DNA of 58,875 nucleotides from Bacillales bacterium UBA6879 (GTDB lineage: Bacteria; Bacillota_I; Bacilli_A; RFN20; CAG-288), in the NCBI GenBank assembly GCA_002449135.1, contig DKCH01000057.1:13954-72828 (forward strand), written 5' to 3'. Of this stretch, positions 1-58,875 are shown piece after piece. Both the position numbers and the translations under genes were made by a program. Position 1 is the first letter of the stretch. Each line of letters starts with the position of its first letter. The notes under the pieces are model-generated. The model was not told where the DNA came from, ran no database searches, and saw only the letters and a program-made list of their open reading frames with translations.

Positions 1-1
1 A

Positions 2-349
2 GGATTAATATTAGGAAAACCTCTTTATAAAGGTGCTAAAGTCCTTTTAATAGATGATGTAGTAACTTCTGGTATCTCTATTGAAGAATCTATTTCCTTA
101 CTAAAGGATATTGAAAATATAGAAATAATTGGCTTAGTAGTTTCTGTAAATAGACAAGAAAAAAGTAAAGACTCTGAATATTCAGCTTTAGATCAAATAA
201 GTATAAAGCATAATTTTAAAACCAGCGCTATAGTCACAATGAAAGAAATAATTTCTTATCTTAAAGAAACTCATTTAGAGATCCTAACCCCTCAAATGGA
301 AGAAAAGATTATTAAATACTATAAAGAATATGGAGCAGTAAACTTTTAA
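2..349 (+). CDS. pyrE: orotate phosphoribosyltransferase, 3' part only (N-terminus lies upstream of the window)
   Basis: Frame +2 is open from the window edge to TAA at 347-349. The translation ...KGAKVLLIDDVVTSGISIEESI...VSVNRQEKSKDSEYSALDQI...IKYYKEYGAVNF matches the PRPP-binding loop (DDVxTxG) and the LDRQE.../...Y(R/K)E(E/Y)xG C-terminal tail of E. coli-type PyrE. Confidence 0.8.
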   Translation, partial: GLILGKPLYKGAKVLLIDDVVTSGISIEESISLLKDIENIEIIGLVVSVNRQEKSKDSEYSALDQISIKHNFKTSAIVTMKEIISYLKETHLEILTPQMEEKIIKYYKEYGAVNF

Positions 350-363
350 AACTAAGAATTTAT

Positions 364-3063
364 TTAACTGTTATTTTTTAATTTATTTTTATTAACTTTT
401 CCTTTAAAATCATCAATTCTAATTAAAAACATAATTAATAAATATAAAGGAATATCTATTAAAATAATACCCAAATAAGCCATCCATCCTAAAAAAGTCA
501 TTTGATTTAAAATATCTAATTTTAGCATGCTATAAGGGAAGAAAAGTAAAATGACAAAAGAAGCTATAAAAGAACAAGAAAATAAAATAGCTCTAAATTT
601 ATTAAATGGTAAACAAAGTAAAAGTAAAGGTACTAAACCAATAGTAGTAAGAACTAAAATTTCTAAATTAGAAGAAGCTAAAGAAAATTCATCAATACCA
701 TTAGCTAAAGCGTTAGGATTATAACCATAATCAATAATTATTCCTTTAGTATATAAAATTCCTTTAGCAAGCATCGCTGCAAAAACAGCTATAAACATAC
801 AAAAACCAGCCGGTGCAGCATTCTTTAAAACGTTTTTCATAAAGTTACCCTTAATTAACTTATTATTTGGTTGAAGTGCTAAGAAAAATGAAGGCATACC
901 TATAATACAAACTTCTAAAACAATCATATTTTTAGGAGTAAATGGATAACCAAATGGTATAGTTTTACTTGCTAAACCAAAAATAATTACTGAAATAGTA
1001 AGTAACATAGTAAATATAGTTTTCATAATATATAAAGAAGCTGATAGCTGAATATTATTAATAACTCTTCTACCTTCTTTAACAACTTCAGGCATTGAAG
1101 CAAAGTTAGAATCAAGTAAAACTAAATGAGCAACCGCCTTAGTAGCATCTGTACCATTATTCATCGCAATAGAGCAATCCGCCTGTTTCATAGCTAAAAT
1201 ATCATTAACACCATCACCAGTCATAGCTACAATTTCACCATCATTTTTTAACGCTTTTACTAATGCGGCTTTTTGATCAGGAGTTACTCTACCAAAAACA
1301 GTATACTGGTTAGCAATAGAACTAACCTTTTCAAGTGACATACCTTCCAATGAAATATATTTATCCGCCCCTTCTACACCACATTTATTAGCAATGTTAT
1401 AAACAGTAACAGGATTATCTCCAGAAATTATCTTAATTTTTACATCATTTTCTTTAAACCATTTAATAGTTGAATATGCTTCATCTCTAATATGGTCAAT
1501 TAAAGAAACTAAACAAACAACTTTTAATGGATTTACTATTTTATCATTTTCTATTTTTTCAATTTCAACTAAAGCAATAACTCTATTACCATTACCTGTT
1601 TCTTTTTCGACAAATTTCTCAACTTCTAAATCACTTTTATTAAAAACATATTCTGGAGCTCCTAAAGCGTAGGAATGTCCATCCATAAAAGTAATAGCTG
1701 AATATTTTCTTGCTGAAGAAAAAGGTAATTTGACTTTAGGAATTAAAGTAGAATTAGTTTTAAAATGATTAATTAACGCTTGACTTGTAGCATTATTAGC
1801 TTCAAAAGCGTGTAAGTAAGAGCCCATTAAAATACTTAAATCAATAGAAGAATCTAGTTGCTTTATTTCTTCTACTTTCATAGTTCCATCAGTTAAAGTT
1901 CCTGTTTTATCCAAACATAAAGTAGTAACTCTTGATAATCTTTCAATAGAATAAAGATCTTGAACAGATGTATGTCTTTTTGATAATTGTATAACTCCAA
2001 CACATAAAGCAGCCGAAACTAATAAAACAAGTCCAGAAGGAATCATACCAATAGCACTAGCAGAAGTCTTTTGTGCAATATACTGAAAAAGTTCAAATCC
2101 TGATAAATTTGATTTAATACCATTAGCATAATTTGTATAAATCATTAAACCTGTAATTGGTAATAAAACTATAGAAATTATAGTAATAAAGGCATTAATT
2201 GATCTTCTTAAAATAGAAGTGTTTTTCTTATAAGTTTTTGCTTCCTGCTGAAGCTTACCAGAAAAAGTATCTTTACCAACTTTTTCAACTTTACCAATAC
2301 ATGAACCAGCAACAACAAATGAACCAGAAAGAAGCAAATCACCAACTTTTTTCTTAATAGGTAAAGATTCACCAGTTAAAGGAGATTCATCAACCTCAAC
2401 TTCACCTTCCTTAACAATAGTATCAACACCTAATTGATCACCTTGCTTTATCATAATAATATCATCTAAAACTATTAAAGATTGAAGCATTTCAATCTTA
2501 CGCCCATTCCTTACGACCTTACATTTAGGAGAAGTAATAAGCCTTAATCTATCAATAGTTACTTTTGATCTAATTTCTTGAATAATACCAACAAGAATAT
2601 TTAAAAAGACAATTCCAAGAAAGAAAAAATCAAACAAACTTGCTTTAGCAAAAGCAAGAACAATAGCAATACAAATCATCAAAACATTAAAATAAGTAAA
2701 AACATTAGAAAAAATTATAAAAAGAATAGACTTTGTATATTTATTAGGAACCTTATTTATTAAATTTTCATTAATTCTTTCAGCTACTTGCTCATTAGTA
2801 AGTCCTTTATTTAAAGGAGGGTCAAAACGCTTTACATTGCGTCTTCGCATTTCTTCTTCATATTCTTTTAAAATTTGTTTCTTAGATTTTCTTCTAGACG
2901 AAAAAAGTTTTTTAACAATTTGAAGTTCAATAGTTTCATCTAAATCAAAAGACAACTTATTAAACTTAAGTTCATCTTTTTGATTATTATCTTGTTTAGC
3001 TAAAGATTCTGCTTCTTTTATACTTTCTACTTGTATTTTTTTCTCTTCTATCTTTTTACCCAT
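364..3063 (-). CDS. cation-transporting P-type ATPase (HAD-IC family, substrate uncertain)
   Basis: 899-aa ORF with the actuator motif PLTGESLP, the phosphorylation site CLDKTGTLT, the hinge MTGDGVNDILAMKQADCSIAM and about 10 hydrophobic segments. RBS AAGAGGGA lies upstream of the ATG. Confidence 0.9.
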   Translation of the reverse strand: MGKKIEEKKIQVESIKEAESLAKQDNNQKDELKFNKLSFDLDETIELQIVKKLFSSRRKSKKQILKEYEEEMRRRNVKRFDPPLNKGLTNEQVAERINENLINKVPNKYTKSILFIIFSNVFTYFNVLMICIAIVLAFAKASLFDFFFLGIVFLNILVGIIQEIRSKVTIDRLRLITSPKCKVVRNGRKIEMLQSLIVLDDIIMIKQGDQLGVDTIVKEGEVEVDESPLTGESLPIKKKVGDLLLSGSFVVAGSCIGKVEKVGKDTFSGKLQQEAKTYKKNTSILRRSINAFITIISIVLLPITGLMIYTNYANGIKSNLSGFELFQYIAQKTSASAIGMIPSGLVLLVSAALCVGVIQLSKRHTSVQDLYSIERLSRVTTLCLDKTGTLTDGTMKVEEIKQLDSSIDLSILMGSYLHAFEANNATSQALINHFKTNSTLIPKVKLPFSSARKYSAITFMDGHSYALGAPEYVFNKSDLEVEKFVEKETGNGNRVIALVEIEKIENDKIVNPLKVVCLVSLIDHIRDEAYSTIKWFKENDVKIKIISGDNPVTVYNIANKCGVEGADKYISLEGMSLEKVSSIANQYTVFGRVTPDQKAALVKALKNDGEIVAMTGDGVNDILAMKQADCSIAMNNGTDATKAVAHLVLLDSNFASMPEVVKEGRRVINNIQLSASLYIMKTIFTMLLTISVIIFGLASKTIPFGYPFTPKNMIVLEVCIIGMPSFFLALQPNNKLIKGNFMKNVLKNAAPAGFCMFIAVFAAMLAKGILYTKGIIIDYGYNPNALANGIDEFSLASSNLEILVLTTIGLVPLLLLCLPFNKFRAILFSCSFIASFVILLFFPYSMLKLDILNQMTFLGWMAYLGIILIDIPLYLLIMFLIRIDDFKGKVNKNKLKNNS

Positions 3064-3122
3064 TTTATCCCTCTTAAATATTTTATACTTTGATACTATT
3101 AAAACGCTAAAGATTATTATAT

Positions 3123-3989
3123 TTATTTTTTATCAGTTAACAATTTATAAAGATAGTTTTTCTTTATTGGATAAATTGTAGATAAAATTTTAGAAACTTC
3201 ACTAATTGAATATCCACCTTTAATTAATTTGTTTGCACATTCTAAATACTTATCATCATTAGACTCTTCAATTTGATTACCTTCTAAAACAATAACGTAT
3301 TCTCCCTTAATTAAAGATGATTTAAAATCTTCAATATCACCAATATTCATATAAGTATATTCTTCATATAACTTAGTAAGTTCTCTAGCTAAAACTAATC
3401 TTTTTGTCTTAGGAAAAACCTCTTGAAAAGCTTCTAATGTTTCTAATAAGCGGTGTGGGGCTTCATAAAATAACATTGTTTCTTTTTTATTAATTAACTT
3501 TTCTAAAAAAGCAATTTTTGCTTGCTTTTTAGTAGGTAAAAACCCATAAAAAGTAAAATCCGCCGTATCAAATCCAGACATAATCAAGGCTTGTAAAAAA
3601 GCTGATGGTCCTAAAATGGTAGAAACATTAATATCTAAACTTAGAGCTTTAGTTAAAAGTAAACTACCTGGATCTGAAATTCCTGGATTTCCAGCATCAG
3701 AAACAAAACATGCTAATAAGTTTTTATTTTTAATTTCTTCTAAATATGTATTAGCCACACTTTCTTCTTTATAAGAAAAACAAGAAACAAGCTTTTTATA
3801 TGTAATATTTAAAGAATGAAGTAAATTAGCAGTATTTCTTGTATCTTCTGCAAAAATAATATCAGCCTTAGCTAATATTTCCTTAGCACGCAAAGAAATA
3901 TCTTCTAAATTACCAATAGGTGTCCCTACTAAATAAAGTAAGCCGTTATTTTTACTATTTACATAAGGTTGTACTTTTTTAATAGCCAT
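3123..3989 (-). CDS. rsmI: 16S rRNA (cytidine1402-2'-O)-methyltransferase
   Basis: N-terminus LYLVGTPIGNLEDISLRAKEILAKADIIFAEDTRNT is the RsmI (tetrapyrrole-methylase fold) signature. It sits downstream of holB-yaaT, as in Bacillus. Confidence 0.9.
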   Translation of the reverse strand: MAIKKVQPYVNSKNNGLLYLVGTPIGNLEDISLRAKEILAKADIIFAEDTRNTANLLHSLNITYKKLVSCFSYKEESVANTYLEEIKNKNLLACFVSDAGNPGISDPGSLLLTKALSLDINVSTILGPSAFLQALIMSGFDTADFTFYGFLPTKKQAKIAFLEKLINKKETMLFYEAPHRLLETLEAFQEVFPKTKRLVLARELTKLYEEYTYMNIGDIEDFKSSLIKGEYVIVLEGNQIEESNDDKYLECANKLIKGGYSISEVSKILSTIYPIKKNYLYKLLTDKK

Positions 3990-3991
3990 AA

Positions 3992-5014
3992 TTAGTTTGT
4001 ACCTTTATCATTAGTATTATTTAAATTATTTGGGTTATTTGGTTTGTTTTTTTGATAGTTGTTATTCTTATAATTATTATATTTTTTAAAACTCTTATTA
4101 TTGTATTTTTGATTATTTGAATTATTGTTTTTATTATCATTATTAGTATTAAAAGTAGAAGATATTACATTAGTAATATTTTGTAAATCCTCATCATTAT
4201 CATCTTTTTTAATAATATTTAAGCCTTTAGATATTCTTTTATAATCATCTAAAGAAACTGTCTCAAAAATATCATCTTTATTTAACGTAACTTTTTGAGA
4301 AAGAATATTAATTGAAGAAACTTTATATGTCTCATTTTTATATTTAACAAAGGTACCTAAACTAGGAAAATATTTTCTTAAGGAAACATAAGCATCATCT
4401 TCATATTTTAAGCAACAAATAAGTTTTCCACATTGACCAGAAAGTTTTGGAATATTAATAGCTAGCATTTGATTCTTAGCCATTTGAATAGTAATTCCTT
4501 CAAAAGAAGTTAAAAAAGTAGAACAACAAAGCCTAAGACCACATACACCTAGTCCACCTACAATTTTAGCTTTATCTCTTGCACCTACTTGTTTCATTTC
4601 AATATGAGCGTGAATTAATCTAGCTAAAATTTTTAATAATTCTCTAAAATCAACTCTATTATCAGCAACATACATAATACGTACTTTAGAATTATCAAAA
4701 GAAGATAAGACATTAAAAACACGCATATCTAATTTAAGGTTATTACATTCTTTTTGAATGACAGGAATTAATTTTTTATCGTTTTCTTTATTTTTTAAAT
4801 TATAAGCAAGATCAGTATCAGTCGCTTTTCTAATAATTTTATTATAAATTGTAGTATCTACTTTATCATCAACTTGTGAACAAGATAGAATAGAACCCAT
4901 ATATGGAGCATCATCAACTAAAACAATAACTTGATCTCCAACATTTAAAGAATTAGAAGAATAACATGCTAGAGGTACATCTTTATCAATTTTAACTTTA
5001 TATACAATTTTCAT
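3992..5014 (-). CDS. PSP1-domain protein (YaaT/RicT-like) with an Asn-rich C-terminal tail
   Basis: Cys-rich PSP1 core (GLGVCGLRLCCSTFL...SGQCGKLICCLKYE). holB-yaaT synteny. The last ~55 aa are N/K low complexity. Confidence 0.85.
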   Translation of the reverse strand: MKIVYKVKIDKDVPLACYSSNSLNVGDQVIVLVDDAPYMGSILSCSQVDDKVDTTIYNKIIRKATDTDLAYNLKNKENDKKLIPVIQKECNNLKLDMRVFNVLSSFDNSKVRIMYVADNRVDFRELLKILARLIHAHIEMKQVGARDKAKIVGGLGVCGLRLCCSTFLTSFEGITIQMAKNQMLAINIPKLSGQCGKLICCLKYEDDAYVSLRKYFPSLGTFVKYKNETYKVSSINILSQKVTLNKDDIFETVSLDDYKRISKGLNIIKKDDNDEDLQNITNVISSTFNTNNDNKNNNSNNQKYNNKSFKKYNNYKNNNYQKNKPNNPNNLNNTNDKGTN

Positions 5015-5994
5015 TATTTTCCCTCCATAATATAAGCTAATTTTGCTAGAGCTAATGTAAAGTTCAAATTAGCGCTACTTTTTCCATTAATATCTTCTAA
5101 AAAAGCTAAAGCCTTAGAGATATTTTTATAATAAGGCTTCAGTTTAATAACAAATTCTTTATAAGGTGAAGCCTGATTTTCTAATAAAGCATCAGTAAGT
5201 AAAATAATTACGATACTATAAAAATAATTATAACACTTATTTGCTATAACTTTTGAACCGGCTTTTTTAATAGGATTTACAACATCAGAAAATAAACTGA
5301 GGCTTGCTTCTTCTTTTTTATTAATTAAAGTATCTAAATAAGAAATAGCACCATTGTATGCTAAATCAAATTCTTTTGAACTATTAATTTCTTTCTTTTC
5401 TTCTTCCTCATAAGCTAAATAAGAAAGCAAATAATATCTTTCTATTAAAATTTCACCAGAATAATCATTAATTAACTCATCAACATTAGTAGGTAATAAA
5501 TTCAAAATCTGTAAACGAGAAACAATAGTAGGAAGCACCCTTTGTTTATTAGCAGTAGTTAATATAGCAGTAATTTTTCCTTGTGGTTCTTCTAAGAATT
5601 TTAAAAGTCCATTTACAGCTTCTGTAGTAATGTTTTCCACTTGATTAATAATATAAATAGAGCGGTGATTTTTTTCTAAAGAAGAAAGAGAAAAAAAATC
5701 TTCTAATTTATCAATTTGATCTTTTTTAATAAGGCTTTGCTTGCCATCAATTACAATTAAATCAGGAGTAATTCCTTTTAAAAAACGTTCACAAGAGGGA
5801 CATAAGTTACAAGCTAAATCATGTTTTTCACATACTAAAGATTGAGCTAAATAATAAGCAGTTTCTAATAAAGGAGAATTAATATTTCCATTAAGTAAAA
5901 TACCTTGAGGTATTCTATTTGATTTTATCGCATGCTCAAAAAAAGTGGCAATCACCTTTTGTTTATTAATAAAATTCTCCTTAGTAAAATACAT
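5014..5994 (-). CDS. holB: DNA polymerase III subunit delta'
   Basis: Clamp-loader AAA+-like fold without an intact P-loop, Zn module CNLCPSCERF, sensor motif TIVSRLQIL. Start/stop overlaps with tmk and yaaT. Confidence 0.85.
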   Translation of the reverse strand: MYFTKENFINKQKVIATFFEHAIKSNRIPQGILLNGNINSPLLETAYYLAQSLVCEKHDLACNLCPSCERFLKGITPDLIVIDGKQSLIKKDQIDKLEDFFSLSSLEKNHRSIYIINQVENITTEAVNGLLKFLEEPQGKITAILTTANKQRVLPTIVSRLQILNLLPTNVDELINDYSGEILIERYYLLSYLAYEEEEKKEINSSKEFDLAYNGAISYLDTLINKKEEASLSLFSDVVNPIKKAGSKVIANKCYNYFYSIVIILLTDALLENQASPYKEFVIKLKPYYKNISKALAFLEDINGKSSANLNFTLALAKLAYIMEGK

Positions 5995-6638
5995 TATTTA
6001 TTTTCCTTATTTTTAATAAAGTTTTTAACTAAAACGTAAACCTCATCTAAAACATCATCGAAAGATTTAGAAGCATCAATAACTTTAATACGTTCAGGAA
6101 ATCTTTTAATAACTTCTAAATAACCTTGATGAGCTTTTTGATGAAAATTTAATTTTTCAACATCAAGTCTATTTACTTCTCTTTGAGAATTACTTTCAAT
6201 TCTTTGTAATCCTAAAATAGGATCTAAATCAAAAAATATAGTTAAATCAGGTAAAGTATTATCCGTTGCAAACATATTGATTTTATAAACATTTTCAATA
6301 CCAATTCCACGGGCATATCCTTGATAAGCTAAAGAAGAATCAATATAACGATCCGAAACAACTATTTTGTTTTGTTTTAAAAGAGGGACAACATTTTCAA
6401 CCAAATGTTGTCTTCGGGCTGCAGCATATAATAAAGCTTCAGTTTTAGGATCCATTTCAGTATTCATTTTATCTAAAATAACACTTCTAATTTCTTCTGC
6501 TATTTTATTACCACCAGGTTCTCTTGTTAAAATAATTTCTATTCCATCCTCTTTCAACAATTTATCTTTTAAAGCATGTAATACAGAAGTCTTACCAGAA
6601 CCATCATTACCTTCAAAACTAATAAAGATACCAGCCAT
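5994..6638 (-). CDS. tmk: thymidylate kinase
   Basis: P-loop FEGNDGSGKTS, TREPGG, DRYIDSSLAYQG motif. Confidence 0.95.
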   Translation of the reverse strand: MAGIFISFEGNDGSGKTSVLHALKDKLLKEDGIEIILTREPGGNKIAEEIRSVILDKMNTEMDPKTEALLYAAARRQHLVENVVPLLKQNKIVVSDRYIDSSLAYQGYARGIGIENVYKINMFATDNTLPDLTIFFDLDPILGLQRIESNSQREVNRLDVEKLNFHQKAHQGYLEVIKRFPERIKVIDASKSFDDVLDEVYVLVKNFIKNKENK

Positions 6639-6639
6639 T

Positions 6640-7242
6640 TTAATCCCCTTTCATTTCTTTACGATCCTTTAAAGAAAGTTCAATAGTTTGTTGATCAACA
6701 TATTCTAAATCTGCACCAACTGGTAAACCATAAGCTAACTTAGTAATTTTGCAACATCCAGCTAAAGCCTTAAAAATATAATGGGCAGTAATTTCACCTT
6801 CTAAGTTTGAATCTAAAGCTACAATTAACTCTTCAATATGTTCTTTTTTTACCAAATCCACTAATTCAGGAATCCTAATATCTTCTGCTTTAATCCCCTT
6901 TATTGGAGAAATAGATCCACCTAAAACAAAATATTTGCCATTAAATTGATTAGTTTTTTCAAAAGCCAAAACTGCTTTTGTTGATGAAAGAACCATCAAT
7001 TTAGAATTATCTCTTGTCTTACTATCACAAATTGGACAAAATGGCGTATCAATATACATTCCGCATCTAGGACACTTATGAACTTGGGTTTGAACTAAAT
7101 TTAAAGCTTGAATAAATTCATCTAAATCCTCTTTAGAAAAACCTAAAGTGGCATAAGCTAACCTTTCAGCAGTTTTATTACCAACAGAAGGTAACTTTTT
7201 ATAACAAGCGATTAATTTAGTAACTGTATTTATTTGTTCCAT
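6640..7242 (-). CDS. recR: recombination protein RecR
   Basis: N-terminal HhH (KLPSVGNKTAERLAY), C4 zinc finger CPRCGMYIDTPFCPIC, Toprim/Walker B-like region. Confidence 0.95.
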   Translation of the reverse strand: MEQINTVTKLIACYKKLPSVGNKTAERLAYATLGFSKEDLDEFIQALNLVQTQVHKCPRCGMYIDTPFCPICDSKTRDNSKLMVLSSTKAVLAFEKTNQFNGKYFVLGGSISPIKGIKAEDIRIPELVDLVKKEHIEELIVALDSNLEGEITAHYIFKALAGCCKITKLAYGLPVGADLEYVDQQTIELSLKDRKEMKGD

Positions 7243-7243
7243 C

Positions 7244-7546
7244 TTATTTTAACAATGAAGAAATATCAACATTGCTAGCTAAATTATTATTTGAATCATC
7301 ATTAGCTTTTTTAACTTTTTCTAAGCCTTGATTAATAGCGTTTTTCAACATTTCTTCAAGCATTTCCTTATCAGAAAGTACATCTTTATCAATAGTAAGT
7401 TCTTTTAACTTATAATCACCAGTAAAAACTAGCTTAATTGCCCCATTTGCCTCAACAGTAAATTCTTTTTTAGATAAAGCTTCTTTATTTTCATTAAGCT
7501 TATCTTGCATTTTCATTGCCTGCTCCATTAATTTTGAAAAATCCAT
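7244..7546 (-). CDS. YbaB/EbfC family nucleoid-associated protein
   Basis: 100-aa ORF in the conserved dnaX-ybaB-recR position. Coiled N-terminus and a beta-rich middle are typical of the family. Confidence 0.88.
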   Translation of the reverse strand: MDFSKLMEQAMKMQDKLNENKEALSKKEFTVEANGAIKLVFTGDYKLKELTIDKDVLSDKEMLEEMLKNAINQGLEKVKKANDDSNNNLASNVDISSLLK

Positions 7547-7549
7547 ATT

Positions 7550-9310
7550 CTACTCCTCTAAAAATTTCTCTACATTAGTTTTTTTACTTGTAGATGGTTC
7601 CACTTTCGCCCTTATTTCAATAGGATAAGGACTTGGTAATTTATTTGCCTGGGCTAAATTAGTAAAAGCTTTAACATAATCTTGAAAATCATTAACTTTT
7701 AAAGCAATAATACTACCTTCGAAATTAAATAATTCCTTTAAAAGCTTACGTGATAATTGTATATTTTTTAAAGAATTAATAATTAAAATAATTTTATCAT
7801 AATAAGATTTTACAACCACTATATTATTAGCAACCAAAGCTACCTTAGTTTGTAACAAGGCATTAGCTAAAGCACTTAAAGGAGAAGTAACATTTAAAGA
7901 ATGAAGTTTTGCTTCCCAATTTTCATCAAATTCTTTACGCATCTCTTTACTAGCTTGGACCATAATATTTAAAACAAACTTTTCATCTATTTCAATAGCA
8001 CTTAATTTCTTTACATCACCACTAACAGAATTAGAAGCAATCATAGAAGATGTAATTTTAGTTTCTTTTCTTTCATTATTATCAGAAACAACTTCAATTT
8101 TCTTAGTAAAAACTGGCGCTTTAGTTTCTTCAACAATTTTATTTTCTTTTACTTCTTCTACTTTCTTATTTTCAACTTTATTATTATTCTCATTAAGCTC
8201 ATCTTCTTTTACTGCTGAAGGAATATTAACAGCAATTACTTCAGGTTTTAACATCATTTTTAATAAAGTTAATTCAAACTGATCATAGCTAGATAAAGCA
8301 TTTTTGTATTCTCTTTTAGAAGCAATTAAAGTATCTAAATTAGTTCTAATTTCTAATGGAGTAACTAAAACTTTAATAGCCTCTTCAGGCTTTAAATAAG
8401 TAAGTAAACTAGCTTCTCTAGTAGTTCCATATATTAATAAATCTTTATATATATTTATTAAATCATTATGAAGCTTAACTATATCTGCACCTTTTTGATA
8501 TCTTAACTTACTAAATTCCAAAGCTTCTTTAACATTACCTTGATGAATCATTCTTACTAAATCTAATTCTTCTTCTACTCTAAATAAACCAAATAAAGTA
8601 TAAACATCATCTAATTTAATATTTTCTTGAGAATAAGATATTGCTTCATCAAGCAAAGATAAAGCATCTCTAACACCGCCATCAGATAATCTAGCAATTA
8701 CTCTTAATGCTCCTTCTTCATAAGTAATTTTTTCATTTTTTAAAATTCTTTCCATTAAAGAAACTAAATCATCAATACTAACTTTAGAAAAATCAAATCT
8801 TTGAACTCTTGATAAAATAGTAGGTAAAACCTTATTAGGTTCAGTAGTTGCTAAAATAAAAATTACATTACTAGGTGGTTCCTCTAATGTTTTTAACAAG
8901 GCATTAAAAGCAGTAGAAGACATTGAATGTACTTCGTCAATTATATATACCTTATAACGGCCATGCAAAGGAGCATAAGAAACCTGTTCAATAATTTGTC
9001 TTACTGAATCCACACCTGAATTACTAGCCGCATCAACTTCAACAACATCAGGATGAGTACCATTAGTAATTTCAATACAATTTTGACATTTGTTACATTG
9101 ATGACCTAAACCTTCTTCACATTCTAAAGCTTTAGCAAATAGTCTAGCTAAAGAAGTTTTACCAGTTCCCCTAGGTCCACAAAAAAGATATGCATGAGCT
9201 ATTTTGTTTTCTTTTAATGCATTTTCTAGGGTTCTAATTATAGATTGTTGACCAACAACTTCGCTAAAAGTTTGAGGTCTATACTTTCGATATAACGCTT
9301 GATATGCCAT
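7550..9310 (-). CDS. dnaX: DNA polymerase III subunit gamma/tau
   Basis: Walker A GPRGTGKTS, Zn module (CNKCQNC), Walker B IIDEVH, sensor ILSRVQRF. Confidence 0.95.
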   Translation of the reverse strand: MAYQALYRKYRPQTFSEVVGQQSIIRTLENALKENKIAHAYLFCGPRGTGKTSLARLFAKALECEEGLGHQCNKCQNCIEITNGTHPDVVEVDAASNSGVDSVRQIIEQVSYAPLHGRYKVYIIDEVHSMSSTAFNALLKTLEEPPSNVIFILATTEPNKVLPTILSRVQRFDFSKVSIDDLVSLMERILKNEKITYEEGALRVIARLSDGGVRDALSLLDEAISYSQENIKLDDVYTLFGLFRVEEELDLVRMIHQGNVKEALEFSKLRYQKGADIVKLHNDLINIYKDLLIYGTTREASLLTYLKPEEAIKVLVTPLEIRTNLDTLIASKREYKNALSSYDQFELTLLKMMLKPEVIAVNIPSAVKEDELNENNNKVENKKVEEVKENKIVEETKAPVFTKKIEVVSDNNERKETKITSSMIASNSVSGDVKKLSAIEIDEKFVLNIMVQASKEMRKEFDENWEAKLHSLNVTSPLSALANALLQTKVALVANNIVVVKSYYDKIILIINSLKNIQLSRKLLKELFNFEGSIIALKVNDFQDYVKAFTNLAQANKLPSPYPIEIRAKVEPSTSKKTNVEKFLEE

Positions 9311-9409
9311 AATATGTCCTTTTTTATTATATACTAAAAACGATTTTTATTAGAGACAATAATAAGTTAAATATTAAATAGTTGAATTATAATAATTAAA
9401 TTAAATTAA

Positions 9410-10228
9410 TTAGATCTTTCTTCTTTTAACAAACAAAAAGCGGTCTTTATTTTCCATATCCTTAATTACTTCAATTTCATAAGCTTTTAATAATTCTCTT
9501 GCTAATATTAATGTAGCTTCTTTATTGCTAGCTTCAAATTCAAAATAAGCGACACCATGTGGGCTTAAAACCTTATCTAAATTTGAAAATATACTATAAA
9601 AAGCATTTAAACCATCTTGCCCAGAATATAAAGCCTCCTTAGGTTCATATTCCAAAGAAGCATCTAAAAGCTCACCTTCTTTAATATAAGGCGGATTAGA
9701 AACAATTAAATCAAACTTCATTTGATGCTTAACAAAATAATCAAGAAAATTAGAAAGTGCAAGATTAATTTCTAATTTATTTTCTTCCGCGTTTACTTGC
9801 CCTACCATTAAAGCCTTATATGAAATATCTGAAGCATAAATAGTAGCTTTTGGAAACATCTTTTTTAAACTTAAAGCAATACAGCCAGAGCCCGTACATA
9901 AATCCAAAGCAGTATTAATTAATGTATTTTTTTGTCTCTTATTAATAATTTCCATCAACTCTTCAGTTTCTGGACGAGGAATTAAAACATTTGGATTAAC
10001 ATTAATTTTAAGACCATAAAAATTAACAAAACCAATTAAATATGCTATAGGGAAATTTCTTGCAATTATTTCTAAATCATCATCTGCTTTATTAGGCATC
10101 ATAAAAAGCTGACCCATTAAAATTTTATTATAGTCTATATGATAACGATAATTAAAAAGATCCTTAATATCTGCTTCTACTACTCCTAAAGCACGTAATT
10201 TAGTTATAAATTTATCAGAATTAATCAT
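9410..10228 (-). CDS. prmC: peptide chain release factor N5-glutamine methyltransferase
   Basis: LIPRPETEEL, SAM motif LDLCTGSGCIA, catalytic SNPPYI. 8-nt overlap with prfA. Confidence 0.9.
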   Translation of the reverse strand: MINSDKFITKLRALGVVEADIKDLFNYRYHIDYNKILMGQLFMMPNKADDDLEIIARNFPIAYLIGFVNFYGLKINVNPNVLIPRPETEELMEIINKRQKNTLINTALDLCTGSGCIALSLKKMFPKATIYASDISYKALMVGQVNAEENKLEINLALSNFLDYFVKHQMKFDLIVSNPPYIKEGELLDASLEYEPKEALYSGQDGLNAFYSIFSNLDKVLSPHGVAYFEFEASNKEATLILARELLKAYEIEVIKDMENKDRFLFVKRRKI

Positions 10229-11297
10229 TTGTTTTACCAGCGTGTAAAATCAAATCCTTTTGATACTCAGTTTGTAAAGCATCTAAAAGATCATCTAAAT
10301 CGCCTTCCATAATACGATCTAAATTATTTACAGAATAACCAATACGATGATCTGTACAACGGTTTTGAGGGTAATTATATGTTCTAATTTTTTCTGATCT
10401 TTCACCAGTTCCAACTTTTAATTTTCTTTCTGAGCCAACTTTTTCATTTTCCTCTTCTTCTTGCTTAGCCTTTAATTTAGCTCTTAACATGTCCATAGCA
10501 ATTTCTCTATTTTGTAATTGACTTCTTTCAATTTGACAAGAAACTACAATACCAGTAGGAATATGAGTAATACGAACAGCAGATTCAGTTTTATTAACGT
10601 TTTGCCCACCTGCACCTTGTGATCTATAAGTATCAATTTGTAAATCATTAGGATTAATAACAACATCTTCTTTCTTAGTTTCTGGCATAACCAAAACAGT
10701 AGCAGTAGAAGTTTGTAATCTTCCTGATTTTTCAGTAACTGGAACTCTTTGAACACGATGAGCCCCTGATTCAAATTTAAGCTTAGAATAAGCACCTTTA
10801 CCTTGAATCATAAAAGAGACAATAGAATAACCACCTAAAGCAGTAGGTGATTCATCAAGAAGCTTTACTTTCCAACCTTTTTTATCGGCATATTTTAAAT
10901 ACATACGGTATAAATCACCAGCAAAAATATTACCTTCATCACCACCAACAGCGCCTCTAATTTCCATAATGACATTTTTATCATCATTAGCATCTTTAGG
11001 AAGTAAAGCAACTTCAATTTTCTTATATAAATCGTCTTTTAAATTATTAAGTCTAGTCACTTCGCTTTTCCCAAGTTCAGCTAATTCAGCATCACTGTCA
11101 TTAGCCATAGTTTCAGCCTCTTTTAATTCAGTATCAGCCTTTTTATATTGACGATAAAGATTTACTGCTTCTTCTAATGTAGCCCTTTCTTGATTTAATT
11201 TTTTAGCTTTAACAAAATCAGAAATATTAGCTAATTGCTCATCAATCTCTGACATTCTTTTATCCATTGTTTCTAATCTATCTATTACGTAGTCCAT
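10221..11297 (-). CDS. prfA: peptide chain release factor 1
   Basis: GGQ motif (SQGAGGQNVNKTESAVRITHIPTG) and an RF1-type PxT tripeptide (RVPVTEKSGRLQTS). Confidence 0.95.
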   Translation of the reverse strand: MDYVIDRLETMDKRMSEIDEQLANISDFVKAKKLNQERATLEEAVNLYRQYKKADTELKEAETMANDSDAELAELGKSEVTRLNNLKDDLYKKIEVALLPKDANDDKNVIMEIRGAVGGDEGNIFAGDLYRMYLKYADKKGWKVKLLDESPTALGGYSIVSFMIQGKGAYSKLKFESGAHRVQRVPVTEKSGRLQTSTATVLVMPETKKEDVVINPNDLQIDTYRSQGAGGQNVNKTESAVRITHIPTGIVVSCQIERSQLQNREIAMDMLRAKLKAKQEEEENEKVGSERKLKVGTGERSEKIRTYNYPQNRCTDHRIGYSVNNLDRIMEGDLDDLLDALQTEYQKDLILHAGKTND

Positions 11298-11357
11298 TTA
11301 AAAAAATTCTCCCTTAATATTTATATTATTTTTAAGTTTATAAAACAAGTAATAACA

Positions 11358-14300
11358 CTATAAGCCATCTTTTAAATAAAGGCTTTTAACAACTTTCTTG
11401 AATTTTTTACTATCAATAGTTAAAGCATAATAAATACCATGAACTAAATATAAACCAGTTAAAGAAATAGAAGTAAGCTTAATACCTGTATCTAATTTTG
11501 GAGTAGAATAAGTTAATTGATAATTAACATTTCCTTTTTCAGCAATAAAAGAAATTAAACCACCTTGACCCTTAAAATATTCTATAGGTACTTCTTTATC
11601 ATTTTCTATTTTACTTAATGACCAACCTTTATCATAAGCAACATTAAGTAAAACAAGTTTCTTTTCATTATAATTGGAACTAAAAGTATACTTATTAACA
11701 TTAACAATATTAACATTTTGTAAGCTATTTTCTTTTAATTTTTCAATATCAGAATTAAAAGCAGATTCAGTTTGATAATCAATAGAATCAACACGTATAG
11801 ATACATTTGTGTTTTGGCTTGAATTATTTTTATTACCTAAAGTTTCTTTTAATGTTCCTACAATTAAATAAACTGGTTCATCAACATAAAAACCACGAGA
11901 ATATTTCCAATCACCAGACTTATCATAATTATTTTGCATATGTTGATCATGAGTAATAAGCTTAAAACCATATGTCGGCCATGGATTAGTTTCTTTATCT
12001 AAATAATTTGGATACTTATCATTTTCACTAGTTAAATAATTAGGATTTCTTCCATAAAAAGCAAAATCAATATTATATCCAAACTTAGATTGTAAAGAGA
12101 CATATAACTTATTATTTTCATCAGCACTATTAGTAAAAGCAAACGGAGTTAAATAATTTTTATCTATAAAAATAACAAATTTAGAATTATAAGAAAGATT
12201 AGTATTGTAATTAGTAGTAGAAGAAGGAGTATAAGTATCAGCTGGATAAGTTCCTATATATGATGTGCGTCCATAAATAGTAGAATCAATTTCACCATCA
12301 TATTCTTCTTTTGAAGCTAGTTCTTCACTTGTAGGTGTTTGATTGTTTTTCTTTTTTAATAAGTAATTAGCATAATCAATAATTTTAGTCTTAGGTAAAA
12401 AACCACCAGAAGTATTTTCCATATCACTAGGGAAATTATTAATACCACCATTAGAATTTACATATTCTTTAATCCAAATATTAACATCATTATCTGAATA
12501 ATTAGGTGATAATGTTCTGATCTTTCCACCTTGACTAGTAGTATCCCAATTAGAATAATAAACAGCAGTTTTATAAGAATATGTTGTAGGCATATTTAAT
12601 TTATTTGCCTTATTAAAATCATTAAATTGATCCTTATTTTCATTATAATAAGTCTCATCAACAATTAAAGATTTTAAATAATTATATTCATTAAAATTAG
12701 AATCAGAAGAATTAGTCATCATATCAGAAGTTAAATAAGAATCATATCCAAACCCTAAGTTGATAAAATTCTTATTTTTATAAAGTTCAAAATTAGAATT
12801 CTTAATAGCTTGTTTTAACTTATCATATTTAGAATCATTAAACTCACTATCTTCACTAACTTTAACATAGTTAAATGGAATATTATTGTCATCTTTTCTA
12901 ACTAAATAATATTTAACACCTAATAAAGTATCTAAATTAGCTCTCTTTTCATGAATACCAAAAGTCCAACCACCAGAATAAGAAATTCTCGACCAATTAA
13001 ATAAATCCGTAGAATCATAATTATAAGTAGACGAAAACAAAGCTAAACCATTATAACCTTCAACCATTGCTAAATTAGGTTGACTACGTCCAGCTTGAGT
13101 ATTAAAAATTCTAAATAAATCAGAATCAACCTTATTTAATTCACTAACAATTTTAGTTTGTTCTTTAGTATTTTGATGCCCTCCATATAAAGAATTACTA
13201 TATGAAATATAAGTTTGTGCTTGCATAGAAATATTACCCATTACAACAGCTTCAAAACAAACAAGATATAAAATTTCCTTCTTAAAAGTCTTTGCATTAT
13301 TTCTAAAACGCAAAAACAAATAAACAAGAAAATACCATATAGATTGAAAAATAATTAATGGCAAAAATAAATTACCAGCCGGCTTCAAATTATAATAACT
13401 AGGATTTATTTTCTTATTCATTCTTAAAGAATAATAAGTAGTACAAATAAATAAAACCGCAATTAAAGCAAAAGAAACATCCAAATACCAACGTGGCATT
13501 TTCTTAATAGAATCGAAATGTAAAGAAACTAATAAAATCATCATTAAAATAGGAAAAAGCTGATAACGAGCATAAGCATTAGCAAACAAACCAGATAAAT
13601 AATAAAAGAATGGGGCTTCAACACTAATAACTCCAATAACAAAAAAGATTACATGACTATATTGTTTCTTCTTTATCGCATCAAATAAAGAAGGAAAAAT
13701 CATTAAAATTAAAGGAGTATAGAAAAAAAGATTAATACCAGCATTATCATAACCACTACCATTAAACAAAGTAGTAGAAAAAGAGCCAGTATTCATGTAT
13801 AAAAGTCCAGCTAATGGATAAAGATGCTTATAACTATCATTATCGCCCCAATAAAAAATTAACCTTAATTTATCCATAAAAGTTTCAGCATCTAACAAAT
13901 TACTTAAATAAGTAGTATTAGATATTCTTGGCATTTGTTGAATAAAAACATAATTAGGTAAAATAATAAACGAAACTAAGCCGATACCTAATACAAAAGC
14001 AACAAAGCCTAAAGAAATAACTAATAAATTATTTTTCCAGCCTCTTTTAAAGAATTCTTTTATATATTTACAAATCGCATAAACAAAGCTACAAATTAAA
14101 AAAATAGCAAAAAATTGATAATTCGTACATCCCATTAAAAAGCAAGAAACAATAAATAAACGAGCATCTTTCTTACTAAAAATTTTTTCAATTCCCCAAA
14201 GCATCAAAGGCAAAAAAGTAATAACTTCTTGAAAATGAAAAAACCATAAATAAAACCAACCCCAGCCACAAAAAGCATAAGCTAAAGAACAAAATTTTCT

Positions 14301-14843
14301 TGTAGTTTTACTCATTTTAAAGCTCGTTAAATATCCATAACAAAAAACAGCAGCTAAAACTAACTTTAAAATCATTATTAAAGCTTGAGCTTGTAATAAA
14401 AAAGAACGTGGAAAAATCAATAATAATAAAAAGAAAGGATCAAACAAATAATAAAAAGAATAAGCATCAATATTAGAAACACCAATTAACCCAGAAGTAT
14501 CCCATTCAGGAAAAATTCCAGTTCTAAAAAAATAATGCCAATCATCATACCCATTATAAATAAAAGTCATTCCCTGCAAATTAAAATCGCCAGAAATAGG
14601 CAAAGTAAAAGACTCAGTAAATAGGACGTAAGCATAAGACAAAAAAGCAATTATAAAAGACCAAAAAGCAACTTGCCAATAATTGTTCTTTTTCATCTTA
14701 TTAAATATTTTTAAAACATTATTTTTAAAATCAGAAAAAAAATCATTAACAGAATCAAAAACATCATAATAAAAATCAATAAAAGAACATTTAATTTCTT
14801 TTAAAAAAGAATGGGATGGATTTTTACTATAATTATTTAACAT
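11358..14843 (-). CDS. YfhO-like polytopic membrane glycosyltransferase (GT-C type) with a large C-terminal extracytoplasmic region
   Basis: 1161 aa. The N-terminal ~560 aa are polytopic with a YfhO-like start (PISGDFNLQGMTFIYNGYDDW...AYSFYYLFDPFFLLLLIFP). The C-terminal ~550 aa are hydrophilic and end in one more TM segment. Confidence 0.65.
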   Translation of the reverse strand: MLNNYSKNPSHSFLKEIKCSFIDFYYDVFDSVNDFFSDFKNNVLKIFNKMKKNNYWQVAFWSFIIAFLSYAYVLFTESFTLPISGDFNLQGMTFIYNGYDDWHYFFRTGIFPEWDTSGLIGVSNIDAYSFYYLFDPFFLLLLIFPRSFLLQAQALIMILKLVLAAVFCYGYLTSFKMSKTTRKFCSLAYAFCGWGWFYLWFFHFQEVITFLPLMLWGIEKIFSKKDARLFIVSCFLMGCTNYQFFAIFLICSFVYAICKYIKEFFKRGWKNNLLVISLGFVAFVLGIGLVSFIILPNYVFIQQMPRISNTTYLSNLLDAETFMDKLRLIFYWGDNDSYKHLYPLAGLLYMNTGSFSTTLFNGSGYDNAGINLFFYTPLILMIFPSLFDAIKKKQYSHVIFFVIGVISVEAPFFYYLSGLFANAYARYQLFPILMMILLVSLHFDSIKKMPRWYLDVSFALIAVLFICTTYYSLRMNKKINPSYYNLKPAGNLFLPLIIFQSIWYFLVYLFLRFRNNAKTFKKEILYLVCFEAVVMGNISMQAQTYISYSNSLYGGHQNTKEQTKIVSELNKVDSDLFRIFNTQAGRSQPNLAMVEGYNGLALFSSTYNYDSTDLFNWSRISYSGGWTFGIHEKRANLDTLLGVKYYLVRKDDNNIPFNYVKVSEDSEFNDSKYDKLKQAIKNSNFELYKNKNFINLGFGYDSYLTSDMMTNSSDSNFNEYNYLKSLIVDETYYNENKDQFNDFNKANKLNMPTTYSYKTAVYYSNWDTTSQGGKIRTLSPNYSDNDVNIWIKEYVNSNGGINNFPSDMENTSGGFLPKTKIIDYANYLLKKKNNQTPTSEELASKEEYDGEIDSTIYGRTSYIGTYPADTYTPSSTTNYNTNLSYNSKFVIFIDKNYLTPFAFTNSADENNKLYVSLQSKFGYNIDFAFYGRNPNYLTSENDKYPNYLDKETNPWPTYGFKLITHDQHMQNNYDKSGDWKYSRGFYVDEPVYLIVGTLKETLGNKNNSSQNTNVSIRVDSIDYQTESAFNSDIEKLKENSLQNVNIVNVNKYTFSSNYNEKKLVLLNVAYDKGWSLSKIENDKEVPIEYFKGQGGLISFIAEKGNVNYQLTYSTPKLDTGIKLTSISLTGLYLVHGIYYALTIDSKKFKKVVKSLYLKDGL

Positions 14844-14883
14844 AATGCCCTATATATAATCTTTATTAGTATATCATATATAT

Positions 14884-15828
14884 TTAAGCTTTAGAAAACC
14901 CAATTAAAATAGCACCACACAAAATAACAACTACACCAGTAATCATTAAAACATTTTCTCTTTTAGTATGTAATTTATATTCTTTTAAAACAAATAAAGA
15001 AAGAATAGTAGAAATAACAACCGCCATTTGCGATAAAGTATATCCTACTGCTGAACCAATAATAGGGTTAGCAAGCAATAAAAAGAAATTAGCACCACTA
15101 GATAAAAAACCTGGGAAAATTGAATAAAATAATTTCTTATCAAAAAGTGGTGTTAGATGAAAATCAGGATGTTGATGATGCTTTAATTCTTGACCAAAAT
15201 AAATAATTAAAACAACTATTATAGAACCAATAAAAGTTCCAATAGCATGAGGAAAAATAGTAGAAAAACTAGAAATATTAGTATTATAAGTAGCAAAACG
15301 CGGTAAATTAGAATAAAGCATAAAGAACAAAGCAGCTAGAATTGACATAATAAAACCAACAATTAGATCTTTTTTATTTTCTTCTTTTCTATTTTGACGA
15401 TAAGAAACTAAAAAAGTTCCAATAACAATAACAAAAATACCAGAAAAACCCATGCTTAATTGATATGAAGTTTGCCAATCATGAAAAACAATAACTGAAA
15501 ATAAAGCATTAAAAACTAAAGTAAAAGCTGTTCCAACTCCAAAAGCTAAGGAAGTAGAAAGTAAAAAATATGATATGTACTGAAAATATTGACCAATAGC
15601 CCAAACCATACCACTTAAGGCAGAAAAAATAATAATTTTCCAACCATTAGGGCCACTTAAATCATTTAAAGAAGTTTGTAATGTAGCTAAAAATACAATT
15701 GTTCCGACAATTAAGACACCTAACGACATTCCTAATTGTGTATGAATAGTTTTAGCTTTGATTTTAGTAACTAAACTTGGTTTAATTCCCCAAAAGATAG
15801 CAGAAATTATAGCATAAATAAATCCCAT
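14884..15828 (-). CDS. GRP-family sugar uptake protein (GlcU/RbsU-like)
   Basis: 314 aa with about 10 TM segments in two halves. Motifs AIFWGIKP, WAIGQYFQY and VFHDW resemble Bacillus GlcU (FWGS, WSLGQ, FREW). Confidence 0.6.
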   Translation of the reverse strand: MGFIYAIISAIFWGIKPSLVTKIKAKTIHTQLGMSLGVLIVGTIVFLATLQTSLNDLSGPNGWKIIIFSALSGMVWAIGQYFQYISYFLLSTSLAFGVGTAFTLVFNALFSVIVFHDWQTSYQLSMGFSGIFVIVIGTFLVSYRQNRKEENKKDLIVGFIMSILAALFFMLYSNLPRFATYNTNISSFSTIFPHAIGTFIGSIIVVLIIYFGQELKHHQHPDFHLTPLFDKKLFYSIFPGFLSSGANFFLLLANPIIGSAVGYTLSQMAVVISTILSLFVLKEYKLHTKRENVLMITGVVVILCGAILIGFSKA

Positions 15829-15865
15829 AATGGATATTCTATTACAAAAGCGTTCTTATTTCCAC

Positions 15866-15903
15866 AAAAAAGCGGATAGAAATTAATTAATATTTCTACC
15901 CGC
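15866..15903 (-). terminator. Rho-independent terminator after the lipoprotein pair
   Basis: Minus-strand hairpin GCGGGTAGAAAT-(8 nt)-ATTTCTATCCGC (12 bp, one mismatch) followed by TTTTTT. It lies 9 nt after the stop of the 1186-aa ORF. Confidence 0.65.
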
Positions 15904-15911
15904 AAAATTCA

Positions 15912-18900
15912 TTAAAGATCAATGTAACTAATTTCTAGCTTAGTTGAAGCATAACTATCACTATTAGAATAAGTTACTTTTAAGTTATAAACTCTATTAT
16001 CAATTTTGATATTGGCTAATAAGACTTTTTCACCATCATCGTCAATAGTTTCGAAAGTATCCCATCCATTAGTTTTATAAATAGAAGATATATCACTAAA
16101 AATATCTTTCTTATAATTATCAGCAGTAATAGTTATATCATCATTACTAGAAGAAACACTAATATCTAAATTATCATCACCGAGATTTACAAATGGAATA
16201 GTAACTTTATCTCCTAAAACTTGTTTAAATAAACCTTGTTCACTAGTACTCCAACTATTCTTAGTAAAGTATGTGTAAGATGGCATATCAAAGATTTCAG
16301 CTTCAAAACCTAAATTCTCATTTGTTCCATAAGTATTTGCAGAAATTGTAAACTTGAATGTTGAATTAGTATCCATAGCTTTAGTAGCAAACACTTCTGG
16401 TAGATAATCATATCCGTAATAATTTTTATATCCAAATGGTCTATAAGTTACATCATAACCTTGTTGTTTTAAAGAATTATAAACTAAATTCATTTGATAA
16501 TTAGAATAATAAGCATCAGAATTAGTTAAATAGGCTCTAATAGTATCAGAATAAGATTGATTCTTTTTAATTTCAAATTTACTTTTATTTGTTCTTGAAT
16601 CCAAGAAAAGAAGTGGAGTAATTGTTTCATTAAAGAAATTAGATTTCATATATTCCAATGTCTTTTTTCCTTCAGGTAAGAATTTATCAAGTTCAGACCA
16701 AGAAGTAGCAGTTGAAGAAACAGTGCTAACAATAGGATCATAATAAATATCTAATTGAATCTTGTCATCTTCAGTTTGATAAATTCTAAATCTAATTGAA
16801 GTGGAGTCAGCAAAAATTTTATATGCTTGAATTTCATATTCCTTAGTATAACTTCCAGAAACAATATAATTTACATTCCATTCATTATTATTAATAGCTT
16901 TAAGTTCATTAGCTAAATAATCCATTACATCACTTCTAAAATTTCCACCAAGTAAAGAAATCTTTCTAGAGTTAACTATTGATTTACTAACAGTCATACT
17001 AGGATTATCACTATTAAGATAAATTAATGGGAAATCATCAATTTTTAATGTTTCTTTTAATTCTTTATCAATATCAGCAGGATAACTAGTAAAAGTATCT
17101 GGTTTAAATCCTTCTGTAAACTTAATAGTAAGTTCAGGTTTAGAAGAATTGCTATAATTGATAGTTGAAAACTCTAACTCTACTACATCTTTATTAGGCA
17201 TAGTTTTAGTTGCTTCAACAGACCAACTATTTGAACTAGTAATAGTAAATCCATTATCTTCTGCTTGTTTTTTAACATCAGTAAAATATGTTTCACCAAC
17301 TATACCACCTATAATATTTAATTCATCAGTCTTTGAACTATCTTCAGTAACAACAGGATAAGCAGTTCCTAAATAGAAATAAGGAAGCTCCAAACCATTA
17401 AATTTAGATTTAATTTTTTCACTTACACTCTTTGGCCAAGCTTTAGGTGCATTAGCTAAATCATATGTTTCATCAATTTTAATAGTACCATACATATAAT
17501 AACGCTCTCTACCATATGGCATATTAGTAATAGAAACTACAACTGTTCTTCCATCACTTAATTTTTTAGAAGCATTAATATTTTTAATATATACTTCATT
17601 ATAGTAATAAGAATCGCCAGCTAACATTTCAACTTTAAAGTCAGGATCACTAGCTAAAGCAGTATAAGCATTAATAATACGATAGTTAACAGAATTAGTA
17701 GCAACAAAATTCAAAGAAAGATTACCTCTACTAGTTAAAGTAATTTGATCACCATCTGAATAAGTATCAAAGAATGGAATTTCATTTAAATCCAAATCAA
17801 GTGTATCTTTCACTAAAGTTTTACTAGATTCTGACCAAGAAGTATTTTTAGATAAATTATCTGTCTTAGTAATATCTAAATATAATGTTTCATCTGCACC
17901 AGTACCTTTAGTAAATAACCCAACTTTATAAGTAGCATTTTCAAATTTCTTAATTGCTGCGGCATAGACCTTTCCATCTTTTTCACTAGAAGAAGAATAC
18001 ATCTTAGTTGTTTTATCAGTTACTACCCAATTTGCTTGACTATATTTAGTCTTAAAATTTTCAACAACTTTCTGATTAAATAAACCACCAGTAACAACCA
18101 TTTGATTATTGTAATTCTTACTAACTTCACCAGTAGGATTTTTAGTAGCTAAATAAACAAATGGTAAAACCGCCTCTAAATCATCAGTATAAGTATCTTT
18201 AAAAAGTGTTTTTAATTCTTCAGGATAAGTACTAGTAATAGTTTCATTATAAGCCTCTTCACTAGAAACAGTTAATAAAGGATAAAAAGAATCATCCTTA
18301 GCTACTCTTTCTAATTTAACACTTAAATTACCAAAAGATGTTACTTTAGTTAAAGTAAAATCAGTAGCTGAAGAACTCACTTCTTGCCACTTATCTGCAA
18401 GCAATTTTGCTTTAGCATCACTAACTATACTATCATTCCAAATCTTCCCTTTTAAAACCAATTTATGGGCACCAGAAGCAGTAGTATCAATATTAGGATA
18501 AACAGTACCTAAATAGAAATAAGGTAAAACCTCATTAAAGGCTAAACTCATTTTATTAGAAACTGTTGTAGACCAACTATCTTGAATAGTAGTATCAAAA
18601 ACTTCTTCTAAATGAACTCTTAATCTAGCCTTATTTTCATATTTATCAAGTTTAACAACCATCTTGTTACCTTTAGCATCAGTTTTACTAGCTACTACAC
18701 CATTAGTTGTGGTTTCATCAGTACCAACTTCCCAACCATCTTTAAATGCCTTAGTAAATTCTTCATTAACTGAGTCATTATAAATACCACCTGTAATAGT
18801 TAAAACATTACTAGTTTCATCATAATTAGTCTCATAATTCTCAGTTCCTAAGTATATAAAAGGTAGATTAAAAGTACCAAAATATTCTTTTAATTGAGCT

Positions 18901-19472
18901 TTAGTAACAGTAGTCCAATCAGTTAAAGTAGTATCATCAAAATCAGGTGAATAGAAAATCTTAGCTACCATAATATTAGAGCTATTAATAGAAACTTCTA
19001 CTTTAATGTGTTTATCATCATTAGAAGCAATTATTTCATTGTTCAATCTAACAACTTCCCACTTATATTTTTGATAATTTTCAACTGATTTAGCAAAACT
19101 GCTTTCCTTAAATTTTTCACCTGTTAATTTAATATAAGGTAGATAATTTTCGTTTGAATCATTTGAATCATAAACAGCATCAATTTTTTCGCCTAATTCA
19201 ATATAAGGTACAATAGTTCCACCAAGATATTTAACCATCATTTGAGTAATAGTTTCATTCCATGGACTATTTTCTTGTGTAATTTCTTGTTCAGTACTAT
19301 CAGATGAAGAAGTTACTTCACTAGTAGAACTAGAAACAGTAGAAGGTTCGCTAGAAGAAACAGCACCAGTAGAATCTGAAGAACTATTTTCATTACTAGT
19401 ATTTTGATTACAGGCTGTTAATAAAGTTGGTATTAATAAAAGTAATGTAAATAATTTTGTCTTTTTTGCCAT
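15912..19472 (-). CDS. giant surface lipoprotein, paralog B (repeated-module family, function unknown)
   Basis: Signal peptide plus lipobox (LLLLIPTLLTA-C), Ser/Thr-rich linker, then repeated modules carrying the W...[LIV]P[YF][FIV]YLG motif. RBS GAGAGG. 18-nt gap to paralog A. Confidence 0.85.
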   Translation of the reverse strand: MAKKTKLFTLLLLIPTLLTACNQNTSNENSSSDSTGAVSSSEPSTVSSSTSEVTSSSDSTEQEITQENSPWNETITQMMVKYLGGTIVPYIELGEKIDAVYDSNDSNENYLPYIKLTGEKFKESSFAKSVENYQKYKWEVVRLNNEIIASNDDKHIKVEVSINSSNIMVAKIFYSPDFDDTTLTDWTTVTKAQLKEYFGTFNLPFIYLGTENYETNYDETSNVLTITGGIYNDSVNEEFTKAFKDGWEVGTDETTTNGVVASKTDAKGNKMVVKLDKYENKARLRVHLEEVFDTTIQDSWSTTVSNKMSLAFNEVLPYFYLGTVYPNIDTTASGAHKLVLKGKIWNDSIVSDAKAKLLADKWQEVSSSATDFTLTKVTSFGNLSVKLERVAKDDSFYPLLTVSSEEAYNETITSTYPEELKTLFKDTYTDDLEAVLPFVYLATKNPTGEVSKNYNNQMVVTGGLFNQKVVENFKTKYSQANWVVTDKTTKMYSSSSEKDGKVYAAAIKKFENATYKVGLFTKGTGADETLYLDITKTDNLSKNTSWSESSKTLVKDTLDLDLNEIPFFDTYSDGDQITLTSRGNLSLNFVATNSVNYRIINAYTALASDPDFKVEMLAGDSYYYNEVYIKNINASKKLSDGRTVVVSITNMPYGRERYYMYGTIKIDETYDLANAPKAWPKSVSEKIKSKFNGLELPYFYLGTAYPVVTEDSSKTDELNIIGGIVGETYFTDVKKQAEDNGFTITSSNSWSVEATKTMPNKDVVELEFSTINYSNSSKPELTIKFTEGFKPDTFTSYPADIDKELKETLKIDDFPLIYLNSDNPSMTVSKSIVNSRKISLLGGNFRSDVMDYLANELKAINNNEWNVNYIVSGSYTKEYEIQAYKIFADSTSIRFRIYQTEDDKIQLDIYYDPIVSTVSSTATSWSELDKFLPEGKKTLEYMKSNFFNETITPLLFLDSRTNKSKFEIKKNQSYSDTIRAYLTNSDAYYSNYQMNLVYNSLKQQGYDVTYRPFGYKNYYGYDYLPEVFATKAMDTNSTFKFTISANTYGTNENLGFEAEIFDMPSYTYFTKNSWSTSEQGLFKQVLGDKVTIPFVNLGDDNLDISVSSSNDDITITADNYKKDIFSDISSIYKTNGWDTFETIDDDGEKVLLANIKIDNRVYNLKVTYSNSDSYASTKLEISYIDL

Positions 19473-19490
19473 AATATATAACCTCTCTTA

Positions 19491-22400
19491 CTATAAATTA
19501 ACTAAAGAAATCTTCACTGTAGTTTTCATACTAGTAGCAGTGTTCTCATAAGTAATAGTAACTAAATAAGTTTTTCCATTAACTGTCTTACTTATTAATA
19601 AAGAATGAATAAGATTACCATTTCTATCTTTTTCATAATTTTCAAAAGTATCCCAGGAATCAGCTTCAAAAGCTTTTGAAGTATCAGCAAAAATACTTTC
19701 TTTATAATTATAGAAAACTAAAGAAACATTTTTATCTGCAACATCAACTTTAGGATTAGCATCACCAAAATTAACATAAGGAAGTTTAAAGTCACTACCA
19801 AAAGCCTTAGTTAAAGCATCTAAAGTAGCTTGGTTATAATTAGTTAAAGTATTAGAATCATAACTTAATGTACGCATAATAGAAACGCTAAAACCATTTT
19901 TGTTATCTTCGCTATTTGCTAAAGCATTAACACTGATTTTTGTAGTACCTTTGCTATCGGTTTTACTAGCTAATAAACTTGAAATAGGCTCACAACTACT
20001 ATCAAATGCAGAATAAGAAACTTCATATCCTTGTTTTTCAAGAAGTTCTCTAGTTTTTAAAACATCAGCATTAGTAAAGTAAGCAGTACTATCTTTAATA
20101 GTAAATACTTTATTTCCACTACTAGAAGAAGAAGTTTCAATATTAAATTTAGTATTAGTCTTATCAGTAGCAAGGAATGAATCTATACTAAAATTATTGC
20201 CAAAATATTGTGAAATTTTACTAGATAAATCACTTTCTAAAGTATCCCAATTTGTTGCACTACTTTGAGTAGTTTGAAGATATTTATCATGAATAATATC
20301 TAATTGCATTTTTGAATCATCATTTTCATAGATTTTAAATTTAATAGATGAATTATCATCTAAAACTTTAGATCCAACTAAATAATAAGCTTTATACCAA
20401 TAACCAACTCCAACTACTTTAGCATTATAAGAATTACCATTTTCCTTAAAAACACTTAAAGCATAATTAAGTAAATCATCAGAATAACTATCACCAACTA
20501 TACTTAAAGAATCATCAGTAGTAGTAAATGTTGGAGTTTGAGTACCTAAATAAACATTTGGGAAACTGCTATCACCAACCTTAGTAAGTGCAGTTTTTAA
20601 ATCCGCACTATAAGAATAATCTTTTGGAGCCAAAGCCTTTTGATAAGAAATTTCAACATATGGCTTATCATTTTCAGTACTAAAGCTAAGATAAATAGTA
20701 TCCCCACTTTCTAAAACAGTATAGCCTACTAAGCCATAATATGAACTATTTACTTCATCAATAGTAAAACCATTTTTATTCAATTGTTCCCTAATATCAG
20801 TATAAAAGCTATCAGAATATGCATTACCAATAATTTTGAACTCATCATCATCAATAACAACAGGATTAGAAGTACCTAAATAGAAATAAGGTAATTCATA
20901 ATTATTAAATTTTTTCTTAACAGCATCACTAACTTCTTTAGGCCAAGCACTAGGAGCAGTAGCTAAATTATAATCTTCAAGTACGTTTATAACACCTGAC
21001 ATAGTATAACGATAATAAGAACTGCTACTTACGCTTACATTAATTTGTAAAGTACGGCCATCATCAAGCTTTTTATTACCAACTATGCTATTAATAAATA
21101 CTTCTTCATAATAATAGCTTCCACTAAAGCCTAAACTAACATCAAAACCATTAGTTTTCAAAACATTATATAAGTTAATAATTAAATAATTAAGATAATT
21201 AGTAGATACAAAAGAAATATCTACTTGTCCATCTTCAAAAGTTATAGGCTCACCAGAGCTCATAGTCTCAATAACAGGAATCTCAGAAGAATCAACCTTT
21301 AAATATTCTTTAAAAATACTTTTAGCAGAATCTGACCATGGAGTGTTTTTATCAACATTATCAGTTCTAGTAATATCTAAATAAGTTATTTTAGAGCTTT
21401 CATCGCCTTTAACAAATAAGCCAACTTTATAAGTGCCTTTATCAAATTTCTTAATAGCGGCACAAAGTACTACACCTGTTTCATAATCCAGGTCATCATC
21501 ACCATAACGAGAACTTACTTGCTTATCAACTATTACCCAGTCTTTAAATTTTTCTTTAAAGTTAGTTAAAATTCTAGCATCATAAAGACCACCAGTCAAA
21601 GTAATATGGTTAGAATATTTACTATCCTTTTCAACCATAGGTGATTTAGCTCCCAAATATAAATAAGGAATAAATTGATTCATTTCTTCTTTAAAAGTAG
21701 ATTTGAATGTATTAAGTACCTCACTAGGGTAACTAGTAGAAACAACATCATTATAAGCTTCATTTCTACTAATAGTTAAAACAGGATGATACAAATCATC
21801 ATCGGTATTTTCAACTCTTTCAATAGTTAAAATAAAAACATCACCATCTTTAGAATAGTTAAAAACTACTTTAGTATCAGTTTGACTTACTATACTCCAG
21901 CCAGTTAATTTAGCTTTAGCATCACTTATAATGCTGTCATCCCAATATTTTCCATTTAAAGTAATAGTTTTAGGATCAGTTTTACTAGTATCAATTAAAG
22001 GATAAGTAGTTCCTATATAAAAATAAGGAATTTTAATACTGCCTAAAGAAATACTCATTTGGTTAACAACTGCTGTTGACCAACTATCTTGTAAAGAAGA
22101 ATCAAAAACTTCATCAAATTTAGCAGTTAATCTAGCTCTATTATTATATTTATCTAAAGTAACAGTCATCTTATTACCTTTACTATCAACTTTAGTAGAT
22201 ACAATCGAATTATCTTCCTCACCTAATTTAGTTTCCCATCCAGCAGTTGAACTATAAACTTTACTGAACTCTTCATTAACTAAATCATTATAAATACCAC
22301 CAATTACAGTAAAAGTATCATCTTGGTAGCTTGTTTTATAAGTGTCATTACCTAAATAAACAAAAGGTAAACCAAAATTTCCAAAATATTCTTTTAATTG

Positions 22401-22994
22401 AGTCTTAGTAACAGCAGTCCAATCAGTTAATGTAGATGGATCAAAATTAGGCTGATAAAAGATTTTAGCAATCATTAAACCTGACTCATTAGTAGAAACT
22501 TTTAATGATAAATTTTTACTAGCTTTAGAAGCATATAAATTACCAGAATTATCAGTAACCACTTCCCATTTATATTCTTTGTAAGTAGTAATAGTTTTAG
22601 TAACCTTACTTTCTAAAAATTTTTCACCAGTTAAAAGAACATAAGGAAGATAATTTTCATCCTTATCATCTTCAACATATTTACCTTCAATAGAAGCTAT
22701 TTGACCTAATTCAATAAATGGAACAATACTACCTCCTAAATGTTCCATCATTAATTTAGTAATCTCTTCACTCCATGGTGAATTAGCTTCTGTAATTTCT
22801 TTTTCATCTTCACTACTACTAGAAGAACTAGTACTTGTAGAGCTACTTAATTCTGAATTAGAAGATGAATTAAATGAACTAGAATTTGAAAATGTAGAAT
22901 CAGTACTAATTGTGCCACTTGTACTGTCATTACAAGCAACTAACAAGCTTGGTAATAACAAAAGTAATGTAAAAAACTTTGTTTTTTTCCTCAT
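19491..22994 (-). CDS. giant surface lipoprotein, paralog A (repeated-module family, function unknown)
   Basis: Signal peptide plus lipobox (LLLLPSLLVA-C), poly-Ser linker (aa ~21-62), then nine modules of ~110-135 aa. Roughly half of the aligned N-terminal residues are identical to paralog B by eye. Confidence 0.85.
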   Translation of the reverse strand: MRKKTKFFTLLLLLPSLLVACNDSTSGTISTDSTFSNSSSFNSSSNSELSSSTSTSSSSSSEDEKEITEANSPWSEEITKLMMEHLGGSIVPFIELGQIASIEGKYVEDDKDENYLPYVLLTGEKFLESKVTKTITTYKEYKWEVVTDNSGNLYASKASKNLSLKVSTNESGLMIAKIFYQPNFDPSTLTDWTAVTKTQLKEYFGNFGLPFVYLGNDTYKTSYQDDTFTVIGGIYNDLVNEEFSKVYSSTAGWETKLGEEDNSIVSTKVDSKGNKMTVTLDKYNNRARLTAKFDEVFDSSLQDSWSTAVVNQMSISLGSIKIPYFYIGTTYPLIDTSKTDPKTITLNGKYWDDSIISDAKAKLTGWSIVSQTDTKVVFNYSKDGDVFILTIERVENTDDDLYHPVLTISRNEAYNDVVSTSYPSEVLNTFKSTFKEEMNQFIPYLYLGAKSPMVEKDSKYSNHITLTGGLYDARILTNFKEKFKDWVIVDKQVSSRYGDDDLDYETGVVLCAAIKKFDKGTYKVGLFVKGDESSKITYLDITRTDNVDKNTPWSDSAKSIFKEYLKVDSSEIPVIETMSSGEPITFEDGQVDISFVSTNYLNYLIINLYNVLKTNGFDVSLGFSGSYYYEEVFINSIVGNKKLDDGRTLQINVSVSSSSYYRYTMSGVINVLEDYNLATAPSAWPKEVSDAVKKKFNNYELPYFYLGTSNPVVIDDDEFKIIGNAYSDSFYTDIREQLNKNGFTIDEVNSSYYGLVGYTVLESGDTIYLSFSTENDKPYVEISYQKALAPKDYSYSADLKTALTKVGDSSFPNVYLGTQTPTFTTTDDSLSIVGDSYSDDLLNYALSVFKENGNSYNAKVVGVGYWYKAYYLVGSKVLDDNSSIKFKIYENDDSKMQLDIIHDKYLQTTQSSATNWDTLESDLSSKISQYFGNNFSIDSFLATDKTNTKFNIETSSSSSGNKVFTIKDSTAYFTNADVLKTRELLEKQGYEVSYSAFDSSCEPISSLLASKTDSKGTTKISVNALANSEDNKNGFSVSIMRTLSYDSNTLTNYNQATLDALTKAFGSDFKLPYVNFGDANPKVDVADKNVSLVFYNYKESIFADTSKAFEADSWDTFENYEKDRNGNLIHSLLISKTVNGKTYLVTITYENTATSMKTTVKISLVNL

Positions 22995-23032
22995 TTGATA
23001 TGTTTCCTCTCAAATCTTCTCGATTAAAACAA

Positions 23033-23061
23033 AATATAGCACAAAGAAAATCAATTGTAAA
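23033..23061 (-). promoter_or_regulatory. candidate sigma-70-type promoter of the lipoprotein pair
   Basis: Minus strand reads TTTACA-17 nt-TATATT with a TGc extended -10. It lies ~40 nt upstream of the RBS GAGAGGAAAC and the ATG at 22994. Confidence 0.45.
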
Positions 23062-23094
23062 CAAATTAAAGAATAAATTTTAAAAAACTTATTT

Positions 23095-23121
23095 AAAAAA
23101 GATGCTTAACAATTAAGCATC
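23095..23121 (-). terminator. Rho-independent terminator after the 437-aa membrane protein gene
   Basis: Hairpin GATGCTTAA-(3 nt)-TTAAGCATC followed on the minus strand by TTTTTT. Confidence 0.65.
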
Positions 23122-23142
23122 TTTGAAAACTATTTAATTAAA

Positions 23143-24432
23143 TTACTTAGCTTCAGAATCTTCCTTAGTTTCCTCAGCTTTTCTTCTAGTCTTTTTCTTT
23201 TGAATGTTATTAGCATCCATCATATCCTTAATTAAACCTTTAGCACGTTTAACAGAAAGATCAGAACCCACTTTGAAAACAAATGGAATCTCAGTATATA
23301 AAGATTTAGTAGAAGCATCACCATGTGGAATAGGAGTTGAATCATAAGCACGAGGAGAAAGTTTCATATAAAGCTTTAACTTTTTACCAGCAACAACAAT
23401 CTTCATATATTTAACAGTATGGAGACGGAAAGTATCACCAGTAGAAGAAACTCTAGATTTAACGCCATATGACATAATTTCATCTCTAATTTCTTTATAC
23501 TTTTCAATTAAAGCAGGATCAGCTTTATTTAATCTTTCTTCAAAAGTAATTCTTTTGAACTTTTCTTTAGCAAAAGAAGGTACAGCATCAACAGAATTTT
23601 CTTCTTCCTCATCTTCACCTTCATCTTCTTCAGGTTCGGATTCTTCTTCTTGATTCTCTTCAACTGGAGCTGTAGATTCTTCTAACTTATTAGCTTCTTC
23701 AACTACAGGAGTTTCTTCAACTATCTTATCAGCCTCTTCTTCAGGTTTTTCATCAGTTTGCCCATAAACAGCAACTGGCTCATCATCTTTAGGTTGTTCT
23801 TCAGCTTCAACTTCTTTTTCAGTAGAAGGTTCTTCTGGTTTAGTTTCTTCTTCAGCTGATTTATCTTCTTCAACTGGTTCATCATGAGCTTTTTCTACAT
23901 CATTAACTTCCTCAACAATTGAAGTTGTAGATTCTTCAGCTTCTTTTTTAGTAAAGAAAGCAACCATAACATAATTAACAACTTGAGCAAGACCATATAA
24001 AACAAAGAAAACAATAGCAACAATAAATAAAGAAGGAGAAGTAACTAAGTCAGAATAATTTTTAAAAGAAATATATCTACCAGCTAATAAAACAGAAATA
24101 GTAACAATTAAAGTAATAGTAATTTGAAAATATGTTAATCTCCATAAAGAATCTGAATATCTCTTCTTAATCATTAAAACAATTACTGCAATTGCAAATA
24201 AAGCAAGAACAATATAACAAACAATAGCAATATTAGGATTAGTTTGCATTAATCCACCTGAAAATAAAGACATTAAGTTAAACCATAAATTATAACCGGC
24301 TAAGGTTAAACCAGATTCCACATTAATAACTCTACTTTCTAACACTGTGCCTGCTCCACTAGTAAATAATAAAACAATGGCGACAATGAGGAAAACATAA
24401 CTTAGTACTGAGGTAATAATACTTTTTTTCAT
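23143..24432 (-). CDS. membrane protein with an acidic E/P-rich linker and a conserved basic C-terminal domain (function unknown)
   Basis: The ORF is open to 24456, but AAAGGAG lies 7 nt upstream of the ATG at 24432 (MKKSIITSV...), so I prefer that start. About 5 TM segments, then ~130 aa of E/P/K-rich linker, then a ~140-aa basic domain (FKRITFEERL...RLHTVKYMKIVVAGKKLKLYMKL...). Confidence 0.8.
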   Translation of the reverse strand: MKKSIITSVLSYVFLIVAIVLLFTSGAGTVLESRVINVESGLTLAGYNLWFNLMSLFSGGLMQTNPNIAIVCYIVLALFAIAVIVLMIKKRYSDSLWRLTYFQITITLIVTISVLLAGRYISFKNYSDLVTSPSLFIVAIVFFVLYGLAQVVNYVMVAFFTKKEAEESTTSIVEEVNDVEKAHDEPVEEDKSAEEETKPEEPSTEKEVEAEEQPKDDEPVAVYGQTDEKPEEEADKIVEETPVVEEANKLEESTAPVEENQEEESEPEEDEGEDEEEENSVDAVPSFAKEKFKRITFEERLNKADPALIEKYKEIRDEIMSYGVKSRVSSTGDTFRLHTVKYMKIVVAGKKLKLYMKLSPRAYDSTPIPHGDASTKSLYTEIPFVFKVGSDLSVKRAKGLIKDMMDANNIQKKKTRRKAEETKEDSEAK

Positions 24433-24501
24433 CTTTTTCTCCTTTCTTATTCCCATTTAAGTAGTCAAAAGTGGCATAAAAAATCTACTTTTCTATAATT
24501 T

Positions 24502-24530
24502 AATATAAAATTATTCACGATTTTTGTAAA
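24502..24530 (-). promoter_or_regulatory. candidate promoter of the 437-aa membrane protein gene
   Basis: Minus strand reads TTTACA-17 nt-TATATT, ~70 nt upstream of the ATG at 24432. Confidence 0.4.
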
Positions 24531-24610
24531 GAAAAAAAGTAAAAATTTACAATTTTTTATAAATATTTATGCTAATAACACAAAAATCAAGCTTTTGTAT
24601 GTGAAATTTA

Positions 24611-24641
24611 ACAAAATAGGTAGTCTAATAAAACTACCTAC
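24611..24641 (-). terminator. Rho-independent terminator after pepF (end of the long pyrH...polC...pepF transcription unit)
   Basis: Minus-strand hairpin TAGGTAGT-(8 nt)-ACTACCTA followed by TTTTGTT. It lies 13 nt after the pepF stop. Confidence 0.6.
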
Positions 24642-24653
24642 AATGCATAATAA

Positions 24654-26423
24654 TTACTTACTTTCCAAAACTTTTTCAAGCTCATCAACAAGTTCAGTAA
24701 GTCTATTAGCTACCGCTAAATAAGCATCTTTTTTAGTTAAATCAACACCAGCTTTCTTAACTTGATTAACTGGATAATCTGAACCACCTGATTTTAATAA
24801 CTCAATATATTTATTAAAAGCATCCTTCTTTCCTGATTTAACATTTTCATAAATTTTCATAGAAGAAGCAAAAGAAGTAGCATACTGATATACATAGAAA
24901 GGAGTGTGGAATAAATGAGGAATATAAGCCCAAACATATTCTTTAACTCTTTCAGTAGTAATATCTAAACCATAATATTGCTTATATAAATCAACCATTA
25001 TCTTAGAAAGAACTTGATAATTTAATCCTTCACCTTTTTCAACTAATTTAGATACTTCATATTCATATTGTCCAAATAAAGCTTGACGATAAAAAGTAGA
25101 ACAAATTTCATCAATAGACTTTTGAAGCAACATAATTTTTTCTTCTTTTGAAAGTTCACCTTTTTCAATCATGAAATCTAATAAATTATGTTCATTAAAA
25201 GTGGAAGCAATTTCCGCAACAAAAATTGTATAGCCTTGAGTCATTAAAGGCTGTCCTTCCATAGAATACAAAGTATGAATTGAATGTCCAGATTCATGAG
25301 CTAAAGTAAATACATCATCTAAAGCGCCATCAAAATTAAGCAAAATAAATGGATGCATATTAGAGCCGCCTGTAGAATAAGCTCCACTTCTCTTACCTTC
25401 TTTTTCATAAACATCTACATAACCATCTTTAGTGACTTCTCTTGCCTTATTTTTAAAATCTTCAGGGAATTTATCAATAGATTCAAAGAAAAATTCTTTT
25501 GCTTGATCATAAGTATATTTTTTATTAGAAGAAGCTAATTGAATAAAACGATCATATGTATGATGAACATCTAAATGTAAATATTTTCTTCTTAATTCAT
25601 AATATTTTTTCAAAGCTTCAGTATGAGTAGAAGTTACTTCAATTAAAGAAGTAAAAACCTCCAAAGGAATATTGTTTGGGAAAAGATGAGCTTCAATAAT
25701 AGAAGGATATTTCTTAGCTCTAGCATAAGCTAACTCACTTTGCATTACAGTATTATAAATTTCAGCATAAGTATTTTTATTTGCTTCATAACTAGAGAAA
25801 ATAGCTTCAAAAACTAATTTACGATCATTAGGATCTTTTAATTCAGCAATTAAGTTTCTCCAATTTCCTTGAGTAACTTGTACTTCTCTATTATCAGATA
25901 ACTTAACTATTTTTTCTTTACCATCGGCAGCTGATAACATATCATAAAGCTTACTACCTTCATTTAATACTTGATTAAATAAAGATAATTGTTCCTCTAA
26001 TGATGCTGAAAGCACATGCTTTTGTAATCTAAAAAGTTTTTGATAACTAAAAGTAAATTGTTTATATTTTGGATTATCATTTAAAAATTTATTAATATAT
26101 TCTTCCCCTAAAGAAATAATTTCAGGTGATTCAAAAGAAGTATTTTGAACTAATTCATTTAAAATATTTGTAACCTTAACTAAATCTTCCTGTAAAGTAA
26201 CATCCTTAAAATTTAAATGAGATTTCATAGAAGCATAAGAATAAGCTTTAGAAAGAGATTCTTCTACTTCTAATTGTAAATCCAAATATTTTTTTAATTC
26301 TTCAGGTTTTCCTAACTTTCCTTTAAACTTAGCCATTTCATATGAAACAGCTTTTAATCTTTCTAAAGATTTATTAAAATCCTCAGGTGTTTTAAAAATT
26401 AAACTTAAATTCCATTGATTCAT
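24654..26423 (-). CDS. pepF: oligoendopeptidase F family (M3B) metallopeptidase
   Basis: 589 aa with the zinc motif TLAHESGHSIH and a downstream FVAEIAST Glu ligand region. Length and layout are typical of M3B PepF. Confidence 0.88.
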   Translation of the reverse strand: MNQWNLSLIFKTPEDFNKSLERLKAVSYEMAKFKGKLGKPEELKKYLDLQLEVEESLSKAYSYASMKSHLNFKDVTLQEDLVKVTNILNELVQNTSFESPEIISLGEEYINKFLNDNPKYKQFTFSYQKLFRLQKHVLSASLEEQLSLFNQVLNEGSKLYDMLSAADGKEKIVKLSDNREVQVTQGNWRNLIAELKDPNDRKLVFEAIFSSYEANKNTYAEIYNTVMQSELAYARAKKYPSIIEAHLFPNNIPLEVFTSLIEVTSTHTEALKKYYELRRKYLHLDVHHTYDRFIQLASSNKKYTYDQAKEFFFESIDKFPEDFKNKAREVTKDGYVDVYEKEGKRSGAYSTGGSNMHPFILLNFDGALDDVFTLAHESGHSIHTLYSMEGQPLMTQGYTIFVAEIASTFNEHNLLDFMIEKGELSKEEKIMLLQKSIDEICSTFYRQALFGQYEYEVSKLVEKGEGLNYQVLSKIMVDLYKQYYGLDITTERVKEYVWAYIPHLFHTPFYVYQYATSFASSMKIYENVKSGKKDAFNKYIELLKSGGSDYPVNQVKKAGVDLTKKDAYLAVANRLTELVDELEKVLESK

Positions 26424-26427
26424 TTTT

Positions 26428-26988
26428 TTACCTCTCTAATTGAAAATCAATTGTTGTATCAATACGATCATTACTATTTGTAAAATATTCACCATCTTTA
26501 AAATGAAAAAGTTTACTAAATCTTCTATTAAAAAACAAATTCTTAAAATGGTTATAATCTTTCACGTTTAAATTATATAAAGGAATTGAAAAAGAGGTCA
26601 ATCTATTTTGCTCAACAGCAAAATCCAAAGCGTGTCCTTTTAAATGAAGATTTAATAATTTAGATAATAAATCCTGATACTTTTTATAATAATTATAAGA
26701 AATAGCAGGGCTTAAATAATCCTTAACCTCATTAAATTCTTTATATAAGTTATAAAATTCTTTTTCTAATTCCTTAGGCATGTTTAATTCTTGTAACAAA
26801 GAAGGAATAAGCTCAAAGTCCCTATTTAAAACCTTTAAAAGTTCCTCAAAAGAACGATCCATTTTCTTTTTTCTTTTTAACATACCTTTATAAACATTAC
26901 CAATTAAATAAGATAAAAAAAGTAAAATCAAAAAGAAACAAAGAACAATAATAATAACAATAATACCCTTAAATATTTTCTCATTCAT
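26428..26988 (-). CDS. N-terminally anchored small protein, weakly LemA-like
   Basis: One N-terminal TM segment followed by a helical domain. The segment RSFEELLKVLNRDFELIPSLLQEL loosely resembles the LemA (K/R)R.DLIPNLV block. Tightly packed between polC (2-nt gap) and pepF (4-nt gap). Confidence 0.35.
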   Translation of the reverse strand: MNEKIFKGIIVIIIVLCFFLILLFLSYLIGNVYKGMLKRKKKMDRSFEELLKVLNRDFELIPSLLQELNMPKELEKEFYNLYKEFNEVKDYLSPAISYNYYKKYQDLLSKLLNLHLKGHALDFAVEQNRLTSFSIPLYNLNVKDYNHFKNLFFNRRFSKLFHFKDGEYFTNSNDRIDTTIDFQLER

Positions 26989-26990
26989 AA

Positions 26991-29900
26991 TTAAAACAAT
27001 GTAATTTCATCAGACTCAGGTAAATCATTAAAAGCCCCTAAAGCCTTTAATTCCTGAACCTTAGTAGTAGAGATACTGGTGCGTTTTATAAAATCATCGA
27101 TTGATTTAAAAGGTGCTTTATTTCTAGCTTCAATTACAGAAACAGCAGCAGACTCACCTATACCAGCTAAAGAAGAAAATGGTGGGATTAAAGACTTATT
27201 TTTCCAATTAATAATAAATCTAGTGGCTTCTGATTTATTAACATCAATTTTTTCAAACTTAAATCCACGATCCAACATTTCAATAGACATTTGCAAGCAT
27301 AAAATTAAATCTTCTTCTGTCGGGGTCACTTTAAAGTTTGCCTTCTTTTCTTTTAATTCATTTAAACGATTTAAACAAGCTTGTAACCCTTTAACCATAG
27401 TAGAAATCTCATACTGATCAAGTCTAACTGAAAAATAAGTTGCATAAAAAGAAAGAGGATCATGAACCTTAAACCAACCGACTCTTAAAGCCATCATAAC
27501 ATAAGCCGCAGCATGAGCTTTCGGGAAAAGATACTTAATTTTTATACATGAATTAATAAAATAATCAGGAACTTTATGATCAATCATTTCTTGCTTATAT
27601 TTTACAAACTTTTCATAAGTTTTCTTAACTGTTGGGTTAAATTTACCATGACGAGTAATTTCCATAATTTGGAATGCATCATCAAAAGGTATTCCATATG
27701 TATCATGTAAAGTCATCATAATATCATCACGGCAACCAATAACTCCTCTTAAATTAGTTATACCTTCTTTAATTAAAATTTGTTGATTACCTGCATAAAC
27801 ATCAGTACCATGGGATAAACCAGAAATAATAAGTAAATCAGCAAAAGTAGTAGGCTTAGTTTCTTCTAGCATCGACATAGAAAAACGAGTACCAAATTCA
27901 GGCATACCCATAGTTCCAACATTCACATTTAAATAATTATGTCCAAGTTTTAAAGCTTTAGTAGAAGTAAATAAAGATAAAACTTCAGGATCATTAAAAG
28001 GAATAGAATAAAGATCCTTATGAGAATTTTCAGACATCATTTTTAAAGCCTGTGGATCAACATGACCAAGTAAATCAAGTTTTAAAATTGTATCATGCAT
28101 TTGATTATAATCAAAATGAGAAGTATACCAAGATTTAGAAGTATCATCAGAAGGATATTGTATAGGAGTAAAATCAGTAACATCCTTTCCACGTGGAATA
28201 ACAATAATACCACCTGGATGTTGGCCAGTAGTTCTCTTAACACCTTCGCATTTTAAAGCAAGTCTAGTAAGTTCAGAACGTGGAACATTACTAGCAACAA
28301 TATTTAATTCAGGATGCTTTTCTAAAGCTTCAAAATATCCTTTAGCATAACCAATAGCATTTTTTTCAGCAACAGTTTCAGTAGTTCCAGCTTTAAAGAC
28401 TTGATTTCCAGATTCCTCAGTAAGCAAAATTCTAGTTAAATCATGAGCGTGAGGCTGATAATCAGGTGGAAAATTTAAATCAATATCTGGAGTTTTTTCA
28501 GCATGGAAACCAATAAAGGTTGCAAAAGGAATATTGTGTCCATCATGAACCATTTTAGTATGGCAAATTGGACATTCCTTATCAGGTAAATCAAACCCAG
28601 AGCGAATATCAGGATAAGTAGTATTATCTATCCATTCTAAATGCTTACAATTAGGATTTGGGCAGCGATAATGTGGCTGAAGTGGATTAACTTCTGTAAT
28701 ACCAGCCATTGTAGCAACTAAAGAAGAACCAACAGAACCACGAGAGCCAACTAAATAACCATCGGCATTGGCTTGAGTAACTAATTTAGAAGCTATCCAA
28801 TAAATAACTTCAAAGTGGTTAGCAGAAATACCGCTCATTTCCGCTTCTAAACGATCAGCAACAATCTTAGGAAGTGGATCACCATATAATTTATGAGCTG
28901 TTTCCATAACTTTGTTCTTTAATAAAACATCACAATTATCAATAATAGGGGCCGCAAGATAATCATGAATAGGATGAACATCGCTAGAAATCATATCTGC
29001 CACTTTGTGAGTATTAGTAATAACAATTTCTTTAACTAATTCTTCATTATTTAAGAATGAAAATTCTTCTATCATTTCCTCAGTTGTTCTTAAAAATTGA
29101 TCAGGATTATCATAATATTTTTGTTTATCTCTACTAAATGGATTAAGAGGATGTCTTACCCCTTTTAAACCTTTAGCAAAAACAAAGACATCTCTAAAAA
29201 TTTTATCTTCTTTTTCAATATAATGGCAATCAGAAGTGGCTACTACTAGCTTATTAATTTCTTTTGCCATGTCAACAATATCTCTAATAATTTTATAAAC
29301 ATCATCAAAAGAAGAAAGCGAACCTTTTGCCACCAAATGAGAAAAATTAGCAGGTGGTTGTACTTCAATATAATCATAAAACTTCATGATTTCTTCAGTA
29401 ACTGACTTACCTCTAGTCATAGCTGCTTCAAAAACTTCACCATTTTCACAAGCAGAGCCTAAAAGTAAATGCTCCCTATAAGCTTGTAATTCATCTTTAG
29501 GAACACGAGGTACACCTGATATATATTTAATACAGGAATCAGAAATTATTTGAAATAAATCCTTTAAGCCTTGTTTATCTCTAGCATAAGCAATAACGTG
29601 CATTGGATGCCTTGCCTGTAAAATAATATTTTTTCTAATTTCTTCTTGTTTTTTACTATCACCTAAAAAATCAATTACATGACTTAAATCATTTAAAGTA
29701 AAGTCTCTTTTAATATTAATTAAACTTTGTTCAATATATTGCCAACAAGAATTTAAAACCTCAGCATCATAGTTAGCTCTATGGGCTTCATCTTTATCAT
29801 AAACAACATCGAGTTTTTTACAAACATCACCTAAAGTATGGGAACGAATATCTTGGAATAAAATTCTACTTAAAGGTAAGGTATCAATTACCTTATTAGT

Positions 29901-31412
29901 TAAAATAGGCATATTGTTATTTTGCAAAGCTTCGTTTAAAAAGCCAAAATCGAAAACAGCATTATGAGAAACCAAAGTACATCCTTTTACAAAAGTAACA
30001 ATATCTTCCAAAGCTCTTTTAATTGGTTTCCCTGATGCAACATCTTCATCAGTAATTCCTGTTAAATTTTTTGTAACTTCCGATAATTTTTTATCTGGAT
30101 TAATAAAAAAGTCAACTTCAGAAACAATTTGTCCATTCTTTACTTTTACTGCACCAAACTCAATAATACGATCATATCTAGCAGATAAACCAGTAGTTTC
30201 CAAATCAAAAACAACATATGTTTGATCCTTTAAAGCTTCATTATTAGGATTAAACACAGTTTTTAAATTAGCATCAACTACATATAATTCACACCCATAG
30301 AGTGGTTTAATTTTACCTTTAGAAAAATCTTGAAATTTTGGAAACCCTTGAACCGCACCATGATCAGTAATACCTAAAGCTTCCCAACCCCAACTAACCG
30401 CAGTATTAATATAATCAGGAATTTCACCAACACCATCCATAGTAGACATCTTAGTATGAAGATGTAATTCTATTCTCTTTTGGCCTGGATAATTATCCAT
30501 TCTTTTAGGTAAAGGTGGAACTTTTTCTATTGAATAAATTTTTATTACTACTTGCTTTGCATAATCATCATAACTTGGCTCGCCTTTAATTTTAATACGA
30601 TCACCAACTTTCAAATCCATAATCGCTTCTTTAGTAAATTTCTTATTTTCAAAAAGATTTGAAAGCATACCAAAAGTACCATCTTCATAAAATATTTCAG
30701 CCATTACTTTAGTATGATTCTTAATTTCTTTCACATTTAATTGAAAAATATTACCAGTAACTTCAACTCTCTTTAAAGTTAATGTCGCTGCATCTTTTAA
30801 TTTACAAGGTATAAACTCTTGCTCTTGCTTTTTTCTAAACAAGTATTCTTGCTGTTGCAATTTAAACTGTTCTTGATTAGCTAAAGTTTCTTGCTTAAAT
30901 TCACTATCAACTTTTTCTGAAGAAACTAAATCATCATTAAAAGAAGGTAAATGACCTAGTTGAACCTTTAAATTAATTCCTGCTCTTTTTAATAAATCAA
31001 CTAGTGGTGTAACAGCATTCATTAATTTATTAACATCTAATTCTGACTGATATTCAAATACAATTTCACTATTATATAAGTCAATATAGTATGAAGATAA
31101 TAAATTTTCAAATCCATATTCAGCAGTATAATCTTTTATAAATTTATTAAGTAAACTTAAACTTGGTTTTTCTAAATAAATAAAACTAAGTTCAGAAGCA
31201 AAGCCACTATCCAACTTTGCAAAACTATCAATATCTTTAAAAAAACTGGTTATGATTTTATAGTCTAAAATATGTGGAAAAACTACCTCAGCTTGAAAAG
31301 TTTCACTAGCATTAGTAACCCTATAGCTTTTAAAATAGCCCTGGCTAATAATTGGATCATCAGTATAAACAAAACCTATTTTACTTAAAAATTTATTAAA
31401 TAGCCTATCCAT
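26991..31412 (-). CDS. polC: DNA polymerase III PolC-type (Gram-positive replicative polymerase)
   Basis: 1473 aa. PHP domain (ELHLHTKMSTMDG), inserted DnaQ-type exonuclease (VVFDLETTGLS, HNAVFDFGFL, HRANYDAE), Zn module (CPNPNCKH...CPICH), polymerase core (GSRGSVGSSLVA, PDIDLNFP). Confidence 0.97.
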   Translation of the reverse strand: MDRLFNKFLSKIGFVYTDDPIISQGYFKSYRVTNASETFQAEVVFPHILDYKIITSFFKDIDSFAKLDSGFASELSFIYLEKPSLSLLNKFIKDYTAEYGFENLLSSYYIDLYNSEIVFEYQSELDVNKLMNAVTPLVDLLKRAGINLKVQLGHLPSFNDDLVSSEKVDSEFKQETLANQEQFKLQQQEYLFRKKQEQEFIPCKLKDAATLTLKRVEVTGNIFQLNVKEIKNHTKVMAEIFYEDGTFGMLSNLFENKKFTKEAIMDLKVGDRIKIKGEPSYDDYAKQVVIKIYSIEKVPPLPKRMDNYPGQKRIELHLHTKMSTMDGVGEIPDYINTAVSWGWEALGITDHGAVQGFPKFQDFSKGKIKPLYGCELYVVDANLKTVFNPNNEALKDQTYVVFDLETTGLSARYDRIIEFGAVKVKNGQIVSEVDFFINPDKKLSEVTKNLTGITDEDVASGKPIKRALEDIVTFVKGCTLVSHNAVFDFGFLNEALQNNNMPILTNKVIDTLPLSRILFQDIRSHTLGDVCKKLDVVYDKDEAHRANYDAEVLNSCWQYIEQSLINIKRDFTLNDLSHVIDFLGDSKKQEEIRKNIILQARHPMHVIAYARDKQGLKDLFQIISDSCIKYISGVPRVPKDELQAYREHLLLGSACENGEVFEAAMTRGKSVTEEIMKFYDYIEVQPPANFSHLVAKGSLSSFDDVYKIIRDIVDMAKEINKLVVATSDCHYIEKEDKIFRDVFVFAKGLKGVRHPLNPFSRDKQKYYDNPDQFLRTTEEMIEEFSFLNNEELVKEIVITNTHKVADMISSDVHPIHDYLAAPIIDNCDVLLKNKVMETAHKLYGDPLPKIVADRLEAEMSGISANHFEVIYWIASKLVTQANADGYLVGSRGSVGSSLVATMAGITEVNPLQPHYRCPNPNCKHLEWIDNTTYPDIRSGFDLPDKECPICHTKMVHDGHNIPFATFIGFHAEKTPDIDLNFPPDYQPHAHDLTRILLTEESGNQVFKAGTTETVAEKNAIGYAKGYFEALEKHPELNIVASNVPRSELTRLALKCEGVKRTTGQHPGGIIVIPRGKDVTDFTPIQYPSDDTSKSWYTSHFDYNQMHDTILKLDLLGHVDPQALKMMSENSHKDLYSIPFNDPEVLSLFTSTKALKLGHNYLNVNVGTMGMPEFGTRFSMSMLEETKPTTFADLLIISGLSHGTDVYAGNQQILIKEGITNLRGVIGCRDDIMMTLHDTYGIPFDDAFQIMEITRHGKFNPTVKKTYEKFVKYKQEMIDHKVPDYFINSCIKIKYLFPKAHAAAYVMMALRVGWFKVHDPLSFYATYFSVRLDQYEISTMVKGLQACLNRLNELKEKKANFKVTPTEEDLILCLQMSIEMLDRGFKFEKIDVNKSEATRFIINWKNKSLIPPFSSLAGIGESAAVSVIEARNKAPFKSIDDFIKRTSISTTKVQELKALGAFNDLPESDEITLF

Positions 31413-31462
31413 AAAATCTCCTAGCTAAACTATTTTAGCAAATTTTAAAATCTAAAGTTTCA

Positions 31463-32890
31463 CTAAATTGCAGGTGAGACTATATCTTTAATTACTAAAA
31501 CAACCATTAAAATAATAAGTAAACACATGCCAACCATTGACATTATATTTTTAATTTTCTTATATGTTTTATTATTTTTTAAAGATTTATTTTCATCCGC
31601 TTGTTTTAATTGTTCCAATTCACTTTCGGAAAGTTTCTTCATCTTATATTTTATTTTTCTTACTAACTTTTGAATATTAAAATATATACCTTCACAAATA
31701 GTAATTAAAATTTGCCAACCATCTAAAGCAGGGAATGGTAACAAATTCATTACAGCTAAGTTAACAGAAATCAAAGCCCATAAATTTAAAAATGAACCGA
31801 TTCCTAAAGCTTGAGCTTGAGCAGATAATTTAAAAATTGAAATAACACCACCAACTTGTGACCAAGTAGCTGGATTAAATAAAGCAGCAATTGAAACAAA
31901 CAAAGCTGAACAATAATAACACCATTGCTCCCATGCTACTTTTGCACCTTCAGCAAAAGAATATTTAAAATGTATACGATATGAACCAATTCCTAAATTT
32001 TCATAACCGCCATTACTAGTGGCTTTGGATAATACTTTAGTAGTATAAACTTTAGAAGGTGGAATATTAGCTAATTCACTTTCATTATTTACTTCATTTC
32101 CTTTAACAAAACTAAAAGTAATTTCACGATAATCATAAGAAAACTTGGATGGATACTCTACTTTTTCAGTCTCAGTATAATAAACATTAGAAAGTAAAGT
32201 ATTTAAAGCATTATTTAATTCAACTTTATTATCAACATCATTTTCATTAGAATAAGCATAACGACTAATATTAGACTCAATTGTTTCAACTTTTATATCA
32301 GTTCCAGAACCGCCTTCAGGTAAAAAATGATAAGTAATTTTAACATGTCTAATATAATCACCATCACTTAAAGTAACATTATCAACTTTATTGCCATTTA
32401 AATAAACCTCATTTTGAGTTTTTAAAACGCCTTCATTATTTACGTAAACTCTACTAGAAGCAATATTATTAGTAACTTGAGTACAGGCAGTAAAAGAAAA
32501 TAATAGTAAAATATAGCCTAAAACAAAATTCATAAAAACACCAGCAGCCATAATAATTACCTGCTTCCATCTAGATTTACCTTCTAAAGTGCGATCATGA
32601 GGAACAATAATAGACTTATCTACCCCTTCAACATCTTCTAAATCTTCTCCAGCCATAGAAACATAGCCACCAATAGGTAAAGCCCTAATTGAAAAAGCAG
32701 TTTCTTGTTTCTTTTGTTTATTAGGTTTCTTTTGATAAATTAATGGTCCCATACCAACTGAAAACTCATAGCAATAAACCTTAAAAATCTTTGCAGCTGA
32801 TAAATGACCTGCTTCATGAATAACAACCAAAATAGATAGTGATAATAGAAAAACAATAATATCTAAGACAGTTTGCCAAAATCCACTCAT
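31463..32890 (-). CDS. rseP: RIP metalloprotease RseP/RasP (site-2 protease, M50)
   Basis: HExxH in TM1 (VIHEAGHLSAA) and the distal NLLPFPALDGWQ motif. It occupies the conserved dxr-rseP-polC position. Confidence 0.85.
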   Translation of the reverse strand: MSGFWQTVLDIIVFLLSLSILVVIHEAGHLSAAKIFKVYCYEFSVGMGPLIYQKKPNKQKKQETAFSIRALPIGGYVSMAGEDLEDVEGVDKSIIVPHDRTLEGKSRWKQVIIMAAGVFMNFVLGYILLLFSFTACTQVTNNIASSRVYVNNEGVLKTQNEVYLNGNKVDNVTLSDGDYIRHVKITYHFLPEGGSGTDIKVETIESNISRYAYSNENDVDNKVELNNALNTLLSNVYYTETEKVEYPSKFSYDYREITFSFVKGNEVNNESELANIPPSKVYTTKVLSKATSNGGYENLGIGSYRIHFKYSFAEGAKVAWEQWCYYCSALFVSIAALFNPATWSQVGGVISIFKLSAQAQALGIGSFLNLWALISVNLAVMNLLPFPALDGWQILITICEGIYFNIQKLVRKIKYKMKKLSESELEQLKQADENKSLKNNKTYKKIKNIMSMVGMCLLIILMVVLVIKDIVSPAI

Positions 32891-32968
32891 TTTAATCTCC
32901 TACTAACAATAAAACATTGTATTAAATATTTTAATATATCTATAAATAAATTAACAAGTAATTTAATA

Positions 32969-34114
32969 TCAAGCTCTTTTATACTTCTTAACAAGTTCTC
33001 TTAGTTTTGAATCAGTCTCTTCTAATTCTTCATAATTCATTTCTTTTTTATTAATTAAATTTTCTTTTACAATTTTTTCTTCTAAATTTAAAAAATCTAG
33101 ATATGTTAATTCATTATTAACTAATAATTTAATTAGTTCCTCATCAACAGCATTTAAAACTACCATATTTAAAGGATTTAATTTAAAAACATCTAAAACC
33201 AATTTAAATAAAGGATAACGTTTAACATTAAACTCTCTAAAATTTAATGAACATTTTCTATTAAAATCAACTGCTTTATAATCCATATTTATTCTTTTAG
33301 CTTCATTTAAAGCATAAGAAATTGGAATTCTCATATCAGAAGGACCAACTTCAAATAAATAAGAATTATCTTTAAACTCTAAAGCAGAATGAATTTCAGA
33401 CTCATCATTAATTAAAACTGAAATATTATTAATATCCCAATTAAATAAATAACTTGCTTCAATAAATTCAAAACCTTTATTAACCATAGTTGTAGAATCT
33501 ACAGTTATCCTTTTACCCATTTTCCAAGTTGGATGATTTAAAACATCTTTGATAGTTACTTTAGATAATTCTTCTAAAGGATAATCTCTTAAAGCTCCAC
33601 CTGAAGCAGTAATTATCATCCTTTTAACTTCTTTTCTATTTGAATGCTTTAGAAGCTTATATAAAGCCACATGCTCTGAATCAATAGGATATAATTTACC
33701 AAATCCTTGGCTTAATAAATTATTAATTAATATGCCACCAACTACTAAAGATTCTTTATTAGCTAAACAAAGAGTCTTGTTTAATTTTAAAGCAGTTAAA
33801 CTTGGCTTTAGCCCAGCAAAACCTACTAAAGAATTAATAATCTTTTGACTTTTTACAGCATTTAATAAATCAATATTAGAATCTTTTCCACTAAAAACGA
33901 AATAGTTAGGATATTCTTTTTTAAATTCATTTGCTTTTTCCTCATTTAAAATAGCAACATACTTTAAATTAGGTAACTTACATAATTGTTCTTTTAAAAC
34001 ATCAATTTTAGAATTTAAAGAAAGACCTTCCACCTCAAATCCTTCTTTACATGCAACATCAATACTTTGTAAACCAATAGAGCCTGTAGCTCCTAAAATT
34101 GTAATTTTTTCCAT
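32969..34114 (-). CDS. dxr: 1-deoxy-D-xylulose 5-phosphate reductoisomerase
   Basis: N-terminal NADPH motif ITILGATGSIG, LANKESLV, PIDSEHVA, NKGFE. Confidence 0.92.
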   Translation of the reverse strand: MEKITILGATGSIGLQSIDVACKEGFEVEGLSLNSKIDVLKEQLCKLPNLKYVAILNEEKANEFKKEYPNYFVFSGKDSNIDLLNAVKSQKIINSLVGFAGLKPSLTALKLNKTLCLANKESLVVGGILINNLLSQGFGKLYPIDSEHVALYKLLKHSNRKEVKRMIITASGGALRDYPLEELSKVTIKDVLNHPTWKMGKRITVDSTTMVNKGFEFIEASYLFNWDINNISVLINDESEIHSALEFKDNSYLFEVGPSDMRIPISYALNEAKRINMDYKAVDFNRKCSLNFREFNVKRYPLFKLVLDVFKLNPLNMVVLNAVDEELIKLLVNNELTYLDFLNLEEKIVKENLINKKEMNYEELEETDSKLRELVKKYKRA

Positions 34115-35076
34115 TAGAATGTCCAGCTATGTATAATACAATAAATCAACGAAGCCATCAAAATAGAAGAGAAAATTAAAGAATCAACTCTATCTAAAAC
34201 TCCACCATGACCAGGTAATAAATTTGAAAAGTCCTTTAAAGCAAAGAAACGCTTAACTAAGGATAAAAGTAAATCACCAAAAACTGCAGCCAAAGGTAAA
34301 ACTAATGAAAACATAATAAGAAATCCAGGACCGTTAGTTTTAACAGAAAAAATAGGTGAAATATCAGTTGGTAAAATAGGTATTTCATAATAATCCATCA
34401 AAAAAGCAAAAAGGAATGAAAACAAAAATGAAATAACAATACCCCCAATAAATCCTTCCCAGGTTTTATGAGGAGAAATAGTTTTAGCCATGTGGTGCTT
34501 ACCAAATAAGATTCCAACAAAATACGCACCAATATCATTAAAAATTACAGCAATAATCAAATATACACAAAGTAAAGAAGATCTCCAACCATCTTGTAAA
34601 TAAAAAGAATTAGGTAAATATCTAACATATAACATAGATAAAAAACCCATAGCCAAATAAAGTCCCATAGAAAATATATAACAGGCATTATTTAAAGTGA
34701 AATTATTAAAAAATAAACAACAAGAAAATAACAAGAAGAAAAATAAACCTATATATAAAGGTGAAACATTAAAATTATTTAAAACAAACAAGTTATTATT
34801 TTTAATAAAATTAAAAGACTCCTGTTCCAATAAAAATGGTGAAAAAGCCATTAATAAAACCATTACAAAAGTAATAATAGTAACTAAAGGATTAAATAAA
34901 GTATGGTTAGAAGCATGAATAACTTCATAAATTCCTAAAATACAAATTAAAAATAAAGCAACATAAAAATACCAACTACCAAAAACCAAACATGGAACTA
35001 AAATAGCGCATAAAATTACAGCAGTAATAATTCTTTTTAACATAACATGATAAGAAGATGATGTTAATCTATTCAT
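34114..35076 (-). CDS. cdsA: phosphatidate cytidylyltransferase
   Basis: Polytopic protein with the C-terminal CTP-transferase signature SLVKRFFALKDFSNLLPGHGGVLDRVDS. Confidence 0.88.
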   Translation of the reverse strand: MNRLTSSSYHVMLKRIITAVILCAILVPCLVFGSWYFYVALFLICILGIYEVIHASNHTLFNPLVTIITFVMVLLMAFSPFLLEQESFNFIKNNNLFVLNNFNVSPLYIGLFFFLLFSCCLFFNNFTLNNACYIFSMGLYLAMGFLSMLYVRYLPNSFYLQDGWRSSLLCVYLIIAVIFNDIGAYFVGILFGKHHMAKTISPHKTWEGFIGGIVISFLFSFLFAFLMDYYEIPILPTDISPIFSVKTNGPGFLIMFSLVLPLAAVFGDLLLSLVKRFFALKDFSNLLPGHGGVLDRVDSLIFSSILMASLIYCIIHSWTF

Positions 35077-35803
35077 TTTTTAGTCCCCCAAAACGACGAT
35101 TACGATTTTGATAATCTTGTAAACAATTTTCTAAATCAATTTTAGAAAAAGACGGCCAATATTGCTTTGGAAAAACAAACTCAGCATAAGCAGCTTCCCA
35201 TAATAAACAATTAGAAAGTCTTTGTTCTCCACTAGTTCTAATTAATAAATCCACAGGTGGTAATAAATTATATAAATTGTCATTTATAGTTTGTTCAGTA
35301 ATTTCATCTATTTTAATTTCATTATTTTGAACTTTTTTAGCAATTTGTTTACAAGCATAAACTATTTCTCTTCTTCCACCATAATTAAACAAGACATTGA
35401 AAACATGTTTATTAAATTGTTTAGTTTTATTTATTGCCTCATCCATTGTTTCTTTTACATCGCTAGGTATTCTAGGATCATCTAAATCACCAGAAATAGT
35501 AATTCTAGTTTCTTTTTTTATAAAGTCATCAATGTTATCTTTAAAAAATGTTTTTAATAAATTAAACAAAAAAGAAATTTCTGCTTGTGGCCTATTCCAA
35601 TTTTCTGTAGAAAAACAAAAAAGAGAGACAACTTTTATCCCATAGTCAAAAAAACAAAGATCAACAATTTCTTTAATCTTTTTTACCCCAGCTTTATGTC
35701 CTAATGAACGTGGAAGCAATCTTTTTTTAGCCCAACGCCCATTACCATCCATAATAAAGGCAAGATGATCAAGTTTTTTAGTTAAGATAAATTTGTCTTC
35801 CAT
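35069..35803 (-). CDS. uppS: isoprenyl transferase (undecaprenyl diphosphate synthase)
   Basis: HLAFIMDGNGRWAKKR, FSTENWNRP, IRTSGEQRLSNCLLWEAAYAEF. Confidence 0.95.
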   Translation of the reverse strand: MEDKFILTKKLDHLAFIMDGNGRWAKKRLLPRSLGHKAGVKKIKEIVDLCFFDYGIKVVSLFCFSTENWNRPQAEISFLFNLLKTFFKDNIDDFIKKETRITISGDLDDPRIPSDVKETMDEAINKTKQFNKHVFNVLFNYGGRREIVYACKQIAKKVQNNEIKIDEITEQTINDNLYNLLPPVDLLIRTSGEQRLSNCLLWEAAYAEFVFPKQYWPSFSKIDLENCLQDYQNRNRRFGGLKNE

Positions 35804-35806
35804 TTA

Positions 35807-36352
35807 TTAGAGAGTTAATAATTCTTTCTCTTTAGTAGCAAAAATAGTATCAATAGTTTTGTTATATTTATCAGTAACCTTTTGAATATCATCTTGGATA
35901 TCAAAAACCATATCCTTAGATAAAGTAGTATCCTTTTTTAACTTATTCATGAATTCGCCTCTAACAGCTCTAATAGAAGATTTAGCTTTATCAGAATAAG
36001 TCTTTGCTTGCTTAACAAATTCTTTACGTCTATCACCAGTTAAAGAAGGAAAATTTAAAACAATATTTGTTCCATTAATAACTGGGTTAACACCTAAATC
36101 AGATTCACCAATAGCTTTAACAATATCTTTAATTGAAGTTGGATCATAAGGTTTAACTACTAATTGAGTAGGTAAAGGTGCTGAGATACCAGCAATAATC
36201 TTAATTTGAGTTTTTTCCCCATAATAATCAACATAAACCTTATCTAAAACTGAAGCAGAGACGACTCCAGATCTAATAGTCTTTAAGCCATTTTTAAGAT
36301 TTTCAACGACCTTAGACATTTCTTGGTCACATTTTTGAACAATTTCTTCCAT
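35807..36352 (-). CDS. frr: ribosome recycling factor
   Basis: 181 aa in the pyrH-frr-uppS position. LTGDRRKEFVKQAK and a C-terminal coiled region are typical of RRF. Confidence 0.95.
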   Translation of the reverse strand: MEEIVQKCDQEMSKVVENLKNGLKTIRSGVVSASVLDKVYVDYYGEKTQIKIIAGISAPLPTQLVVKPYDPTSIKDIVKAIGESDLGVNPVINGTNIVLNFPSLTGDRRKEFVKQAKTYSDKAKSSIRAVRGEFMNKLKKDTTLSKDMVFDIQDDIQKVTDKYNKTIDTIFATKEKELLTL

Positions 36353-36366
36353 AATTTAAAACCTTT

Positions 36367-37080
36367 CTATTTATGAATAATCGTACCGATCTTTTCATCA
36401 TTTAATATTTTAACAAAATTTTGCTTATCACCCATATCAAAAACGCAAATTGTAATATCACTTTCTCTTAATAAAGAAATAGCAGTAGAATCTATAACCT
36501 TAAGATTTCTTTGTAAGACTTCATCATAAGTAATATCCTTAATAAGCTTAGCATTTTTATTTGTACGAGGATCAGAATCAAAAACCCCTTCTACGCCGTT
36601 TTTAGCCATAAAAATTGCATTACAATTTAATTCTTTAGCTCTTAAAGCTGCTGCAGTATCAGTTGTAAAGTAAGGATTACCAATCCCCCCTGCAAAAATT
36701 ACTACTCTACCTTTTTCTAAATGTCTAATAGCTTTCTTTTGAATATATGGTTCTGCTACTTGATTAACACTAATAGCAGACATTACACGATTATCTACAC
36801 CAACATTAGATAAAGTGGAACCGATAGCCATGGCATTAATAATAGTACCTAACATTCCCATATAATCAGCAGTTGCATGTTCAATACCAATACTATCTGC
36901 TAATCTTCCTCTCCAAATATTACCAGCACCACAAACTACACAAACCTGACAAGATAAAGAAGCTAATTCTTTAATTGACAAAGCAATATTTTTTAAAAAC
37001 TTAGCATCAAGTATTTGATCATCAGAAAAATCTTTTAAGGCTTCGCCAGATAACTTTACTAAAATTCTTTTATATTTCAT
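36367..37080 (-). CDS. pyrH: UMP kinase
   Basis: YKRILVKLSGEAL, GAGNIWRG, FAGGIGNPYFTTDTAAALRA. Confidence 0.95.
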   Translation of the reverse strand: MKYKRILVKLSGEALKDFSDDQILDAKFLKNIALSIKELASLSCQVCVVCGAGNIWRGRLADSIGIEHATADYMGMLGTIINAMAIGSTLSNVGVDNRVMSAISVNQVAEPYIQKKAIRHLEKGRVVIFAGGIGNPYFTTDTAAALRAKELNCNAIFMAKNGVEGVFDSDPRTNKNAKLIKDITYDEVLQRNLKVIDSTAISLLRESDITICVFDMGDKQNFVKILNDEKIGTIIHK

Positions 37081-37225
37081 AGCTTACTCCTAACTTTCTT
37101 TAATATTCTAAACTAATTAAATTAATATTTACACTAAAAGCTTACTTTTAAATATAAATTATAAGCAACAAAACTATAAATACTTAAAAATTCAAATTAA
37201 TTTATTCTTTATGTATTAATAAACA

Positions 37226-37254
37226 TTTACAATATTTTTACATTTTACTAAAAT
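37226..37254 (+). promoter_or_regulatory. candidate promoter for the 152-aa membrane protein gene
   Basis: TTTACA-17 nt-TAAAAT, ~35 nt upstream of AAAGGAG and the ATG at 37290. The AT-rich background makes chance matches likely. Confidence 0.3.
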
Positions 37255-37289
37255 ATAAAATAATATACTAAATAAAAAAGGAGATTATT

Positions 37290-37748
37290 ATGAATATTGA
37301 AATCAATTCAAAAGGAATAAACATAAACTCAAACAAAAATAAAAGTAAGAAATTACAAGCTTTAGCTCATGCTTTGGATTGCTCTTTATATGGTTTACTA
37401 ATATTAACTTATGCGATTTTATCTCTTTTTGTAGAAATCAAATTTGAAAGTGGTCTAAACGCTTGGGCATGCTTATGGCCAATTATTTTATTAGGTAATG
37501 TTCCTAGTGGCATTTTAAAAACAATTGTCTTAAAAAGAGCCAATGAATTTCCTATCTATTCTATTATTTTATTCGCCTATTTATTTATGGGTATGGCTTA
37601 TAATATGTGGCATCCTTACTGGGTTATAATCTTAATTATCCCTATATATTATTTAATTGCCAATTCTATTGATGCTTTAGTAAGCTACTTAAGAAAAAGC
37701 ACAGATGATAATAAAGACATTGATATAGATTATTCTAAAAAAGATTAA
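37290..37748 (+). CDS. small membrane protein, function unknown
   Basis: 152 aa with RBS AAAGGAGA. Hydrophilic N/K-rich N-terminus, about 4 TM segments, acidic C-tail. Confidence 0.7.
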   Translation: MNIEINSKGININSNKNKSKKLQALAHALDCSLYGLLILTYAILSLFVEIKFESGLNAWACLWPIILLGNVPSGILKTIVLKRANEFPIYSIILFAYLFMGMAYNMWHPYWVIILIIPIYYLIANSIDALVSYLRKSTDDNKDIDIDYSKKD

Positions 37749-37826
37749 ACATATTTAATACATATTTCTAAGCAATAAATACATATCAACCTATTTTATA
37801 TAAATTTAATTTATATCCTATTTTTC

Positions 37827-37855
37827 TTGTAAAAATAATAATCTACCACTATAAT
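37827..37855 (+). promoter_or_regulatory. candidate promoter of ispE-prs-esterase
   Basis: TTGTAA-17 nt-TATAAT, 30 nt upstream of the ispE ATG. Confidence 0.45.
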
Positions 37856-37884
37856 TTACTTGTCTATAAATTAAGGAAAGATTA

Positions 37885-38748
37885 ATGTTAATACTAAAAG
37901 CTCCTGCAAAGATTAATTTAGCTATCGATGTCTTAAATAAAAGAGATGATGGCTACCATAATATCGATATTGTAACTATTCCTTTAGAGTTACATGATTC
38001 TTTAGAATTAGAGACTTATCCTAAAAAATATGGAACTTTTGTTACTTCTGATGATTCTTCTTTAATTTGTGATGAATCTAACTTAGTTTATATATCTTAT
38101 CGCTTAATGAAATCAACTTTCCATTTAGAACCAGGTTTAAGAATCAAAATTTTCAAAAGAATTCCAATGGAAGCTGGTTTAGGTGGTGGATCAGCTGATG
38201 CCGCAAGTGTTATTAATGCTATTAATAAAATTCATAAATTGAATTTAACTGATCAACAAAAAATTGACTTAGCAATTCAAGTAGGTTCAGATGTTCCTTA
38301 TTGCTTATTTAATAAGCCAGCTAGAATCGAAAAGAAAGGTGAAAAGTTAACTTTTTTAAATCTTAAAAAGAACTATTATGTCTTACTAATTCAACCTAAT
38401 ATGGGCTTATCAACAGCTGGAGTCTATAAACTTTATGATAAAGTTGGAGGAGATAAACCAAATATTGATAAATTAATTCAAGGTTTAGAAACTGACAATG
38501 ATAAATTAATTGAAGATAATATGGTAAATGCCTTACAAAAAGCAGCTACAATAGCCTTACCTGAAATAGGAAATATTATAAATAAGCTAAAAGATGCCGG
38601 TCTAAAAAAGGTAATGATGTCTGGTTCAGGTTCTACTGTCTTTGCTTTAGATGAAGACAAAGAAAAAATAAAAAATATCGCTAAGTTATTTAATGATGAT
38701 AATCATTCTGTATGGGTTACTAAAACAGCTTGCAAAATTAATAAATAA
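37885..38748 (+). CDS. ispE: 4-(cytidine 5'-diphospho)-2-C-methyl-D-erythritol kinase
   Basis: N-terminal KAPAKINL and the GHMP-kinase motif PMEAGLGGGSADAA. Confidence 0.9.
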   Translation: MLILKAPAKINLAIDVLNKRDDGYHNIDIVTIPLELHDSLELETYPKKYGTFVTSDDSSLICDESNLVYISYRLMKSTFHLEPGLRIKIFKRIPMEAGLGGGSADAASVINAINKIHKLNLTDQQKIDLAIQVGSDVPYCLFNKPARIEKKGEKLTFLNLKKNYYVLLIQPNMGLSTAGVYKLYDKVGGDKPNIDKLIQGLETDNDKLIEDNMVNALQKAATIALPEIGNIINKLKDAGLKKVMMSGSGSTVFALDEDKEKIKNIAKLFNDDNHSVWVTKTACKINK

Positions 38749-38779
38749 AAATGAATAAAATAATAAAAAGGAGGATTAT

Positions 38780-39778
38780 ATGTTAGAAAACGCCATTTTG
38801 TTCTCGCTCTCGGCTAATCCAGACTTAGCCAAGTCTATTGCTAATAGACTAAATGTCCGCTTAGGTCAAAGATCAATAAGAAGATTCCCATCTGGAGAAA
38901 TCATTTGTGAACCAATTGAATCAGTAAGAGGTAAAGATGTCTTTATCTTACAATCTACTTGTCCGCCAGTTAATGAGAATTTAATGGAACTTTTAATTTT
39001 TGTCGATGCCTTAAAAAGAGCTTCAGCTAATGAAATTAATGTTATCATTCCATATTTTGGCTATGCTAGACAAGATAGAAAAGCTAAACCAAGACAACCA
39101 ATTACAGCTTCTTTAGTTGCTAATTTATTAGTAACTGCCGGTGTTAACAGAGTTGTTACTGTTAATTTACACGCCAGCCAAATTCAAGGTTTCTTCTCTT
39201 GTTTAGTTGATGATTTAACCGCTGTTAATTTATTAGGCTACTATATTATGGCTACCCACAAAGACTTAAAGAACTTTACAGTAGTTAGCCCTGATCATGG
39301 TGGTGTTGAAAGAGCTAGAACCATTGCTGAATTGTTTGATTGTCCTTTAGCAATCATTGATAAAAGAAGAAATTCAAATTTAGAGCCAGAAGTCATGGCA
39401 ATTATTGGTGATGTTAAAGGTAGAAACTGCTTAATGATTGACGATATGATTGATACTGCTAGATCAGCAGTTAATGGCGCTAATGCTTTAAGAAAAGCTG
39501 GTGCTACTTCAGTTAAAATTGCAGCTGTTCATGGTGTATTTTCTGATCCTGCTTATGACTTACTTTCTAAAGGCGCTTTTGATGAAATAATTGTTACTGA
39601 TTCTATTCCACTTTCAGCTAAAATGACAAATATTCCTTATATTAAAGTTATTTCCTTAGCCCCTATGTTAGCTGATATTATTCATAGAATAACTGATAAT
39701 AAGCCATTATCAACAGTCTATGATGCTTATACTAAAAACGATTATCCAGAAATTGTTGAAGTCGATCATCAAGAATAA
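38780..39778 (+). CDS. prs: ribose-phosphate pyrophosphokinase
   Basis: PYFGYARQDRK, VSPDHGGVERAR, PRPP loop MIDDMIDTARS, AAVHGVF. Confidence 0.95.
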   Translation: MLENAILFSLSANPDLAKSIANRLNVRLGQRSIRRFPSGEIICEPIESVRGKDVFILQSTCPPVNENLMELLIFVDALKRASANEINVIIPYFGYARQDRKAKPRQPITASLVANLLVTAGVNRVVTVNLHASQIQGFFSCLVDDLTAVNLLGYYIMATHKDLKNFTVVSPDHGGVERARTIAELFDCPLAIIDKRRNSNLEPEVMAIIGDVKGRNCLMIDDMIDTARSAVNGANALRKAGATSVKIAAVHGVFSDPAYDLLSKGAFDEIIVTDSIPLSAKMTNIPYIKVISLAPMLADIIHRITDNKPLSTVYDAYTKNDYPEIVEVDHQE

Positions 39779-39783
39779 GCTTA

Positions 39784-40632
39784 ATGAAAACTCAAGAACA
39801 TACAGTTGTTGGTAATCTTGATTTAAAGAAAATATATAATAAGAATTTTTTAGTGAGTCCAAATAGAACAATACGTATTTGGACTCCTTTTAATTACAAT
39901 AAAAATTCTTTACACAAATACAAAACAATATATATGTTTGATGGAGCTAATCTTTTTGATAAAGCTACCGCTTTTATTGACGAATGGGAAATAGATGAAA
40001 CTATTTTAACCTGCTTAAAAGAAAATAAAATTAGACCTTCAATAGTTATTGGTTTAGACTCTTCAAAAGATCGTCTTTCTGAACTTTTACCACGTTTTTC
40101 TAATAAAGCAATAGCAAATTTAGCATACAAAGGTGAAGAAACCTTAGATTTTTTAATAAGTAAAGTAATGCCTTATATAAATAAGCATTATAACGTTTCA
40201 ACAAATAGAAACGATATAACTCTTGCTGGCTCATCTATGGGTGGATTAATGGCTTTAGCAGGGGGGATAGATTATCCTGAAGTCTTTGGTAACATCTTAT
40301 CTTTTTCCCCTGCTTTTCCTTTATATAAATATGGTTTAAATGAAGAACCACCTTGTCACTTTGGAACTAATAACGATGAGGCTTTTAAATATGTAATAAA
40401 AAAATATTTAGATCCTAATTTAATAAACAAATTTAAAATATTTATCTCTGCTGGTGGTCAAGGAATTGAAAAAGAATACACGAAATATCCACTTAAATTT
40501 ACTAAAAAACTTTTAAAAAATAATTGGAATTCTAAAAACATTCTTTGTAAAGTAGATGAAAATTATTCTCATAATGAAGAACAATGGTCAATGTTTTTCT
40601 ATTATGCTTATAAATTTATTAATCAAGAATAA
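39784..40632 (+). CDS. alpha/beta hydrolase of the putative-esterase family
   Basis: 282 aa with YMFDGANLFD and the nucleophile elbow LAGSSMGGLMAL. C-terminal YSHNEEQW probably carries the catalytic His. Confidence 0.7.
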   Translation: MKTQEHTVVGNLDLKKIYNKNFLVSPNRTIRIWTPFNYNKNSLHKYKTIYMFDGANLFDKATAFIDEWEIDETILTCLKENKIRPSIVIGLDSSKDRLSELLPRFSNKAIANLAYKGEETLDFLISKVMPYINKHYNVSTNRNDITLAGSSMGGLMALAGGIDYPEVFGNILSFSPAFPLYKYGLNEEPPCHFGTNNDEAFKYVIKKYLDPNLINKFKIFISAGGQGIEKEYTKYPLKFTKKLLKNNWNSKNILCKVDENYSHNEEQWSMFFYYAYKFINQE

Positions 40633-40652
40633 AAAAAGAGGTATAAAACCTC
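40631..40652 (-). terminator. weak terminator ending the tRNA transcription unit
   Basis: Minus strand reads GAGGT-TTTAT-ACCTC followed by TTTTTTT. The T-tract overlaps the esterase stop codon. The stem is only 5 bp. Confidence 0.4.
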
Positions 40653-40688
40653 AAATTTATTAATAATTCCTAAGATATTATATATAAA

Positions 40689-40764
40689 TGGTGGATCAGA
40701 CAGGACTCGAACCTGTAACGACCCGCTTATGAGACGGGGACTCTAACCATTGAGCTACTGATCC
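40689..40764 (-). tRNA. tRNA with CAU anticodon (Met or lysidine-modified Ile2; loop CUCAUAA resembles Bacillus tRNA-Ile2)
   Basis: 76-nt cloverleaf read by hand: GGATCAG/TA/GCTC-AATGGTTA-GAGT/C/CCCGT-CTCATAA-GCGGG/TCGTT/ACAGG-TTCGAGT-CCTGT/CTGATCC/A/CCA. CCA is encoded. Confidence 0.85.
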
Positions 40765-40768
40765 GAGA

Positions 40769-40844
40769 TGGTAGCAGCGGGGGGAGTCGAACCCTCGACA
40801 TATCGGGTATGAGCCGAGTGCTCTACCAGCTGAGCTACGCTGCC
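40769..40844 (-). tRNA. tRNA-Met (CAU), elongator-like
   Basis: 76 nt: GGCAGCG/TA/GCTC-AGCTGGTA-GAGC/A/CTCGG-CTCATAC-CCGAT/ATGTC/GAGGG-TTCGACT-CCCCC/CGCTGCT/A/CCA. It closely resembles B. subtilis elongator tRNA-Met. There is no C1:A72 mismatch or GGG:CCC anticodon stem, so it is not an initiator. Confidence 0.85.
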
Positions 40845-40889
40845 ATAATGAATCAATCTGATCACGCGATTGGCTTTTTATATAAAAAA

Positions 40890-40965
40890 TGGTGGACCTG
40901 ACGGGGATCGAACTCGCTACCTCCTCCATGCCATGGAGGCGCTCTCCCAGATGAGCTACAGGCCC
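40890..40965 (-). tRNA. tRNA-Ala (GGC)
   Basis: 76 nt: GGGCCTG/TA/GCTC-ATCTGGGA-GAGC/G/CCTCC-ATGGCAT-GGAGG/AGGTA/GCGAG-TTCGATC-CCCGT/CAGGTCC/A/CCA. The G3:U70 alanine identity pair is present and CCA is encoded. Confidence 0.88.
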
Positions 40966-40975
40966 AGCAATAGTT

Positions 40976-41004
40976 AAGATACCTTATTTAGAGCCATTAG
41001 TCAA
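40976..41004 (-). promoter_or_regulatory. candidate promoter of the three-tRNA cluster
   Basis: Minus strand reads TTGACT-17 nt-TATCTT, ending 10 nt before the mature 5' end of tRNA-Ala. Confidence 0.4.
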
Positions 41005-41110
41005 GAAAATTTTTAAAAAGTCGACTTTATTTTTAAATATGAATAATAAAGTATTAAAAAATAAAACAAAAAACTTAATTTAATTTAAAAAATTAAAGAT
41101 TTACAATATT

Positions 41111-41476
41111 TTATTTTTTCTCTTCTTCTTTTTTATCAAATAAATCAAACTTATTAGCTGTTAAGCCAACTACTTGACCTGCTGGGACTGCAAAGGCTAA
41201 ACCTTGACCATTTGTTTCTAAGCCAGCTTCATCATAAATTTTTTCTAAAACTTTATCGGAAGTTTCTCTGCTAGTAAGAATCAATACAACTTCTTTTTCT
41301 GGTTGGATAGCAATACCATAAAACAATTCCATTTCTTTATTACCAGTTCCACGGGCTGATAAGATAGTACCACCACGTGCCCCAGCTTTTCTACTAGCTT
41401 CCATTACTAAATCAGTATAACCTCTATTTACTATTGTAATAATTAAATCGTATTTATTATTATTTTCCATCTTCAT
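41111..41476 (-). CDS. PII-like signal-transduction protein (GlnB fold family)
   Basis: 121 aa. YDLIITIVNRGYTDLVMEASRKAGARGGTILSARGTG...EKEVVLILT has the beta-alpha-beta-beta-alpha-beta spacing and T-loop-like RGTG segment of PII-family proteins. 17-nt overlap with the upstream ORF. Confidence 0.6.
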   Translation of the reverse strand: MKMENNNKYDLIITIVNRGYTDLVMEASRKAGARGGTILSARGTGNKEMELFYGIAIQPEKEVVLILTSRETSDKVLEKIYDEAGLETNGQGLAFAVPAGQVVGLTANKFDLFDKKEEEKK

Positions 41477-41924
41477 TATTCCTTTCTACTTTATGTGAGA
41501 GACGATCTTCTTTTTTCATATCTGAGAAAAATTTATATGGCGCAATACCACTGATTTTAGTAATTGGTAAAGAAAAAGCAATTCCACGAGTATTATCAGA
41601 AGTTTGAAATCTCTTATTCGCTTCTTTTAACATATCGTTAACATAAGAAGTACGAGTAGGAGTTAATATTATTGTTCTCTTATTATCAAAGTCTCCTAAA
41701 AATGGAATCAATTCTTCAGGTGGTTGAGAATAACCATAAAGAACAACAGACATTCCTGCACCTAGTTCTGAATATTTGTCAGTAAAGAAATTTTCTTGAT
41801 GTCTTTTACAAATAGTAACAATTAAGGAAACAGGTATTAATTCTTCTTTATGTCTTTTTTCATAAAGATCTCTTGTTCCAACTTCTTTTTTTCTATTTTT
41901 TTCAAAATGTTTAAATAATTTCAT
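41460..41924 (-). CDS. second, more divergent PII-like protein
   Basis: 154 aa with RBS AGGAGG. The core VSLIVTICKRHQENFFTDKYSELGAGMSVVLYGYS...RTIILT parallels the downstream PII-like ORF. It has basic N- and C-terminal extensions. Confidence 0.45.
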   Translation of the reverse strand: MKLFKHFEKNRKKEVGTRDLYEKRHKEELIPVSLIVTICKRHQENFFTDKYSELGAGMSVVLYGYSQPPEELIPFLGDFDNKRTIILTPTRTSYVNDMLKEANKRFQTSDNTRGIAFSLPITKISGIAPYKFFSDMKKEDRLSHKVERNNEDGK

Positions 41925-41934
41925 TTAAAACCTC

Positions 41935-43623
41935 CTAATAACTTAAAGGCTCATTATTTTCAAGGTGAATAACTTGTTTATCATCAGCTTCAATAATTCT
42001 AGCTTGATTAATTCTAAAGACGATATTAGATTTAACTTTTCCATAAACACCTAATATTTCAATAGCTAATAAAGGACAAATATAAACAAGTCCAACCATA
42101 CCTGTTCCATATCTTACTGTTTCTTCTGCACTAGCAGTAGGATACTTAGCAACAAACATAGCAATTTCCATTGGTAATAAAAAGGCTGAAGCCATTGTCG
42201 AAGAAGCAATACCTGCACTATCTAAAGCTAGACCAGTATAAATATTTGGAACAAATAAAGTTAAAATAAAGAATAAAAGAAGCAATGGAATAATAATAAC
42301 AGTAATATCTATTCTAAATTGAACCTTTAAAATACCAAATAATAAAGCAGCACAAACTGCAACACATAAAGCCCCGTAAAGTTCTTTAATACCAATAGAG
42401 CCACGTGAAACTTCTTCAACTTGTTTACATAAAACATGAACAGCAGGTTCAGCTAAAATAATTAAAGTACCTATTAAAATACAAAGTAAAATTACCACAT
42501 AGAAATGATCTTGGAAACCAGTGCTACTAAAAGCTACACCTAGTTGTCTTGCAACAATCATAAATCCAGAATTTATACCAACCATAAAAACAGTCAAACC
42601 TAAAAATGTTTCAACTAAACCAATAAAGATTTTTTCTAATTCCTTTAAAGAAAGTTTTAAAAAGATAAAATTATAAGTCAAGAAGAACACAATCAAAGGT
42701 AAAATAGCAATACCAACATCAGTAATTGAACTAATAAACGCATCTAAATAATGTGAACCTAAAGAAGCATAATTCATAGGACCAATACCACCAGAAGAGC
42801 CAGAAACAACACTACCAAATAAACTTTCAGCATCAAAACCAATTGTAGTAGTTATTTTAGCCCATAAAAAGATTGTAATAATTGGACCTAAAGAGGCTAA
42901 ACCATTTAAGCCAAAAGAATCATCCTCAGCGTTTTTACCGCCTCTAAGTTGGGCAACAGCAATACCCATAGAAAGAACAAATGGTACAGTAATAGAACCA
43001 ATTGTAACACCCATACCATCAAAAACAATAGGGAAGAAAGATTCTCTATTAATTAATATTCCTAATCCAAAAGCAATTAAGAAAATAATATAAAGAATAA
43101 TCTTATATGACCATTGGAAAATAATTCTAATAAAAGCCAATCCCAAGAGTAAACCAACACCCAAAGAAACAATACTAATAATTACATATTTTCCACCTTC
43201 GCCCATTAATTGAGTAGAAAAAACAGTTAAATCAGGTTCAGCGAAAGTACATAATCCACCTAATAAAGCCGAAACAATAAATAACAATATAATAGACTTC
43301 TTCTTAGTTAAAGAAGAACCAACAGCTGCACCCATTTTATCAACAGCATTATCAGCACCAATCCCATAAAAAGACATACCTAATACCATTAATGGGAAAG
43401 CAATTAAAAAACATATTAAAGCTGGTGAAAAAACATATTTTCCATAATAATCAGAATAAAAATTCCCTTGAAAAATACTCGCTTCAGAAAAAATATTACC
43501 ATTAACATTAACAGTAGAACCAATCATCAGCAAACCAGAAAAATGCATAATTAAAATAACTAAAAAGAAAGGACCAATAGATAAGAAACTCTCTTTTATT
43601 CTTTCATAAACTACCTTAAACAT
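41935..43623 (-). CDS. internally duplicated polytopic membrane protein (DUF1538-like putative transporter)
   Basis: The ORF track starts at GTG 43641, but AAGGAGG sits 5 nt upstream of the ATG at 43623 (MFKVVYERIK...), so I prefer that start. Two homologous halves each carry a ...(F/L)AEP(D/A)(L/V).V... block (GGLCTFAEPDLTVFSTQL and LIILAEPAVHVLCKQV). Confidence 0.6.
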   Translation of the reverse strand: MFKVVYERIKESFLSIGPFFLVILIMHFSGLLMIGSTVNVNGNIFSEASIFQGNFYSDYYGKYVFSPALICFLIAFPLMVLGMSFYGIGADNAVDKMGAAVGSSLTKKKSIILLFIVSALLGGLCTFAEPDLTVFSTQLMGEGGKYVIISIVSLGVGLLLGLAFIRIIFQWSYKIILYIIFLIAFGLGILINRESFFPIVFDGMGVTIGSITVPFVLSMGIAVAQLRGGKNAEDDSFGLNGLASLGPIITIFLWAKITTTIGFDAESLFGSVVSGSSGGIGPMNYASLGSHYLDAFISSITDVGIAILPLIVFFLTYNFIFLKLSLKELEKIFIGLVETFLGLTVFMVGINSGFMIVARQLGVAFSSTGFQDHFYVVILLCILIGTLIILAEPAVHVLCKQVEEVSRGSIGIKELYGALCVAVCAALLFGILKVQFRIDITVIIIPLLLLFFILTLFVPNIYTGLALDSAGIASSTMASAFLLPMEIAMFVAKYPTASAEETVRYGTGMVGLVYICPLLAIEILGVYGKVKSNIVFRINQARIIEADDKQVIHLENNEPLSY

Positions 43624-43834
43624 TTTGTCCTCCTTAACCACTAAAATTATAAAAGAAATTTAATATCTAAATAAAGAAAAATCGTATTAAAACTTATATA
43701 TTTTAAGAATAATTCATTAACATTTGTTTTTATTTTACAAGATGTCTAGCATTTAGAATTTTTGTAAATAAATTTTTTACTTTTATAATTAAAAGAAATT
43801 ATATAAACTATAACTAGATAAAAAAGGAGACTTT

Positions 43835-45073
43835 ATGACCTTAAAAGAAAAAGATTATGAAATATTCTTTGCTATACAGCAAGAAAAAAAACGCGAAGAA
43901 GAATCATGCGAACTAATTGCTTCAGAAAATTTTGTTTCCAATGCTGTATTAGAAGCCCAAGGTAGCATTCTTACTAATAAATATGCAGAAGGCTATCCTA
44001 ATAAAAGATACTATGGTGGTTGCGCTTATGTAGATATCGTTGAAAATTTAGCAATAGAAAGACTAAAAAAACTATTCAATGTAAATTTTGCAAATGTTCA
44101 ACCTCATTCTGGTTCCTCAGCAAACATGGCCGCTATTAAAGCCTTAGCTAAGCCTGGAGACACTATAATGGGAATGTCAGTAAATTCAGGTGGACACTTG
44201 TCTCATGGATATTCTTTATCTTTTTCTGGCCAAGATTTTAATTCAGTTCCCTATGAAGTTGATAGAAAAACCTATCTTCTTGATTATGATGCCATTTTAA
44301 AACAGGCTAGAGAAGTTAAACCAAAAGTAATAATTTGTGGTTGCTCATCTTACTCAAGAGAAGTAGATTTCAAAAAATTCCATGAAATTGCAAAAGAAGT
44401 TAATGCCTACTTAATTGCCGACATTGCTCATATTGCTGGCTTAGTCGCCACTAATAACCATATTTCTCCTATTCCCTATGCTGATATTGTAACCTCTACT
44501 ACCCATAAAACCTTACGTGGACCAAGAGGTGGAATTATTATGACTAATTCCGAAGAATTAGCTAAAAAGATTAATAAAATCGTCTTCCCTGGTTTACAAG
44601 GTGGACCATTAGAACATGTAATTGCTGCCAAAGCAGTAGCTTTTAAAGAAGATAGTACAGAAGAATTTAAAACATATATTGACCAAGTAATTAAAAATAG
44701 TAAAGCTATGTCAAACGAATTTATTAAAATGGGTTATGATGTATTAACAGGTGGAACAGATAATCATCTTTTCCTAATTAATACTTATAAAACAAATAAA
44801 ATTACTGGTATAGATGCTCAAAAACTCTGTGAAGAAATAAATATAACCTGTAATAAGAATGCCTTACCTTTTGATGAACTTAAGCCATTTATCGCTTCTG
44901 GTATACGTATAGGTACCCCAGCCATGACTTCAAGAGGTTATAAAGAAGAAGACTTTATAAAAATCGCTCATTTTATTGATGAGGCTTTTAAAAATAAAGA
45001 ATCTATAAAAGAATTAAATATCTTAAAAGAAGAAGTTATAACTCTAAATAAAAAACATCCTTTATGGTATTAA
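43835..45073 (+). CDS. glyA: serine hydroxymethyltransferase
   Basis: [24 protein letters not shown]-lysine motif [15 protein letters not shown]. Confidence 0.96.
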
Positions 45074-45108
45074 AATAAATCAGCGCTATTTAAAAAAAAT
45101 ATACATAT

Positions 45109-45140
45109 AAAAAGGTCATAGTTAAGTGCTATGACCTTTT
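45109..45140. terminator. bidirectional Rho-independent terminator between convergent glyA and tsf
   Basis: AAAAGGTCATAG-(TTAAGTG)-CTATGACCTTTT forms a perfect 12-bp stem whose A/T ends give a U-tract in both orientations. Confidence 0.8.
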
Positions 45141-45156
45141 AAATTAATCAAATAAA

Positions 45157-46044
45157 TTAATTAAGTTCCTTAGCAACTTCAGCGGCAAAGTCTTCTTTTT
45201 TCTTTTCAATACCTTCACCAACTTTGAACATAACAAAGGAAATTGGAGTAACTTTTTCTTCTTTTAAAACTTGTCCAACAGTTTTAGAAGGATCTAAGAT
45301 ATATTCAGCAAAAGAGAAGACTTGAGCTTCAAAATGCTTATTAACTCTACCTTCTAAAATCTTAGCTTGAATATTAGCAGGTTTCTTAGCAAAGGAAGGA
45401 TCTTCTTTAGCAGATTCTTCTTGAACCTTTCTTTCAGCTTCTAAGTCTTCAGGTTTAACTTCAGAGATAGAAAGATAAGAAGGATTAGCAGAAACAACAG
45501 CCATAGCTAAGTTATCAGCAAATTCTTGAGTGCCACCTTTAACTTTAATTAAAACAGAGATTGCACCCTTCATATGAATATATGAACCAAAGAGTTCATC
45601 AGCATTCTTAGTAACAATGACAAATCTTCTTAAAGAAAGCTTTTCACCTAACTTAATACCGGCATCGTTAAATAAATCATTAACAGATTGTCCTTTAGCA
45701 TTAGTAGCTAACTTTAAAGCTTCAACATCACTAGGCTTTTTATCTAAAGCAATATCAGCAACATCAGAGACTAATTGAACAAAAGGATCTGAATGAGCAA
45801 CAAAATCAGTTTCACAATTGATTTCTAAAACAACAGCTTCATCACCCTTAACTTTAACAGTGGTTAAACCTTCAGCAGCAATTCTTGAAGCCTTTTTAGC
45901 TTGTTTAGCAATACCTTTTTCTCTTAACCAAGTAATGGATTTTTCAATATCATTATTACATTCAACTAAAGCGTGCTTGCAATCCATTAAACCAGCACCG
46001 GTTCTTTCACGAAGAACTTTAATTAATTCGACGATTTCAGACAT
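45157..46044 (-). CDS. tsf: translation elongation factor Ts
   Basis: N-terminal UBA-like LRERTGAGLMDCKHALVE. 295 aa, immediately downstream of rpsB (3-nt gap). Confidence 0.95.
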   Translation of the reverse strand: MSEIVELIKVLRERTGAGLMDCKHALVECNNDIEKSITWLREKGIAKQAKKASRIAAEGLTTVKVKGDEAVVLEINCETDFVAHSDPFVQLVSDVADIALDKKPSDVEALKLATNAKGQSVNDLFNDAGIKLGEKLSLRRFVIVTKNADELFGSYIHMKGAISVLIKVKGGTQEFADNLAMAVVSANPSYLSISEVKPEDLEAERKVQEESAKEDPSFAKKPANIQAKILEGRVNKHFEAQVFSFAEYILDPSKTVGQVLKEEKVTPISFVMFKVGEGIEKKKEDFAAEVAKELN

Positions 46045-46047
46045 CGA

Positions 46048-47163
46048 TTATTTATTTCCTTTCTCAGCAGTAGTAGCTTCAACAGGTTTAACTTCAGCAG
46101 GTTTTGCTTCAACCTTAGCTTCTACAGCTTGGTTTTGTTGTCCTTTATTTTCAACAGGTTTATTTTTCTTAACGAAAGGTTTTCTAGGACCTTTGAAAGC
46201 CTTCTTTCTCATTCTCATACCTTTAGCTAAAGGTTTCTTCATCTTTCTTAAAGCATATTGATCTTCCTTAACTCTAGTCTTAATGAGTTTGAATTCTTCA
46301 GTCTTATCAACGCCTTTTAAGACAGTGGTGAAATCAGCATCAGGATTATCTTGTTTAATATAAGCATAAGCAACATCGCCACCCTTACCTTCAACAACAG
46401 CATCAGCTAAGATACCTAAAATTAATTTAATGGTCTTAGAAGAATCATCGTTGCAAGGAATAACATGATCTAAACCTTCAGGGTTACAATTAGTATTAAT
46501 TAAAACAAAGAGTGGAATATGTAAAATTAAAGCTTCAGCAATAGCATTGTGTTCAGTCTTAGGATCAACAACAACCATAGCATCAGGAATCTTTCTCATT
46601 TCCTTAATACCTTCTAAGTTAGAAGCTAATTTAGCTTGTTCTTTCTTTAACTTAATAGCTTCTTTCTTAGCCATAGTGTCATAAACACCATCCATTTCAT
46701 ATTGTTCTAAAGTCTTTAAACGTTTAGTTCTATTAGAAATAGTCTTAAAGTTAGTTAAAGTACCACCTAACCATCTCTTGTTTACATAGAAAGAACCAGA
46801 TCTAATAGCTTCATCTTTAACAGCTTCGCTAGCAGCTTTCTTAGTACCAACAAATAAAACTTTGCCACCTTTAGTAACAATATCTTTTAAAAGCTTGTAA
46901 TCTTCAGTAATGTTAGCAACAGTCTTATCAAGATTAATAATGTGAATACCATTTCTAGTATTGAAAATATATGGTTTGAATCTAGCATCCCATCTTCTAG
47001 TCATATGACCAAAGTGAGCACCAACATCTAATAATTCCTTAACAGTGACAATAGGAGCGTTAGGATCATGAATAACGCTAGCCATTTCAGGACTTACAGT
47101 TTCTTGCTGAGTTTCGGTTTTAGTTTCCGCGGTTTCAGCTACCTTCTTTTCTTCTTCACCCAT
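46048..47163 (-). CDS. rpsB: 30S ribosomal protein S2 with N- and C-terminal extensions
   Basis: S2 core (LLDVGAHFGHMTRRWDARFKPYIF...VVDPKTEHNAIAEA...). A ~38-aa acidic N-extension and a ~90-aa K/P/A-rich C-extension are present. RBS GGAGG lies 7 nt upstream of the first ATG. Confidence 0.93.
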   Translation of the reverse strand: MGEEEKKVAETAETKTETQQETVSPEMASVIHDPNAPIVTVKELLDVGAHFGHMTRRWDARFKPYIFNTRNGIHIINLDKTVANITEDYKLLKDIVTKGGKVLFVGTKKAASEAVKDEAIRSGSFYVNKRWLGGTLTNFKTISNRTKRLKTLEQYEMDGVYDTMAKKEAIKLKKEQAKLASNLEGIKEMRKIPDAMVVVDPKTEHNAIAEALILHIPLFVLINTNCNPEGLDHVIPCNDDSSKTIKLILGILADAVVEGKGGDVAYAYIKQDNPDADFTTVLKGVDKTEEFKLIKTRVKEDQYALRKMKKPLAKGMRMRKKAFKGPRKPFVKKNKPVENKGQQNQAVEAKVEAKPAEVKPVEATTAEKGNK

Positions 47164-47365
47164 AGTGAACCTCCATTTGTTAAACCTCCATCATTTCTAA
47201 AATTTGGCCCAATTAATAACAGGAATTAACTAATAATGTAAAAGTGTAAATGTTAATAAATAATAAAATTTAGTTAATTACCTCAACATCTAAGTAAGCT
47301 TTAAAAGGACTAGCCAAATAAATCCATGATGTGCGTATTTGCATGAAAAAAATACATGCCTTTAT

Positions 47366-47394
47366 AAAATATCACAATTGATATATATAATCAA
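47366..47394 (-). promoter_or_regulatory. candidate rpsB-tsf promoter (would give a ~195-nt leader)
   Basis: Minus strand reads TTGATT-17 nt-TATTTT with a TGa extended -10. The -35 lies within the inverted repeat TTGAT-N7-ATCAA. Confidence 0.3.
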
Positions 47395-47426
47395 GAATAT
47401 AGACTATTATATATATAAACAATATA

Positions 47427-49910
47427 TTAATTTCTACCTTTTAAATCATTAATATTAGGACTTTGATTATACCATTTAGCTAAACTTGGATTTAAAGTTA
47501 AATAAGACCAATCATTAAATCCTAAAAGACCAAAAGCAGCTCTTCCCATTCCAATAAGCATAGAATCAATTTTAGCCTGAGTATTATTTATATCAGTATA
47601 TGGTGAACTTTTATCTAAAGTATAAGCGTAAGGGTTTAAAGAAAATTCCTCATTAAAATATGAATTATCATAGAAAATATCAGTAGTATTTAATCCACCA
47701 CCCATTTTAAAAACAGGATTATTAATGTATTTTTTATCTCCATCAGTTTTTAAAATCTTTTCATAATCTTGCTTAATAATTTCTTTTAAAGGAAGATAGT
47801 CGTCAGTAGTAACATTGACAGATCCAACACCACCATGTAAATCAATAAATGCCTCTATATCTTGGAAAATTAAAGAAGAATAATCTAAGGAATCAAAATC
47901 TTTCCAATTATAGAATCTTGTATCACCAGTAATTGTAATTTTACTTGGATAAGAACTTAATGCAAGTTTAGAAGGATAAAGATTCTCAGAATAAATTGCT
48001 AAAATTACCATCGCAATATCCATATTATTTTCTAAATAACTTCCTTGATAATAAGTGTCAGCAGATATTGAAGCAATGCCGCTATTATAAAAGAAAGTAT
48101 TATTAATATTTACACTGCCTTTATAGTTCTTACTACCATCTGAATTATAAAAACCACTATCGTTAAATAAAGCGCTTTGTAAAGCTTTCTGATTATTTAA
48201 GTAATCTTGCTTAGAAAATGGGGTAGGATTAAGTCCAATAAATTGGTATCCTGCTGTATTAGAAAAGGTCGCATAAGTTAAAATACTTTCTGCTTTATAG
48301 CTTGTTAACTCATCAAAATCTTTAACGCGAGCAATATAATCATTAACTGTTGATTCTTTAGTTTCATTTCCTTGTTTATAAGTAATTTTTTTATTTAAAT
48401 CAACTCTATTATATTCATTAGTCCCAGTTCTAACTAAAAACTCATAGGCATTAGAAAGTAAACAATTATCTATATTAAAATTCATAGAAGAATATGAGCG
48501 AATAACATTTCTACCATTAGAAACTAAAGAATTCTTTAATGCAATATTATCTCCATCAACTTCCATTATAGTACCTGTGTATTTTAAGTTTTCCATATTG
48601 TTACCAAAATCACAGCCCTTAAAATTTACACCTTCTAATAAGATATTATTTCCCTTAATATAAAAAGCAGAATTATCTTGTCCATACAAACCAAAAACAG
48701 GCAAATTAACATTTGGATTTAAATCAGTTTCAATTGTTTTAGGAGCTCCTATAGCCATAAACATATTAGGACCTCTAAATAAATCATCATTAGTTAAAAC
48801 AGGCACAATATTTTTTTCACCATTAACAGTTACTTCTTTTTCACCTGATGGATAGACTAAATCATGAGTATTAATAACAAATCCATTACCATAAAAATCT
48901 TTACTGATTTTAATACCAGAATAAATATTAGTTTTAACAGGATAATCTGGATAAGTTTTGTTATATAAATCTAAATATTCTATATTAAAAGTTGAATCAT
49001 GAATACAAATTTCATTTTGGAAATTAAACTTCTTAGTTTCAAAATCAAAATTACCAAAAAGTTCAGTATTCTTAAGACTTTTCTTAACATATTTATCATC
49101 TTTAATATCATAAAGATTATTTAATGACTCTAAATTATTTCTTAAAATAGCAACTTCACCTTCACTAGATAAGTTAGTAGCTAACAATAAATCATTATAA
49201 TTATAAATATTTACACCATCTATAATATTAAATTCATATTCACCTTTAGTAGATTCACTAGTAGAATAAGGATAAGAATACCTAATATTAGCCTTACCAA
49301 AACCAGTATAATTTAATACATTATTAGCTAAATCAATACTTAAATTATCAGATAAATTAAATTCAATAGTATCTTTAGTAATTTTATCATTACCATAAAT
49401 TTCTAAGGAAAAAGGAAAATTTGATTTGACCTTTTTATCATCCTTGAAATCATAAAAACCTACATACTTATTATCAGTAATACCACTTTGAGAAAATTCT
49501 TTAATAGGATTAAAAATAATCGCGCCATCATTTCCATAAACAGTTGCTAAAAAGCTTTTAGAAACATTACCCTTTTCATTTGAACAAGTAACCTTAGTTT
49601 TTCCTTCAGATAATAATTCTAAATAATACGAATCACCAATTTTGCTAATTGTAGCAATTTCTGGATTAGAGCTAAACCAAACTAATGAATTATTACTTCC
49701 TAATGGATACTTTTCATTATATGAATAACTAGATTCTAATTTAATTTTCCCAGCTTTTAAAGAAAAAGCTTCATTATCTTTATAATTCCAATTAATACTA
49801 GAAATATCCTGTTCATTATTTTTAATAATAACAGTAGCAGTTACAAAAGCAAAAATAGAAATAACAAATGGAATAGTTAATAAAAATGGGATAATACTCT
49901 TTTTCATCAT
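47427..49910 (-). CDS. large secreted or anchored protein: Ig-like (Big_2-type) domain plus probable beta-helix region
   Basis: 827 aa. The N-terminal hydrophobic segment ends in ...SIFAFVTAT. The segment LVWFSSNPEIATISKIGDSYYLELLSEGKTKVTCSN...ATVY has the Big_2 pattern. The middle is rich in short N/G-containing strands (YGNGFVINTHDL, GVNFKGCDFGNN, VSNGRNVIRS). 4-nt overlap with the permease gene. Confidence 0.6.
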   Translation of the reverse strand: MMKKSIIPFLLTIPFVISIFAFVTATVIIKNNEQDISSINWNYKDNEAFSLKAGKIKLESSYSYNEKYPLGSNNSLVWFSSNPEIATISKIGDSYYLELLSEGKTKVTCSNEKGNVSKSFLATVYGNDGAIIFNPIKEFSQSGITDNKYVGFYDFKDDKKVKSNFPFSLEIYGNDKITKDTIEFNLSDNLSIDLANNVLNYTGFGKANIRYSYPYSTSESTKGEYEFNIIDGVNIYNYNDLLLATNLSSEGEVAILRNNLESLNNLYDIKDDKYVKKSLKNTELFGNFDFETKKFNFQNEICIHDSTFNIEYLDLYNKTYPDYPVKTNIYSGIKISKDFYGNGFVINTHDLVYPSGEKEVTVNGEKNIVPVLTNDDLFRGPNMFMAIGAPKTIETDLNPNVNLPVFGLYGQDNSAFYIKGNNILLEGVNFKGCDFGNNMENLKYTGTIMEVDGDNIALKNSLVSNGRNVIRSYSSMNFNIDNCLLSNAYEFLVRTGTNEYNRVDLNKKITYKQGNETKESTVNDYIARVKDFDELTSYKAESILTYATFSNTAGYQFIGLNPTPFSKQDYLNNQKALQSALFNDSGFYNSDGSKNYKGSVNINNTFFYNSGIASISADTYYQGSYLENNMDIAMVILAIYSENLYPSKLALSSYPSKITITGDTRFYNWKDFDSLDYSSLIFQDIEAFIDLHGGVGSVNVTTDDYLPLKEIIKQDYEKILKTDGDKKYINNPVFKMGGGLNTTDIFYDNSYFNEEFSLNPYAYTLDKSSPYTDINNTQAKIDSMLIGMGRAAFGLLGFNDWSYLTLNPSLAKWYNQSPNINDLKGRN

Positions 49911-51511
49911 TGACCTCCAAACTCAATAAAAGCTTTAGTTAAACGGCTTTTTATCTTAATTAAATACATTCCTAATAAAGCAATTTCTAAAAATAAAACA
50001 ACTAAATAAAATACAATATCAGTTGGAATAGATAATTTAGGAATCAAAGTAAACAAAACACCAATAAAAACAAAAATTAAAGGCAAAATTAAACTAGTAA
50101 AAGTACCAACAAAATCACTAACTTTAGACTTAACATCCGAAATAGTTGAAGTAATAAATAAAACACTTAAACCTATCAAACCTATAAAAAGTAAAAATAA
50201 CATTGCATAATAAGAAATCAAATTAGTTACAAGCAAAACTAAAACAGTAATAAAATAAGACAAAATAGAAAAACAATAAGGTACTAACATCTTAAAACAT
50301 ATTTGCTTAAGTGGACTTATTGGTAACGACTTAATAAGCTTTAAAGTATTTATTTCCTTTTTTAAAGAAGCTGAAGAATTTGAGTTAAAAATAAGTATAA
50401 AAATTAAAATCAAAAAAGTATCTAAAGCAGAAATAAAATTAGGATACAAACTTTTAATATAAGTTAAATTACCAGTGGAAAAAATTAAATGAATAGATGA
50501 AATAACAAGATAAATTAAGAATGGTTGAATACAAACTAAGAAAACGAAAGAAAAGACACCTTCATCATTTTTGAAAGTTAAACTTAATTCCTTCTTAACT
50601 AAAGCAATAGACTGAGAATTCACTCTAGATTTCCTTTTAAATAAAACAATTTCTTGTTTACTATTTTCACCACTATATAAATAATGTTTATAAAAATAAT
50701 AAAAGCATAATATAGAAATTGAAAACAAAGAGAAAATAAAAATTAGTAGCATTACCAAATTAAAAATAACATTTTCCCTAACCATTAAATCCATCATAAA
50801 ATTAATTGGAAATAAAGAACTAGAAAGATTATTAAGATACTCAATATTATTAATAGTAAATAAATTATCTAAATTAGTAGAGCGAACAACTGAAATAAAA
50901 AAATCTAAAATAACAGAATAAAAATAAGTAAGTAAAAAACCTAAACCTAAAGTCAAAACAACTAAAACAACAGGTAATCTTTTTAAATTCTCATAAATAT
51001 ATTTATAAGGCATAACTAAAAGAAGACTTATAAAAGAAATAATTAAAGAAGAAAAAATAATATTAACAAAAGCTAGAAAATAATATGATACCTGATAATT
51101 ATTAAAGTAAGCTTGTAAAAACAAAAAAGGATAAATAGCTACTATTGAAATTAAAAATATTCTTAAAGTATTAAATAAAACTTTTGAAAAAATAATAGAA
51201 GAAACAGAAATAGGTTTACTTCCCAATATTATTCTTTCTTTTTTATTACCGAAAAATATCTTGTAATACTTAACTATTGAATATAAAATCAAAAAAATGC
51301 AAAAACAAAAATAATAAATGCTAATTAATGAAGAAAATAAACCAACAATATTTCCTATTTTATTATGAAGTTGAATAAACAAATAAGTTTCTAAAAATAT
51401 AATAAAAGCTAGAGAAACTGAAAATGATAAAATCTTTAACAAACGCTTAGATAATTTAAGATTAATAAGATTAAAACTATCAAACTCTCTAACAAATAAA
51501 TCACTAAGCAT
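49907..51511 (-). CDS. ABC exporter permease (large polytopic protein)
   Basis: 534 aa and almost entirely hydrophobic (more than 10 TM segments). 8-nt overlap with the upstream ABC ATPase gene. Confidence 0.65.
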   Translation of the reverse strand: MLSDLFVREFDSFNLINLKLSKRLLKILSFSVSLAFIIFLETYLFIQLHNKIGNIVGLFSSLISIYYFCFCIFLILYSIVKYYKIFFGNKKERIILGSKPISVSSIIFSKVLFNTLRIFLISIVAIYPFLFLQAYFNNYQVSYYFLAFVNIIFSSLIISFISLLLVMPYKYIYENLKRLPVVLVVLTLGLGFLLTYFYSVILDFFISVVRSTNLDNLFTINNIEYLNNLSSSLFPINFMMDLMVRENVIFNLVMLLIFIFSLFSISILCFYYFYKHYLYSGENSKQEIVLFKRKSRVNSQSIALVKKELSLTFKNDEGVFSFVFLVCIQPFLIYLVISSIHLIFSTGNLTYIKSLYPNFISALDTFLILIFILIFNSNSSASLKKEINTLKLIKSLPISPLKQICFKMLVPYCFSILSYFITVLVLLVTNLISYYAMLFLLFIGLIGLSVLFITSTISDVKSKVSDFVGTFTSLILPLIFVFIGVLFTLIPKLSIPTDIVFYLVVLFLEIALLGMYLIKIKSRLTKAFIEFGGQ

Positions 51512-52244
51512 TTTTAGCCCCCACTACTTCAAAGAATTTATCCTCAAGAGTATTTCTAAGATTTGGATCATCTTCTAAATTTAAAATACATTTTATAACA
51601 CCATCATTAATAATTGCGACTCTACTAGCTAGTTTAGAAACTAAATCAATATTATGAGAAGCAATAAAAATACAATTACCTTGGTTTACATAATCTTTCA
51701 TCAATTTTTTAAAAAATATTAAAGTTAAAGCATCAAGTCCTAAAGTTGGTTCATCCATTATCCAAACTTTAGGATTATGAATCAAAGAAGCCATTATACA
51801 TAGCTTTTGTTTCATACCTAATGAATATTCTTTTATTACTCTATTAAGATCCATATAAGGTAATCCTAAATTCTTAGATAAGCTTTCAAGTCTTTTTTCA
51901 AAATCATCTTCAGAAACCTTATAAACAGAAGCAATAAATTCCAAATAAGATAAACCTGACATATCTTCATAAACAGTTGGTTCACTATTTAAATATGAAA
52001 ATGAACTTTTTGCTTCTATTGGTTGTTCTTTTATATCAAAACCATTGATTATTACTTTTCCAGTATTAAAAGATTTTACACCAGTTATACAATCTATTAA
52101 AGTCGATTTTCCAGCACCATTTTTACCTAAATAAGCAAATATTTCACCGCTTTTAACAATTAAAGAAACTCCTTTAATTACTTCTATTTTCCCATCGTAA
52201 GACTTATGTAAATCCTTTATCTCAATTAAATTATCTATTTCCAT
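51504..52244 (-). CDS. ABC transporter ATP-binding protein (BcrA/ABC-2-like)
   Basis: Walker A GKNGAGKST, signature YSLGMKQKL, Walker B VWIMDEPTLGLD, H-loop ASHN. Confidence 0.92.
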   Translation of the reverse strand: MEIDNLIEIKDLHKSYDGKIEVIKGVSLIVKSGEIFAYLGKNGAGKSTLIDCITGVKSFNTGKVIINGFDIKEQPIEAKSSFSYLNSEPTVYEDMSGLSYLEFIASVYKVSEDDFEKRLESLSKNLGLPYMDLNRVIKEYSLGMKQKLCIMASLIHNPKVWIMDEPTLGLDALTLIFFKKLMKDYVNQGNCIFIASHNIDLVSKLASRVAIINDGVIKCILNLEDDPNLRNTLEDKFFEVVGAKNA

Positions 52245-52256
52245 ATTAAGTTCCTC

Positions 52257-54500
52257 TTATTTCATTTTCCAAGTTTTAGAATTTGAATCAAAAATGAATG
52301 AATAATTATTTACATGGTTAGCACCATTATTAGTATCATCTCTTACCCCTTCACCTCTAAATTTAAGTAAAGAATATGTTCCATCTTCTTGCTTTGGAAT
52401 AAATGCCCCTTGGAAATAAATATAGCTTTTACCATTTATTGAATTAAATTCGTGAGTATTATTGTTATAAGTTCCTTCAATAAAACTTCCACTTAAAGAA
52501 TCAGCCTTATTTAAATCATTAGCTTTATAAATATTATCTATATCTTCATTATCGTAAATAAATGCATATTGTTTACCATCCTTACTAGAAATTACACCAG
52601 TAATTGAATCAAAAGTCATTTCTCTATTATCAAAAGCATCCTGATTATTAGAATCTTTAGTTTTTATTATAACTTTTCCATTAGAAATTAAAGGTAATGC
52701 ATTAAACTCAGATATATTTAATCTGCGATTTTTACCATTTCCAAAAATTATATTTGCCACATTACTATCCAATGTTCTATTTGGCCCACTTAAAGCAGTT
52801 GAAGAGAACAAATCTAAATGGGATTGATTTACTAGATTTTTTAATACTTTGATATTTTTAAAATTAATATTACCAGATAATCTATAATTATGATTAAAAT
52901 TATTGTTATTTGAATTTACAAAAAATAATTCACCTTCAAAATCACAAAATGCCTCTCTTTTATCAATACTATTCCAATATTTATCACTTTGACTTTCTAA
53001 ATACATTCTGTTTTCAGCATTATTTGATTTTGTTATGTCCCAAATATTACAATACTTTAATATTTGAGTGTGGTTATAAGCCCTATTTAAAAACATTAAT
53101 CCACCAACAGATTGATATTTTTTTTCATCTATAAGATGGTTGTTAAACATAATCTTTACATTCATGCTTGGCATTGTTAAGATATCACTTATTCCTAAAT
53201 TTATCTTGCTATATTTATCAACAAATAAATAAGTATTATTCATAAAAACTAATAACTGATTTAAATTAAAGCTAGATTTATATAAATAAAATGAATAAAA
53301 AGGTGGTATATAAAAAAGATATTTTTTAGAGGTAAAATTCATCTCACCCCTTAAATTAAATTTTATGTTCCAATTTTCAAAATAAATTTTAGCATTAAAA
53401 GCTTTATATGTGACTTTTTGATTTAGCAAATAATTACCAATAAAATTTTCTTGAAGACTAGAATCAACAGAAAAATTTCTTTCAATATATGAATCTTCTT
53501 CATTTAATTTTGTTTTAATTAAAGTATTATCTAAATTGGTTGAAATTAAATTAATATCGCTAACAACTTGTCCAGATCCACCTAAAGAAATTCTTAGATG
53601 CCCTATAAGACTAGATTGATTTTTTAAAACAATATTAGCTTGTAAATAAGGCATAAAATACAAATTAAATAATGGAGTATTATTAAAATATGCTTCTGGC
53701 ATACTATCCTCATGATACATATCTAAAATAGCAAAAGGAGTTTTTAGACTAGAATTATCAGTTAAAATAATTTTCCCTCCACCAATAGAATCAGTAATTA
53801 AACCATAACTATCTAAAACTGAGTTGTTTGTCAAAATCAAATCATGTCCTTTTAAATCTAAAGTAGCATAGTTAGTAACAATATAACCTTGAGCATGAAC
53901 TTGTCCAAAATTTTTAGAGTTACTACCCCATGATTGAGAACCTGTTATACCACCAATACTTAAGTTGCCATTTAAAATAACATCATTTTCCAATTGAATT
54001 TTTGCTTCTTCTTTATTATTTGTATCTAATTTTATTGTCCAATCAGAAACTGAAAAACCATTACCTGAACTAGAATTATTTAAAACTTTTTTATTATCAT
54101 TATCACTTACTTTTTTCTCTAAGTTTCCTGAATAACCTAAACTAGTTAAATTACTTACATCAGTTAAATTAGTTGGCACTTCACTACTTCCCACAAAAGT
54201 CAAATTAGAATTAACCTTAATATCATCTTTCCCTAAAATAAGATTTTCACTTTTCCATTCTATATAATTACTACCATCAATATATTTAGGAGCATTTCTT
54301 AAACTTAAATCACTTCCTTTTTCAACATATTCAGTTTTTAATATTTGATTATTATATTTGTATTCAACTTTTAACTTATTAGTATTATTATCGTGAATAT
54401 CTAATTTATTATCATTATTAACAACAACAAAAGAAGAATAAGAAATAGATATCGTAGAAAATAAAACAATTAAGGCTTTAAAAATTTTAAACTTTTTCAT
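52257..54500 (-). CDS. large secreted protein with a SipW-type signal (function unknown)
   Basis: 747 aa. N-terminus MKKFKIFKALIVLFSTISISYSSFVVV. The early segment KVEYKYNNQILKTEYVEKGSDLSLRNAPKYIDGSNYIEWKSEN resembles a Listeria-Bacteroides (InlB B-repeat-like) module. The rest is N/S/G-rich and beta-like. RBS GAGGT. Confidence 0.6.
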   Translation of the reverse strand: MKKFKIFKALIVLFSTISISYSSFVVVNNDNKLDIHDNNTNKLKVEYKYNNQILKTEYVEKGSDLSLRNAPKYIDGSNYIEWKSENLILGKDDIKVNSNLTFVGSSEVPTNLTDVSNLTSLGYSGNLEKKVSDNDNKKVLNNSSSGNGFSVSDWTIKLDTNNKEEAKIQLENDVILNGNLSIGGITGSQSWGSNSKNFGQVHAQGYIVTNYATLDLKGHDLILTNNSVLDSYGLITDSIGGGKIILTDNSSLKTPFAILDMYHEDSMPEAYFNNTPLFNLYFMPYLQANIVLKNQSSLIGHLRISLGGSGQVVSDINLISTNLDNTLIKTKLNEEDSYIERNFSVDSSLQENFIGNYLLNQKVTYKAFNAKIYFENWNIKFNLRGEMNFTSKKYLFYIPPFYSFYLYKSSFNLNQLLVFMNNTYLFVDKYSKINLGISDILTMPSMNVKIMFNNHLIDEKKYQSVGGLMFLNRAYNHTQILKYCNIWDITKSNNAENRMYLESQSDKYWNSIDKREAFCDFEGELFFVNSNNNNFNHNYRLSGNINFKNIKVLKNLVNQSHLDLFSSTALSGPNRTLDSNVANIIFGNGKNRRLNISEFNALPLISNGKVIIKTKDSNNQDAFDNREMTFDSITGVISSKDGKQYAFIYDNEDIDNIYKANDLNKADSLSGSFIEGTYNNNTHEFNSINGKSYIYFQGAFIPKQEDGTYSLLKFRGEGVRDDTNNGANHVNNYSFIFDSNSKTWKMK

Positions 54501-55111
54501 ATTTCTACCTCACTACTAACAAAATCAAAAGCTAAAGTAAATTTCCCAAGTAATAAAGAATCAATTTTAAGAAAATCAATATTAAAATTAATAGTTTCAA
54601 TATTATTTTCAACTAAATTTAAAAAGTAAGATGAATCAAATAATTCAGCTGATTTTATAGGTAAACTTAATGTAACTGAATTATTAGTATATTTTTTAAT
54701 ATCATAAAATATTATAGATTTACCATTAATATTAGTTAAACTAAAACATTTAGCATCATATAAGCTACTATCTTTAAAAATATCGTTATCTTTAGTAATA
54801 GTAATTTTAAAATATTTAAATTGATCAGCTTCTTGCTTTTGATTTTCTTCACTATTAAATTTTGTTTTGTCAAATTCAAAAGTAACATTCAGCTCTTTAT
54901 TAATAGGATTATTACCATCTTTTTCAATTCCACTATACTCTTTAAGAGTTAAAAAGGAATAACCATTATTATTTGAAATAATATTTACATCTTCAATATT
55001 TGGATTTATTTCTGTGCCTTGATAATCCATTACAAAAGCAGCAAAAGTTACACTGCAACTTAATATAGTAATAAAGGATAAAGAAAATAAAAGTATTCTA
55101 CTCCTTTTCAT
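54497..55111 (-). CDS. small secreted protein with a SipW-type signal (accessory subunit candidate)
   Basis: 204 aa. N-terminus MKRSRILLFSLSFITILSCSVTFAAFVMD. RBS AAGGAG. 14-nt overlap upstream and 4-nt overlap downstream. Confidence 0.65.
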   Translation of the reverse strand: MKRSRILLFSLSFITILSCSVTFAAFVMDYQGTEINPNIEDVNIISNNNGYSFLTLKEYSGIEKDGNNPINKELNVTFEFDKTKFNSEENQKQEADQFKYFKITITKDNDIFKDSSLYDAKCFSLTNINGKSIIFYDIKKYTNNSVTLSLPIKSAELFDSSYFLNLVENNIETINFNIDFLKIDSLLLGKFTLAFDFVSSEVEI

Positions 55112-55619
55112 TTTTTACTCCTTTTTTACATATTTTAACTATTAAATAAGTTACTATCCCTATTAAAAACAAAATAACTGTAGGGATTAAAGCCAACAAA
55201 ATAACTTCACCAACAAATTTTAATGTAATTAAATAAGCATCATTCTTTAATGGTAAATATAAAATTGAACCTATTCCAAAAGAGAAGAACAAACAATAAG
55301 CAATTAAACACAAAATAGTAGTTATCCAAAAAGGACTTAAAATGTTAGTTCCTTCTTTTTTCGCTTCTATTTTTATAAAAATAAAACCAGCTATAAAAAT
55401 CGCTAAATATATTAAAATCAAACTTAAGAAAGCATAACTAGCACCATTTAAAGTAAATAATTCAAGACCTAAACTTCTAACAATACTAACAAAAAAGTGA
55501 TTTTCAAGTTGATCATAATATGAAGCATTTAAGCCAAAAGAAACTAAAATTGAAAAGATAACAAAAACTAAACTAATTGAAATTAATAAAAGATTTTTTC
55601 TATTTAAAACATCTTTCAT
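55098..55619 (-). CDS. small polytopic membrane protein (function unknown)
   Basis: 173 aa with 4-5 TM segments. ATGA overlap with the signal peptidase gene. Confidence 0.7.
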   Translation of the reverse strand: MKDVLNRKNLLLISISLVFVIFSILVSFGLNASYYDQLENHFFVSIVRSLGLELFTLNGASYAFLSLILIYLAIFIAGFIFIKIEAKKEGTNILSPFWITTILCLIAYCLFFSFGIGSILYLPLKNDAYLITLKFVGEVILLALIPTVILFLIGIVTYLIVKICKKGVKNEKE

Positions 55620-56350
55620 TTAGTCACCTCCGTCTTTTTTAATCTTGCTCTTTTCTCTTTTTCAATTAAGCTTTCTTCCACTGAGTAAGCTATATAAGAG
55701 GAAAAAATTAGACTAACCGCAAGGATTCCATAATTAGATCTTAAGTAAAAAACAACAAATCCTAGATAAGGTATTCTAAAATTAGAATATTTTCCATTAA
55801 TCATTTCTAAATTAACTTTTATAGGATCAACTTGGTCATTAGCATCACCTTTTAAAATCAAATAATCATCATGTATTTCTACTATTCTATGAATAATATT
55901 TATTTCATTAGATTTATAAGAAACAATATCATAAAGTTTAAGATCTTCTAAGGAATTAACCTTTGTTAAAAACACAACATCATATTTATAAAGTCTATTA
56001 TTTAAGTTATTTTCGTCTATATATTTATTTTGCTTATTAACACTAGCCATAGAATTAGAAGCAATAGTTGTAAATTGGAATGGCGCTTTATAAGAAGAAG
56101 TAATTCTACTTAATAAAGAGAATCCAAACAAAACAATAACAATTCCAACTACAACATAATTAATTATGGATAAGACAATATCAAAAATAGACTTTTTTTC
56201 TTCTTTTTTAGATTCTAAAGAAATCTCATTATCCAATTCGCCTTTTTTTATTAAACTTTTTTCTTTAATAAAAGAATAAATCAAATAAGTAATAAAACAA
56301 ATAAAGAGAAAAACAAAGATTCCAAATAAAATCCAAAAAATACTATCCAT
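55616..56350 (-). CDS. signal peptidase I, ER/archaeal (S26B, SipW-like) type
   Basis: 244 aa. Catalytic blocks in SipW order: Ser box TTIASNSMAS, His box INIIHRIVEI, Asp box LILKGDANDQVDP. Hydrophobic anchors at both the N- and C-termini, as in SipW. Confidence 0.75.
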   Translation of the reverse strand: MDSIFWILFGIFVFLFICFITYLIYSFIKEKSLIKKGELDNEISLESKKEEKKSIFDIVLSIINYVVVGIVIVLFGFSLLSRITSSYKAPFQFTTIASNSMASVNKQNKYIDENNLNNRLYKYDVVFLTKVNSLEDLKLYDIVSYKSNEINIIHRIVEIHDDYLILKGDANDQVDPIKVNLEMINGKYSNFRIPYLGFVVFYLRSNYGILAVSLIFSSYIAYSVEESLIEKEKRARLKKTEVTK

Positions 56351-56352
56351 TA

Positions 56353-57018
56353 CTATGCATTAGTAGCATTAACAGATAATGTGATATTAGTATTAGCTGC
56401 ACTATCTTTTAAACTATTTAAACTAGTTTCCATATCTTTATTAGAAACACTAGCACCACCTTTTCCTTCTTCGTAATATTCAGAAGGATTAATTCCACCA
56501 AAAGCTGTTCCCCAACTAAAAGCAACCTCTTTAGTAATAGTTGTAACAGCATTACTACCTTCACCGGTAACAGACCAAGTAGCTTCTTTAGCTACAGAAA
56601 CATTTTTAAAATCTAAAAACTTTAAAGTAAATAAATCATCTTTTCCATTAGCATCTTTTTTACTAGCTTTAGCAGAAATATCAATTCTATTAAATAAAGA
56701 AGTGTCACCTGTAACAGAAATATTTAATGTTAAGTTTAAATTTTCACTACTAGACTTATCTTGATATTGTAAGCGTCCTTCTTTATCAGTTGCTTTTGGC
56801 TCTAAAGAAAGTTTGTTATTATTAGCAATACTAACAGTTACATCTAAGGCTTTGTTAGAAACGCCTTCGGCAGAAACTGCAGGATTAACTGTACCAGGGT
56901 TATTACCACCACCAGTAATAACAAAAGCAGCATAAGTGGTAGTTATTACAGCACATAGGCCTAAAACTAAACCACTTGTTAAAAAAAACTTTTTATGATT
57001 TCTTTTTGTAAACGACAT
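56353..57018 (-). CDS. TasA/camelysin-like secreted protein with a SipW-cognate signal (fibre subunit candidate)
   Basis: 221 aa. N-terminus MSFTKRNHKKFFLTSGLVLGLCAVITTTYAAFVITGGG parallels B. subtilis TasA ...LALVGGGTWAAFND. The mature part is G/S/T/N/K-rich and beta-like. Strong RBS AGGAGG. Confidence 0.6.
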   Translation of the reverse strand: MSFTKRNHKKFFLTSGLVLGLCAVITTTYAAFVITGGGNNPGTVNPAVSAEGVSNKALDVTVSIANNNKLSLEPKATDKEGRLQYQDKSSSENLNLTLNISVTGDTSLFNRIDISAKASKKDANGKDDLFTLKFLDFKNVSVAKEATWSVTGEGSNAVTTITKEVAFSWGTAFGGINPSEYYEEGKGGASVSNKDMETSLNSLKDSAANTNITLSVNATNA

Positions 57019-57057
57019 TTTGTCCTCCTATATCATTATTTACATTTATAATGTATC

Positions 57058-57074
57058 AAAAAAAAAAAAAAAAA
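57058..57074. repeat. homopolymeric A17 (T17 on the minus strand) tract in a divergent promoter region
   Basis: Counted directly: A at 57058-57074. It lies 40 nt upstream of the ATG (57018) of the first operon gene and 84 nt upstream of the kdgT-like ATG. Confidence 0.95.
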
Positions 57075-57120
57075 CACTTTATTTCAAGTAAATAAAATTA
57101 TAAAACAATAAAATAGTCCA

Positions 57121-57150
57121 TTTAAAAGGACAAATACAATGATGTATAAT
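57121..57150 (+). promoter_or_regulatory. candidate promoter giving a leaderless or near-leaderless kdgT-like mRNA
   Basis: TTTAAA-18 nt-TATAAT (57145-57150). The ATG is at 57159 and there is no Shine-Dalgarno between them. Confidence 0.4.
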
Positions 57151-57158
57151 AAAAAAGT

Positions 57159-58226
57159 ATGAAAAGCGGTTACAATATTTCTATTTGGGATTTTTTACAC
57201 AAATTACCTGCCGGAACAATGTTTGTCCCTTTAATAATATCTTCTATAATAACTACAATATGTTTACATTGTGGTTTGAATCAAAGTCTATGGGATTACT
57301 TAGGAAGTCCTACTAAAGACCTCTTTGGCTCTAATGGAATAATGTTTTCTACTGGTCTAATGCTTTTTGTTACTGGTACCATGCTAAAAATAAATGATTT
57401 TGTAAAAATGGCACAAAGAGGACTATGGGTAACCTTAATAAGACTTATACCTGCATATATTTTTTGTTTCCTTATTTATTATTTTTGTGGCTTAAATGGA
57501 TTTTTAGGATTAAACTTTGTTCTTTTAGTTTCGCTATTAGTATGTATCAACGCTTCAATGTATGTAGCAGTAGTAGAGCCTTATGCAGATACTATTGATA
57601 AAGCATTACTACCTTTACTTTGCTTAACCTCAGTTCCTCTTTTACCTTTTATTTTTATTTCTTCTTTTGGAGAAGGAGAAAGCAATTTACTTAGTAAAAT
57701 TTTACAAATCATTTCATTATTATTACCTTTCTTATTAGGTTTCATATTAGGTAATTTAGATTCTAAAATTAGAACCATATTTAAAGATGGAAACACAATA
57801 CTACTTCCATTTATTGGTTTTCAATTTGGAAGTAACATTGATTTAGTACAAGCTTTTAACATAAATGTTTTATTAAGTGGACTTTTAGCTCTGTTAATTT
57901 TTTATTTTTTTAACTTATTACCATTTTTATTTGAACGTTTTATTTTAAAAAGAACACCATATATATCAACTGCCTCTTCTTCACTAGCGGGCTTAGGCCT
58001 AGCAGTACCAAATATGTTTATTACTTATACTTTTAATGGTGAAAGTTTTTCTAACTTACTAACACAAAGCCTAGCAATTTTAGCCTTTGTTTTACTAATG
58101 AGTAATATGCTAGCACCTTTATTTACTAGCTTAACAATAAAATTAGGAGCAAAATACGACAACAAAATCTTTTTAAAAACCTTTAAAGACAACAAAGAAA
58201 TTTTAGAAAAATATAATAAAAAATAA
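57159..58226 (+). CDS. kdgT: 2-keto-3-deoxygluconate permease family transporter
   Basis: KLPAGTMFVPLIISSIITT and LLPFLLGFILGNLDSKIRTIFKDGNTILLPFIGFQFGSNIDL align closely with Dickeya/E. coli KdgT ([37 protein letters not shown]...LIPFFAFALGNTIDL). Confidence 0.8.
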   Translation: MKSGYNISIWDFLHKLPAGTMFVPLIISSIITTICLHCGLNQSLWDYLGSPTKDLFGSNGIMFSTGLMLFVTGTMLKINDFVKMAQRGLWVTLIRLIPAYIFCFLIYYFCGLNGFLGLNFVLLVSLLVCINASMYVAVVEPYADTIDKALLPLLCLTSVPLLPFIFISSFGEGESNLLSKILQIISLLLPFLLGFILGNLDSKIRTIFKDGNTILLPFIGFQFGSNIDLVQAFNINVLLSGLLALLIFYFFNLLPFLFERFILKRTPYISTASSSLAGLGLAVPNMFITYTFNGESFSNLLTQSLAILAFVLLMSNMLAPLFTSLTIKLGAKYDNKIFLKTFKDNKEILEKYNKK

Positions 58227-58270
58227 CTATTAATATAAAAATAGTTAGTAACAAATACTAACCATTAAGT

Positions 58271-58813
58271 TTATTCAATTCCTTTTGTTCCAAAATCAAC
58301 TTGATGAACAACATTTTCACCTAATAAAGTCTTTACAATAAGTTCAGCTAATTCATAAGTAAAATACATGCTTCTTCCAGTAAAAAGATGCCCATCCTGA
58401 ATAGCACCACCCTTAAACTTAATTCCTTTACCATATTCAAAACCAGGAAAACATGTAAAATTCTTATGATCTAATAATCCCATTTTACCTAAAATAGAAG
58501 GTGCAGCACAAATAGCAGCAATATATTTATTTTCTTTAACAAAATAATTAATAACTTCCTTAACTTTATCTGATTTATCTAAATTATCTACACCAACTTT
58601 ACCACCAGGTAAATAAACTAAATCATATTTAGAATAATCAAATCCATCTAACAAATAATTAGCTTCAACCTTAACATGAGAAGAAGAAGTAACTATTAAG
58701 CTATGTGAAATAGAAACTAAACTAGTTTCTACTCCTGCTCTACGCATATAATCTTGAAAAACTAAAGCCTCACATTGTTCAAAACCATCAGCTAATAAAA
58801 TTAATACTTTCAT
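58271..58813 (-). CDS. DJ-1/PfpI (ThiJ) family protein
   Basis: 180 aa. MKVLILLADGFEQCEAL and the nucleophile-elbow cysteine in IAAICAAPSILG. Confidence 0.88.
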   Translation of the reverse strand: MKVLILLADGFEQCEALVFQDYMRRAGVETSLVSISHSLIVTSSSHVKVEANYLLDGFDYSKYDLVYLPGGKVGVDNLDKSDKVKEVINYFVKENKYIAAICAAPSILGKMGLLDHKNFTCFPGFEYGKGIKFKGGAIQDGHLFTGRSMYFTYELAELIVKTLLGENVVHQVDFGTKGIE

Positions 58814-58875
58814 AATAAAAACTCCTTCAAAGATATTGTAGCGACTTTTTAAAATAAATTAGGATATTTATCAAT

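Follow-up and report, generated by a model that had tools for sequence, protein, structure and literature searches.

The stretch of DNA analysed here, a window of 58,875 nt, carries two adjacent genes, A and B, which together span 7083 nt, or 12.0% of its length. What two such large paralogous proteins do in a Mollicutes-like gut bacterium is the question raised by the locus. The initial annotation, drawn from the sequence alone, had described a tandem pair of lipoproteins taking up about 7 kb, roughly 12% of the window, and had reasoned from this share to an important surface function. The extent is accurate, the argument built on it is weak, and the choice among the functions suggested (nutrient capture, adhesion or a protective coat) has to be inferred. 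The internal anatomy of the proteins, made of nine modules and a tether, the gradient of conservation, the restriction to one lineage and the linkage to MoxR genes in relatives were absent from that annotation. Uncultured Mollicutes of the RF39, RFN20 and ML615J-28 type frequently inhabit the gut of humans and animals, and to our knowledge nothing is known of how their surface meets the host. The A/B family is a concrete, abundant-looking candidate for this host-facing surface.

Organization of the locus

Genes A and B, in this order, are co-oriented on the minus strand, a detail not given in the initial annotation, and encode precursors of 1167 and 1186 aa (Table 1). The A-B junction reads TAG-taaGAGAGGttatatatt-ATG; the spacer includes a ribosome binding site, and neither a terminator nor a stable hairpin was found in it. 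The candidate promoter ranks first in the promoter scan, matching 10 of 12 positions and carrying in addition the extended -10 TG. Promoter-like sites are not enriched as a class in the window (40, versus 52 +/- 8 in shuffles), and the credibility of the candidate thus rests on its position, between the terminator of the upstream gene and the ribosome binding site of gene A. The former consists of AAGAUGCUUAA-UUG-UUAAGCAUCUU followed by a U-run (-12.3 kcal/mol, z = -4.1). The terminator closing the pair reaches -16.9 kcal/mol (z = -6.3), with none of 200 shuffles equally stable. Promoter, gap and terminator support the prediction that A and B form one transcription unit, and the promoter-to-terminator organization initially proposed, with its two lipoprotein genes 18 nt apart, holds. 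No Rfam match was obtained inside or around the unit. The closing terminator stands between the pair and the next gene, glcU, encoding a GlcU-type sugar transporter; a YfhO-family GT-C glycosyltransferase is also encoded directly downstream.

Table 1. Coordinates of the features of the A-B locus, counted from the first nucleotide of the window
Feature	Position	Strand	Basis
Terminator of upstream 437-aa gene, upstream unit boundary	~23097..23124	-	hairpin + U-run
Candidate sigma-70-type promoter, TTTACA-17-TG-c-TATATT, extended -10 TG	23033..23061	-	scan
RBS of gene A, GAGAGGA	23005..23011	-	direct reading; ATG (22994) 10 nt downstream
Gene A, 1167-aa lipoprotein precursor	19491..22994	-	ORF, stop TAG
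Signal peptide A (aa 1-20) + Cys21, L-V-A-C	22932..22994	-	sequence
Predicted Ser/Thr-rich disordered tether A (aa 22-65)	22800..22931	-	composition, low pLDDT
A nine-module region	19494..22799	-	module HMM, alignment
A m1	22437-22799	-	module HMM, alignment
A m2	22098-22436	-	module HMM, alignment
A m3	21753-22097	-	module HMM, alignment
A m4	21363-21752	-	module HMM, alignment
A m5	20979-21362	-	module HMM, alignment
A m6	20634-20978	-	module HMM, alignment
A m7	20280-20633	-	module HMM, alignment
A m8	19863-20279	-	module HMM, alignment
A m9	19494-19862	-	module HMM, alignment
A-B spacer, 18 nt, RBS GAGAGG	19473..19490	-	sequence, folding
Gene B, 1186-aa lipoprotein precursor	15912..19472	-	ORF, stop TAA
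Signal peptide B + Cys21, L-T-A-C	19410-19472	-	sequence
Ser/Thr tether B (aa 22-62)	19287-19409	-	sequence
B nine-module region	15915..19286	-	module HMM, alignment
B m1	18933-19286	-	module HMM, alignment
B m2	18591-18932	-	module HMM, alignment
B m3	18249-18590	-	module HMM, alignment
B m4	17862-18248	-	module HMM, alignment
B m5	17472-17861	-	module HMM, alignment
B m6	17106-17471	-	module HMM, alignment
B m7	16728-17105	-	module HMM, alignment
B m8	16281-16727	-	module HMM, alignment
B m9	15915-16280	-	module HMM, alignment
Intrinsic terminator closing the A-B unit	15872..15903	-	12-bp stem, 5 GC pairs, UUUUUU

Anchor, tether and modules

The N-termini of A and B are MRKKTKFFTLLLLLPSLLVAC and MAKKTKLFTLLLLIPTLLTAC. 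Both feature a basic n-region, a Leu-rich core and a lipobox (LVAC in A, LTAC in B) with the cysteine at position 21, in the shared pattern M(R/A)KKTK-(F/L)FTLLLL(L/I)P(S/T)LL-(V/T)A-C21. These are the traits by which bacterial lipoproteins, substrates of Lgt and LspA, are recognized in sequences, namely a basic n-region, a hydrophobic h-region and the motif [LVI][ASTVI][GAS]C with Cys about 15-35 residues from the start. Cys21 is an invariant column in an alignment of 21 homologues, and the lipobox expression is matched by 104 of 131 full-length family representatives. Neither Lgt nor LspA is encoded among the window ORFs scanned. The proteins end in TVKISLVNL (A) and KLEISYIDL (B), and the LPXTG motif, hydrophobic stretch and basic tail of sortase-anchored adhesins are absent from both C-termini.

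Each mature protein (about 130 kDa, pI 4.6; large, acidic and rich in Ser, Thr and Asn) starts with a Ser/Thr-rich tether, the least conserved region of the family (20%). In the AF2 model of the gene A product, pLDDT values are 24-29 over residues 1-60, and below 50 over residues 1-63. Nine tandem alpha/beta modules, about 115-130 aa apiece, account for all of each protein beyond the tether; the module HMM detects nine domains in A (E from 1e-10 to 1e-25) and nine in B. The topology of the module in the predicted models is a1-b1-b2-a2-b3-b4-b5-b6. A single module is modelled with pLDDT 94.8 and pTM 0.86, full-length A with mean pLDDT 82 and pTM 0.47, as expected for well-folded beads of undefined mutual orientation, and the low pTM suggests an extended shape. 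Residues conserved in each module (W / P-Y-x-Y-L-G / G / W) may constitute its structural core.

Searches against known families and folds

The initial annotation recognized no enzymatic or adhesin motif in the two proteins, and had set beforehand a match to a characterized family as a finding that would count against its reading; neither sequence nor structure searches gave a confident match of this sort. Whole A and B score at best 10-15 bits in Pfam and NCBIfam, against cut-offs of 21-190, and 65 single modules gave only sub-threshold hits, with no family matched by more than one module. When the full-length model with its nine domains was compared by Foldseek, TM stayed below 0.1 and the matches carried no meaning; the single-module model was used instead. 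Taking as structural membership a significant E-value together with a TM above ~0.5 on both query and target, the module has no significant neighbour in PDB or BFVD. The best E-value is 3.4e-3, none being 1e-3 or lower, with probabilities up to 1.0, TM 0.3-0.54, RMSD 3-12 A and sequence identities of 5-16%. The best matches are the BamC helix-grip domain (3tgo, 6v05), DcrB (6e8a) and the PsbP/Mog1-like fold, all at TM 0.3-0.45, together with YwmB (2fpn), DUF4853 (4mjg) and the KA1 domain (5iri), which alone reaches 0.51/0.54. These small, two-layer alpha+beta sandwiches, which apart from KA1 are domains of envelope lipoproteins, share with the module a single antiparallel sheet covered by two helices, but none forms 7-9-fold tandem arrays, and the likeness is plausibly at the level of the fold only.

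A PDB profile match (E = 0.008) to the PASTA domains of S. aureus Stk1 (3m9g, 3py9) covered half a module, and is below significance for the 177,635 sequences searched. PASTA domains do not figure among the Foldseek top 50, nor among Pfam matches of the 65 modules. These domains of ~70 aa are typical of Ser/Thr kinases and PBPs; the resemblance does not extend beyond the segment G..(helix)..G[WF].v and its strands, in the latter half of the module, and the assignment was rejected.

Capture of nutrients is one of the functions to be weighed at this point. The modules could bind glycans or peptides and pass them to membrane transporters, in the manner of surface glycan-binding lipoproteins: conserved aromatics (W, Y-x-Y, W) occur in each module, the adjacent glcU encodes a sugar transporter, and the bacterium has a small genome and presumably relies on scavenging. 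Yet, no similarity to carbohydrate-binding modules, solute-binding proteins or peptidases emerged from sequence or structure, glcU lies beyond the terminator of the pair, and no transporter is conserved beside family members elsewhere, which makes this role quite unlikely.

Divergence of A and B, and variation among strains

A and B are colinear paralogues (BLASTP identity 39% over 1145 aa, E = 0), and in a search of 5.8 billion proteins the nearest relative of A was B, and vice versa. The duplication is thus old and lineage-specific, in keeping with the diversification, rather than recent duplication, invoked at first. Modules at the same position in A and B are 26-59% identical (as examples, 59% for m2 and 28% for m8), modules at different positions only ~17%, indicating that the repeat is ancient and position-specific. 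Identity decreases along the molecule, from 53-59% in m1-m2 to 28-31% in m7-m9, and the same gradient is seen in seven orthologues, from 40-44% in the proximal to 27-31% in the distal part. The dN/dS ratio of the paralogues, a check proposed at the outset, is ~0.8 (pS 0.46), a value not interpretable because dS is near saturation in a genome of 27% GC.

Within the species both proteins are conserved. Fifteen variants of A and 12 of B are full length and at least 99% identical; in public assemblies, a 99%-identical A protein is present, and B variants are at least 99.5% identical. A and B are therefore not hypervariable antigens, and strong ongoing diversification is absent. Two strains compared differ in A+B by 11 nonsynonymous and 2 synonymous changes, in 12 neighbouring genes by 9 and 38, respectively (Fisher p = 2.6e-5), though the 11:2 ratio is equally expected under relaxed constraint. 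Amino-acid polymorphism is concentrated in m7-m8 among the 15 A variants; no such clustering was seen among the strain variants of B.

These data bear on the notion that A and B are variable antigens of the Mycoplasma style, paralogues switched or rapidly varied against immunity or phages. Related genomes do carry tandem lipoprotein arrays in which the signal peptides are conserved and the bodies diverge; these arrays and the nonsynonymous excess between strains are what such a system would leave. However, A and B are predicted to be co-transcribed, and not alternatives; neither an invertible promoter nor a long simple-sequence tract can be read in the interval 22990-23140; near-identical intragenic repeats are missing, in a scan covering units longer than 3 bases, as the low cross-position identity of modules also indicates; and the variants of both proteins are nearly identical. 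This explanation is disfavoured, and has very little chance of being correct.

Distribution of the family and genetic neighbourhoods

The module profile matched 303 proteins among 1.84 billion representatives, and nearly all of the best 150 of these have 7-9 modules. Judging from these sequences, the module occurs almost only in a 7-9-module architecture. Carriers are exclusively uncultured, Bacilli/Mollicutes-like (mycoplasma-like) gut metagenome-assembled genomes. No description of the family was found in the literature, and we regard the module as a previously undescribed domain, and the family as new and lineage-restricted. The survey of related genomes, suggested initially, was made by gathering loci with a seven-sequence alignment, and revealed that more distant members, with 7-8 modules, are arranged in arrays whose size ranges from 2 genes to at least 7. 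Three copies are found in loci L010 and L019, two in L018, at least 7 in L011, and at least 6 in L016, where five of the six large genes called were checked by the module HMM. Paralogues in these arrays are 29-48% identical, signal peptides being conserved far better. Two copies are present also in L020, a locus of the nine-module clade, as in the window.

In other species of the nine-module clade a family gene lies directly upstream of a Bat-like MoxR-DUF58-BatA/VWA-VWA operon in 12 of 12 sampled loci (L001-L007, L009, L013, L014, which is partial, L015 and L020). The operon was deduced from conserved ORF sizes and order in L001-L004, L006 and L007, and from Pfam in the others. One or more lipoprotein genes are followed, on the same strand, by genes for a TM/acidic protein of 535-629 aa, MoxR (AAA_3), DUF58, BatA+VWA and a VWA protein of ~897 aa. 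Gaps are mostly 26-44 nt, but ~200 nt in L015 and ~580 nt in L020, and no terminator was found in L005. An early reading of the downstream genes (~540, 328 and 292 aa) as an ABC sugar importer was discarded, as Pfam identified MoxR, DUF58 and VWA. The 437-aa TM/acidic protein encoded upstream of the pair in the window, considered as a possible counterpart of the 537-aa TM/acidic protein of relatives, has no similarity to it.

The Bat operon of Bacteroides is of the same MoxR-DUF58-BatA/VWA type, and we know of no function assigned to Bat-like or PFNA systems. Precedents for a multidomain surface protein beside MoxR-DUF58 come from the PFNA cluster of Bifidobacterium, pkb2-fn3-MoxR-duf58-tgm (PMC6803598), and the Bat-like MoxR-DUF58-VWA operon bb0170-bb0176 of Borrelia (PMC5700661). 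In the PFNA cluster, as in the 12 loci, the gene of the multidomain surface protein adjoins MoxR-DUF58; the protein is however FN3 there, a lipoprotein with a novel module here, and neither TPR/BatC, BatD nor transglutaminase genes were seen in the loci under study. According to this evidence, A, B and their kin might be accessories or clients of an envelope system of the Bat-like MoxR AAA+/DUF58/VWA type rather than free-standing adhesins. VWA (MIDAS) proteins, assisted by the MoxR chaperone, would mature the lipoprotein, position it or keep it in place, a view which in part overlaps with the fibril reading favoured below. Against it, the operon is missing in the window (58 kb) and in the strain relative L008 (23.6 kb), A and B are flanked by a promoter and a terminator of their own, and the 7-8-module arrays L010, L011, L016, L018 and L019 are likewise unlinked. 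Moreover, this type of MoxR far outnumbers the lipoprotein family, with at least 7991 matches versus ~300, and the lipoprotein is thus at most a lineage-specific add-on. Across thousands of matches, MoxR homologues are 75-81% identical. A client role is possible, but not probable. The same holds for a wider version, in which an unrecognized envelope machine of Mollicutes-like gut Bacilli, built around a Bat-type MoxR AAA+/DUF58/VWA system, would do its work outside the cell through the nine-module lipoproteins. These would be the first client or partner to be identified at the surface for this widespread system, the module a new domain family, and the window pair, genetically uncoupled from the operon, perhaps a heteromeric A/B fibre; this we advance as speculation.

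Neighbouring genes have also a bearing on a protective role. Abundant, lipid-anchored A and B, possibly glycosylated in the tether, could form a dense layer on a thin-walled or wall-less cell, shielding it from bile, proteases, phages or immune factors. The size, acidity and composition of the proteins, the near-consensus promoter with its extended -10, the strong ribosome binding sites of both genes, the high conservation within the species, and the glycosyltransferase and sugar transporter encoded downstream fit with a coat, as does the inclusion, in related orders, of lineages predicted to be peptidoglycan-deficient (PMC10868615). In turn, homology to lattice-forming or S-layer proteins is lacking, the YfhO neighbourhood is not kept in relatives, and the deep distal divergence of the paralogues is more in keeping with specific binding than with a coat of generic function. 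A coat is an unlikely solution.

A model for A and B

Module architecture, duplication and the proximal-distal gradient lead us to see in A and B fibrils for binding or adhesion at the cell surface, members of a new family restricted to one lineage. We assign a probability of about one half to the hypothesis that A and B are lipid-anchored, extended fibrils with variable outward tips and function in adhesion or binding; the searches run yielded no ligand, no motif for binding and no homology to adhesins. Paralogous lipoproteins, a single unit, no characterized family and an old duplication are the parts of the initial interpretation that stand.

According to the fibril model, A and B would be co-transcribed from the single promoter, and their products would cross the membrane by the Sec route. 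Lipidation of Cys21 and cleavage by signal peptidase II would then leave them anchored on the outside of the cytoplasmic membrane of an uncultured gut bacterium, a low-GC, Mollicutes-like member of the Bacilli with a small genome. Each would expose a disordered tether of ~40 residues and nine independently folded modules on short linkers, measuring ~30 nm if extended. The modules would go back to a ninefold repetition within the protein in the distant past, and the identity of every position would have been retained since. The most conserved, membrane-proximal m1-m3 may make a conserved contact, with each other, the membrane or, in relatives, the neighbouring Bat-like MoxR/DUF58/VWA envelope proteins. 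The most diverged m7-m9 may face outwards and contact ligands, and gene duplication, which has given two copies in the window and as many as 7 or more in other genomes, would diversify this distal part. The organization of the genes, their signals, the modules, the distribution, the gradient and the neighbourhoods are results of the analysis; lipidation, elongation, exposure on the surface and a role in adhesion or binding are predictions of the model.

The family is notable for a domain absent from Pfam, for the clear change in conservation from one end of the molecule to the other, and for genes that have been amplified repeatedly. The strict linkage seen in the loci sampled from other nine-module species is a possible handle on what MoxR/VWA systems act on. 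Should A and B be just one more kind of adhesin-like lipoprotein, the gain would be one family added to the known domains, and a marker for the surface of this group of bacteria.

Comparison with other surface-protein systems

The Vlp, Vsa, Vsp and VlhA proteins of Mycoplasma are large multigene families of surface lipoproteins of Mollicutes. They share with the A/B family a signal peptidase II-type signal peptide with lipobox, tandem arrays of paralogues having conserved signal peptides and divergent mature parts, and reduced-genome, low-GC, host-associated hosts. A/B proteins are however unrelated to them in sequence, and far larger (~1000-1300 aa). Mycoplasma families contain short, near-identical repeats, the A/B family 7-9 ancient, position-specific folded modules; and in contrast to phase-variable systems, the latter is conserved within the species, and no element of phase variation was found in the promoter region read. 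What is shared with Mycoplasma-type variable lipoproteins is the tandem array; switching elements in the region read, near-identical repeats and hypervariability were not observed.

The MSCRAMM and Big/Ig-repeat proteins are sortase-anchored repeat adhesins of Firmicutes. Their anchor is a C-terminal LPXTG, whereas that of A and B is a predicted N-terminal lipid, and their modules are all-beta and Ig-like, whereas those of A and B are alpha/beta, with no Pfam adhesin domains. Yet, according to the reading proposed here, both would be elongated strings of small folded repeats that stand out from a Gram-positive-type cell and are more variable at the distal end.

The gene pair and its signals

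Two long ORFs on the minus strand, gene A and its paralogue gene B, occupy exactly the positions at which the initial annotation had placed a tandem pair of lipoprotein genes (see the table). Both products are SPase II-type precursors. Their N-termini, MRKKTKFFTLLLLLPSLLVAC in A and MAKKTKLFTLLLLIPTLLTAC in B, are canonical lipoprotein signals with the lipobox Cys at position 21, as had been proposed. A and B form a single transcription unit. The gene upstream of A ends at a hairpin terminator (-12.3 kcal/mol, z = -4.1), after which come a candidate promoter and the RBS of A, GAGAGGA. The A-B spacer of 18 nt, taaGAGAGGttatatatt, includes an RBS and is devoid of stable structure according to folding energies, and a strong terminator lies downstream of B. 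Promoter, spacer and terminator had all been anticipated. Since promoter-like hexamers are not enriched in the AT-rich DNA of the window (40 observed versus 52 expected), the promoter call rests on quality and position, not on statistics. The GC content is 27%; under table 11 long ORFs are intact, and TGA is the stop of 4 of 43 ORFs. Base composition and TGA usage are consistent with 'uncultured Mollicutes/Bacilli' gut lineages, in which TGA is kept as a stop (PMC7301438).

Positions of the features discussed, in the window unless a locus of another genome (L number) is named
Feature	Position	Strand	Remarks
Gene A	22994..19491	-	1167 aa
Gene B	19472..15912	-	1186 aa, adjacent to A
Candidate promoter	23061..23033	-	TTTACA-17-TGcTATATT
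Terminator downstream of B	15903..15872	-	12-bp stem, -16.9 kcal/mol, z = -6.3
GlcU-type transporter, YfhO-family GT-C protein	11358-15828	-	314 and 1161 aa
TM/acidic protein	23143-24456	-	437 aa
Three consecutive tRNA genes	40692-40965	-	
DUF1538 protein, ORF, P-II-like protein	41111-43641	-	568 aa (GTG start), 154 aa
Ribosomal protein S2	46048-47163	-	371 aa
Eight-gene run	47427-57018	-	827, 534, 246, 747, 204, 173, 244, 221 aa
ABC ATPase of the run	51504-52244		
Lipobox-like product of the run	54497-55111		204 aa, …ITILSC
Region compared with L008	5912-29472		
L005, TM protein	13397-15010		
L020, family genes and operon	1-16480		2 family genes
L010, array	6375-17164		3 family genes
L011, array	1-19100		at least 7 family genes
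L016, array	2585-23219		at least 6 family genes
L019, array	2536-12903		3 family genes
L018, array			2 family genes

Upstream of the pair reside genes for a 437-aa TM/acidic protein, PepF and PolC; downstream, those for a GlcU-type sugar transporter and a YfhO-family protein, directly past the terminator of the pair, then prfA, prmC and dnaX. Gene order is the same in L008, a second strain of the species. The YfhO-family protein is unusually long, and its Pfam match is limited to residues 372-796. Enzymes of the YfhO type glycosylate extracytoplasmic polymers, and one may speculate that the Ser/Thr-rich tethers of A and B are substrates of this neighbour. A protective, possibly glycosylated coat seems to us an unlikely role for the pair; the GlcU/YfhO neighbourhood is not kept in relatives.

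Other features of the window deserve mention. The 437-aa protein, for which Pfam has no match, combines TM helices at its N-terminus with a long acidic stretch rich in Glu and Pro and a basic domain at its C-terminus. Ribosomal protein S2 carries an unusually long C-terminal extension, as the Pfam S2 domain covers residues 44-259 only. Beside the tRNA genes are found a DUF1538 membrane protein, an ORF with no Pfam match and a P-II-like protein. The eight tightly packed or overlapping genes of the run listed in the table, in which the ABC ATPase is the single Pfam match and one product has a lipobox-like N-terminus, may encode an uncharacterised envelope or transport system.

Modular architecture

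The initial annotation was right about the lipoprotein signals and overlooked the internal build. A signature, W(S/T)...hydrophobic helix...G...lP(Y/F)xYLG...GG...helix...gW...strands, recurs once per 110-140 residues in A and B. An HMM built on the nine segments of A, and then iterated over the family, found nine non-overlapping modules in each protein, from m1, proximal to the membrane, to m9, distal, and 7-9 in every homologue. The modules jointly account for the whole protein beyond residue ~65. The mature products (~128 and ~132 kDa, pI 4.6) consist of nine folded modules and a disordered, Ser/Thr-rich tether of ~40 residues leading from the predicted lipid anchor to m1. Full-length AlphaFold2 modelling (21-sequence family alignment) gave a mean pLDDT of 82, with 80-93 for each module and values below 50 for the first 63 residues. 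With a pTM of only 0.47, the model depicts beads folded with confidence, the mutual arrangement of which is undefined. A model of m2 of A alone (65-module alignment) reached pLDDT 94.8 and pTM 0.86; in it, a1 is followed by a loop with the PYxYLG motif and then by b1-b2-a2-b3-b4-b5-b6.

The initial annotation had recognised no enzymatic or known adhesin motifs, and had named a confident match to a characterised family as grounds for refutation; searches of Pfam, NCBIfam, PDB and BFVD produced no such match. Whole A and B had no match near threshold in Pfam and NCBIfam, and no Pfam family was hit more than once by 65 individual modules. The best PDB sequence match of the module profile, to the PASTA domains of S. 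aureus Stk1 (E = 0.008), spans half a module only. In Foldseek searches the single-module model had no PDB match at E <= 1e-3 and nothing significant in BFVD, and the full-length model returned meaningless matches only. The top PDB matches, all above that threshold, were BamC, a KA1 domain (TM 0.51/0.54), DcrB, PsbP, YwmB and DUF4853, which are generic two-layer alpha+beta sandwiches, several from envelope lipoproteins. The repeat unit has no entry in Pfam and no significant neighbour in PDB or BFVD. No catalytic signature was detected in A or B. That the two proteins serve nutrient capture we regard as improbable.

Conservation along the paralogues

A and B are colinear, as the initial annotation stated, and 39% identical over 1145 residues. 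They are reciprocal best matches (39-40%), next best matches being at 34-35%, and the duplication is therefore lineage-specific yet old; the view that the copies diversified, and did not arise by recent duplication, holds. Modules at the same position in A and B are 26-59% identical, those at different positions ~17% (maximum 27%); the ninefold internal repeat is thus far older than the gene duplication, and positions have been individually preserved.

Conservation declines from the proximal to the distal end. A-B identity is 76% in the signal peptide, 53% in m1, 59% in m2, 46% in m3, 40-47% in m4-m6, 31% in m7, 28% in m8 and 29% in m9. The same gradient is seen among seven orthologues and paralogues (m1-m3 40-44%, m8-m9 27-31%). 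Since the predicted lipid anchor sits at the N-terminus, conservation is lowest in the modules that would lie at the greatest distance from the membrane.

The dN/dS ratio between the paralogues, suggested as a check, was calculated (NG86, ~0.8), and is uninterpretable as pS, 0.46, is near saturation at this base composition. L008 is 99.75% identical in nucleotides to the window across 23.6 kb. Between the two strains, nonsynonymous and synonymous changes number 8 and 0 in A, 3 and 2 in B, and 9 and 38 in twelve pooled flanking genes (Fisher p = 2.6e-5). A and B are thus under weaker purifying selection than their neighbours; the ratio does not tell whether positive selection or relaxed constraint is the cause. 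SNPs are unevenly spread in the region compared, 1 in ~6.3 kb from polC to the 437-aa gene versus 7-15 per kb in prfA, dnaX, recR and tmk, which suggests recombination tracts between strains.

Fifteen population variants of A are at least 99.1%, and twelve of B at least 99.5%, identical to the window copies. Polymorphisms concentrate in m7, where a loop indel occurs, and m8 in A, and are spread protein-wide in B. Neither protein is a hypervariable antigen. Variable antigens in the manner of mycoplasmas are very improbable, given that A and B are co-transcribed, that no switching element was found in the promoter and 5' region and that conservation within the species is at least 99%.

Family distribution and linkage to Bat-like operons

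A word-indexed search of 5.8 billion proteins retrieved only 21 relatives, all of 930-1325 aa, with neither Pfam domains nor names. An exhaustive HMMER search with the module profile against 1.84 billion cluster representatives retrieved 303 proteins at E <= 1e-3, 135 of them at E <= 1e-30. As nearly all of the best 150 of the 303 are 7-9-module proteins of ~900-1300 aa, the module is essentially confined to this architecture; the short proteins among them look like fragments. Seven genome loci derive from MAGs labelled uncultured Bacilli, Bacillales, Firmicutes or 'Mollicutes bacterium UMGS238', the last belonging to a human-gut UQ.. accession series treated as RF39/RFN20 lineages (PMC7301438).

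At the loci sampled from other species of the nine-module clade (L001-L007, L009, L013, L014, L015, L020), a conserved set of co-oriented genes comes after the family gene. It encodes a 535-629-aa protein that Pfam does not recognise, a MoxR AAA+ ATPase (AAA_3), a DUF58 protein, a BatA+VWA protein and a ~897-aa protein with two VWA domains. Domains were assigned in L005, L009, L013, L015 and L020, the other loci being matched on ORF sizes and order. Gaps between family gene and set measure 26-44 nt at most loci, ~200 nt in L015 and ~580 nt in L020, and in L005 the lipoprotein gene and its downstream neighbour have no terminator between them. The set is a Bat-like operon; such operons are known from Bacteroides, Leptospira and Borrelia (PMC5700661). 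The linkage of the family to it is ancestral. MoxR of this type is far commoner than the lipoprotein (at least 7991 matches at E <= 1e-60), and the latter is therefore a lineage-specific addition to the operon, not a core part.

The 535-629-aa protein, always found between lipoprotein gene and MoxR in L005, L009, L013-L015 and L020, is built of TM helices at the N-terminus, a long helical region and a coiled, acidic, Gly/Asp/Glu-rich low-complexity tail, and may be a lineage-specific part of the Bat-like system. The 437-aa protein of the window was considered as the counterpart of the 537-aa TM/acidic protein of relatives, and discarded as the two are unrelated. In L020, from a relative with 36% GC, two family genes of 1257 aa (truncated by the end of the locus) and 1179 aa, 35% identical and separated by a 101-aa ORF, directly precede the operon; duplication therefore also happened with the linkage intact.

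The linkage is not universal, and the more distant 7-8-module clades form arrays instead, the family having been repeatedly amplified in related genomes. Paralogues within arrays (L010, L011, L016, L018, L019) are 29-48% identical, with strongly conserved signal peptides; those of L010, L011, L016 and L019 have 7-9 modules each and nearly identical signal peptides. Most gaps in L016 measure ~300-660 nt, though its last two genes are 30 nt apart, which suggests that most of its paralogues have individual promoters. A role of A and B as partners or clients of a Bat-like system, which partly overlaps with the function favoured below, is a less likely alternative suggested by the loci of relatives; the window has no Bat-like operon within 58 kb.

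Proposed function and comparison with known systems

We favour, with a probability of about one in two, the view that A and B are surface fibrils devoted to adhesion or binding. Anchored by lipid at the outer side of the membrane, they would extend as beads on a string, nine modules of ~3-4 nm reaching roughly 30 nm. Conserved proximal modules may maintain a conserved contact, either among themselves or with the membrane; in relatives, the partners could instead be the adjacent VWA/TM proteins. Variable distal modules would face the environment, and gene duplication may have diversified the binding targets.

That a gut bacterium with a reduced genome has a surface lipoprotein of uncharacterised kind will hardly surprise the specialist. 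However, through its new domain, its polar conservation and its linkage to Bat operons, the family is a useful way into two fields that are poorly understood: surface biology in RF39/RFN20-type bacteria, and what MoxR/VWA systems act on. None of the sources searched names the family proteins, no paper describing the family was found, and the fixed 7-9-module architecture and its MoxR-DUF58-VWA linkage are, as far as could be found, undescribed. The family is alike in kind to the large surface-lipoprotein multigene families of Mollicutes and to the repeat adhesins of Firmicutes, and a member of neither, differing from both in the absence of sequence relationship, LPXTG, short identical repeats and switching element. 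In the Bifidobacterium PFNA cluster an FN3 surface protein gene lies ahead of MoxR-DUF58-Tgm (PMC6803598), and the likeness to the loci described here resides in a surface protein gene preceding MoxR-DUF58.

Follow-up and report, generated by a model that had tools for sequence, protein, structure and literature searches.

In an uncultured low-GC gut bacterium, eight minus-strand genes at 47427-57018 of the window (i.e., the whole 58.9-kb stretch of DNA analyzed here) appear to form a self-contained module for cell-surface protein production, in which an ER/archaeal-type signal peptidase (W2) would be dedicated to three secreted proteins (W1, W4, and W5); we give this reading a probability of about 60%. 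The cluster probably builds a cell-surface structure and a fibre would be a plausible end product. The first-pass annotation of this DNA did not recognize the eight-gene combination, and this holds: there is no named protein among the eight, and neither a name nor a published description of the combination was found in databases or literature.

A compact operon

The open reading frames (ORFs) are tightly packed or overlapping, with junction spacings, in the order W1 to W8, of +2, -4, -14, -4, +12, -8, and -4 nt, values that agree both with the single operon-like block and with the individual gene overlaps described earlier. A Shine-Dalgarno-like sequence precedes seven of the eight starts, the exception being the peptidase gene, whose start lies 2 nt past the upstream stop. 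ATGA overlaps are seen at three junctions; hence TGA acts as a stop codon, which rules out the Mycoplasma genetic code. In order of transcription, the features are:

57019..57158 (-), upstream intergenic region: putative promoter, AGGAGG ribosome-binding site, and T17 homopolymer
56353..57018 (-), W1, 221 aa: secreted protein, predicted beta-sandwich (family alignments, AF2 model)
55616..56350 (-), W2, 244 aa: S26B signal peptidase I (profile matches, invariant residues, SEC11A alignment)
55098..55619 (-), W3, 173 aa: four-TM protein (hydropathy, homology to the N-terminal domain of a TM-AAA+ protein)
54497..55111 (-), W4, 204 aa: secreted protein (orthologues in related loci L009 and L016)
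52257..54500 (-), W5, 747 aa: large secreted protein (orthologues in L009 and L016)
51504..52244 (-), W6, 246 aa: ABC transporter ATP-binding protein (PF00005, TIGR01188)
49907..51511 (-), W7, 534 aa: permease, predicted partner of W6 (ca. 11-12 TM, weak ABC-2/12TM_1-type match)
47427..49910 (-), W8, 827 aa: signal-anchored surface protein (AF2 model)

A divergent signal peptidase

By its residues, W2 belongs to the ER/archaeal-type (S26B) signal peptidases as a divergent member whose catalytic Ser/His/Asp set is intact, and the Ser/His/Asp blocks claimed for it are real and align with those of SEC11A. The catalytic residues are Ser100 (in S-N-S-M), His154 (in H-R), and Asp169 and Asp175 (in G-D-A-N-x-x-x-D). 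Six cluster peptidases share S98-N-S100-M101 without variation, its aligned counterpart in SEC11A being S-G-S56-M; I-I-H154-R155-I-V aligns with I-V-H96-R-V-L (HMMER alignment and MAFFT); and G168-D169-A-N171-x-x-x-D175, also invariant, aligns with G-D116-N-N-A-V-D-D122. The SEC11A residues are those of what we take to be the human reference sequence, residues 60-162 of which agree with the chain matched in 7p2p. Thus, W2 has a catalytic histidine, unlike the lysine of LepB-type (S26A) enzymes. The W2 profile matches SEC11A (7p2p, E=9e-8) and also SEC11C, the C-terminal TM segment aligning as well, as in archaeal signal peptidase I.

The archaeal/ER-type family model did match W2, as anticipated, but at 47.2 bits the score stays below the cutoff of TIGR02228 (sigpep_I_arch, 51.85), and the SipW model NF046067 gives 41.8 bits, far under its cutoff of 190. 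Both alignments cover only W2 residues 124-235; a ca. 15-residue insertion after the Ser motif limits the HMM and PDB alignments to the part that follows it. Pfam yields no S24/S26 match. Hydropathy shows three hydrophobic segments in place of the double membrane anchor first described, the additional one lying at the N-terminus. This extra TM segment, a conserved cytoplasmic loop, the insertion, and the low SipW-model score all set W2 apart from SipW.

A shared signal in otherwise unrelated proteins

W1, W4, and W5 have N-terminal signals ending in [TS]-[YF]-[AS]-[AS]-F-V and nothing else in common. The cores are T-Y-A-A-F (W1), T-F-A-A-F (W4), and S-Y-S-S-F (W5), and the signal ends read TTTYA↓AFVITGGG, SVTFA↓AFVMD, and ISYS↓SFVVV, respectively (the arrow marks the predicted cut). 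In the full set of window ORFs ≥100 aa long (18,999 residues), the relaxed pattern [GTSCA][FYW][AS][AGST][FWY][VILA] occurs three times, each time within residues 20-28 of one of these three proteins, which is far beyond chance. The motif lies 19-31 residues into the protein, where the hydrophobic core ends on its C-terminal side, and is kept in orthologues, distant lineages included (family alignments): orthologue cores include G-F-A-A-W, S-Y-A-S-F, and C-F-A-A-Y, with GFAGYIYG and SYASFVVD in the W4 orthologues of L009 and L016 and TCFAAYLII in the L016 orthologue of W5. In seven other loci, every occurrence falls in the N-terminal signal region of an in-cluster or near-cluster protein; one lies beyond residue 50 because the ORF was called from an upstream start.

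The signal of TasA is cut at T-W-A↓A-F, where Trp at P2 and Phe at P2' make it refractory to LepB while the ER-type SipW cleaves it (PMC10269814). The cluster core mirrors this site: P1 and P1' are small, P2 and P2' aromatic. The SipW-type architecture first ascribed to these signals is therefore present in the cleavage core but fails at the level of the family model: N-termini of W1, W4, W5, and W8 and of their relatives gave no match to TIGR04088 (cutoff 19 bits) at E<=10, whereas TasA, the positive control, scored 38-42 bits. Neither TIGR04089 (alternate-type signal) nor TIGR04090 (BsaA family of Clostridium perfringens) matched any window protein or W1-family member, and TasA gives weak matches to both. 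The latter two classes resemble our case as lineage-specific secreted families tied to an ER-type peptidase, and differ from it in their accessory genes as well as in the missing matches. If true, the window signals would represent a second, sequence-distinct class of ER-type-peptidase-dependent signals beyond TIGR04088. The cluster thereby opens the question of how a signal can be refractory to LepB-type and yet cleavable by ER-type peptidases.

W2 might instead be the general, perhaps the only, type I signal peptidase of its host, and the motif no more than the ordinary c-region of this lineage, a reading that we think unlikely. Signal peptidases are often few or atypical in reduced Mollicutes-like genomes, no second signal peptidase I is seen within the 58.9-kb window, and the failure against the SipW-cognate model TIGR04088 would also fit. 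However, the motif is restricted to operon proteins, in the window and in related loci; other exported proteins of the window, e.g., two lipoproteins of ca. 1170 aa, carry different signals; and the pairing of a W1-like gene with the peptidase is retained in MAGs of Clostridia that have larger gene sets and 43-47% GC.

The secreted proteins W1, W4, and W5

The W1 family is large (2038 representatives at E<=1e-3; >2,000 clusters at 50% identity) and unnamed. It combines a conserved signal and a C-terminal F-x-W-G-x-x-F-x-x-x-N-P block with a hypervariable, indel-rich middle, a flagellin- or pilin-like pattern: these polymerising surface subunits have conserved ends and hypervariable middles. 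The AF2 model (pLDDT 61) predicts a beta-sandwich followed by two C-terminal helices; Foldseek against PDB returned no match below E=1e-3, and TasA was absent among the 50 best. The kinship with Peptidase_M73, TasA, or camelysin first suggested for the small secreted proteins is not borne out. Pfam has no match for W1, PF12389 (Peptidase_M73) matched no window protein and none of ten W1-family members, the W1 profile did not retrieve TasA from PDB sequences at E<=10, and hhalign of the W1 family versus TasA gave a probability of 0.6%; W1 is thus not a detectable TasA/camelysin homologue.

W4 aligns with the W1 family (hhalign) only over the first ca. 40 residues, the mature parts being unrelated, and W4 has no Pfam or NCBIfam match. 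W5 has no recognizable domain and no Pfam, PDB-sequence, or PHROG relationship; none was detected with the W8 family either, and hhalign with the Flg_new lipoprotein family of the sister clusters gave a probability of 1.5%.

The signals could also remain uncleaved, tethering W1, W4, and W5 to the membrane, with F/Y-A-A-F/W-V acting as an interface or oligomerisation element and W2 processing something else or only a subset. We hold this to be quite unlikely. Conservation within the W1 family peaks in the signal (0.75 vs 0.2-0.5 elsewhere) and stays strong over the whole hydrophobic region, beyond the c-region alone, as an anchor would have it; W8 is clearly signal-anchored; and one W1 paralogue in L009 has a lipobox in place of the motif, so that it is membrane-tethered with its W1 domain facing outward. 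Yet the spacing of the core is identical to that of the proven TasA site (PMC10269814), the end of the hydrophobic core is where signal peptidase cuts, and a peptidase that is catalytically intact by its residues is always adjacent.

Membrane and surface components

W8 had been counted among the secreted proteins. Unlike W1, W4, and W5, for which the claim that genes around the peptidase carry the motif stands, it has a conserved long transmembrane helix at the N-terminus without any cleavage motif, and on its AF2 model (pLDDT 88.6, pTM 0.89) W8 is predicted to be surface-located and membrane-anchored. The layout is a TM helix (residues 6-31), two Ig-like (Big_2-type) domains (ca. 35-235), a right-handed beta-helix, and a helical C-terminal region. 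Foldseek matches are confined to the Ig-like part (S-layer Sap/SbsC, LigA, and phage BIG2 proteins), and no catalytic signature emerged from them. The family comprises >130 clusters, all unnamed, and PF13229 (Beta_helix) is found in 8/34 members. The JGI start for W8 is the second Met, giving 826 aa.

W6 is the ABC ATPase previously noted in the operon (PF00005, 2.2e-25) and falls in the DrrA/GldA/ABC-2 group (TIGR01188 drrA, 1.4e-50); it shares 50-53% identity with the ATPases of the cluster at other loci. W7 shows 11 hydrophobic peaks and has no Pfam match itself; its homologues weakly match PF09847 (12TM_1), ABC2_membrane_4/5, and ABC_tran_2, and the family has conserved K-K-E and L-P-x-S-P motifs. 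As in DrrAB and GldA exporters, a separate DrrA-group ATPase gene is followed by a polytopic permease, but W7 is a single protein of ca. 12 TM with weak ABC-2/12TM_1 similarity. W3 is polytopic, as first reported, with four TM segments by hydropathy. Its homologue in sister clusters is the N-terminal membrane domain of a ca. 600-aa TM-AAA+ protein: W3 matches residues 5-152 of a 608-aa protein in L001 (E=6e-9) and the homologues in L011, L012, and L016; there is also a weak YknW-family match (E=0.006).

There is little chance, in our estimate, that the cluster serves glycopolymer or lipid export and modification, with W6/W7 moving a non-protein polymer, W1 and W4 as accessories, and the W8 beta-helix, possibly also W5, as a lyase, epimerase, or binding protein. 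The affinity of W6 to DrrA/GldA-type ABC-2 systems would suit such a role, as would PF13229 in the W8 relatives, beta-helix folds being typical of polysaccharide-active proteins. Nevertheless, no glycosyltransferase, polymerase, or flippase gene is present in the cluster at any locus, the Foldseek matches of W8 point to no catalytic function, and the best-conserved linkage is that of the peptidase with motif-bearing proteins.

Proposed mechanism

Under the module reading, W1, W4, and W5 would enter the Sec pathway with signals ending small-aromatic-small↓small-aromatic, and sequence comparison places the likely cuts at T-Y-A↓A-F (W1), T-F-A↓A-F (W4), and S-Y-S↓S-F (W5); the predicted neo-N-terminal peptide of W1 is AFVITGGGNNPGTVNPAVSAEGVSNK. 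Aromatic P2 and P2' residues also mark the TasA signal, which they render a poor substrate for LepB-type peptidases and a substrate for SipW; W2, encoded alongside, would be the dedicated processing enzyme of all three. Once released, they may assemble with W8 at or close to the membrane, giving a fibre or coat, W1 being the presumed major subunit, W4 and W5 minor or large components, and W8 an anchor, adhesin, or glycan-binding part. W6/W7 and W3 would be conserved accessory membrane components. Conjecturally, they could clear away the cleaved signal peptides, which are unusually hydrophobic, in an EcsAB-like manner (a functional analogy of our own) or, alternatively, export a non-protein component.

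The arrangement recalls tapA-sipW-tasA of B. subtilis: an S26B-type peptidase gene lies beside or between its presumed substrates, the substrate signals end in T/S-aromatic-A↓A-aromatic, and one small abundant protein is accompanied by accessory secreted proteins. Unlike in that system, the signals fail TIGR04088, the mature proteins are unrelated to TasA/TapA, and an ABC-2 exporter, a four-TM protein, and an anchored Ig/beta-helix protein of ca. 800 aa are added, to which most relatives add a TM-AAA+/DUF2357 pair and a Flg_new lipoprotein. The cluster thus ties an ER-type peptidase to an ABC exporter, and its relatives bring in a membrane AAA+ protein as well; for sipW-tasA, no such link is known.

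Distribution and sister clusters

Besides the window, some ten loci in gut MAGs of Bacilli and Clostridia (GC 24-47%) have this cluster, and the expectation of a cluster specific to a mollicute-like lineage fails on the Clostridia MAGs with 43-47% GC. The hosts, from human, chicken, and rabbit guts, include RF39-like or "Mollicutes"-labelled Bacilli, Candidatus Scatoplasma, Candidatus Caccosoma, and Borkfalkiaceae-type Clostridia, lineages known almost only from MAGs. A W1-like gene adjoins the peptidase in the window and in L001/L012, L009, L011, L013, L014, L015, L017, and L018, a set that spans GC 25-47% and both Bacilli and Clostridia; L016 begins inside the peptidase gene, hence its upstream neighbour is not visible. 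Most sister clusters also encode an McrB-like AAA+ protein anchored in the membrane, together with its DUF2357 partner and a Flg_new lipoprotein, and the window looks like a reduced variant of this larger cluster. The Flg_new/TIGR02543 repeat, proposed for the window proteins, is absent from W1-W8 and present only in related loci.

More tentatively, and with the odds against it, the cluster may be the biogenesis machine of an unrecognized surface filament or coat, with hypervariable subunits, its own peptidase, W8, the ABC-2 exporter, and AAA+/DUF2357 proteins; in the full version, the membrane-anchored McrB-like AAA+ motor and its DUF2357 partner would take part in assembly. We know of no described pilus, S-layer, or matrix-fibre pathway with this combination. 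In the host lineages, the cluster may mark a main surface-exposed, fast-diversifying protein structure, whose proteins would be candidate antigens or adhesins for host-microbe studies.

The McrB-like AAA+ and (McrC-like) DUF2357 proteins of sister clusters, the former matching PADLOC PDC-M26A (608-aa protein of L001, 5e-41), raise the idea of a mobile or anti-phage defence island, which is highly improbable: the window lacks both domains, and the only defence matches of its proteins are generic P-loop/ATPase ones (W6) and a marginal one (W2, E=0.005), the DUF2357 partners conserve a Zn ribbon with no evident nuclease motif, no phage-family matches were found and the remaining genes encode exported proteins, and the flanks hold housekeeping genes (e.g., rpsB, tsf, and kdgT) with no integrase.

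Upstream of W1, a putative promoter (TTTAAA-18-TATAAT) is found at 57126-57097, such matches being no more frequent in this AT-rich region than in shuffled sequence. The T17 run (A17 on the plus strand, 57058-57074) is the sole homopolymer of at least 12 A/T in the window and is T15 in a second assembly of the same species.

A peptidase-centred operon and its setting

The eight minus-strand open reading frames placed here by the first-pass annotation agree exactly in their coordinates with ours, and are named W1-W8 in order of transcription.

Genes of the operon
56353-57018, minus: W1, secreted protein with the shared signal motif, 221 aa
55616-56350, minus: W2, predicted ER/archaeal-type (S26B) signal peptidase, 244 aa
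55098-55619, minus: W3, four-TM protein, 173 aa
54497-55111, minus: W4, secreted protein with the motif, 204 aa
52257-54500, minus: W5, secreted protein with the motif, 747 aa
51504-52244, minus: W6, ABC ATPase of the DrrA group, 246 aa
49907-51511, minus: W7, putative ABC permease, 534 aa
47427-49910, minus: W8, anchored Ig-like/beta-helix protein, 827 aa

The junctions from W1 to W8 measure +2, -4, -14, -4, +12, -8, and -4 nt, and a Shine-Dalgarno-like sequence precedes seven of the eight genes, the exception being W2, which begins 2 nt past the W1 stop. ATGA overlaps join three of the gene pairs; TGA thus terminates translation, and the code used is the standard one. The window belongs to a 258-kb JGI metagenome contig, whose GC content of 27%, together with PolC, DnaX, S2P protease, rpsB, and tsf, all encoded in the window, identifies a low-GC Bacillota chromosome; kdgT and rpsB flank the operon and no mobile-element genes occur in its neighbourhood. 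The operon DNA (48001-56000) has 22-25% GC versus mostly 25-32% across the remaining window, which could reflect the composition of membrane and surface proteins or a foreign origin.

The promoter scan was uninformative in the AT-rich window DNA (68 promoter-like sites versus 76 expected), and the terminator scan gave one terminator-like match, i.e., chance level. Within the 140-nt region upstream of W1 lies an A17 run on the plus strand (57058-57074; T17 on the operon strand), the sole A/T homopolymer of at least 12 nt in the window, which abuts a TTGATA hexamer, immediately upstream of the W1 ribosome-binding site. Another assembly of this species (ENA ERZ26858461, locus L019) has T15 at this place, the remainder of the region being 97% identical, and the RNA structure of the 5' leader around the tract is no better than that of shuffles (z = -0.36). 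The tract could serve slipped-strand phase variation of a surface-protein operon, or it could be an artefact of sequencing or assembly.

A divergent signal peptidase

W2 had been read as an S26B peptidase with Ser, His, and Asp blocks, a reading upheld by the alignment of its catalytic residues with SEC11A. A profile from five cluster peptidases retrieves human SEC11A and SEC11C (E about 1e-7), W2 His154 and Asp169/175 align with their catalytic counterparts in SEC11A, and the W2 S-N-S-M aligns with S-G-S-M of SEC11A (MAFFT). Across the five cluster peptidases, S98-x-S100-M101, H154-R155, G168-D169-x-N171, and D175 are invariant. There is no match in Pfam, and the NCBIfam matches are partial and limited to residues 124-235, both for TIGR02228 (archaeal/ER signal peptidase; 47.2 bits, cutoff 51.85) and for the SipW model (41.8 bits, cutoff 190); the models miss the Ser block because an insertion of ~15 residues directly follows it on the C-terminal side. 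Hydropathy indicates three membrane segments: an additional N-terminal one, separated by a conserved charged loop from the two anchors that, as usual, enclose the catalytic domain. By these alignments, W2 is a divergent S26B enzyme with its catalytic set intact; it is no SipW equivalog. A housekeeping role for the peptidase was considered as a rival reading.

A shared signal on W1, W4, and W5

The common N-terminal motif first noticed in genes around the peptidase is found in W1, W4, and W5, each of which starts with a basic n-region, then a hydrophobic core, and carries the motif core T-Y-A-A-F-V (W1), T-F-A-A-F-V (W4), or S-Y-S-S-F-V (W5). Its degenerate pattern gives three matches in the 18,999 residues of the window ORFs that reach 100 aa or more, and these fall only in the three proteins; W8 lacks the motif and has a conserved long helix as its N-terminus. 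In seven related loci all matches lie in N-terminal signal regions of proteins in or near the cluster, one of them past residue 50 because its ORF was called from an upstream start, and orthologue cores read G-F-A-A-W-V, G-F-S-A-W-V, A-Y-A-G-Y-V, S-Y-A-S-F-V, and C-F-A-A-Y-L. The W1 and W4 families are alignable over the N-terminal 40 residues only, and in W1-family proteins conservation peaks in the signal block.

The spacing of the motif core matches that of the proven TasA site T-W-A|A-F, where LepB is hindered by Trp at P2 and Phe at P2', and processing depends on the ER-type SipW (PMC10269814). Membership of the SipW-cognate model TIGR04088, to which the first-pass annotation had pointed, is ruled out, as none of the W1, W4, and W5 signals is recognised while the TasA positive control scores 38-42 bits. 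The signals form a distinct class, probably SipW-cognate-like in action. The rival that these N-termini are uncleaved signal anchors was also considered. Cleavage at the motif would yield the semi-tryptic neo-N-terminal peptides AFVITGGGNNPGTVNPAVSAEGVSNK for W1, AFVMDYQGTEINPNIEDVNIISNNNGYSFLTLK for W4, and SFVVVNNDNK for W5. In the UMGS236 genome (L013), two more small proteins, encoded beyond the core cluster on its downstream side, carry the motif (13589-14281, IAFSSWV; 21483-22133, IGYASFL), which suggests that they are further peptidase substrates.

Cargo, anchored protein, and exporter

The W1 family comprises 77 clusters in a word-indexed search and, in an exhaustive one, 2038 representatives at E<=1e-3 (1622 at E<=1e-10), none of its members having a Pfam domain. 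Conservation is concentrated in the signal, a C-terminal F-x-W-G-x-x-F-x-x-x-N-P block, and the last strand, while the middle is hypervariable and indel-rich. The AF2 model of W1 is of modest confidence (pLDDT 61) and shows a beta-sandwich with two C-terminal helices; the 50 best Foldseek matches listed contain only generic Ig-like sandwiches (E>=0.01) and not TasA. Kinship of W1 and W4 with TasA or camelysin, a comparison proposed at first reading, is rejected on Pfam, a profile search of PDB sequences, hhalign to TasA, and Foldseek, all negative, with the PDB and hhalign comparisons made for W1. W4 and W5 have orthologues in other loci and no recognisable domain. Flg_new, listed at first reading among the models to be searched, is likewise rejected for W5 by sequence searches; a W5-W8 relationship was tested and rejected, and neither W5 nor W7 matched PDB sequences.

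Locus L009, from another genome, encodes a W1-family paralogue (2068-2691) with the lipoprotein signal LTLTSC in place of the aromatic cleavage motif, so the W1 domain can be lipid-anchored. The W5 orthologue there is split into 5216-5527 (103 aa, signal and N-terminus) and 5575-7683 (702 aa), a division that could reflect a frameshift, pseudogene formation, or misassembly.

The AF model of W8 is confident (pLDDT 88.6, pTM 0.89) and consists of a TM helix (6-31), two Ig-like domains, a right-handed beta-helix, and a helical C-terminal part. Foldseek matched the Ig-like region alone, to S-layer, LigA, intimin, and phage BIG2 domains; dominated by these, searches of PDB and viral structures were uninformative on beta-helix function. 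PF13229 (Beta_helix) is present in 8 of 34 W8 relatives, and the family numbers over 130 clusters with members about 800 aa long, all labelled "hypothetical". W7, a permease with ~12 TM segments, has no Pfam match of its own and weak affinity to ABC-2/12TM_1. Signal-peptide clearing, as proposed for EcsAB, is only a conjecture for W6/W7 and W3, as is export of a non-protein component.

The cluster in other genomes

A W2 search gave one non-self relative, and a search of genome contigs with the peptidase alone retrieved nothing; relatives were traced from the loci of that one relative and by scanning GTDB with an alignment of W8. The same cluster occurs in six gut MAGs, namely a Bacilli bin (rabbit), an "uncultured Clostridia" bin (47% GC), "uncultured Mollicutes" UMGS236 (25% GC), an "uncultured Bacillales" bin, Candidatus Caccosoma faecigallinarum, and Candidatus Scatoplasma merdavium, with further contexts in a Clostridiales MAG, a Candidatus Borkfalkiaceae MAG, and several Logan/ENA contigs. 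The common order is one to three W1-like genes, peptidase, a ~600-aa TM-AAA+ protein, a ~430-aa DUF2357 protein, ABC ATPase, permease, W8-like protein, and Flg_new lipoprotein. The flanking genes differ among loci, so it is the cluster as a whole that is conserved.

TM-AAA+/DUF2357 pair in comparison loci
L001, 11010-14118; also in L011, L013, L014, L015, L016, L017, and L018

The ~600-aa protein joins a W3-like N-terminus to an AAA_5/McrB-like ATPase C-terminus (AAA_5 weak; PADLOC PDC-M26A, 5e-41), and no nuclease motif is evident in its DUF2357 (McrC-N-like) partner, whose C-terminal CPxC…CxxC Zn ribbon is invariant. An McrBC-like pair inside a secretion/surface cluster is unusual. L016 combines the full common set with W4-like and W5-like genes. 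Because the AAA, DUF2357, and Flg_new genes are missing from the window, as they are from L009, its operon appears to be a reduced variant, with W3 as the surviving, orphaned membrane domain of the TM-AAA+ protein.

It is plausible that the operon products build a polymeric fibre or coat, given the conserved ends and variable middle of W1, the analogy with tapA-sipW-tasA, and the L009 lipoprotein paralogue, which locates the W1 domain on the surface of the membrane. We also considered a glycopolymer system and a defence island. A defence origin of the window genes is rejected, with no meaningful PADLOC match, and so is a phage origin, with no PHROG match among the six proteins scanned (all but peptidase W2 and ATPase W6).

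An ER-type peptidase encoded beside cognate substrates is already known (sipW-tasA, NCBIfam SipW-dependent classes); new are the signal class, the cargo families, and the accessory machinery. The gene combination was unfamiliar at first reading, and literature searches, including SipW in Mollicutes and TIGR04088, likewise found no published description; nor were names found for W1, W4, W5, W7, and W8 family members, cluster-member look-up included.

Further observations

L017 carries type IV pilus/pseudopilus genes (1-6694; N_methyl pilins, prepilin peptidase A24, T2SSF, T2SSE) ~3 kb upstream of the cluster, with infC-rpmI-rplT in between. This proximity may be a coincidence; a Clostridium perfringens preprint reports a connection between type IV pilus genes and the secretion of a protein of the biofilm matrix (PMC11580942).

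Elsewhere in the window are two tandem paralogous lipoproteins, each with a lipobox (LLTAC / LLVAC), a Ser/Thr-rich linker, internal repeats (…LPYFYLG…), and no Pfam match; they are large, uncharacterised lipoproteins predicted to lie on the surface of the same organism.

Other window features
15912-19472, minus: lipoprotein, 1186 aa
19491-22994, minus: lipoprotein, 1167 aa
40689-40965, minus: tRNA cluster Met(CAT)-Met(CAT)-Ala(GGC)
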